From positions 1 through 34,344 of the forward strand of contig CAZJUB010000026.1 in NCBI GenBank assembly GCA_964549075.1: a stretch of 34,344 bases of DNA. The letters run 5' to 3'. The translations under genes were made by a program, and so were the position numbers. Below the pieces are notes generated by a model, which was given only the letters and a program-made list of their open reading frames with translations, was not told the DNA's origin and ran no database searches. Numbering within the stretch: the first letter of the stretch is position 1; each line of letters opens with the position of its first letter. The stretch is from an uncultured archaeon. GTDB taxonomy: Archaea > Asgardarchaeota > Heimdallarchaeia > Heimdallarchaeales > Heimdallarchaeaceae. Positions 1-34,344 of this stretch are shown here, piece by piece.

Positions 1-748
1 TCCAATCAATAAGTATGTATGAACATAAGCAGGTTAAACTGAAAAAATCCTGACTAAAACCTTTACTAGGATAATAAAGATAGATTAAATTAGGATAAAA
101 GAGACTTAGAGATTCATCGTTCGCTACTGGAATAGACGGATAGATTATGAAAAGTAAGAGATTAGAAATTATTAATCCTAAACCAAATATAATCATTAAG
201 ATTTTCCAATATTTCATAGCATGAAAACTAACTTGCTTTTGAACTGAAGCTAAACCTAGTTGTCTATCATCAGCTTGTAAATTTTCTTTAAAAATTAAAG
301 GGCCTAAACCACTCTCTATTTGTGGATATAATAAAATACCAAAGGTTGTGCTAAGAACTGTAATTTGCAATATTTCAAACAACGCAATAGTGAATCGAAC
401 ATAAAAACTAAGAGGATTTAAAGGTAAGAAATATACTATTATATAATTCACAGTTATAACTAAAAACAAGATACCAGAAACCAGATAAGTAGTTCTCAAT
501 GAATTATCCTTTTCTTCTATCTCTTTTTTCAAAAACCACCTTCGAAGAGACCAACCATAAATAAGATAAATTATGATAATTCCAAAATAAAAGAAAATTG
601 AGTAAGCTGTAGTAAAACCTTGCAAAATTGAGCCTTGATTAAGTTCATTAGTAGGTAGTGAACGTTCAAATAGTACCAAAATTACACTGAATAATGCAAT
701 TGAAGTGACAATGAAAATAGAATCGAAAGCTAACCTCTTTCTTTGCAT
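1..748 (-). CDS. Multi-pass membrane protein of unknown function (3'-truncated by window edge)
   Basis: Not in the ORF track. Hand translation from ATG at 748 (MQRKRLAFDSIFIVTSIALFSVILVLFERS...) stays open to position 1 and contains about 5 hydrophobic segments. Confidence 0.75.
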   Translation of the reverse strand, partial: MQRKRLAFDSIFIVTSIALFSVILVLFERSLPTNELNQGSILQGFTTAYSIFFYFGIIIIYLIYGWSLRRWFLKKEIEEKDNSLRTTYLVSGILFLVITVNYIIVYFLPLNPLSFYVRFTIALFEILQITVLSTTFGILLYPQIESGLGPLIFKENLQADDRQLGLASVQKQVSFHAMKYWKILMIIFGLGLIISNLLLFIIYPSIPVANDESLSLFYPNLIYLYYPSKGFSQDFFSLTCLCSYILIDW

Positions 749-920
749 ACTATCTACTCTCTCATATGGAAAAGTCCTTTGTGAATTCTCCTCTCTAAGA
801 TATTTATAAGTATGCTTTTGTAAGTTTTCATATATTTAATTTATTCGAAGGGAAAATTTTTAAGCATGGGAGAATGTTTTTTACTACTTAATCCTAACGC
901 ATCATACAAACTAATTACTG

Positions 921-1289
921 GTGAAAAATATGAGCAAAGAAACTAAAGTTGAAGAAACAGAGAAGAAACCTACTCCCAAGATGAAAACCTCAGATAAGAA
1001 AACAGGTCCCGCGAGTCAAACGATCTACATTGGAAAAAAGAATACTATTAGTTATGTTTTAGTTGCAGTAACAATCTTGAATAAAAGTGATAAATGCGTT
1101 ATTCAAGCTCGAGGAAGACAAATTTCCAAGGCTGTAGATGTAGCAGAGATTACCAGAAGAAAATTCTTAGCAGATATGGTAGAAGTAACAGATGTTATTA
1201 TCGGTTCAGAAGATATACAATCTGATGAAGAAGGAATCCCACCAAAAACAGTCTCAACTATAGAGATAAATCTCGAAAAAGCACAATAG
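921..1289 (+). CDS. albA: Alba family chromatin/RNA-binding protein with a charged N-terminal extension (true start may be ATG 930)
   Basis: Alba motifs IYIGKK..SYV, ARGRQISKAVDVAEI and VSTIEI. Confidence 0.92.
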   Translation: MKNMSKETKVEETEKKPTPKMKTSDKKTGPASQTIYIGKKNTISYVLVAVTILNKSDKCVIQARGRQISKAVDVAEITRRKFLADMVEVTDVIIGSEDIQSDEEGIPPKTVSTIEINLEKAQ

Positions 1290-1307
1290 AAAGAATAATA
1301 AGGCAAC

Positions 1308-1348
1308 TATCTTTTCAGCTTTTTATTTATTTTTAAGAATGATTTTTC
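1308..1348 (+). terminator. Putative oligo-T terminator between convergent alba and top6A
   Basis: T-tracts (cttttcagctttttatttatttttaag) just after the alba stop, typical of archaeal intrinsic termination. Confidence 0.35.
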
Positions 1349-1351
1349 AGA

Positions 1352-2761
1352 TTAAATAAAGTCACCTGTTTCTATTTTTTTAGGCAAATAGAAATTTGTG
1401 ATATACTGTGGATCTCGTGCGTTTAAAGCTTGTATTTCTGCTTTAAAACCATTATCTAGTTGAATCTGCAATTGTTCTTTCCACTTAGGTTTTCGTTGAA
1501 CAAATTCCTCTTCTAACATTAATTTAGATCTATGAATATCTTTTGAGGTTAGTTTTAATAGAGCACTTCTTGGGATATCGAAACCACTTTCAGCTGATAA
1601 ATCACTTGGTAAAAGGCCTAACCATTTGATATTTGGAACAGCCAGGTGCGATGATTCAAAACTTAAAGCTTTGCTTCCTACACTATACACTCTCATAATT
1701 TCGAAACCATAAGGATCAGCATCCATAATCGCAAAAATTGGAATATTTAGGTCATCATTAATCTTTTTTAGAAATTGTCTTGTTGCTACATCTGGTTGCC
1801 CTTTTGCAGTAATCAGAATACTTGGTACATAATCATAAAATTGGTCTTCAGCTAATCTGTTAAATATAGCATCCTTCTCTATTACTAAGCACATTTCAGC
1901 GTCTGTTTCAAAATCCTCAATATCATCGATATTTGGAGAGATAGCTTTTCCTGCACCTATGGCACTACAATCTATTTGATCTCCTTTTTCTTTGAAACTC
2001 AATCTTCCCACAACTATTCCTTTAGATGAAGCACTTACATTTAAAGAAGATCGAGTTACTTGTAACATAGCACTTAAATCTTCCACTAATGAATCAGAAA
2101 CTGATTGTTTCTCAAATGAATTAACATCCATATAGAAAATATCTCTTTTAGTACTATGAATATCTCGAGAAAGCAAATCATGAATTAGTTTCATTATAAT
2201 GGTCATTTGTTCTACAGAACTTACTGAAGATAAACTTCTAAATTGACGTTCTATCATTTGTCTCCCTATTAAAACAAGTTCTTGTTCTTCATCGAATCCC
2301 ACATTTGTGCCACCTCTTGAAGGAATGTAGAATGAAGCTTCTGTTGGATTTTCCATCGCTTGTTGGAGAAAATTTAAAGCATACTCTACCAAAAGATTGT
2401 TTGTTTCTTGTGAATCCTTTGTTTCAACATGTGTTACTCCATAAGGCATGAAATATTCCTTATTATGAAGCAATTCAGCTTTTAGAGCTTCAATCTTATC
2501 TAATTGTATGGTGCGTTTGACACTGATTTTCATAGTTTGTTTTTCCAATGGATAACGGGAGAGTTTTCTACTTGGTTCTAACTTATACCATTTTTTACTA
2601 CTTCGCAAGAAGAGTACATATGTACCCCTCTTCAAATCAAAAGTGTCTTTTACCCAGTTATACATTTCACGAATAACTACTTCTTTATCAAAAGAAGTAT
2701 TGCGCTCTGTGGCAGGTAAAACAGTTGAATTAATGAAAGAGAAATTATATAGATTTGTCAT
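1352..2761 (-). CDS. top6A: DNA topoisomerase VI subunit A (Spo11/SPO11-3-like) with an ~85-aa N-terminal putative ubiquitin-like domain
   Basis: Winged-helix catalytic motif STKRDIFY (Tyr210, codon 2132-2134); TOPRIM motifs VIEKDA, TAKGQPD and DADPYG; C-terminal KAEIQAL. Start overlaps the top6B stop (ATGA, 2758-2761). Confidence 0.96.
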   Translation of the reverse strand: MTNLYNFSFINSTVLPATERNTSFDKEVVIREMYNWVKDTFDLKRGTYVLFLRSSKKWYKLEPSRKLSRYPLEKQTMKISVKRTIQLDKIEALKAELLHNKEYFMPYGVTHVETKDSQETNNLLVEYALNFLQQAMENPTEASFYIPSRGGTNVGFDEEQELVLIGRQMIERQFRSLSSVSSVEQMTIIMKLIHDLLSRDIHSTKRDIFYMDVNSFEKQSVSDSLVEDLSAMLQVTRSSLNVSASSKGIVVGRLSFKEKGDQIDCSAIGAGKAISPNIDDIEDFETDAEMCLVIEKDAIFNRLAEDQFYDYVPSILITAKGQPDVATRQFLKKINDDLNIPIFAIMDADPYGFEIMRVYSVGSKALSFESSHLAVPNIKWLGLLPSDLSAESGFDIPRSALLKLTSKDIHRSKLMLEEEFVQRKPKWKEQLQIQLDNGFKAEIQALNARDPQYITNFYLPKKIETGDFI

Positions 2762-5700
2762 TTTCCACTACTCCTTTTTTTATTTTTCGATGAACTTTTT
2801 GATGAAGATGATGACGTTTTCTTAGGATTAGATCCAACATCTAGTAAAGTTGTTTGTTTACTCTTCTTACTTGTAATCTTTGCAGCTGATTTCTTCTCTG
2901 AATCCTCAGTTGAAGATTTAGTTTTTGGTTTAGAAGAGGATTTTGCAGTTTTCTTAGCTACTGGTTGTTTTTTAGCAGCTGTAGTAGTTTTTTTAGTTGA
3001 AGAACTAACTTGCGTCGTGGAAGAAGCTTTTGTTGAAGACGAAGTTGTTTTCTTACTTGAGGTGGATTTAGAACTTGATAAGGGGAGTCGGTTCTTTAGA
3101 CCTTTGATAGCCATGTAACTTAAATCAACTTTACTATCTAAAACTGTAGAAGGATACAAAATAAATTCTTTAAAATCGTTTATACCTAATTGTTTTATTT
3201 GTACTAAAATTGGTGCTTTGACATCCAATTCTTCTATTTTATTATCCAAGTGCTTCAACAATTTTTCTACGTTAACTAAAGTCATTGCAGAAGAGCTCTT
3301 AGCTTCCTTTGTAGGAAATATCAGCTCTTGTATAGAAGATACGCCTATTTCTTTAAGTTTCTGAATCTCTTGCTCTTCGATGAAAGGCATTGAAGTTTTC
3401 AATTTAGTTTCATCCTTCTGAGCAAGTTTTATTGATTGATCTGTTAATGTTGAAAGGATAGATTTAAACTGCCTTTCAGGTATTTTGATTGTACTAGAAA
3501 GTTGGTTACAATCAGAGATGTATATATCGTTAATCGTTTGAATGTTTTTACTCTGTAATATACTTAAACTAGAAGGATTCTCTCTTGTTAAGTCTGAGAG
3601 ATAATAGATAGGCATATTCAAAACTTTTGTAATTCTAGATAAAGGTTGAGCTGTTAATCCAGAGGTTCTCAAAAGGATTTCATCTGGTACATTCAGATGA
3701 GTAATTGTTGAATATCCAGCACGTACTAACAGTTTTTTGATATTCTCATCTATGAAACTAACACTGGTGATAGGATAACAGCTCACCGTAATTATATCAT
3801 TTATTGTTATGTAATTTAGGTTCTTTGTCAATTCTTTCGCTGATGTTAACTGTTTATCAGTTAATTTACATTTAGAGAATATAGAATTGATATTAGCTGA
3901 TGTCATTAAATCAAAAACTTGATAGTAACCAGCTTTATTCAATTTTGCAACTAAAGCAGCATCTTGAGTGAGCAACATTATTGGAGCTCTTAAGGTTGAT
4001 AGAAGTTTCTCAAAATCAGGTTCAATATTCTGAAGATCAACATTATCCAGATAAGTAAATAATGATCCAAATGTTTTTAGCTCATGTTTCTTAAGTAATT
4101 CGCCTAAATCTGCTCCTTTAATAAAATTAGAAAATCTTTTCTGTTCTTGAGATACTAATTCAGAAAGTGTTGCAAATTTTATTGAAGGGACAATGTTTTT
4201 ACAAATTTTTTCAGATTGAGCTTTATGTTTACAATGAGCTAAAAGATCGTAAATTGTAATAAGATTATTTTTATTTACATAATTCAAAATCTCTGAATCT
4301 TCTGTAATTTCAGGTAAATCATATAGTTCTAGATACATTATATTCTTTAATCTAAGACACAACTCCCATTCTTTTGTGTTCTTATCGTTTGTTTTCTTAT
4401 TAAATAACAAAGCTTCTTCTACAGAATAAATGGAACTCTTCTTCAAGGTGTTAATCTCACCTGCAGTAAAAAGTTTGGTTGGAAAATCTATTAAGCCTTT
4501 TTTAAGCTGTTTGAGAAGACTAAGTGAGATATTTTTGAGGTTTCTCTCTAAAGTTTTATCAGTTACGACATTAGAGAGTGATTGTTTGGGTTCGAGTAAC
4601 ATTTCAGAAATTGTTTCAAATTCTTGAGATGCAATATTATCAATATTCGCTAGAGTTGGTTCTGATAGTATAATCGGAGACCTTGTTAGATAATCAAACA
4701 GATCCTTAATTTGCTTATCAATCTCTTCAGGTAAATTGCTGAGGATTGCTGTATATAGTTTATTGTCAAAATCATGCAATAATAATAGATATTCTAAAGA
4801 CAAATCGGGACAAGTAATGTTCTTATTAGAAATATCTATATCCAATACTGTACAAAGCTCTGTTCCTCTAGAGAACATAAATTCTGCAGTTCTGTTCAAC
4901 AAATCTTTTTGAGATTTAGTTAGTAAAAGATTATCTAGACTTGGCATTAAGAAGATAAGTTCCATTAGAGTTACAGATTCTTTTAATTTAGGTTCTAATT
5001 TTTTGACATCTAGTTTTTCTAAAATAGTGATTTTATCTTTCAAATTTTTTGGAATGTTATTCTTAGCTTTCATCACATCCAAAATTTGAATATAATTTCT
5101 AAAGCCTAAATCCTTTAAATCATCTATATCTTGAGTGGAGAGTACTTTATTAGCCTTCAAATTCGGAGCTTTCAATATATTTTCTGAAGTTAAATTAACT
5201 AGGTTTTTCAAAGCTTCGTCTACTGGTAAAGAAAGAGTATTTCCTAGGTCTTTGTTTGATAGTTTAAATAAATCTCCTACTTCTTCTAGGTTATTTTTAA
5301 TCTTTCTCCAGCTTTTTATAGAAATTTTAGGGTACTTAATAAGTAAAATTGAAGTGGAGAAGAATCTTTGAATAGCATTGATATTAGATTTAGAGGTTCT
5401 ATAATCTTCTGTCATAATATCATATATTATTTCATCCACAGTAGTGTAAACTTGGCTCAATTCCTTTTTGACATTAGGTGAAATTGTTTTTAGAGAAGAG
5501 ACTTTAATTCTCTTTGCAACATCACTTCTTATTCTTGAAGTTGTTAAACTAGGAAGTATTTCTTGAATCTTAGTTTTTAATTTTATTGGCGAGAAAGTTA
5601 ACCAGTAACTCTTAGGTTTGATAAGAAGATCAACATATGTATAAAGATCTTTAGAATTTAAACTTTGGATCTCATTAGTATTAAATTTTGTAGAAGCAGA

Positions 5701-8700
5701 GAGAGGATGTTTTAAGGTTTGAAGTATTTTTATACTGTTAGAACTAAGCTTCTTAAAACCAGCATACATTTCAAGCAAAAGCTCATTAAACAGTGTTATT
5801 TTCTTAAATTTGAGATCATTTTTAAGAGTTGTAAGTTCATTTTCACTTAACACTTGGTCAATTGGAACAAAATCTTCTTTTATTTTATCAGTAGAAGCTG
5901 AAAATGTTCTCAAGAATTCAGTAATTTTGTCAGCTTCTTTTTGAGTTGAAATTGTAATTAATTCTTGAACTGAAAAAATTGATTCTTTCAGATATTTGCT
6001 TTCTATTGTATGGAAAGGTAAGCTTAAGATTTCCTTATAATAAAGAATAGGAGTTTGCAAAATTGAACCAATTCTTTCTCTAATTTTATCAATTCTACTC
6101 TCTGAAACAATCCATGGATATACAGAGTATTCTCTCAAATCATTAAGATTAAAGATACCAATGGATTTCAGGAATTCCTTGTCTCTATCAGTCAAGAAAA
6201 ACGCGTCTCTTAGATGAGAATCTTGGTTAATTACAACTTTTGAATTTATGTTATCAATATTTATTGATAAGAGAATATCTGTTATTGCTTTAATACTAGT
6301 CCTAGCTTGAGTAGCAATGGTTTTTGGAGAGAGAATCAATAAATCAGCTATTGTAGCAATATTTGCTCTTTTTAATGCTACTTCTGTCTTGGTGTCTAAA
6401 TCAAGAAATCTTATATTAGCAAGAAGATAAGGTGCAACACGCTCATATAACTTCTTATCAGTTATAAAATTCTCAGAAGTAATTAAAGAGGTATAAGAAT
6501 GAAAACCTTTACCGACTATATATTTCTCTGTTGTTGAAAGAGGATCTTTGAACTTAAGTTCTTCAATATTTTTAATTTTTGAAACACTTTCAAGAATTGG
6601 TTGAAGATTCTCTTTTGAGATATTATGGAAATTAATGAGGATGTCAGCTATTGTATAATGAGGTTTGCTGTAGATATAAATCAGCAGTTCTTTTGAAAGT
6701 CCAGGGATTAAACTTGGACTAGAATTTAAGTTTATTAATAATTCTTCCAAATCATCTTCAGTGAGTTTTGTAAGAGAAGTTATATGATTGGAGGGGAGGT
6801 ACAAAAGATGATCTACTGTGCTTATACCAGCAGATAGTAATGAAGTGGTGACTGACTTGGTTAAGCTAAGTTTATCAATTGAAACACCAAATTTCTTGAT
6901 ATCAGATAGACGTTTTATAAGATAATTAGGATCAGTTTTTTGTCTTGAAATTAGACGTTTGATGCTGGCTGACCATTTTTGTTGAGGAACTTCAAGTAAA
7001 TCAGTATAAGTCATCACATTATTACTTAACAGTTCGTCTACATCTTTCTTGCTTAACTGGAGAACCTTACCAATAATTGTAATTGGTGTAAGTAACATCG
7101 AAACAAGTTGAGTAAGGCTTCTCTTATCTTCTTGAGGGATTGGCAGTTGATCCAGATTCAAGTTAGCAGCTTGAGTTAAAGATACACAACCATATTCTTT
7201 CAGTAAATTCTTAACTTTATCAGATATTTCTGTAAAGAGATCAATATCTAATCCAACTAATTTAGCACTTTTCTCTAAGTCGTTTAAGTCAATTTGTGCT
7301 ATAGTTAATTTAATATCATCTGTGGACTGCCCTGTAATGTTAGAAAGTAGAGGGAGAGGGATAGATAGATAATGGAAAACTGTTCGAACACCACTTTGTT
7401 TTAATTTTTGTATCTGGGTAGATGTTATACCTTCTAGGGTATTGATATTGAAATTCTTTAATGAGTAAAGAATAGGTCTAATTTCCTTAGAGATTTTAGT
7501 ATCAAAATTGATGATGCTATCAGCAGAGATGAGTTCATCGAGATAAGTAATATTGTTCGATTTGAGTTTCTTTAACAATTTATTATCTGATATCAACTTT
7601 ATTTCATCTAGCTTAATTGCCCATGTAGGAGGTTTGAGACTGACAATTTCTTCATTCAAAGCTTTAATAAATTTAGATATAATGTTATCTGGAAAAGCAA
7701 CTATTTCTGGTTTTAATTTTGATTCAGTGATTAGCAGATGAGCAGAAAGAATATTGATAGCTTTTCTATCTCGCAATCGATTGAAATTTTTAACATCTAA
7801 ACTCATGATATTATATAACCAAGAGACAGGTCGGAAGAAGTTGTTCGTTATATCATTGATTACTTTTTTCTCATTTTCTGAGAACTCAAATAAAGGATGT
7901 TGAACGAAATCAAAGAGGAACAATCCTGTTGTTAAACCATAACTACCAAATTTTTCACTCATTTTATTTGGTAGTTTAATTGATTGATTTAGATGCGGAC
8001 TAAATGTTTCAGACATCCTCTTTGTAAGGTTAAAATCACGTTGAAAATCACGAATATTTCTTGTTATCTCGGTAGTTACATTTTCCATCGATTGAACCTT
8101 TGAAGATATCAACTCTATTACATGATATACTCCATTTCTTCTGAGTGCTACCTTGGTATCCATGTCGAAATAAGGGAGAGAGAAAATACTCAGACTAAGA
8201 AAGCTAACTAGTTGTTCTACAAATGATATGTTCGAGATTTTTTCTATCCTTTCAAACTCTGAAAATTGTAGAAGATGTTCAGGTACAAAACCAAATAAAT
8301 CCTCCACAGTTTTCTTATCAGGATCAAAATACAGATCTCTTAACAAATCCTTAATAGGTTCATTCAAAAGTAAAGGTGTTCCTCTGTCAAGTGTAAATTG
8401 CCCTTTTCTAATCTCTGAAATTTCATTGGGTATTGAACCATCAAAAGTCTTCTTTAATTCGTTATCATTTACACACAAGAAATCAATTATTCTAAGAACG
8501 CCCATTTGTGATAATTTTAATTTTGTTTCAGTAGACAGTTCCGTTATGCGATAGATTGAAATATTACAACTTCCAAGGAAGTCTTTTACAACATCGTCAG
8601 AAACATTACTGATTGTAAAAGCTTGATAATAATGACTATAAATATCCTGAACATATTCTTTTTCAGATTTTAGAAGATAATTTACTGTCGATTTTTTAAG

Positions 8701-11700
8701 AACCGGGAACTCATCAATTTTTACACCTTTTCGATTTATTTCCTTTGCTAATGAAATTGGTTCTATTTTTTCTATATATTTTCTAACTTCCTTCTCGCTG
8801 ATATTAAGAATCAAAGCTATTGTTGATACATCTTCTGTAATAAATGAGAGTATATCGCCTACTCCAGAATAAATCAACTTCTGAACTTGTTGATTTGTTA
8901 ATCCAATGAAAGCAACAGAAGCAAGATACATTTGTACCTCTCTAAAAACATCCAATTTGACAAGATGAGGATGAGATTCCCTTATTTCAGTCATTCTAGA
9001 ATTGAAATCTTGAATTGAGTAAATCCCAAGTTTATTGATTTTTTCAAGATAATCCTCTTCAATTGAAGGTAATAATGTAATTGGGATAGCGGTTTCGATT
9101 CTTTTATCAGCTAGTTCGTCTAAAGAGAGTATATCAAGAGCATGAAATTCTTTGTAAATAGGATTTTGTGTAATGTGAAATAATTCTTTTTTATCTAATA
9201 AAGCTAGATCTATTACTGAATTTATCTCATAAAATTCTAATCGTTTTATTTCATCAAAGGACAGAAAACCAATAAATCTTATTGATCCAGAAAGAATTTC
9301 CATTATCTTCTGGTAGTTCTCAACTGGAAGAATATCAGATATTCGTCGTGTATCAGCTGAATAGTAGAGAGTTTCAATATCAGTTATTCCTCTCTCAGCA
9401 AGAGAATCAATTTGCTTTTGAGTTATTATAGAGCACTCTAGTATTTTGTGAGATTGTTCTTTCTGGAAAGACACAATAATTTGGTAATTTAGACTGTTCT
9501 GAATTTCTTTAATATACCGCATAGAGAGTCCTGTTATTTCTGATAATACATTTATTGGAACTGAGAAAAAGTCAATTAAAGTATTAACAGAGGATTTACT
9601 TAATTTCAAAGCTAATCCTCTCGGCAATCCTATAGAGGAGATTGGTACAGCTACATCTTTCACTAAACTATTGAACGAATCTACTTCCATCAGTTTATTG
9701 AAAAAAGGTGCAAGTCCAGGATGTTCTGTTAAATCTATATCAAATACATCACCAATCTTAGTATTTTTATAATCTTCGCGCTGAATCTTCTTAATCCGAT
9801 TAAAGAAAGGTGTGATTCTAAGAGGTAATTCTAGAAGAGATCTTATCAAGGTTAAATTATAGTTTTCAGCTTGATAGTGTTTATCCTTTGAAAGAAGATG
9901 AGAAATAACTTTTGGATCAGTTATAACATCTGATAATTTTTTATTCTCAAAATCCTGAACGATTTCTTTGAAAAATGAACTATTATAAACAGAAGATGGT
10001 AACTTTGAGAAATAATGGAAAGATCTCATTTCTAACATTTTGGATGAGTTAGAAGAAATAGATCTATATAAGAGGGGATCAGTAATTTCCTCATCGGGGA
10101 TAAATAGCAATTGAAAAACATTCTTTATGTTATTTTGCTCCCATACTTCTATAGAATATTCTGAGATTTCTGTGAAGATTCTTAAAGGAAGAGCTAGAAC
10201 TTTCTGGACAGCAGAAATCTTTGGCCATAGCTCAGGATTTAGCTGATAAAATGCTGGTTCACTTTCATAGAACAGTTCTTGGATAGTTTGGAATCTCTCA
10301 AACTGGAAGATTGAGTCCCTACTTAGTTGTCTTTGTTCTAATTTATCGAACAATTTTGTCTCAAAAGCGAATATGCCTTTTTCTTCATATAATCCAACAA
10401 TTTTCTGAGCGGTGAGAGAATCCTTTATTTCATCCAGCTGTTTTGATGATGTTCCAACTAACTTAGTCAGTTTTTGATTCGAGGTTAGAATGAAATCTGC
10501 AATAGTCAAAATCTTATTCTCTCTTAATATTTCAGTTTGTTCAAAAGTAAGTTCAGGTAAGAAATATCCAGGTAGAGAGAAATAACTGAGGATATCAGCT
10601 AAATCTAAACCTCGTTTAATATTCTCTATTCTTTCATCAGGAATTCCTGTTCTTTCCATTAAGCTTTCGGGTGAAGTAAGCATAAATCCCAATAAGGTTA
10701 AAACATTAACATCTGTAAGTGTTTGAATTAAATCAGCGTCTAACATATCTGAAATATGATTTAAAGGCAAATTCAAAACTTGTTTAAATGCTTCAACAGT
10801 TCTCCAAGGTAAAATAGCTTCATTCCATTTATTTTTAGTAGTAGAGAAATAGAGGTCTTCTAAAGTAAAAATGTTTATTTCTTCAAGGGCTTTTACAATT
10901 TCAGTTTTAAAGATATCAAGCTCAGATATATCTGTACCAGTATCACTAATTCGAATATTCTTTTGAAAATTCTTAGCTTCCTCAAAACTAACTCCCAAGA
11001 ATTCCGAGAGATTTTCAGCTTGACTCACAAGCAGATCTATAATTCTAGTGATACCATGATTTTGAAGCGTGTTTAATTGTTCAGTTGTAAGAGATACTAG
11101 TTGTTCTTCTTCTATTGTTTTTGTTTGTTCGTTACCTTCTTCTTCTTCTACCTTAACTGTCTTCTTTACTTTTCGCTCCCATGTTGCTAGAGTTAAAGGA
11201 GATCTGAGCAATTTTCTAAATTTGTCAACAACATTCCAATTCACTAGTGAAGCAGAAAAAATCATTGGTTGAGCAAGATAGAAAATCTTGTCAACAGTAT
11301 CATATCCAGCTAAAATCATAGATTCGATCTCATGAGTTGAAAATCTTTCAGAATCTTCAAAATCAAATGAAACTGATGATTTAAACCTACTTCTATCTAT
11401 CTTTTCGAAAAAGCTTGTTCCTTGCTGTTCTAGCTTAAAATCACTCTGAAGATCTTCAATTTCTTTTTCTTCTTTATCTAGAATTGATGCAAGCTCTTTA
11501 GGAGAGTATTCAAATAATTGATGAACAGCAACTATTCCTTTATTTCTTAAGCTTTCAAAATCTGATAAGGAGAGTTTCGAAACTCGAGATATAGGTAGAG
11601 CGAAAATACTTTGAAATTCATCAAACTCACATATGAGTAAAACCTGTTTACTAAATTCATCTTCTCCTTTGATATCTCTAGTTTTAAGCATCTCATGAAG

Positions 11701-14700
11701 TTCGAGAGTAGCATTCCTCTGAGCAGCTACACTTAGCTCTGATTCAATTATTTCTGGTATTAAATCTAAAAATTGCTTAATGGTTACAATATTTCTAGCT
11801 TTTAGCTTAAGAAGAGCTTCTTTTAAATCGGGAAGTTGTTTTTGCTTTTTATCAAATAGATGTGATAATTCAATAATCTCCATTTGAGAAAGTTGACTAA
11901 TATTTTCAATCTTTACCCAGTAACCTTTAGTAAAGTGAAGTTTCTCAGAAGGATATAGATAAAATAAGTCCTGAACTGTGGGGTTTGTAGTTCCAAAGTA
12001 TTCAATTAGTTTTGGAAACATCCCTTTTAGTTGACTTAGATTTTTACCATAGATTTCTTTATTTTTCTGGTAATCATCAAAAGAAACACTCGCTTTGAGT
12101 GTTTTGATTTTATTCTCGGATAAATCCATAATTTCGGATAATTCGTCATTTGGCCAAATAGCAAACCTGCCTATACAGTTTAAACCAACTTCTCGAAGCA
12201 AATGAGACATCTCTCGAAGATTAGGAAATGTGAAAATTATAGGAGAACGTAAAAATGTAATCATTTCAAGATATTTTTTCTTCTCTTCAGCTGTCATCGA
12301 ATATGCATCTGGTGAATTAAAGAACAGCTCTTCAAGGACAAGTATTCCTAGTTTTTTTAGTAATTCTTGCTCTTTTATCCAATCCGGAATTGGTGTTCCT
12401 AGAGCTTTTTTCATTCGCTCTACATCGCGTTTTTTCAAACCCATCTTTCTTAATGCAGGTGATGAATAAGCTAAAAAGGCTGATGAGGTGAAAATCTGGC
12501 TTTTATATAGTTCTCTTTCTAGACTTACAGGAATAATTTTCAAATGTGAAGTTGAATGCTCAAATTCTTTTTCAATCAATGAATGTTTAAGCTTTCTTTT
12601 AGATTCTTCCAGTAAAAGAGAAATTAATGATTTAAGTTTAGAAGAATGTATTTGATCAGCTGGAAAGCTTATGAATTTAGCAAGTGTCGTAATACCTTTT
12701 GCTGATAGAGTTGTGATCAACTCTTTTTCTTGAGTTTTCATTTCTTCAATTGGAAAAATCTTAAATTCTGATAATTTAATAGAAGGAGAATTTTTAACTA
12801 AAATATCGATAAAGTGAGAATAAAGTATCCTCTCCATTTCCTTGATGAGGATGAGATCATCAATTGATTGAGTAATAAATTCTTCAATTGTTTTTATCTT
12901 TCTTCTATGAAAAGCGTTTTTTGTATATCCATCTGTCCAATCCAACTTCATTTTAGTTATGTTTGTACTTTTAAAATTTGGAAACTTATCAGAGAGAATT
13001 GTAAGAACGTCTATTAAATGTTGAACTAATGTAAGAGTAATAGCTTGATTGTAAACTATTTCACTAGGATGAATTATTTGGAAAAGAAATTCCTCAATAG
13101 ACAAATCAGATGAAAGAAATCCTTCTGACTTTTCTTTTAACTCACTAAACGATGGGAACAAATGTTTTAATTTCAATTGTGTAATACTAGTTAAATTCTG
13201 AATTTCTTCTAAAGAAGCAGCTGATTTCTGCGAACCATCTGATTTTCTATTTTTTAATAAGAGTTGATTAATCAAATTATCCTTTTTACTTTCGAATAGT
13301 TTTTCTACAAAATTAGCAACAGAGCCTAATTTATTGTATTCTGTTGCTAGAAAATGATAGCTATTTTGAATCCATCTTCTGTTTAATGCATCTTTCAGAG
13401 ATAATGGAGATTTCTTCTCCTCTGTATCAAACCTTCTTTCTATAGCTCGAGTAACGAAGATTCTTGCATCTAAATCGGGACTTAATCCTTCTCTATCTAG
13501 TTCAAAAATGGTTCTTGATTTTATATTATATACTTCTTCACTCGGTAAATCTAGAATTGTAGTTAAATCGGAACTAGGAGTTAATAGAAAATCTGATACC
13601 GAAACAATATTCTTAGTTTTTAGAGCATTTTGGATGGGAGATGGACACCAAATATCTAAACCAAAAAGACGTTGTCCTAAAGGCATGAATAATTTTGCTT
13701 TAGTAGATTTTCCGTGAGCTAAAGCTGAAGCGATTCTATTTTTTTCAAAACGAAAATCAGTAAGAGGAAGATTCTCATCCTCTAAAATCTGAGTTAAATT
13801 ATCAACGATAACTGGAGCTGATTTAACAAAACGTGATAAACGAGCATGTTCTCTTCTCTTTCGTTTAGCTCTACTTAGGAAGGTTTTAAGTCTCCTTCCT
13901 AATTGCATTAAAGCTAATCGTATTTCTTCCTCAATTTCTGGAACATTAGAAATATATTCTTTACTAGTTTCAGGGAAAGGAATTTTTGTACTAACTAGAG
14001 ACACTGCAACAGCTAATGGATCAGATTGTCGAGTAAGACCATATTCATTCCATCTTATTGATGAGACAACTTGAGTAATGACATCGTTTCCTGCTCCAAA
14101 GATCAGGGGAATACGATTTGCATATCTGTAAATGATTTTATTGTCTTGAACAGTAGCACTTCGTGTTTGTGCAGCTTCACTTACTCCTCCTCCATATCCG
14201 ATTGCTGCTTCGATAATGAAAGGATGACCGGAATAAGCTTTTGCAGGTCGAGAGATTGCTTCAACGAATTTAGGATCAAGCTCTTTCTCAAGACCTTTTC
14301 TTAATCTGCCAGCTCCTAAAGGTGAAAGAGATGTACCCTTTGGTCCATCAAACTGAAAAACTCTGTCTCTTTTTCTTTTGACATCTTTAGCTTCTTGATA
14401 AGCTTTAACAAATCCCTCATGAACAATTCTACGTATCTCTTTGGATGTTAAATCTTTAGGATTTTTATTAGGGTCTATCTCTAGTAATTGAAAGAAATCC
14501 TCAGCTATTTCTTCAGTTACACCCATGAAATGTTCTGCTAAAAATCCTTTTAGTTTTTTATTTTTATTAGCAGCTAATTCTGCTTTGAATTGAGTAATAT
14601 CACAACCCCAAGGATGGATTTGGACATATTCAGGAGGTTCAGGCATATCATCTACAACACTTTCATAATGGAATTCATCGACTTCACCTTCTTTGTCTCC

Positions 14701-15387
14701 GGGTATATTGAGGTTGAAAGTAGCGTAAGGTGTGATTATAGCTAGTTGTCTGAAATATTCTCTAACACTATTTTTAGCTAGACTCCAAGCTCCAGTAAAA
14801 GTAATACTTATTTCTATTCCTGGCTCTTCAAGATAATTAGGATCACTTGGAAGATATTCGCGATGTTCCATAATTATAGGTTCATTCTTTTCCAAATTGA
14901 TCATTAGGTGCATTTCATTTGTGATATCATCCATAAAATAACGTGATTTGATTTTTGCAGGAAGGTCTACAGAAGACATAGAATATAATAAGCACATTTT
15001 AGCTCCTAAACCAAATCTTCCACGTGTCTGAATAACGCCATATTTTGTTCCTGTTAAAACTCTACCAAATAACTCTGCAATCTGATGTCCGGGGACTCCA
15101 ATACCATTATCTTTGCAGGTTAGCTGTAAGAAATCAAGATGTTTTTCGAGCTTTTTATACTGTTTAACATCAAGTAATTCATTAATTTCTCTACTTGATA
15201 GTCTTCTTAATTCCACATCAATAATTGGATTTACTCCTCTTTTTTCAGCTGAATCTAGACCATTTTCAACTAATTCTCTTATACTAGTAAATACAGCACG
15301 CATTGAATTTCCGAAACCAGCAATAGCTCTGTTATCGTTGAAAAATGCAGCTGCAGACATTTTTTTAGTAACTGAAGTATCAGACAC
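2758..15387 (-). CDS. top6B: Giant DNA topoisomerase VI subunit B (4209 aa): GHKL ATPase + H2TH + transducer (aa ~1-560), HhH/SAM-like repeat array (aa ~570-4100) and K/S/T-rich tail
   Basis: Bergerat-fold motifs RELVENGLDS, DNGIG and QTRGRFGLG; H2TH segment FLAEHFMGVTEEIAE; RYANRIPL; WNEYGL (WxxY); switch loop STKIPFPETSKEY; basic stalk GRRLKTFLSRAKRKRR. Single uninterrupted ORF with GTG start and a GAGGT SD motif upstream. Confidence 0.93.
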   Translation of the reverse strand: MSDTSVTKKMSAAAFFNDNRAIAGFGNSMRAVFTSIRELVENGLDSAEKRGVNPIIDVELRRLSSREINELLDVKQYKKLEKHLDFLQLTCKDNGIGVPGHQIAELFGRVLTGTKYGVIQTRGRFGLGAKMCLLYSMSSVDLPAKIKSRYFMDDITNEMHLMINLEKNEPIIMEHREYLPSDPNYLEEPGIEISITFTGAWSLAKNSVREYFRQLAIITPYATFNLNIPGDKEGEVDEFHYESVVDDMPEPPEYVQIHPWGCDITQFKAELAANKNKKLKGFLAEHFMGVTEEIAEDFFQLLEIDPNKNPKDLTSKEIRRIVHEGFVKAYQEAKDVKRKRDRVFQFDGPKGTSLSPLGAGRLRKGLEKELDPKFVEAISRPAKAYSGHPFIIEAAIGYGGGVSEAAQTRSATVQDNKIIYRYANRIPLIFGAGNDVITQVVSSIRWNEYGLTRQSDPLAVAVSLVSTKIPFPETSKEYISNVPEIEEEIRLALMQLGRRLKTFLSRAKRKRREHARLSRFVKSAPVIVDNLTQILEDENLPLTDFRFEKNRIASALAHGKSTKAKLFMPLGQRLFGLDIWCPSPIQNALKTKNIVSVSDFLLTPSSDLTTILDLPSEEVYNIKSRTIFELDREGLSPDLDARIFVTRAIERRFDTEEKKSPLSLKDALNRRWIQNSYHFLATEYNKLGSVANFVEKLFESKKDNLINQLLLKNRKSDGSQKSAASLEEIQNLTSITQLKLKHLFPSFSELKEKSEGFLSSDLSIEEFLFQIIHPSEIVYNQAITLTLVQHLIDVLTILSDKFPNFKSTNITKMKLDWTDGYTKNAFHRRKIKTIEEFITQSIDDLILIKEMERILYSHFIDILVKNSPSIKLSEFKIFPIEEMKTQEKELITTLSAKGITTLAKFISFPADQIHSSKLKSLISLLLEESKRKLKHSLIEKEFEHSTSHLKIIPVSLERELYKSQIFTSSAFLAYSSPALRKMGLKKRDVERMKKALGTPIPDWIKEQELLKKLGILVLEELFFNSPDAYSMTAEEKKKYLEMITFLRSPIIFTFPNLREMSHLLREVGLNCIGRFAIWPNDELSEIMDLSENKIKTLKASVSFDDYQKNKEIYGKNLSQLKGMFPKLIEYFGTTNPTVQDLFYLYPSEKLHFTKGYWVKIENISQLSQMEIIELSHLFDKKQKQLPDLKEALLKLKARNIVTIKQFLDLIPEIIESELSVAAQRNATLELHEMLKTRDIKGEDEFSKQVLLICEFDEFQSIFALPISRVSKLSLSDFESLRNKGIVAVHQLFEYSPKELASILDKEEKEIEDLQSDFKLEQQGTSFFEKIDRSRFKSSVSFDFEDSERFSTHEIESMILAGYDTVDKIFYLAQPMIFSASLVNWNVVDKFRKLLRSPLTLATWERKVKKTVKVEEEEGNEQTKTIEEEQLVSLTTEQLNTLQNHGITRIIDLLVSQAENLSEFLGVSFEEAKNFQKNIRISDTGTDISELDIFKTEIVKALEEINIFTLEDLYFSTTKNKWNEAILPWRTVEAFKQVLNLPLNHISDMLDADLIQTLTDVNVLTLLGFMLTSPESLMERTGIPDERIENIKRGLDLADILSYFSLPGYFLPELTFEQTEILRENKILTIADFILTSNQKLTKLVGTSSKQLDEIKDSLTAQKIVGLYEEKGIFAFETKLFDKLEQRQLSRDSIFQFERFQTIQELFYESEPAFYQLNPELWPKISAVQKVLALPLRIFTEISEYSIEVWEQNNIKNVFQLLFIPDEEITDPLLYRSISSNSSKMLEMRSFHYFSKLPSSVYNSSFFKEIVQDFENKKLSDVITDPKVISHLLSKDKHYQAENYNLTLIRSLLELPLRITPFFNRIKKIQREDYKNTKIGDVFDIDLTEHPGLAPFFNKLMEVDSFNSLVKDVAVPISSIGLPRGLALKLSKSSVNTLIDFFSVPINVLSEITGLSMRYIKEIQNSLNYQIIVSFQKEQSHKILECSIITQKQIDSLAERGITDIETLYYSADTRRISDILPVENYQKIMEILSGSIRFIGFLSFDEIKRLEFYEINSVIDLALLDKKELFHITQNPIYKEFHALDILSLDELADKRIETAIPITLLPSIEEDYLEKINKLGIYSIQDFNSRMTEIRESHPHLVKLDVFREVQMYLASVAFIGLTNQQVQKLIYSGVGDILSFITEDVSTIALILNISEKEVRKYIEKIEPISLAKEINRKGVKIDEFPVLKKSTVNYLLKSEKEYVQDIYSHYYQAFTISNVSDDVVKDFLGSCNISIYRITELSTETKLKLSQMGVLRIIDFLCVNDNELKKTFDGSIPNEISEIRKGQFTLDRGTPLLLNEPIKDLLRDLYFDPDKKTVEDLFGFVPEHLLQFSEFERIEKISNISFVEQLVSFLSLSIFSLPYFDMDTKVALRRNGVYHVIELISSKVQSMENVTTEITRNIRDFQRDFNLTKRMSETFSPHLNQSIKLPNKMSEKFGSYGLTTGLFLFDFVQHPLFEFSENEKKVINDITNNFFRPVSWLYNIMSLDVKNFNRLRDRKAINILSAHLLITESKLKPEIVAFPDNIISKFIKALNEEIVSLKPPTWAIKLDEIKLISDNKLLKKLKSNNITYLDELISADSIINFDTKISKEIRPILYSLKNFNINTLEGITSTQIQKLKQSGVRTVFHYLSIPLPLLSNITGQSTDDIKLTIAQIDLNDLEKSAKLVGLDIDLFTEISDKVKNLLKEYGCVSLTQAANLNLDQLPIPQEDKRSLTQLVSMLLTPITIIGKVLQLSKKDVDELLSNNVMTYTDLLEVPQQKWSASIKRLISRQKTDPNYLIKRLSDIKKFGVSIDKLSLTKSVTTSLLSAGISTVDHLLYLPSNHITSLTKLTEDDLEELLINLNSSPSLIPGLSKELLIYIYSKPHYTIADILINFHNISKENLQPILESVSKIKNIEELKFKDPLSTTEKYIVGKGFHSYTSLITSENFITDKKLYERVAPYLLANIRFLDLDTKTEVALKRANIATIADLLILSPKTIATQARTSIKAITDILLSINIDNINSKVVINQDSHLRDAFFLTDRDKEFLKSIGIFNLNDLREYSVYPWIVSESRIDKIRERIGSILQTPILYYKEILSLPFHTIESKYLKESIFSVQELITISTQKEADKITEFLRTFSASTDKIKEDFVPIDQVLSENELTTLKNDLKFKKITLFNELLLEMYAGFKKLSSNSIKILQTLKHPLSASTKFNTNEIQSLNSKDLYTYVDLLIKPKSYWLTFSPIKLKTKIQEILPSLTTSRIRSDVAKRIKVSSLKTISPNVKKELSQVYTTVDEIIYDIMTEDYRTSKSNINAIQRFFSTSILLIKYPKISIKSWRKIKNNLEEVGDLFKLSNKDLGNTLSLPVDEALKNLVNLTSENILKAPNLKANKVLSTQDIDDLKDLGFRNYIQILDVMKAKNNIPKNLKDKITILEKLDVKKLEPKLKESVTLMELIFLMPSLDNLLLTKSQKDLLNRTAEFMFSRGTELCTVLDIDISNKNITCPDLSLEYLLLLHDFDNKLYTAILSNLPEEIDKQIKDLFDYLTRSPIILSEPTLANIDNIASQEFETISEMLLEPKQSLSNVVTDKTLERNLKNISLSLLKQLKKGLIDFPTKLFTAGEINTLKKSSIYSVEEALLFNKKTNDKNTKEWELCLRLKNIMYLELYDLPEITEDSEILNYVNKNNLITIYDLLAHCKHKAQSEKICKNIVPSIKFATLSELVSQEQKRFSNFIKGADLGELLKKHELKTFGSLFTYLDNVDLQNIEPDFEKLLSTLRAPIMLLTQDAALVAKLNKAGYYQVFDLMTSANINSIFSKCKLTDKQLTSAKELTKNLNYITINDIITVSCYPITSVSFIDENIKKLLVRAGYSTITHLNVPDEILLRTSGLTAQPLSRITKVLNMPIYYLSDLTRENPSSLSILQSKNIQTINDIYISDCNQLSSTIKIPERQFKSILSTLTDQSIKLAQKDETKLKTSMPFIEEQEIQKLKEIGVSSIQELIFPTKEAKSSSAMTLVNVEKLLKHLDNKIEELDVKAPILVQIKQLGINDFKEFILYPSTVLDSKVDLSYMAIKGLKNRLPLSSSKSTSSKKTTSSSTKASSTTQVSSSTKKTTTAAKKQPVAKKTAKSSSKPKTKSSTEDSEKKSAAKITSKKSKQTTLLDVGSNPKKTSSSSSKSSSKNKKRSSGK
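2761..3078 (-). other. Low-complexity basic S/K/T/A-rich C-terminal tail of Top6B (aa ~4104-4209)
   Basis: SSSKSTSSKKTTSSSTKASSTT...KKTTTAAKKQPVAKKTAKSSSKPKTK...KNKKRSSGK. Confidence 0.85.
3079..13680 (-). repeat. Protein-level tandem array of about 45-55 degenerate ~60-65 aa helical repeats within top6B
   Basis: Recurrent core LxxxG/N-IxT/S-hxD/E-hh, e.g. LSAKGITTLAKFI, LQNHGITRIIDLL, LAERGITDIETLY, LLSAGISTVDHLL, LKRANIATIADLL, LKEIGVSSIQELI. Often followed by LxxxxGhSxxxxxxI. Count is by eye; repeats are not obvious at DNA level. Confidence 0.8.
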
Positions 15388-15420
15388 GTTTGTTACCTCT
15401 TAAATTGAACTCTTATTCTT

Positions 15421-15434
15421 ATAATATATATAAG
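15421..15434 (-). promoter_or_regulatory. Putative TATA box for the top6B-top6A operon
   Basis: Minus strand reads CTTATATATATTAT about 40 nt upstream of the GTG. The AT-rich background limits certainty. Confidence 0.35.
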
Positions 15435-15592
15435 ATTATTGTCGGAACAAGGTTATTTTAGTTATATAATTGATTATCCCTATTTAAACTTGAATTTTAT
15501 GGGCAACTAGCTTTTTTCAGACTCCAATTTGAACAGATTTACTTGATAAAAAATCTTAAAATCTAAACAGCGAAACAATAATTGAAGTACTG

Positions 15593-16879
15593 GTGACAGC
15601 AATGAAATCAATTTTTCAACGTGCAAAAAACAAGGAAGAAGACTTTCCGAAAAAATTCAATGGCTTTTTTGAATTTAATCATTCAGGAATAATCGTAAAT
15701 AGTAAAACAGCAGAAACACCGTTAATTGGATGCGAAACTTCTGATAGTTTATTTTTAGAGACTACCAATAAGGACAGTTCTATTGGTCTTATTCTTACAG
15801 GTGAGTATGGTAAAGGTCTATGCAAAGGTTTTCGAAAGAGGATTAAGAATCAGTTATCTTCTGCTTTGTATATTGGTTTCAATGGTACTTTAAGCGATTT
15901 ATCAGATATCTCAAGAGTAATTCTTCCTGAAGAAAATAAACCAATTATGTCGTTTTCACAAGGGAAGAAATGGTATAAAATGAATGAAGCAAGAGTTGTT
16001 TCATATATAGACAAAATTATTAGAAGCAAATCGTTATTATTTGTTTTTCTTGATAACAATCCCTTTATTCTTGGAGTGATGCAAAGTGTTTTAGAACACA
16101 TTAAAGCATCAAAAATCAAACCAATTCTGTTTCTTCATCTTCCCGCTGATGAATCTGACTTTTCAAGAACGTTTTCAGTGCTTGCCTTTGTTTATAATAT
16201 TTTGAAGAAAGAATCTAGGTTGGATACACCAATCGTTTTAATTGATGATAAATATGCACTAAAACAAAATTCTAACACCACCTTAGAGGAATTATCAGAG
16301 AAACTGCTATTTAGAGAAGCAAATGTCATTGCAGATATTATGTTTGGAACATCAATGAATTCAGAATTCTATCATACAGATTTTAGTAATTTTGGTAGAA
16401 TATTTGAGAATTTAAAAGGAATTTGTAGTTTGTTTAGTTTCGACGCATATGATAATAATCCAGATCTTTCAAAATTGTTCAAATTAAGCGATAAATCTTC
16501 TAGTTACTCAGGAAAACAAAAACCAACAAGAGGGTATGTTTTTATTCAGCCAGGACCCGAAGGATTAAAGACTGATTCATATCAGAAAATTAGAGAATTT
16601 ATTGGTAATTCAGATATCATTCTCTCTATTTTAAATCAGAGAGGAAATGGTGCGTTAGTTAGAGGAATATTAAGTTATGTTAGTACTCCTAAAGTTCTTA
16701 CAGACAAGTTTTCAAAACTGGATAAAATCACAGTAGAGCTATATGATTCAGAGAATCAGAAAATAATTGTTAATGATGAACAGCTATTTGATGAGGTTCT
16801 AAATGCTAACGAATACAAAGTTGTTATGTTCGAAGATTTGAAAATTCAAATCGAGAAAGAAGCTGAAGGTAAACCATAA
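15593..16879 (+). CDS. Highly divergent tubulin/FtsZ-fold protein lacking the GGGTG signature (putative pseudo-GTPase)
   Basis: Collinear with 22991..24130: ILTGEYGKGLC (T1), LHLPADES (T5), IVLIDDK (T6), YHTDFSNF (T7-like), TRGYVFI and VRGILSYV. T4 loop is replaced by FLDNNPFILG. Confidence 0.6.
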   Translation: MTAMKSIFQRAKNKEEDFPKKFNGFFEFNHSGIIVNSKTAETPLIGCETSDSLFLETTNKDSSIGLILTGEYGKGLCKGFRKRIKNQLSSALYIGFNGTLSDLSDISRVILPEENKPIMSFSQGKKWYKMNEARVVSYIDKIIRSKSLLFVFLDNNPFILGVMQSVLEHIKASKIKPILFLHLPADESDFSRTFSVLAFVYNILKKESRLDTPIVLIDDKYALKQNSNTTLEELSEKLLFREANVIADIMFGTSMNSEFYHTDFSNFGRIFENLKGICSLFSFDAYDNNPDLSKLFKLSDKSSSYSGKQKPTRGYVFIQPGPEGLKTDSYQKIREFIGNSDIILSILNQRGNGALVRGILSYVSTPKVLTDKFSKLDKITVELYDSENQKIIVNDEQLFDEVLNANEYKVVMFEDLKIQIEKEAEGKP

Positions 16880-17011
16880 AATATATTAATATTCTATCTT
16901 CTTTTCATAAAAATTAGTCTCTCAAGAGAATAACAAAAGTTAGTGTAGTTGTCATTAACTTTAAATATCTCTCTTAAATCGAGACATTAAAAGTATATAT
17001 GAGGATTCACT

Positions 17012-20000
17012 ATGGATAAAACACTTCGAGTTTTGATTGGTACCTTTATTTTAGTCATTACAATTGGCTCAGCTGTAGTGATTGGTATTATTCTTCCTAG
17101 AAATTCTATTCTTACAATGAATGATATCAACTCCGAATTAGATTTTTACGGTCAATTAAACAATGCAGATTTTGTTAGAGAGGGGACAGGAGCCACTCCT
17201 TCTGACTGGATGTATACAGGTATTTCAAATGCAGATTCAAGGTTTTATGATCAAGCCCACTTCGAATTTTTTAATGTATCAGATCGTAGAGGTTACCTTG
17301 ACTATAATACACCAATATCATACTACTTTGTACAAGGAGAACTTGTCTTTGATATGACAGTTAACAAAACAATTAAGGATTATAATATAGATGATGATTA
17401 TATTGTATATGCTAACAGAAAGCAATATACTTTCAATGCAACAGCGTCAACATTGTTTGGTAATGAAACTGTTTTGAATTTTAATTATATGTGGCCATAT
17501 TATTTAGAAAAATTTGGAAATGGGACAGAGTTTGGATTCCAAGCATACATGGCTTCTTATTTGATAAATTCTGAACTTGAAACAATAAAAACTCTGAAAG
17601 GATGGACAGATGCAGATGTCGCATATGCTCTCCTCAATAAAGCATATGCCGAATCAGAAAACATTATAGATTTAGGAATTTATCTTCCACACAACTGGAT
17701 AAGTGTCAGACCAGCATACAAGGATCTAGATTTTGATGCTGCTACAAGTTACCAAATACTCTTTAATGCAACATATAATGGGCATGATTATTCGCTGATA
17801 ACTGGTGAAAGTGGGTCTCAGAAATTTTTCCTTGATTTGGTGAAAGGATTATACTATGACCCTGCAGATATTACAATTGATCCGATACAGTTATTAGCAG
17901 ATGTTTATGGGATTAGCACTGAATCAGAGAGATTAGCAGCCATGTCTTTTGCAGCTTATCTAAATTACCTTCTAGATGAACCAGCCTTAGACTGGCTTTA
18001 TGATCATAAAATCTCATACGTTTGTTCTAGAACAACAATGGAATGGGTGTTGGGAATTGAGGATCCTCTTTTAGGAGAAACCTTTTCATTAATTAAAAAC
18101 GAAACTCTTTCTAGCGATAGCATCGATTGGGATACAGACATGTATACAGCTGAAAAATTGGGAACTTACGATAAAACTAAAACAAATGAGATTATTGCAG
18201 TAGCTAACATACCTTACTATGAATATGGAGAATCAAAAGATGTAGTAGTCGAAGGAAATTATGCATATGTACAAGAAGGAAATCAAATAAAAATTGTTCA
18301 ATTAGATAGCCCACTTTTCTTAGCAGTTGCTCAATATGGGGATCGTAATAGAAATCCTGATGTTAATGGAGAAACAGATTATTACACTTTAGGAAAAATT
18401 GAATCATATGATGTCTGTAATAGTTATGTTTATGTCGCTGAAGGACCTGATGGTTTAGAGATAATCGATGCTCGGAATAAGGAAGAACTCTTACAAGAGC
18501 AGTGGAGTTATTATGGCTTTGATGACATGTATGACGTTAAAGCTGTCCTATTCGATGAAAATAGTGGCAATACTTCCTTAATTATTGCTAATGGTATCTA
18601 TGGCGTGGATATTGTTGAGACTGATGGAGCTACAGGCTTACCTCTAGATGATGTATGGTCAGAAAGTGCGGATGGTGTAGTCTATGCTATTGATGTTAAA
18701 AATGACACTTCCTATTCTGCTTATGCTGCACTAGGTGTCGATGGTATTGACACTTACACAATTGATGCAGCTGGATCTGATGTTATAACTCTTGCAAATC
18801 ATTATACATCGTTAGATTTTCCAGAATTGACAAATGTTTTAGACATACAAGTTGCTGGATATAGTCTTTATGTTTTGGATGAGACAAATGGAGTTTTGAT
18901 GTTCCAATTAGGAGTGGTAACAGGTACTATTGATTCGTTATTAGGTCAATATAATCCTGGAGTACCTATCTACGATATGTATGTAGATGAAGCAAACCAT
19001 CTTCTCTATTTAGCTTTAGGAGATGGGGGTCTAGAAGTTATAGATATAAGCTCTAAATCTAGCCCATCTGTAGATGCCACATTTAATGGAGTTGAACATA
19101 AAGGAACAGCTCTAGGTGTTGTTGGGATTGATAACAACATTTACTTAGCTGACTATACTGAAGGATTAGTTCATTTAACAAAACAAGGTTCTAACATCAT
19201 ATACCTTGCAAAAGACGAATTACATGCATTTGCTGATCAATGGAATAGAGATAGTAAAGTTGAATACAGTAATTGGGATCTTGGACCAACAGCAAAACTT
19301 GCAGACATTTCTTTTGATGCTATGTATACCTCATATTCTACTTATCCTGGTATCGAAAGAGGGTTAAGATTACAGTGGAATGATATGTTTTTAAGACCTT
19401 TCGCATATACATCAGAAACTGATACAGCACTCTTCTTTGAGGAAACAGTATACTATTACAAAGCAGAATATCAAGTCCCATATAGGCAAATGGAACAATA
19501 TGCTTTATATTGGATGCACGATGCAAATTTCATCAATTCCTCATATTTTTATGCTGGCTTATGGAACGAGGATTTTGGACTGAACTTAAATCCACAAGAT
19601 CTTTATATTACACTCTCACTTCCTGGACAACCTAGAGATCCATTCCACATGCATGAAATGTTTGTAGAACCTGTAACGGGGAGTGTGTTTGAAAGAAGAG
19701 ATAGAATACAGTATAATACATTAGCAACTGACTACATTGAGTACTATTCATTTTTAGATCCATATAAATTCGGATTGAATGAACCATACTTCGATCCATC
19801 TGATCTTGAACCGTTCAACCTTTACACCACTTGGCATACAACTTTCCCAGGATTAACTGGAGATATGGGAACATTATTCTGGCAAGAAAATGTGCGTACA
19901 GCAACAAGAGTATTTTATGACGACATCAAAGAACAGTTCCTCAACAGAATAAGAGCAGCTGATGCTGCTAGAACTGGAGGAGCTTTTGGTGCAATGTTTC

Positions 20001-20065
20001 TAGTTACTGCTGGATTTATAGCTACTTCCGTAGTCTTACAAAGGACAAAACCTAGAGAAGATTAA
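17012..20065 (+). CDS. CD36/scavenger receptor class B-like two-TM surface protein with an inserted LVIVD-repeat beta-propeller
   Basis: TM helices at both termini. CD36-like motifs FEFFNVSD, RTTMEWVLGIEDPLL and HEMFVEPVTGSVFERRDRIQYN. LVIVD-like repeats (YVYVAEGPDGLEIIDA, LLYLALGDGGLEVIDIS, IYLADYTEGL) at aa ~407-723. Many N-x-S/T sequons. Confidence 0.7.
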   Translation: MDKTLRVLIGTFILVITIGSAVVIGIILPRNSILTMNDINSELDFYGQLNNADFVREGTGATPSDWMYTGISNADSRFYDQAHFEFFNVSDRRGYLDYNTPISYYFVQGELVFDMTVNKTIKDYNIDDDYIVYANRKQYTFNATASTLFGNETVLNFNYMWPYYLEKFGNGTEFGFQAYMASYLINSELETIKTLKGWTDADVAYALLNKAYAESENIIDLGIYLPHNWISVRPAYKDLDFDAATSYQILFNATYNGHDYSLITGESGSQKFFLDLVKGLYYDPADITIDPIQLLADVYGISTESERLAAMSFAAYLNYLLDEPALDWLYDHKISYVCSRTTMEWVLGIEDPLLGETFSLIKNETLSSDSIDWDTDMYTAEKLGTYDKTKTNEIIAVANIPYYEYGESKDVVVEGNYAYVQEGNQIKIVQLDSPLFLAVAQYGDRNRNPDVNGETDYYTLGKIESYDVCNSYVYVAEGPDGLEIIDARNKEELLQEQWSYYGFDDMYDVKAVLFDENSGNTSLIIANGIYGVDIVETDGATGLPLDDVWSESADGVVYAIDVKNDTSYSAYAALGVDGIDTYTIDAAGSDVITLANHYTSLDFPELTNVLDIQVAGYSLYVLDETNGVLMFQLGVVTGTIDSLLGQYNPGVPIYDMYVDEANHLLYLALGDGGLEVIDISSKSSPSVDATFNGVEHKGTALGVVGIDNNIYLADYTEGLVHLTKQGSNIIYLAKDELHAFADQWNRDSKVEYSNWDLGPTAKLADISFDAMYTSYSTYPGIERGLRLQWNDMFLRPFAYTSETDTALFFEETVYYYKAEYQVPYRQMEQYALYWMHDANFINSSYFYAGLWNEDFGLNLNPQDLYITLSLPGQPRDPFHMHEMFVEPVTGSVFERRDRIQYNTLATDYIEYYSFLDPYKFGLNEPYFDPSDLEPFNLYTTWHTTFPGLTGDMGTLFWQENVRTATRVFYDDIKEQFLNRIRAADAARTGGAFGAMFLVTAGFIATSVVLQRTKPRED

Positions 20066-20090
20066 ATTCTTCTTTTATTTTCTTATTTTT

Positions 20091-21536
20091 CTATTTTTTC
20101 TTAGGGGTTAGAGTTTCTTCTACGTTCAGCAGTTGTATTGTATGAGTTTTGCCAGATATGCCAACTAAAGAACCAGCAATGATAACAACATTATCATCAT
20201 CTTCAAGATATTCAAGTCCTCGCATTTCTTTTATAACTTTGCAAACCAAAGTATCATAATCTGGTTCAAACTCATGCAAGAACGGTTTAACACCCCAATA
20301 TAACCTTGTTCTACGTTTAGTGTCTTGATTAGGTGTAACTGCAAAGATGGGTATATTACTTCTATTCCTTGAAGCCATACTAGCTGAATAACCAGATTTA
20401 GTTAAAGCTATAATAGCTTTTGCAGAGGTCGTCTCAGCTAAATTAACAGCTGAAATACCTATCTCTTTTCCAATGTTTATGCTTGTTTCTTTCACTAGGG
20501 GAACATTCAAGGACATGTTCTTTTCAGCTTCTCCAATTATCTCTTCCATAATTTTAAGCACTTGCAAAGGGTGGATACCTGTAGCAGTTTCTGCAGAAAG
20601 CATGAGTGCATCTGCACCATCAAACACTGCATATGCAACATCACTTGCTTCTGCTCGAGTAGGTAGATATTCTTTAGTCATTGATTCTAACATTTGAGTA
20701 GCAACAATGACTGGTTTAGCGTAAATCATCCCTAGTTTGATAAGTTCTTTCTGAACAACAGGTACTTTTGCAAGCCCTACTTCTATAGCAAGATCTCCTC
20801 GAGCTACCATCAAACCATTACTATATGCTATAATATCATTAATATCTTTTAAGGGATCTCTGTGTTCTATTTTTGCAATCAAGGGAATATTACGGTTTGT
20901 ACATGATTCAACTATCTCTCTAACTTTTTTGAGATCATCGACTTGTCTGACAAAAGATATGAATAGCATATCAGTTTCCAATTCACAAGCTTTTTCCAAA
21001 TCCTTGACATCCTTAGGAGTAGGAACTCTAATTGATAGGTTGGCTTCAGGAACGTTTACACCCTTTCTTGAAGATATTTCTCCACCATCAAGAACTGTAC
21101 ATAGAATATCCTCATTTTTGATTTCCTTAGCTTCTAATTTCACTAAACCATCATTAATGAAAATTGAATTACCTACACTAACTTCTTTTGAGAAGGTAGG
21201 ATAATTAACGGGGATTAATGTACTTGTTGCGATAACATCCCGAGATGTAAGTGTAATTTCAGTATTGTTTTCTAAATTAATTGTATTTTCAAAATCTCCG
21301 AGTCTAATTTTAGGACCGCTTATATCTATTCCAATTGCAACATCATCACTTAAGTTACGAATTAGATCAAAAACCTTCTGATGGCTTTCATGAGTACCAT
21401 GAGAAAAATTTAATCGAGCTACATCCATCCCCGAATCTATCATCTTCTTAAGAACATCAGAAGTATTAGAAGCAGGACCAATAGTACAGATTATCTTTGT
21501 TAATCTCACTCTTATCATTTTAAAATTAACTTTCAC
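20091..21536 (-). CDS. pyk: Pyruvate kinase (likely start ATG 21518)
   Basis: TKIICTIGPAS, ARLNFSHG, GPKIR, IAKIE, MVARGDL, ATQMLESM, PTRAEASDV, DGADALMLSAET. Confidence 0.97.
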   Translation of the reverse strand: MKVNFKMIRVRLTKIICTIGPASNTSDVLKKMIDSGMDVARLNFSHGTHESHQKVFDLIRNLSDDVAIGIDISGPKIRLGDFENTINLENNTEITLTSRDVIATSTLIPVNYPTFSKEVSVGNSIFINDGLVKLEAKEIKNEDILCTVLDGGEISSRKGVNVPEANLSIRVPTPKDVKDLEKACELETDMLFISFVRQVDDLKKVREIVESCTNRNIPLIAKIEHRDPLKDINDIIAYSNGLMVARGDLAIEVGLAKVPVVQKELIKLGMIYAKPVIVATQMLESMTKEYLPTRAEASDVAYAVFDGADALMLSAETATGIHPLQVLKIMEEIIGEAEKNMSLNVPLVKETSINIGKEIGISAVNLAETTSAKAIIALTKSGYSASMASRNRSNIPIFAVTPNQDTKRRTRLYWGVKPFLHEFEPDYDTLVCKVIKEMRGLEYLEDDDNVVIIAGSLVGISGKTHTIQLLNVEETLTPKKK

Positions 21537-21601
21537 ACATTAAAATGTTTAGGGCCCTCTTACGAAACGATTAAAAGTAAGTAAACATTATAGAAAATGC
21601 T

Positions 21602-22990
21602 ATGGAATCAAGTTCTCCCAAACCAGTTTCTGTAAAAGCAAGAAATGTTCTTCCAGATGATGTAGAATTACCAAATTTTGACTTTGAAGAGATGATTATT
21701 GAACATTACAAGAGGTTTCCAAGAACAGCTGAAATGGTAGAAAAACCTAGATTTGTTCGTGCATTAAAACAACCTTTTAGAAGATTCTACCTGTTACCTA
21801 TATCATTTTTTAAATTAAAATTGAACACCATTTTATCTTTGAGATGGAAAGAATACCTCAAGTTATGGATTTATATTACAATTTTATTTATCCCCACAAT
21901 TATATTCACAATAATTCCATTAGAAAAAGCTTTTACACCAACTACACCTGGACTTGTAGGGAGATCTGATGCTTATATCATTTTCAGATGGATAACTGAT
22001 ATATTGTTTAATGTAGGAACACCAATTCTGATAGCAATATTACTTTCTTTATTTTATCTAAAATACACTCATGATGGGTTTTTGGCACTAGTTCAAGCTA
22101 AAAGAGTAGAATTTGTTGAACAACCAGTAAGAGAATATTATACAAAATATTATGATAGACCTTTACCAAAAAATCCTCTTATCATTCTAGCATCTTTAGC
22201 TGCTGGTATTGGAATTCAGGTTCCAATGCTCAACATAGCTATTAGAGACGGTTTAACAGCAGCTACAGCATTTGGGATTTTAGCATGCATTTTCAATCCT
22301 TTGTTATTTTACATCTTCTTCTTAGCCACCTATTATATGATTTTGAATACAAGAATATATGCTAAAACATTAAAACCTTTCAAAGAGAGAATGAACACTT
22401 ATCTTAATGAATATGGAACCCTTCTTAACAAAGAAAATTATGATATGATTTGGTCACTTGGAGATAAATGGTCCAAAGGGAGATCTATTACTCAACTAGA
22501 AAATATTCCTACAGCGGGAATACTTTCTACCTTAATAATCATAATTGCAATGGGGATGGGGAATGTTAATGAGCTAATTTATGGAATAAATGAAAAAATG
22601 ATTACCAATCCAATAAACTTTCTCTTTTTAAATTCAGATCAACCCGCAACAATCCTTGTAGTTACATTATCAGCTTTAGTAGCTGCTTTAATGGTTTTAG
22701 TCATTTTCATTCCTTTAATTGCATTTAATGGAAAAGCAAAAAAATTCAAAATTAAGGCTCTTATAGAATTAGATAATTATATTTTTGCTAATGTGGTTGA
22801 ATTTGGAGAGAAATATTCAGAAGAAGCTAAACAGGAGAATCTACAGATGCTCCAGCTTAGAGAATATGTAGCCTCAATGAGAACTTTTCCTATATCTACA
22901 CAAAAAATCTTCAGAACATTAATGGCGATAATTCTGTGGGTCTTGAATATAATTAAGATTATTAAGTCAGTTGGAGGAGGAGCGAGTTAG
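21602..22990 (+). CDS. Polytopic membrane protein (about 6-7 TM), unknown function
   Basis: Several long hydrophobic segments. Stop codon directly abuts the next ATG, and its last codons contain a GGAGGAGG SD-like motif. Confidence 0.8.
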   Translation: MESSSPKPVSVKARNVLPDDVELPNFDFEEMIIEHYKRFPRTAEMVEKPRFVRALKQPFRRFYLLPISFFKLKLNTILSLRWKEYLKLWIYITILFIPTIIFTIIPLEKAFTPTTPGLVGRSDAYIIFRWITDILFNVGTPILIAILLSLFYLKYTHDGFLALVQAKRVEFVEQPVREYYTKYYDRPLPKNPLIILASLAAGIGIQVPMLNIAIRDGLTAATAFGILACIFNPLLFYIFFLATYYMILNTRIYAKTLKPFKERMNTYLNEYGTLLNKENYDMIWSLGDKWSKGRSITQLENIPTAGILSTLIIIIAMGMGNVNELIYGINEKMITNPINFLFLNSDQPATILVVTLSALVAALMVLVIFIPLIAFNGKAKKFKIKALIELDNYIFANVVEFGEKYSEEAKQENLQMLQLREYVASMRTFPISTQKIFRTLMAIILWVLNIIKIIKSVGGGAS

Positions 22991-24130
22991 ATGTCATGGT
23001 TAAAGAAAAAGTTGTTTCGAAGAAAAATTTCTATTTCAGTTATAGGAGTAGGGAATGCTGGATGTCGTATAGGAGATAAGCTCATTCATCATTTAAAGGA
23101 GAGTAGAATTGCTGTAAAATCTCTTGCCATCAATCAAGTTGATAATTTTTCAACAAGTATTAGTAACTTTTCAGAACATCTGTGGTTTGGATCAAAAGAT
23201 TATGTGTCATCAGACTATGATATAGAAAGTGCTTTACAAGAATTATCTAAAAATGAGATACAACTTAGTAATCAAATTGATAAGGTTTTATTCTATACAA
23301 AACAAGACAAAAGAGAGGCTGATGACTATGCACTACACCTAATTGTAGCTAGTGGAGGAGGAACTGGCAGTGCAGGTTCTATGAAAGTTAGTAAAATTAT
23401 AGCAGAAAATACTGGAGTTCCTCCAACTGTGATTTTTGTCTTACCTGAAGAAAATGAGCCATCTTTAGTTCAATATAATTCAGCAAGAGCACTTTATTAC
23501 TTAGGATTTGATTCCCAAGGACCAAAATGTCCAATAATTCTATTTGATAATGATAAATTACTTCGTTTATTTGAGGAAGACAAGGTTGAAATTGCTTTAG
23601 AGAAAAGCAATGAATTTCTAGCAGAATCTCTTACTACAACTATACTTGCAGCACTTCAAGAAAGTACTCACGAGGAATTTAATGCAGATTTAATTGATTT
23701 CTTTCATTCTTTCTCTGAAGAAGCAAGAGGATTAGGAGTAATTATTGCTTTAGATAGAGAATTCGAAACTCTAGAAAAAGCACAAAGTATTAGATTCTCA
23801 GACTTATTCTTCAATGAAATTGACGACAGCTCAAGTTTAACAGCAGACATTACAAGGGCCAAATTAGGATTCTTAGCAATAACCTCTCCAACAACCTATC
23901 AGTCTACCTTTGAAACAAGGAAAATTGTAAAGAAATTCGAACGTGGAAGTATCAAAGCATCTCTCAATTCAATAGATGAACCTATTTTAACAATTCGAGG
24001 AGTATTAACTGGTATTCATCCAGATTATGTGGAAAGATTTTGGGAAGTATTAGAGAAAGGAAGAGATAGTAGAAAGAAAATTCTTGAAACTGAGGAGAAA
24101 ATAAGGCAAGCTTATCTTGAAATAGATTGA
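22991..24130 (+). CDS. Tubulin/FtsZ superfamily GTPase (divergent, not canonical FtsZ)
   Basis: VIGVGNAGCRIG (T1), ASGGGTGSAG (T4 signature), VLPEENE (T5), LFDND (T6), FNADLIDF (T7, NxDxxD). Confidence 0.88.
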   Translation: MSWLKKKLFRRKISISVIGVGNAGCRIGDKLIHHLKESRIAVKSLAINQVDNFSTSISNFSEHLWFGSKDYVSSDYDIESALQELSKNEIQLSNQIDKVLFYTKQDKREADDYALHLIVASGGGTGSAGSMKVSKIIAENTGVPPTVIFVLPEENEPSLVQYNSARALYYLGFDSQGPKCPIILFDNDKLLRLFEEDKVEIALEKSNEFLAESLTTTILAALQESTHEEFNADLIDFFHSFSEEARGLGVIIALDREFETLEKAQSIRFSDLFFNEIDDSSSLTADITRAKLGFLAITSPTTYQSTFETRKIVKKFERGSIKASLNSIDEPILTIRGVLTGIHPDYVERFWEVLEKGRDSRKKILETEEKIRQAYLEID

Positions 24131-24184
24131 GATTCCTTTACACTTCATCTCTCTCATTTTTATCCAAACCAAATTCATATAAAG

Positions 24185-25159
24185 ATGCAAACTTTTCTTA
24201 TTTTGAATAATATGAGTGAGACTCAAGACTGTCCTTCTTGTTATAGAAAAATAAAGTCAAATTCTCGTTTCTGCAAATACTGTGGTACTACTCTTAAACT
24301 ATGTCCTAAATGCTCTACTTTGAATAAAGGAGATGGTTCTTTTTGTGCAGAATGTGGTGCAGATATAAGTTCTGTTGAAGTAGCTGAAAGTTATTCAAAA
24401 CGAGAACCGTTAACAGCGGAAGAAGAAAAAGCTCAAGCAAAAGAGTTTCTTGAAGAAGGAGGATTAAACAGAAGACAACAGCTGATTGTTTGGCCTCCAT
24501 CAAGAGATGATGTTAGATATTACACTCAAGCACAATCTAGAGCAAGACGACCTTATTCCTATACTGATTATCTTGATAAAGAGCCAACATATGAACCTAA
24601 GAAAGTGAATTATACATATAGTAGGGTAAGAATCCTAGGATTTTTGGGGGGACCTTTACCAACTTCAAGTGTACTAAGCTCAGTTGTAGAAGCTTTCGGG
24701 ATCGCATTAGCTCTAATTGCTTTAGGAATCGTTATTTTCTCTATTGGAATGGCATTTTTTCAATATCTTATATTTCCGATTATTTCAGGTGTACTTGGTG
24801 GAGCTTTCTTGTTATCAGCGCCGTTCTTTGGAATTTACTATGTAAGCTCAAATTGGTTATATAGGACTTTTGAGATTAAGAGACCTGTAAAATTGATGAC
24901 CATTATTTGGAATTATACCTTAGCTTCCTTTATTTTTGCTATATTAGCATTAATGATAGCACCTATCTTCATCCAAGGTGGAGCTCTCGCTATAACATTT
25001 ACTGTTGTAGGAGGTATTGTGTATATAATGGGATTAATTATTGTACCTCTCAAAGCATATTTAGCTGATTTAGTTTATGTTAAGGCGGCTGTTAACGCAA
25101 GAGAAAAAGAATCAGAAGATGAGAACGAAATAGAAAATAAGAAAAATGTGGAGAAATGA
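24185..25159 (+). CDS. Double zinc ribbon (DZR) domain membrane protein (likely start ATG 24212)
   Basis: CPSC..FCKYCG..CPKC..FCAECG followed by about 4 TM segments. Confidence 0.85.
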   Translation: MQTFLILNNMSETQDCPSCYRKIKSNSRFCKYCGTTLKLCPKCSTLNKGDGSFCAECGADISSVEVAESYSKREPLTAEEEKAQAKEFLEEGGLNRRQQLIVWPPSRDDVRYYTQAQSRARRPYSYTDYLDKEPTYEPKKVNYTYSRVRILGFLGGPLPTSSVLSSVVEAFGIALALIALGIVIFSIGMAFFQYLIFPIISGVLGGAFLLSAPFFGIYYVSSNWLYRTFEIKRPVKLMTIIWNYTLASFIFAILALMIAPIFIQGGALAITFTVVGGIVYIMGLIIVPLKAYLADLVYVKAAVNAREKESEDENEIENKKNVEK

Positions 25160-25188
25160 CAGATTATTTATTTTATTTCTCCAGAATT

Positions 25189-25791
25189 TTATTTTGGAGC
25201 TAATTTTGCAATAGTAGCCGAATCATCAGTTTCAATAATACCATTATTTCTTAAATCATGAAGCGCTTTAATAATAGCTGCAGGTGAAAAACCAGTGGTT
25301 TTTACTAATTCATCTCTTGTCCATTCATCTTTATCAACTCCTTGGAGAAGTAAGAGAATTTTTGTGTGAGGATTAGCTGCAAAAACCTTTTCGAAGAGAA
25401 TTGTATAGATTTCTAACAATTCTTGAACATCTAGTTCTTGAGCTCTTTCTGCTGCCATTTCTTCATATATTTCACGAAGTCCAGAAAGTTGTTTCTCAAC
25501 ACTTTCTAGTTGGGTTTTGTATTTATTAGCTTCCGTAAGAGCTTCATCAACCTTAGTATCTTTTGTTTCATATTCTTGTTTTAACTGTGTAAACTTCTCT
25601 TCTATTTCCTTCATTTTAGTTTTTAATTCACTATTTTCCTTGACAATATCATCAGAATAAGAGGAAAGCTTAGTTAGAACATTAGGTAATTTAGCAAATT
25701 TATCCTTAATCTGGTCGTAAAGCTCAATAAACTCTTCTAATGGTGTTTTTTCAAACTCAGACATATTGTTTGACTCTTTTGTGTACAGCAA
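25189..25791 (-). CDS. Coiled-coil protein with a C-terminal winged helix-turn-helix (likely start ATG 25764)
   Basis: Heptad-rich E/K segment, then PHTKILLLL..WTRDELVKTTGFSPAAIIKALHDLRNNGIIE. Confidence 0.75.
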   Translation of the reverse strand: MLYTKESNNMSEFEKTPLEEFIELYDQIKDKFAKLPNVLTKLSSYSDDIVKENSELKTKMKEIEEKFTQLKQEYETKDTKVDEALTEANKYKTQLESVEKQLSGLREIYEEMAAERAQELDVQELLEIYTILFEKVFAANPHTKILLLLQGVDKDEWTRDELVKTTGFSPAAIIKALHDLRNNGIIETDDSATIAKLAPK

Positions 25792-25864
25792 TATTAATTT
25801 TGTGTCAAAGGTATTAGCAACATTGGCAAAAACTTATTATGTCTTCACTCAAATCCTCTTTATC

Positions 25865-26566
25865 ATGGATGCAGTTATTCTTTGTGGTGGGCTCGGTACC
25901 AGAATTAGGACTGTTACTAAAGATAGTTATCCAAAAGCTATGATACAGCTCGTTGGAAAAACAATTTTGGAGTGGGAGATGTCGTGGTTAAAGAAGCATG
26001 GAATAGATCATGCAATATTAGCAGTAAGATACCTTGCAGCTTATATAGAGGAGCAATATGGAAGTACATTTGAAACAGATTATGGGGATATCAATGTAAG
26101 TTACAGTAAAGAACGAGACAAATTAGGTTCAGGAGGAGCGGTAAAACATGCAATGGATTTTATTTCCAGTTCTAATGTTATCATAATGAATGGGGACATT
26201 ATTACAAATTTCAACTTAGGAGATATGATTAAAAAATATAAACGAGATAATAAGCAAGGGTCAATAGCTGTTGCCAAGATGAGGAGCCCATTTGGTATTG
26301 TAGAAATTGATGAAAAAGAAGATATTTTGGAATTCAAAGAAAAACCTATTCTCAGTCATTGGATTCATGCAGGAGTGGATATTTTTTCAGCTGAAGTTCT
26401 AGATCGATTTCCGGTGAAAGGACAAATGGAAGAGACAATTTTCGTGGAACTCGCAGAAGAAAACCAACTTAAAGCATTCAAGATAGATGAGCATTACTTC
26501 TGGAGAAGTATAGATAATCCGAAAGATGTCCTAGAAACCGAAAAACAATGGAAAGGATTAGACTAG
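25865..26566 (+). CDS. Sugar-phosphate nucleotidyltransferase (NTP_transferase family, no LbH domain)
   Basis: AVILCGGLGTR, PKAMI, LGSGGAVK, MNGDI, FKEKP, WRSIDNPKD. Start reassigned from 25766 to ATG 25865 to avoid overlap with the divergent gene. Confidence 0.9.
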   Translation: MDAVILCGGLGTRIRTVTKDSYPKAMIQLVGKTILEWEMSWLKKHGIDHAILAVRYLAAYIEEQYGSTFETDYGDINVSYSKERDKLGSGGAVKHAMDFISSSNVIIMNGDIITNFNLGDMIKKYKRDNKQGSIAVAKMRSPFGIVEIDEKEDILEFKEKPILSHWIHAGVDIFSAEVLDRFPVKGQMEETIFVELAEENQLKAFKIDEHYFWRSIDNPKDVLETEKQWKGLD

Positions 26567-27372
26567 AGAAGTGAATTATTTGTAGAAGGATCCCAGTCAA
26601 ATCTTTTTTGAATAAATGGGACTTTAAAACCTAAATTAAGATATAATTTTTCAGCTCCAGAACTGCTTTGAGCTTGTAAACAAAATTGAGCATTAGGAGA
26701 TTTATCTAAGACAGTTAAAATATAGTTGGACATGATTTTTGTAGCATAACCTTGCCTTCTGAAACGTTTTTTGGTCCCTACACCATAAAAACCGATAAAT
26801 TCCTCATATTCAAAGGCACTAAAACAGCTAATATCTTTGTTAAACTTTCTACCGACATAGAAATCTATTCCATGGCATAGCTGTTCATTAACCATAGCAG
26901 TGAGATATTTTTTCAAATGATTTGGATAACTAAAAGAATCAAAAAACACATCCACCCACCTATTAGCATTTTTGTCTGTTAAAAGAACCAATTCAACTTC
27001 TTCATCTGGTAGAAGTTTACTTCTATTTTCTCTTGTCCAATACATCAAAGAAGTATCAATTGGATAATGCAAGAAATTTTTTTCTCTTAAAATTTTGGAA
27101 TTTTTACGATAGGTGTCATTGTAAAAAACTTTGACTACGAAGTATTCTTGACCATTATTGAAATAAGAGAGTGCATAAGATAAAAAATCTTCAAAATCTA
27201 CATCTCCCAAGTGAGTCGGAGTTACATAACTATAAGTTTCAATAGATTTATTCTTGATAAAATATCCAAGATCAGTTTTCGCAACTTCAGAATCAGGCAT
27301 ATAACAATAGAATTCGAATTCATTCAAGTCTAGGCGTTCTCTTAACCTGTTTTTCTCTGAATTGTTTGGCAT
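26563..27372 (-). CDS. GNAT family N-acetyltransferase
   Basis: Acetyl-CoA motif VGTKKRFRRQGYAT and AEKLYLNLGF. Confidence 0.88.
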   Translation of the reverse strand: MPNNSEKNRLRERLDLNEFEFYCYMPDSEVAKTDLGYFIKNKSIETYSYVTPTHLGDVDFEDFLSYALSYFNNGQEYFVVKVFYNDTYRKNSKILREKNFLHYPIDTSLMYWTRENRSKLLPDEEVELVLLTDKNANRWVDVFFDSFSYPNHLKKYLTAMVNEQLCHGIDFYVGRKFNKDISCFSAFEYEEFIGFYGVGTKKRFRRQGYATKIMSNYILTVLDKSPNAQFCLQAQSSSGAEKLYLNLGFKVPFIQKRFDWDPSTNNSLL

Positions 27373-27472
27373 GTGTTAACACAGAGAAAAGGAGCTTAAA
27401 AATAAAGGTTACCTTAGCAACGTCAAAAAATACGTGAGCAAAAAAGATTTAAAGAACAAGTTTTCTTGAACA

Positions 27473-27784
27473 ATGAAGGATATGAGTTTCAGATACAAAC
27501 AAGAAACAAAAAAGGAATTTTATAAACAGTTAGGCAAAGGACTTGGTGGAGCAATAATCTTACTAATCCTTTTAGGATTTTGGTTAGGATGGGAAGGATT
27601 CTATGTATGGTTCTACAATGATGTAGCTCATATTCCAAAAGCTGATAGGATTGGAGATCCACTTTTACTTTGGTGGTTATTAATTCTATTTCCTTTACTT
27701 GGTTTAGGAATTGGAATGTTAGTTTCAGGAGGTATGAAAGCTTATAGATTAGCAGCTCCTCCAAAAGAGAAGAAGGAAAAATAA
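27473..27784 (+). CDS. Small two-TM membrane protein
   Basis: Two hydrophobic helices with basic termini. Confidence 0.7.
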   Translation: MKDMSFRYKQETKKEFYKQLGKGLGGAIILLILLGFWLGWEGFYVWFYNDVAHIPKADRIGDPLLLWWLLILFPLLGLGIGMLVSGGMKAYRLAAPPKEKKEK

Positions 27785-27837
27785 AAACTTCTAGATGAAT
27801 CAAAAAAGTAAAATGGGAAACATTTGTTTTCAGATAT

Positions 27838-28296
27838 ATGAAAGAATTTATAGAGAAAAATTTAGGAATTAATGATTTGTGTTTTGGGTGTGGGGAAGAA
27901 AATCCTATTGGTGCAAAATTATCTTTCTACAAGATATCTGATGAATCAGTTGGCTCTACATACTTTGTTCCACAAACTTGGGGAGGGTGGGGGAAAGTCG
28001 TTCACGGAGGATTACAAACTGTTCTAATGGATGAGGTAGCAGGGTGGACAGTAATTACATTATTAGAAGAAGCATGTTTAACTATTAAAGTAGAACTGCA
28101 GTTTTTTAGACCCTTATACGTTGAAGAAGAAGTTGAGATAATCGGAGAGATTCAAGAACAAAAAGAGAAAGACATTATAGTAAAAAGTTACATCAAGAAT
28201 AAGGAAGGAGAGATATGTACTCAAGGTTTATTTACATTTAGAAAAGTAACAAAGAAAAAAATAGAACAGATAGCTGGTATTCAGTTTAACAACTAG
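27838..28296 (+). CDS. PaaI-like hotdog-fold thioesterase
   Basis: CFGCGEENPIG and VVHGGLQTVLMDE motifs. Confidence 0.9.
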   Translation: MKEFIEKNLGINDLCFGCGEENPIGAKLSFYKISDESVGSTYFVPQTWGGWGKVVHGGLQTVLMDEVAGWTVITLLEEACLTIKVELQFFRPLYVEEEVEIIGEIQEQKEKDIIVKSYIKNKEGEICTQGLFTFRKVTKKKIEQIAGIQFNN

Positions 28297-28507
28297 TATG
28301 TTCGATAGCTTCTACAGGACATGCTCCAACACAAGCACAGCACTCAATACAGTCGTCAACGTTGTTTGCAAAGGATTTTTTATCTATTAGTTCAAATACA
28401 TCTGATGGGCAAACATCCACGCAATCTCCAGCTCCAATACATTTGTCATGATCTATTTTTATTACCCAATCGTCTGAAGTAAATTCTTTTACAACCATAA
28501 TAATCAT
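28286..28507 (-). CDS. Dicluster ferredoxin (start may be ATG 28498)
   Basis: CIGAGDCVDVCP and CIECCACVGACP. Confidence 0.9.
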   Translation of the reverse strand: MIIMVVKEFTSDDWVIKIDHDKCIGAGDCVDVCPSDVFELIDKKSFANNVDDCIECCACVGACPVEAIEHTSC

Positions 28508-28562
28508 ATATTCATTTTTTTACTCTCTTTTATACTTTATCCAAGAAGGATAGATTCTTAGA

Positions 28563-28988
28563 TTAACAAAAAGCACAATGATAGAGTATGGGTGTAAACA
28601 ATACGATTATTGTGATTACAAACTGAACTAGCGAAATAAACAATAGATTAAACAAAATAAATTTAGATATTTTTGATTTAAATTCCTCTCTACCTTTTCT
28701 TAGAAAATAAATATGAATACTAAATGTAAAGAAACCTCCAAAACAAAGAATTAATGAAAAAATCAATCCTATTCCAGTTTCAGCATATACTTCGATTAGG
28801 CCGTACAATACTATTACTAATAAAGGGAGATGAACAACTAAAAAACTAGCTATTCCTCCTTTTATTTTGAAAAGTTCCCATTCTTTCCGATAAGCAGAAT
28901 CTATTTCATGAATTATCAATACTATTGAATTGATAAAATATAACCAAAAGATAATTTCTAGCAATATTTGTTGGGTAGATGCTAACAT
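28563..28988 (-). CDS. Four-TM membrane protein, DUF6713-like
   Basis: IHEIDSAYRKEWELFKIKGG..FLVVHLPL motif plus four hydrophobic helices. Confidence 0.7.
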   Translation of the reverse strand: MLASTQQILLEIIFWLYFINSIVLIIHEIDSAYRKEWELFKIKGGIASFLVVHLPLLVIVLYGLIEVYAETGIGLIFSLILCFGGFFTFSIHIYFLRKGREEFKSKISKFILFNLLFISLVQFVITIIVLFTPILYHCAFC

Positions 28989-29068
28989 ATTAATTTAATA
29001 TTATGTACATTTTTAAAAATTTGGACAAATGAAGAAAAATTAATTATCTATCAATTAAACTTATATTC

Positions 29069-29821
29069 ATGTCATTTGAAGGAAAGACAGTAATTGTAAC
29101 AGGAGCTAGTTCAGGTATTGGATTAGCTACTGCAAGAGCTTTTAGGAGAGAAAACGCAGATGTTTTAATGGTAGCTAGATCTGCTACTAGATTAGAAGAG
29201 ATAGCTAAGGAGATAGATGCAAGATATATTGCTATAGACATTACACAAGAAGGTGCTGCTGAAAGAATAGTTGGGGATGCGGTAGTAGAAACGGGAAAAA
29301 TAGATGTTTTGGTAAATTCAGCAGGGATAATACGTTCTGGAAACATTATGAACACTCCAATACATGAATTTGATTATATGATGGATATTAATTTACGTTG
29401 CATTTTTCTATTAATGCAAACAGCTTTACCTTTTCTAAAAGAGAGCAAAGGAAGTATAGTTAATGTCTCAAGTGTGACAGGTTTGAGAGCTTTTCCAAAT
29501 ATTATTGCTTATTGTGTCAGTAAAGCTGGACTTGATCATTTAACCAGATGTTCAGCTTTAGAACTAGCAGAATTTGGTGTTCGAGTAAATGCTGTTAATC
29601 CTGGAGTGGTTGTAACAAGTTTACATAAAGAAAGTGGTATGAGTGATTCTCAATATGAAGAATTTCTAGAGCATAGTAAAACAACCCACCCTCTAGGGAG
29701 AGTGGGGACTCCTGATGAGATAGCAGATTTAATCTTGTTTTTAACCTCAGACAAAGCTCTTTGGATTACAGGAGAAACTGTAAGTATAGATGGGGGAAGA
29801 GCTCTGACTTGTTTCCGTTAA
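29069..29821 (+). CDS. Classical short-chain dehydrogenase/reductase (FabG/glucose dehydrogenase-like)
   Basis: TGASSGIG, NSAG, NVSS, YCVSK (YxxxK), RVNAVNPG, IDGG. Confidence 0.95.
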   Translation: MSFEGKTVIVTGASSGIGLATARAFRRENADVLMVARSATRLEEIAKEIDARYIAIDITQEGAAERIVGDAVVETGKIDVLVNSAGIIRSGNIMNTPIHEFDYMMDINLRCIFLLMQTALPFLKESKGSIVNVSSVTGLRAFPNIIAYCVSKAGLDHLTRCSALELAEFGVRVNAVNPGVVVTSLHKESGMSDSQYEEFLEHSKTTHPLGRVGTPDEIADLILFLTSDKALWITGETVSIDGGRALTCFR

Positions 29822-31266
29822 AGATTATATTTTTCTCCTAATTTCTGAAGAATCACATCACCATGGAAATCTTTGAAACCAGCAGGTTTCTCTGTGTGAA
29901 TAGGCATTACTTTTTTAGGATTAATTTTTCTAACCATCTCTTGGATATCATATCCTGAAGCATGACCAGAACAATGAAGTTGTTTGTAAGGATAAAGGTT
30001 AAAGAACTTCAACCAATTATCTGCTTTTCTCTGATCTAATTCCATTTCCTCATCAACTGGTTCTGTTACAGATCTGATGTAAATTGAACCTTCAGGAGGT
30101 TGAATATCAAAAAGATATTTCAATTCTGAAAAATCACATCTAAAGATATACTTGTCTGGATTTGCAGTTAGGTCAGCTGCTGTGACACTATTTTCGCTAT
30201 CAATATACTCATTTTCCCAAGTGTAATAGTCTTGCATTTGAATCTCAACAGGATAGTTAACATCATTGAGAATCCCCCATCCTTTTTTTGGGATAAAAAT
30301 TCCAATCTCTTCAACTCTAGGAATATCAGTAACACCATTTTTTTGTAGTTTCTTAAGTGTATAAGCTTGTCTCAAACTTACAACAAGAACACGATCAGTT
30401 TGCTTAGCTGCTTCTATAAATGACCTCATTCTATCTAAATCTCTGACTGGAAAATTTACTATTACAAGTCCAGTTACTGGATCAATCAATGGAAAAAGTG
30501 CTTGTTGTAAATCTAGTTCACCAAAAGTTGTGGGTTCTCCTAAATTGGTTCCTTCACTTATCAATACTATTGGATCAAAATCCTTTGCTTTCTTGACAAA
30601 GTGATCACTGAGGTTTCCTTTTCTTCCATGGAATCTAATGTCACCCGTATAAACAATATTTCCTTCTGAGGTTTCTATTACGAAGGAGTTTGCTCCTGGA
30701 ACAGAATGATCTACTGGAAAAGTATGTATGGTAAAATCATCAAGTTCAAATTTTGGTTTGAAAAGATTTATCTCTCGAGGGATAGTCGAAGATTTATCTT
30801 TGACCATTTTGTTAGTATCCCGTTTACTCACTCGTAATTTGAAAGCTTCTTTGATATGAGTGTATTCATGAAAACCCCATGAAGTCTCTTCAAAAGCTTC
30901 AAGAATTCCTTTAGATCCCGCAGAACAGTAAATGGGGATATCTGGCCTAAGGTAGGAAACAAAACCAGCATGATCCAAATGTGGATGGGATAAAACAACA
31001 CCATCATATTTTGGTTCTTTAGTACTCTCTCTGAATCTGCCTTCGTAGTCTTGACGATAAAGACCTGTTAAATCAGGTAATAATCCGAAATTAATATAAT
31101 CTTTAACAAAACTCCATCTTCTTGGTTGTAAATAAGGGGTAAAATATTCTCCAAATTTACCAAAACTTAAACCAAAATCAAAGAATAATTTTGTAGAACC
31201 ATCTTCGATAAGAATTTTGTTCCCTCCGATTTCTCCCACTGCACCATGAAGTGTAATACTAGTCAT
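29818..31266 (-). CDS. MBL-fold beta-CASP hydrolase, RNase J-like
   Basis: GEIGGN, SHPHLDH, VDHS, YTGD, HCSGH, PIHTE. Confidence 0.88.
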   Translation of the reverse strand: MTSITLHGAVGEIGGNKILIEDGSTKLFFDFGLSFGKFGEYFTPYLQPRRWSFVKDYINFGLLPDLTGLYRQDYEGRFRESTKEPKYDGVVLSHPHLDHAGFVSYLRPDIPIYCSAGSKGILEAFEETSWGFHEYTHIKEAFKLRVSKRDTNKMVKDKSSTIPREINLFKPKFELDDFTIHTFPVDHSVPGANSFVIETSEGNIVYTGDIRFHGRKGNLSDHFVKKAKDFDPIVLISEGTNLGEPTTFGELDLQQALFPLIDPVTGLVIVNFPVRDLDRMRSFIEAAKQTDRVLVVSLRQAYTLKKLQKNGVTDIPRVEEIGIFIPKKGWGILNDVNYPVEIQMQDYYTWENEYIDSENSVTAADLTANPDKYIFRCDFSELKYLFDIQPPEGSIYIRSVTEPVDEEMELDQRKADNWLKFFNLYPYKQLHCSGHASGYDIQEMVRKINPKKVMPIHTEKPAGFKDFHGDVILQKLGEKYNL

Positions 31267-31349
31267 TAAATGTATAATAATTTTATAATATAAAAATCAA
31301 ACAGTCAATAAGTAGCTAGTTTTTTAAATTAAGATTAAATTAAAATTGT

Positions 31350-31571
31350 ATGGTATCCAAATTAACAGAATTTTGGAGGAAGAATAGGTCCATACTAGTT
31401 CTGTTAATTAAATGGTATTTTCTTATACAAACTATAACACTTATAGTTGTAAGTATAATTTTTCTTAGGTTAATGAACTACATAGGTGCTTTAGCTTCAT
31501 TTTCTTCAGCTTTTGTTTCAGGTGCAATGACATATGCATTGTTTAGGTTTCATTCAGGAACACTTCTTTAA
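31350..31571 (+). CDS. Small two-TM hypothetical protein
   Basis: 73-aa ORF with two hydrophobic segments that fills the intergenic gap. Confidence 0.5.
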   Translation: MVSKLTEFWRKNRSILVLLIKWYFLIQTITLIVVSIIFLRLMNYIGALASFSSAFVSGAMTYALFRFHSGTLL

Positions 31572-31635
31572 TTTATCATAAATAACTCTTATTTCAGTTT
31601 TACAAATTAGAAAGAAGAAACGGAGGATAATATTC

Positions 31636-32625
31636 TCAGATTCTACTTACTATTATCTCAAGAATATCTTTATCCGCTAGTTCATGTTCTATACCAACTT
31701 GTTGACCTTCATGTTCAACTGAGGATCCCCACACTCTACCAAATCTAAAGTGTTTAATAAAACTTGTATGGATTCTTTTAGCTACATCAGCAACAGTTGA
31801 TCCTTTTAGCATGACGAAAGGTTTCCCATAATCTGTCTTTCCTCCAGGTTTCTTAGTATAAACTCTTATGACATTAAGTTGTTCAAAGAGATTTTTCTTT
31901 AATCCTTCAAGGGTTTCTTCAGATTTAATTGTTGTAGGAAAAACCGGGAAATCTGTTTTGGATAAAAGTTCTTGATATCTCTCCTTAGAGCCAGGCAAAT
32001 CCCCTTTAGTTGCAATAATACCTATTTTGTAAGGAGTTTCTCCGTCAACAATTAACTTGGAATCTTCTAGTTGTTTCATTAGAAAATTGTACTGTTTATC
32101 AATATCCATAGATAAATCAATAACCATCATAATAGCATCACTTGTACGGGTGACACGTACTATTTGTTTACTGATTACCCAATCTTCTTTGAAATCCAAG
32201 AAACCAGGTAAATCAATAATTTGGATACGGACATCTTCATATTCACAAGTTCCAGCAAGGGCTTCTCTGGTAGTATGGAGATAAGCTCCTGTTTTGACAT
32301 CAGTGTTAGTAATAGCATTCATCAGCGTACTTTTACCTACATTGGAAAGACCAAAAAGAGCGATACGTCCATCACCAGAAACAGGAATATAGAATGGATC
32401 ATATTGTCTGCCTTTAGCTTTTGGTTTCTCTTTTATCTCAGCTATCATGGATTCTAATTCTTGAATCTGAAGCTTGAAAACACCGAATTTGTCAAGTTTC
32501 TTTTCTCGAATATCTTCGATAATATCCTCTAATTCTGTAACTAGCTCTTCTCCTTCAAGGTTTCTTATTCTTCTTGCAATATTAAATCTATACCATTTGA
32601 GTTTGGTACCAGGATGACTACTCAT
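31636..32625 (-). CDS. DRG/Obg-family GTPase with C-terminal TGS domain
   Basis: G1 GLSNVGKS, G2 YLHTT, G3 DLPG, G4 TKGD; TGS segment IRVYTK..GSTVADVAKRIH..VWGSS..GQQVG. GAGGTGA SD motif upstream. Confidence 0.92.
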   Translation of the reverse strand: MSSHPGTKLKWYRFNIARRIRNLEGEELVTELEDIIEDIREKKLDKFGVFKLQIQELESMIAEIKEKPKAKGRQYDPFYIPVSGDGRIALFGLSNVGKSTLMNAITNTDVKTGAYLHTTREALAGTCEYEDVRIQIIDLPGFLDFKEDWVISKQIVRVTRTSDAIMMVIDLSMDIDKQYNFLMKQLEDSKLIVDGETPYKIGIIATKGDLPGSKERYQELLSKTDFPVFPTTIKSEETLEGLKKNLFEQLNVIRVYTKKPGGKTDYGKPFVMLKGSTVADVAKRIHTSFIKHFRFGRVWGSSVEHEGQQVGIEHELADKDILEIIVSRI

Positions 32626-32936
32626 TCAATCACCTCATATTTGTTTGTTATTTTTAATTTTTTGTCTAATTCATTTAATAAGCTCTAAAGAGTAACAGAA
32701 AATGTTGAGATGATTAAACACAGAGAACCTGGAAAAACCAAATAACAATATAAACTACCCGCCACTACTTCAGAACCACAGAAATATTAGCGCGAATTCC
32801 CTTCGCATGAACTTATACACAAAGTACATGGAGTTGCATTGTTATCACTACATATTCACTTAAAACAAATAAAAAACATTTGACTTTAGGATTTTGTTTC
32901 TGAAAATTTTTATAGTATTTACCTTACAGAGATTTG

Positions 32937-34344
32937 ATGCTACTGAAGACCTTTATACATCGTAAAAAAACAAAAAAAATTTTAACTCTTAGTCTAATTC
33001 TCTTCTTAGTTTTATTTGGATACTATATTCCAAGAAAAAATAGTTCTGTGATAAATAACGTGTCAATTTTTGCAGATGATTCTGTTTCTACTCACGAATA
33101 TTTCGAAGGGTATAATTTGTATATTCTAGAGAGAGAAAACACTGAAACACACAGTATAATTGATCGTAAGATTCTGTTAACAGATTTAGATAATAACATC
33201 ATAAACGAAAAAAAACTAGGCTCAAATAGTGTGTTGTCTGATATTAAATTCATCAATTCTTCAACTATCTTATATGGCGATAATAATGGTATAAGAATGT
33301 GGAACATTGAAACAAACGTGAGTGTAGATTTAGGATTTGGAAGCCATCATGAAATAGCATATAATTATCGAAATAATACGTTCTTAGCTCTAGGTGGGCA
33401 TATAGTAGATATTAATGGAACACTCTACAACTATGATTTAATATATGAATATAATTCAAGCGGAATTCTTGTTAGGTCTTTAGATACTCAAGATTATGTA
33501 GAACCTTGGCAAATTTGTCCATATGCTAATGTGATTAATGTAACTATAGATATAACTCATGCCAATTCTATCTCGTTTGACGAAGATGAAAATGCAATAT
33601 ATCTTAATTGTAGAAATACTAATACTTTTTATAAAATTGATTATGCAACAGGAGATTTAATTTGGGGATTAGGGGAGTATGGTAATTTCACGATGTTTGA
33701 CATATATGGAAATCAGAAAGATTTTCTCTTCTTTCATTGCCATAGTTTAGAAAAGATAGCAGAGAACAAGTTTTTACTCTTTGATAATGATTTCCATAAT
33801 CAGACGAATGCTATAGATAAGCAATCACGTTATGTTGAAATTACAACTGATTCAGATAAAATGTATGCTAATGTAACACGAGAATGGAACAGTCCAACAG
33901 ATTACTTTAGCTCTCTCTGGGGGGATTGTAATCTTCTACCAAACGACAATCTGTTGGGTGTTTTTAGTTATACAATGTATCAAGGAAAAGAAATAGGATC
34001 GAAACTTGTTGAAGTAAATGAGGAAGGGGAAATTGTCTGGATTCTGGAATCACCTATAGAACAGGAAATAAAATATACTGTGAATAAAGTTGAAAGATTT
34101 AGATTCACTCCTTTTGTTTCAAACCCTAAAGTAACCGAAGAAGAAGATAGTATTGGCTTTGACTGGAAGATATGGTATAATTTTAATGCAAAAACAGAAT
34201 TTAGTGGGGAGTATTATATTTATCTTGATAACCGATTACTATTACAAGATAATTTGACCTTTCCAAAATACTGGCAACCTACACAGGTAAACTGTACTTT
34301 AAAGGACTTAGAACCTGGAAATCACATGATTTCAATCATCGTAA
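32937..34344 (+). CDS. Secreted or membrane-anchored arylsulfotransferase (ASST)-like beta-propeller protein (3'-truncated)
   Basis: Not in the ORF track. Hand translation from ATG 32937 gives a basic+hydrophobic N-terminus (KKILTLSLILFLVLFG), then SHHEI, DITHANSI, IWGLG, FHCHSL and LLFDND, matching the His motifs of the ASST family. Confidence 0.75.
   Translation, partial: MLLKTFIHRKKTKKILTLSLILFLVLFGYYIPRKNSSVINNVSIFADDSVSTHEYFEGYNLYILERENTETHSIIDRKILLTDLDNNIINEKKLGSNSVLSDIKFINSSTILYGDNNGIRMWNIETNVSVDLGFGSHHEIAYNYRNNTFLALGGHIVDINGTLYNYDLIYEYNSSGILVRSLDTQDYVEPWQICPYANVINVTIDITHANSISFDEDENAIYLNCRNTNTFYKIDYATGDLIWGLGEYGNFTMFDIYGNQKDFLFFHCHSLEKIAENKFLLFDNDFHNQTNAIDKQSRYVEITTDSDKMYANVTREWNSPTDYFSSLWGDCNLLPNDNLLGVFSYTMYQGKEIGSKLVEVNEEGEIVWILESPIEQEIKYTVNKVERFRFTPFVSNPKVTEEEDSIGFDWKIWYNFNAKTEFSGEYYIYLDNRLLLQDNLTFPKYWQPTQVNCTLKDLEPGNHMISIIV

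Follow-up and report, generated by a model that had tools for sequence, protein, structure and literature searches.

The window analysed here, a 34,344-nt stretch of contig from an uncultured archaeon of the Heimdallarchaeaceae, raises the question of whether a topoisomerase VI B subunit (Top6B) of more than four thousand residues is a genuine protein and, if so, what the part beyond its core might do. Top6B is customarily regarded as a protein of 500-800 aa. The preliminary description of this DNA had reported a single 12.6-kb ORF of 4209 aa in which a Top6B core is fused to repeats, and one uninterrupted frame, opened by a GTG codon and free of stops within, was indeed found on the reverse strand (Table 1). 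Its size, singled out as exceptional, is about eight times the usual Top6B length. The start position is common to the orthologues, which share the N-terminal consensus MSxxxxTKKMSAAAFF. By tblastn, the host genome assembly (3.23 Mb, 89.7% complete, 31% G+C) contains one Top6B core and no paralogue of the region that follows it, here called the arm.

Table 1. Features of the giant top6B locus, with positions in the window and residue numbers of the encoded proteins.
Feature	Position (nt)	Strand	Details and basis
top6B (giant)	2758..15387	(-)	4209 codons + stop; GTG at 15385-15387, TGA at 2758-2760
Shine-Dalgarno-like AGAGGT	15395..15400	(-)	8 nt upstream of the top6B GTG (15385-15387); read from the sequence
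Top6B core, residues 1-545	13753..15387	(-)	GHKL ATPase, H2TH and transducer; NCBIfam, PF09239, 2zbk_B alignment
Linker, residues ~546-580	13648..13752	(-)	Last transducer helix to first unit; low AF2 pLDDT
Arm, residues ~581-4100	3088..13647	(-)	All-helical; 44 or more five-helix units resembling the RAD51/RadA NTD; Pfam, unit scans, AF2, VIA-align
Tail, residues 4101-4209 (109 aa)	2761..3087	(-)	Low-complexity, basic; composition
PIP-like peptide KSKQTTLLDV, residues 4175-4184	2836..2865	(-)	Invariant columns and predicted PCNA interface
top6A, 469 aa	1352..2761	(-)	TP6A_N and Toprim; ATG overlaps top6B stop

The first ~560 residues had been described as an intact Top6B core, and this description holds. 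Both NCBIfam equivalog models pass their cut-offs over residues 7-543 (PRK04184, 441.8 bits against 274; TIGR01052, 388.9 bits against 380.7), Pfam Topo-VIb_trans (PF09239) covers residues 349-515 with an E-value of 4.6e-54, and residues 9-494 of the S. shibatae protein (2zbk_B) align without a break to residues 9-543 (E 5e-84); Pfam HATPase_c, taken alone, is weak (19 bits, below its cut-off of 26.4). E38 and N42, whose numbering is identical to that of 2zbk_B, are invariant in 11 orthologues together with D93, G95, G97 and G123-G128, as is the switch lysine, K476, which aligns to S. shibatae K427. Following the S. shibatae literature, we take E38 and N42 to be the catalytic glutamate and the Mg-binding asparagine of the N-box, and the glycines to form the G1 and G2 boxes. 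Judged by its sequence, the core is complete, with its ATPase and transducer residues intact.

The stop codon of top6B and the start codon of top6A overlap in the tetranucleotide ATGA. Top6A carries Pfam TP6A_N (E 2.5e-22) and Toprim (E 1.1e-58), aligns from residue 112 onwards to residues 9-388 of 2zbk_A with Y210 opposite tyrosine 106, and contains the DADPYG motif. Its first 111 residues matched nothing in Pfam at E<=1 and a single unnamed cluster (0.75) in the ESM Atlas, which lends no support to a ubiquitin-like domain in Top6A. From this arrangement the two genes are co-transcribed and probably translationally coupled, so that an A2B2 topoisomerase VI is expected; the earlier assignment of the giant protein as the B subunit of such a type IIB enzyme is thus borne out by an adjoining, complete Top6A gene with its catalytic residues intact. 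An Alba gene lies near top6B on the opposite strand.

A fusion of this kind might be an artefact: top6B could have been wrongly joined in assembly to a repeat gene with which it has nothing to do, or the gene could be a pseudogene in decay. The contig is metagenome-derived, and contiguity across nt ~13600-13750, which had been named as a point to check, was followed in assembled contigs: one 53-kb contig, possibly the source of the present DNA, crosses the junction, and independent low-depth Logan contigs from three further runs cover this interval in pieces only, the gaps in their cover carrying no weight. The contigs show no joints or loose ends. None of the 16 runs listed for this DNA is an RNA run. 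Against an artefact stands the same fusion in other genomes. Uninterrupted top6B frames of 4,140-4,305 aa are present in 20 of the 31 genomes of the same family, among them two genomes that consist of one contig each, with frames of 4,185 and 4,305 aa, and further families have the fusion too. Database searches returned 24 matching proteins of 2,324-4,210 aa, 23 of them with a Top6B transducer. The 12.6-kb frame is free of stops in a genome of 31% G+C, and nonsynonymous divergence (pN 0.14) lies far below synonymous divergence (pS 0.74). A misassembly between core and repeats, considered at the outset, is excluded by the occurrence of the same fusion in other genomes; the artefact is effectively refuted, and we give it almost no credence.

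Conservation differs between the two parts of the protein, with orthologues 76-93% identical in the core and 37-77% identical in the arm. Compared with a same-genus orthologue, pN and pS are 0.138 and 0.736 for the arm and 0.048 and 0.659 for the core; saturation at synonymous sites (pS 0.62-0.76) makes dN/dS unreliable, and the two proportions are given instead. By this comparison, the arm is under purifying selection. A survey of Top6B lengths added to the long frames of this family a graded series in related lineages, with totals of ~1,100, ~2,300 and ~3,500 aa and an upper end of ~4,300 aa. Among the best 30 of 132 matches in a search of 1.84 billion representatives, 16 include the core, and 12 of the 14 others can be aligned over at least 450 aa with the arm of a protein that has the core, which makes a separate family of array proteins outside Top6B unlikely. 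PF26169 appears among the precomputed annotations of relatives.

The arm had been described as 45-55 copies of a unit of ~60-65 aa. Units were sought by a sliding profile-profile scan with a probability threshold of 20%, for which the Top6B core served as negative control; the chance level, gauged by this control alone, reached 2.6% at its highest. The scan detected 44 units at a probability of at least 20%, 38 at 50%, 33 at 75% and 28 at 90%, while a self-trained HMM gave 31 and an orthologue-trained HMM 26 (domain E<0.01). Spacing is mainly 50-70 aa with a period of 54-67 aa, and locally alternates between 54 and 67 aa to give a double unit of ~121 aa. Stretches in which the scan found no units lie around residues 625-820, 1800-1925, 2450-2600 and 2890-3000. 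Since spacing is mostly 50-70 aa and such unit-free stretches are present, 45-55 copies are plausible, and the span from residue 585 to residue 4101 has room for ~58 units of 60 aa; the number itself was not reached, with 44 detected and counts that vary by method. No tandem repeats longer than 25 nt were found at the DNA level in the gene, and paralogous units have a mean identity of 14% (28 units). At the level of sequence, the repeats are real yet strongly diverged. In an AF2 model of residues 530-1130, pLDDT falls below 50 at model residues 1-52, and the first detected unit begins at residue 585.

The units had been likened to the five-helix module of the RadA/Rad51 N-terminal domain (NTD) and the RNAP alpha-CTD, and both Pfam and structure matches agree with this. 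PF21794 (RAD51D_N) matches three stretches of the arm (E 2e-28; score 98.7 bits, cut-off 27.3), and PF03118 (RNA_pol_A_CTD) matches with an E-value of 1.4e-7 (31.6 bits against 23.8). In VIA-align searches, residues 137-205 of an AF2 arm model resembled the RAD51D NTD (9q25_D; Z 8.5, rmsd 2.4 Å, 61 residues aligned) and the RAD51C NTD (8gj9_B; Z 8.1, rmsd 2.1 Å, 64 of 64 aligned), and the same two domains were again the top matches of the first unit after the core (Z 7.6 and 7.0), scores to be read with the caveat that Z values under 8-13 are common among helical models. Further matches were NusA AR1/AR2 (Z 6.5-6.9), SAM domains (Z 5-6), the RadA/RAD51 NTD, the RNAP alpha-CTD, Pol X and Y-family polymerases. 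A Foldseek search of the PDB with a 701-residue arm model returned nothing at E<=0.001; the best match was a designed toroid (E 0.47), followed by RadA, RAD51 paralogues and topoisomerase V (Topo V) at E 0.5-2.6. Against PDB sequences, phmmer with the whole extension (3,649 aa) gave no matches at E<=1. A unit profile first retrieved designed repeat proteins (E 4.6e-12 to 4e-5), matches that are probably compositional, and then a DNA polymerase IV chain (7yll_A, 1.4e-4), the RNAP alpha-CTD (0.052), RadA (0.071) and Rad51 (0.086). Sequence profiles and models both support placing the units in the five-helix class to which the RadA/Rad51 NTD, the RNAP alpha-CTD and SAM-like domains belong, and we are nearly certain that the giant Top6B is real and carries an array of domains with this RAD51-NTD-like fold.

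One possible function is DNA binding. A domain of this type contacts DNA in several of the structure matches, namely the RAD51/RadA NTD, the RNAP alpha-CTD, Pol X and the Y-family polymerases, and Topo V binds DNA with 12 tandem (HhH)2 domains (PMC9489208). The arm could be a multivalent DNA-binding array like that of Topo V, one that by wrapping, bridging or clamping DNA alters the reaction itself, in that it presents crossings, biases strand passage or makes the enzyme more processive. Its exit from the core beside the A subunit and DNA gate, the strongly basic tail and the glycine of the first hairpin, retained in 54% of 271 unit instances from 11 orthologues, are consistent with this. The hairpin glycine signature through which such domains touch the DNA backbone (G-h-G type) is, however, degenerate in the arm, the glycine of the second hairpin being present in only 19% of 239 instances from the same number of orthologues, and the arm is near neutral in composition (K+R 12.8%, D+E 13.6%), with a net acidic charge in 9 of 18 windows of 200 aa between residues 601 and 4200, including the best conserved part (1546-2545). 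The same fold is protein-binding in NusA AR1/AR2 and in SAM domains, and the Topo V structures (8df7_A, 8df9_B and 5hm5) reach Foldseek E-values of 1.2-2.6 only, which are not significant, and do not appear among the best 50 matches of either VIA search. We therefore put the binding of DNA by at least some units at slightly short of an even chance and consider an array that changes the reaction unlikely. DNA wrapping by the arm in the manner of the gyrase CTD may be pictured purely by analogy.

Several of these properties would suit a different role, in which the arm is a protein-interaction scaffold or structural rod whose units bind distinct partners or each other and which places Topo VI in a chromosome-organising assembly. 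Each unit retains its own sequence, with detected units 52% identical to their orthologous counterparts and 14% identical to paralogous ones, and the number and spacing of units are fixed: aligned with an orthologue of 48% identity, the arm is colinear, with gaps at 16 of 3,555 positions. The most conserved stretch of the arm is acidic, the structure searches place the arm close to the protein-binding NusA acidic repeats, to SAM domains and to the NTDs of RAD51 paralogues, and the alternating 54/67-aa spacing suggests paired modules. Chromatin proteins and replisome or segregation factors are candidate partners. Less favourable to this role, the neighbouring genes give no consistent functional clue, the nearby Alba gene being on the opposite strand, and the AF2 arm models (pTM 0.33 and 0.36) define no inter-domain geometry. 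As a main function, a scaffold or rod seems rather improbable to us; it is compatible with a tether, and the two readings are not mutually exclusive.

The tail beyond the arm is rich in serine (31%), lysine (25%) and threonine (16%) and is disordered; the tails of orthologues are likewise rich in K/S/T/P, though their sequences vary. Within it, Q4178, T4180, L4181 and D4183 (QxTLxD) are invariant in 11 orthologues. When the tail (residues 4140-4209) was modelled with the PCNA of the same genome (261 aa), the complex prediction gave an ipSAE of 0.79 (runs 0.81, 0.79 and 0.79), against 0.06 for the best of three controls, with a contact agreement between runs of at least 57% and a partner pLDDT of at least 46. 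For calibration, solved complexes attained this ipSAE mark in 58 of 80 cases and mismatched pairs in 2 of 110, a scale that is only rough here since the alignments used were shallow (13 and 11 rows). The predicted interface joins tail residues 4175-4184 to PCNA residues 42, 45-49, 159, 205, 207, 232-233, 249 and 251-256. A canonical PCNA-interacting (PIP) box reads Q-x-x-[LIVM]-x-x-[FYW]-[FYW]; Q4178 and L4181 fit this consensus, which is broken by V4184 and G4185 in place of the aromatic pair, and the peptide is therefore named PIP-like. Since PIP-PCNA complexes are abundant among solved structures, the prediction may also pass through likeness alone. A Hodarchaeales protein of 2324 aa has a similar peptide at its C-terminus (QKTLDAML), as has a protein of 3140 aa (QKSLDEYS). 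In five of nine distant giants (P0018 and P0020-P0023; 3,468-3,609 aa), which have basic tails, the peptide is absent from the last 150 residues, and PCNA docking is thus not universal in the family. A literature search found no report of a contact between Topo VI and PCNA. Weighing model and conservation, we judge docking of the tail peptide on PCNA to be evenly balanced between likely and unlikely.

Extended Top6B frames tend to occur with gyrase. GyrA was found in 68 of 70 genomes of six families (f1-f6), all of which have extended frames, and in 16 genomes of f5 and one of f6 the gene immediately upstream of the giant top6B, in the same orientation, is gyrA. The link is imperfect: family f28 has Top6B frames of ~2,290 aa yet GyrA in none of five genomes, f7 has frames of ~1,110 aa together with a second, normal copy and GyrA in none of 12, and in families f19-f21, counted without Top6B lengths, GyrA occurs in 133 of 153 genomes. 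In view of f28 and of the counts in f19-f21, the idea that gyrase is a correlate either sufficient or necessary for the arm was rejected. The preliminary description had contained neither this link, nor the graded arm lengths, nor the basic tail with its conserved PCNA-docking-like peptide. Lineage-specific C-terminal extensions of Top6B in gyrase-encoding Asgard archaea had already been noted by Villain et al. 2022 (PMC9348778), who proposed a specialisation or sequestering of Topo VI.

We favour the view that the appendage is the tethering arm of a replication-linked decatenase in cells that also have gyrase, a reading to which we give an even chance. In solved Topo VI structures (2ZBK, 2Q2E) the last transducer helices hold Top6A beside the DNA gate. 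Just after these helices the chain of the giant protein continues through a linker of ~35 aa into an arm of ~3,500 aa and the 109-aa basic tail. In its usual form, Topo VI binds weakly and works distributively. The appendage would target and tether it and leave the chemistry of strand passage unchanged: the tail would adhere to DNA through its charge, the conserved QxTLxD peptide would dock on PCNA, and the long folded arm would act as a reach-and-hold tether, single units probably making weak contacts to DNA or chromatin proteins. Topo VI has been characterised as a decatenase (PMC8837201, PMC5922973), and such a tether would keep it at clamps remaining on newly replicated DNA, where it would remove precatenanes and catenanes; supercoiling would be left to the gyrase encoded in the host genome and in related long-arm families. 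Several observations fit this reading poorly. A simple tether needs no array of at least 44 individually conserved, colinear domains, the tail peptide is without the canonical aromatic pair, five relatives of ~3,500 aa are without the peptide altogether, and the gyrase link has the exceptions given above. A bolder version, in which acquisition of gyrase freed Topo VI to become both a replisome-anchored decatenase and a chromosome organiser, with a PCNA-docked tail and an arm of ~50 domains bridging sister DNA, strikes us as improbable.

If this bolder version is correct, a single Topo VI could patrol or bridge new sister DNA, or serve as a scaffold element; the extended arm is possibly longer than 100 nm, a rough estimate rather than a computed value. 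Since Top6B is present as a sole copy, is under purifying selection and has a graded length across the Heimdall group (1,100 to 4,300 aa), chromosome untangling here proceeds with a very different holoenzyme. Asgard archaea are the archaeal lineage closest to eukaryotes, in which scaffold and targeting roles are assigned to Topo II's C-terminal region and to BIN4 and RHL1, which are partners of Topo VI, and in the bolder version the appendage would be a prokaryotic counterpart of these. It provides a test case for how a distributive decatenase may be targeted, through PCNA, DNA or chromatin, and bears on the division of labour between Topo VI and gyrase. For phylogenomics, in which Top6A and Top6B serve as markers, gene callers and length filters may mishandle a giant top6B.

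The architecture had been put forward as undescribed, and a literature search found no paper on a giant Top6B with a helical array; C-terminal extensions as such are known (PMC9348778). Those extensions share with the present one their position after the transducer and their occurrence in gyrase lineages, with Heimdall-, Kari- and Hodarchaeota named, and in the text accessible to us the Asgard extension is a 'globular domain', given without size, repeat array or fold. The canonical Top6B proteins of S. shibatae (2zbk_B, 530 aa) and M. mazei (2q2e_B, 621 aa) resemble the giant in a collinear core with conserved ATPase and switch-lysine residues and in an operon with Top6A. They end after the core or, in M. 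mazei, add an Ig-like C-terminal domain of ~100 aa, whereas the giant, about eight times longer, goes on with 44 or more helical units and ends in a basic tail that bears a PIP-like peptide. In sequence (E 2e-28) as well as in modelled fold (Z 7.0-8.5, rmsd 2.1-2.5 Å over 58-64 residues), its units match the RAD51/RadA NTD family (PF21794; 8gj9, 9q25_D); in that family the domain is present once, N-terminal to a recombinase ATPase, and here dozens of copies stand in tandem, C-terminal to a GHKL subunit. Archaeal PCNA clients with a PIP box, such as Fen1, RFC-L and PolB, likewise place a Q-x-x-L peptide near the C-terminus in a basic flexible tail, and the giant Top6B peptide is predicted to occupy the PCNA pocket (residues 42-49, 232-233 and 249-256), but the clients have the aromatic pair that it is without. 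Topo V of Methanopyrus kandleri is laid out in a comparable way, its topoisomerase core leading into many small HhH-class domains in tandem. That core is of the unrelated type IC (~980 aa) and its array binds DNA and has AP-lyase sites, whereas the catalytic part of the present enzyme is a type IIB Top6B/Top6A pair with no type IC domain, and its units appear RAD51-NTD-like rather than Topo V-like.

Since chance stop codons are frequent at a G+C content of ~31%, as in the window, the 12.6-kb open frame of the giant top6B gene is unusual in itself. Its stop codon (TGA) shares bases with the start codon (ATG) of top6A, the gene that follows (ATGA). From its residue 112 onward, Top6A could be aligned with residues 9-388 of S. 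shibatae Top6A (2zbk_A); Y210 occupies the position of tyrosine 106 in that chain, which we take to be the catalytic tyrosine, and the Toprim motif, DADPYG, is retained. The ~110 extra N-terminal residues of Top6A (1-111) had no Pfam match at E≤1 and nothing informative in the ESM Atlas. Elsewhere in the window, the Tubulin/FtsZ-like protein comes directly after a 462-aa ORF that lacks Pfam matches.

Positions of the features in the window
Feature	Position	Strand	Details
giant top6B gene	2758-15387	(-)	one open frame, 4209 codons, GTG start
AGAGGT	8 nt upstream of top6B GTG start	(-)	read from sequence
top6A	1352-2761	(-)	469 aa; Pfam TP6A_N E 2.5e-22, Toprim E 1.1e-58
Alba chromatin protein gene	921-1289	(+)	PF01918 E 1.4e-15; just past top6A, opposite strand
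Tubulin/FtsZ GTPase-domain protein	within 21602-24130	(+)	379 aa; weak match, E 1.8e-10, 41.9 bits vs cut-off 33

The N-terminal core of the protein exceeded the cut-off of both NCBIfam Top6B equivalogs over residues 7-543 (441.8 bits vs 274; 388.9 vs 380.7), and Pfam Topo-VIb_trans was matched at residues 349-515 (E 4.6e-54). Residues 9-494 of S. shibatae Top6B (2zbk_B) aligned with residues 9-543 with no large gaps (E 5e-84), so that the giant ORF with an intact Top6B core claimed in the preliminary description was borne out. E38 and N42 share their numbering with the crystal structure and K476 aligns with K427; these residues, presumably the general base, a Mg ligand and the switch lysine, do not vary across 11 aligned full-length orthologues. 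By tblastn the core was found once in its own assembly (3.23 Mb, 217 contigs, 89.7% complete), and no paralogue of the arm, the repeat region at residues ~581-4100, was found elsewhere in it. Since the core is single and its features are intact, the giant Top6B is, judging from sequence, most likely the working Topo VI of the cell.

With residues 600-4100 as a database query, 24 proteins of 2,324-4,210 aa were retrieved, 23 of which carry the Top6B transducer family. Their contigs reach 631 kb, their sources are named Heimdallarchaeaceae, Kariarchaeaceae, Hodarchaeales and Promethearchaeota, and some are already recorded as 'DNA topoisomerase VI subunit B'. Six-frame searching of 400 genomes from the phylum for residues 1-2990 produced a match in 384. 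Among the matches listed (531 more exist besides, and a stricter first look was used), giant frames are common in the window's own family, f1, and lengths are graded in relatives. Full-length f1 frames include those of two single-contig genomes (4,185 and 4,305 aa); the remaining 11 of the 31 f1 genomes have shorter frames or pieces, several starting where the contig itself begins. In f7, Top6B is encoded twice per genome, once as a short-armed form of ~1,110-1,155 aa and once at the normal size of ~500 aa (e.g. G082:C84:118310-119884 and G082:C44:64704-66164), and these genomes may represent the arm at an early or a reduced stage.

Core-bearing frames (among the matches listed) and genomes with GyrA (PF00521 matches) by family
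Family	Relation to window's genome	Core-bearing frames	GyrA
f1	own family	4,140-4,305 aa, uninterrupted, in 20/31 genomes	30/30 + own genome (contig C156)
f2	same order	4,244 aa	1/1
f3	same order	up to 3,573 aa	3/3
f4	same order	3,473-3,587 aa	11/12
f5	same class	2,312-2,346 aa in 14 genomes, 2,802 in one, others 1,247-1,638	21/22
f6	same class	1,323-1,359 aa, possibly cut	2/2
f7	same class	1,108-1,155 aa + second frame 498-523 aa	0/12
f28	another class	2,286-2,297 aa	0/5
f19-f21			133/153
most other families	rest of phylum	~500-680 aa	

The core is 76-93% identical to that of orthologues, the arm 37-77% and the C-terminal tail (residues 4101-4209) 29-62%; within the arm, residues 1546-2545 are conserved best. 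Against a same-genus orthologue, pN and pS were 0.138 and 0.736 for the arm and 0.048 and 0.659 for the core; because synonymous sites are saturated, no ratio is given. The core/arm junction, for which a check of contiguity by reads had been proposed, is bridged by a 53-kb Logan contig from one run, which may itself be the source of the window's DNA, and is covered in Logan contigs of three other runs by identical fragments with no joints or loose ends. Conserved frames across genomes, a pN far below pS and the Logan contigs exclude misassembly or a pseudogene for practical purposes.

The observation of a giant Top6B is thus confirmed. A full-text literature search found no description of a multi-thousand-residue Top6B or its repeat array, in agreement with the novelty first claimed, and no paper combining Asgard, topoisomerase and HhH. 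Neither was found in the accessible portions of PMC11302465, PMC9665070, PMC11894792, PMC12680538, PMC12411855, PMC8813620, PMC12395588 and PMC11529989. By its legend, Extended Data Fig. 7b of Wu et al. 2022 (PMC8813620) lists Asgard proteins >3,000 aa with their CDD domains; 'topoisomerase' occurs 0 times in the text.

The number of ~60-aa units recovered from the arm depended on the method: 31 with a self-trained HMM, and 26 (domain E<0.01) with an HMM trained on the units of 11 orthologues. When the unit profile was compared, profile to profile, with 70-residue segments sliding along the orthologue alignment, 44 distinct positions reached a probability of at least 20% (38 at ≥50%, 33 at ≥75%, 28 at ≥90%), with a maximum of 2.6% in the core as negative control. 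Spacing is mostly 50-70 aa, and an alternation of 54 and 67 aa in several stretches amounts to a double module of ~121 aa. No unit was detected in four stretches of 120-240 aa; in a model of the junction (residues 530-1130) helices, some of them longer, are present also in sequence of this kind. The arm therefore has at least 44 detected units, and ~58 would fit. Their consensus is h-x-x-L-x-x-x-G-I-x-T-h-x-D-h-h ... L ... h-S/P-x-x-x-h-x-x-h-K, with Gly at the first turn in 54% of 271 instances and at the second in 19% of 239. Since the gene contains no DNA tandem repeat >25 nt and paralogous units share a mean identity of only 14% (maximum 36%), the repeats are, judging from sequence, ancient. 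Among 1.84 billion representative proteins, a 48-position profile built from 26 of the window's units found 132 matches at E≤0.001 (36 at E≤1e-10, 21 at E≤1e-30). Among the best 30 of these, 16 have a Top6B core (seven by database annotation, nine by phmmer), and 12 of the 14 core-less ones align over at least 450 aa with the arm of a core-bearing protein, and are most likely fragments of a giant top6B gene. No other enzyme bearing such an array was found among the same 30.

Sequence past residue ~545 had no phmmer match among PDB sequences. In Pfam, the arm matched RAD51D_N over three stretches (E 2e-28, 98.7 bits vs cut-off 27.3) and RNA_pol_A_CTD (E 1.4e-7). Alignments of 14-15 rows were used to fold two stretches of the protein, residues 1400-2100 (mean pLDDT 62.8, pTM 0.33, pLDDT ≥70 at 299/701 residues) and residues 530-1130 (66.8, 0.36 and 304/601). 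Both models are nearly all helix, and in the former four to five short helices repeat every ~60 residues. Foldseek gave no match in the PDB at E≤0.001. With VIA-align against 48,161 representative chains, model residues 137-205 ranked first with the RAD51D NTD (9q25_D; Z 8.5, rmsd 2.4 Å, 61 aligned) and second with the RAD51C NTD (8gj9_B; Z 8.1, rmsd 2.1 Å, 64/64 aligned), followed by the AF1548 C-terminal domain, NusA AR2 and AR1 and RNAP alpha-CTD (Z 6-7), and SAM domains (Z 5-6). The first post-core unit (residues ~573-638) gave the identical order, with Z 7.6 and 7.0. Z below ~8-13 is common for helical models, and the assignment therefore rests on sequence and modelled structure jointly; together these support a RAD51/RadA-NTD-class fold, and with it the resemblance to the RadA/Rad51 N-terminus and RNAP alpha-CTD initially noted.

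DNA is contacted by this fold class in RAD51/RadA NTD, alpha-CTD and several polymerases, and the arm originates next to the A subunit and the DNA gate, both of which favor the DNA-binding arm of the preliminary description. However, K+R make up 12.8% of the arm and D+E 13.6%; of 18 200-aa windows between residues 601 and 4200, nine are net negative, one neutral and eight positive. The best-conserved part of the arm is acidic, the hairpin glycines are degenerate, and the protein-binding NusA acidic repeats and SAM domains resemble the units just as closely in structure. DNA binding by the arm is unproven, and the proposed binding and wrapping mechanism is in part contradicted by composition. 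Against an orthologue of 48% identity the arm has 16 gap positions in 3,555 residues, and detected units are 52% identical to their orthologous counterparts. That the arm is strictly colinear and every unit individual disfavors a generic spacer; as sequence features, both favor position-specific constraints, e.g. partners or a defined superstructure.

According to Villain et al. 2022 (PMC9348778), gyrase occurs in Heimdall-, Kari- and Hodarchaeota, lineage-specific C-terminal extensions of Top6B occur only in gyrase-encoding archaea (for Asgard, a 'globular domain'), and a specialisation of Topo VI is proposed. In our survey the association of gyrase with the arm is real within the class; it is neither necessary nor sufficient. 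The same-strand neighbor directly upstream of giant top6B is gyrA in 16 f5 genomes and one f6 genome (e.g. G069:C68:2023-7729, G066:C1:4655234-4661141 and G079:C296:12612-18389, with top6B of ~2,300 aa); in f1 this linkage is absent, the two genes being on different contigs. The GyrA match of the window's own genome (G000 contig C156, 77-2729 (-)) is split, with model positions 1-41 and 39-352 ~1.3 kb apart, and several same-genus genomes have 2-3 GyrA pieces (E near 1e-87 to 1e-91); the split could reflect an intein in gyrA.

The tail is rich in Ser (31%), Lys (25%) and Thr (16%). Orthologous tails differ in sequence and have one peptide in common, [KR]-Q-x-T-L-x-D-h, whose Q4178, T4180, L4181 and D4183 do not vary among 11 sequences. 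Nine giant relatives at greater distance were compared: a similar peptide forms the C-terminus of two, a Hodarchaeales protein of 2,324 aa (QKTLDAML) and a protein of 3,140 aa (QKSLDEYS), and five (3,468-3,609 aa) have basic tails with no such peptide. In two relatives (P0016 and P0017) the basic tail consists of a K/T/S/P unit of ~10-13 aa repeated in tandem almost perfectly, and the tail therefore evolves by recent repeat expansion, unlike the arm.

When residues 4140-4209 were folded with the single PCNA (261 aa) of the same genome, from alignments of 13 and 11 rows, the ipSAE was 0.79 (runs 0.81, 0.79 and 0.79) and the best of three controls 0.06, although PIP-PCNA complexes are common among solved structures and a high value may show likeness alone; the ipSAE mark is reached by 58 of 80 solved complexes vs 2 of 110 mismatched pairs. 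Contact agreement among runs was at least 57% and partner pLDDT at least 46. The predicted interface comprises exactly tail residues 4175-4184 and PCNA residues 42, 45-49, 159, 205, 207, 232-233, 249 and 251-256, a surface which we take to be the usual pocket of PIP-PCNA structures.

Our best reading, to which we give an even chance, is that arm and tail form a targeting and tethering appendage for a specialised decatenase: in cells with gyrase, the basic, predicted PCNA-docking tail and the long, folded, multi-domain arm would hold the enzyme at replicated DNA. The size and conservation of the giant Top6B, and its occurrence in the lineage nearest to eukaryotes, make it of high interest. Whereas a canonical PIP box has an aromatic pair, the peptide by which the Top6B tail is predicted to dock has none.
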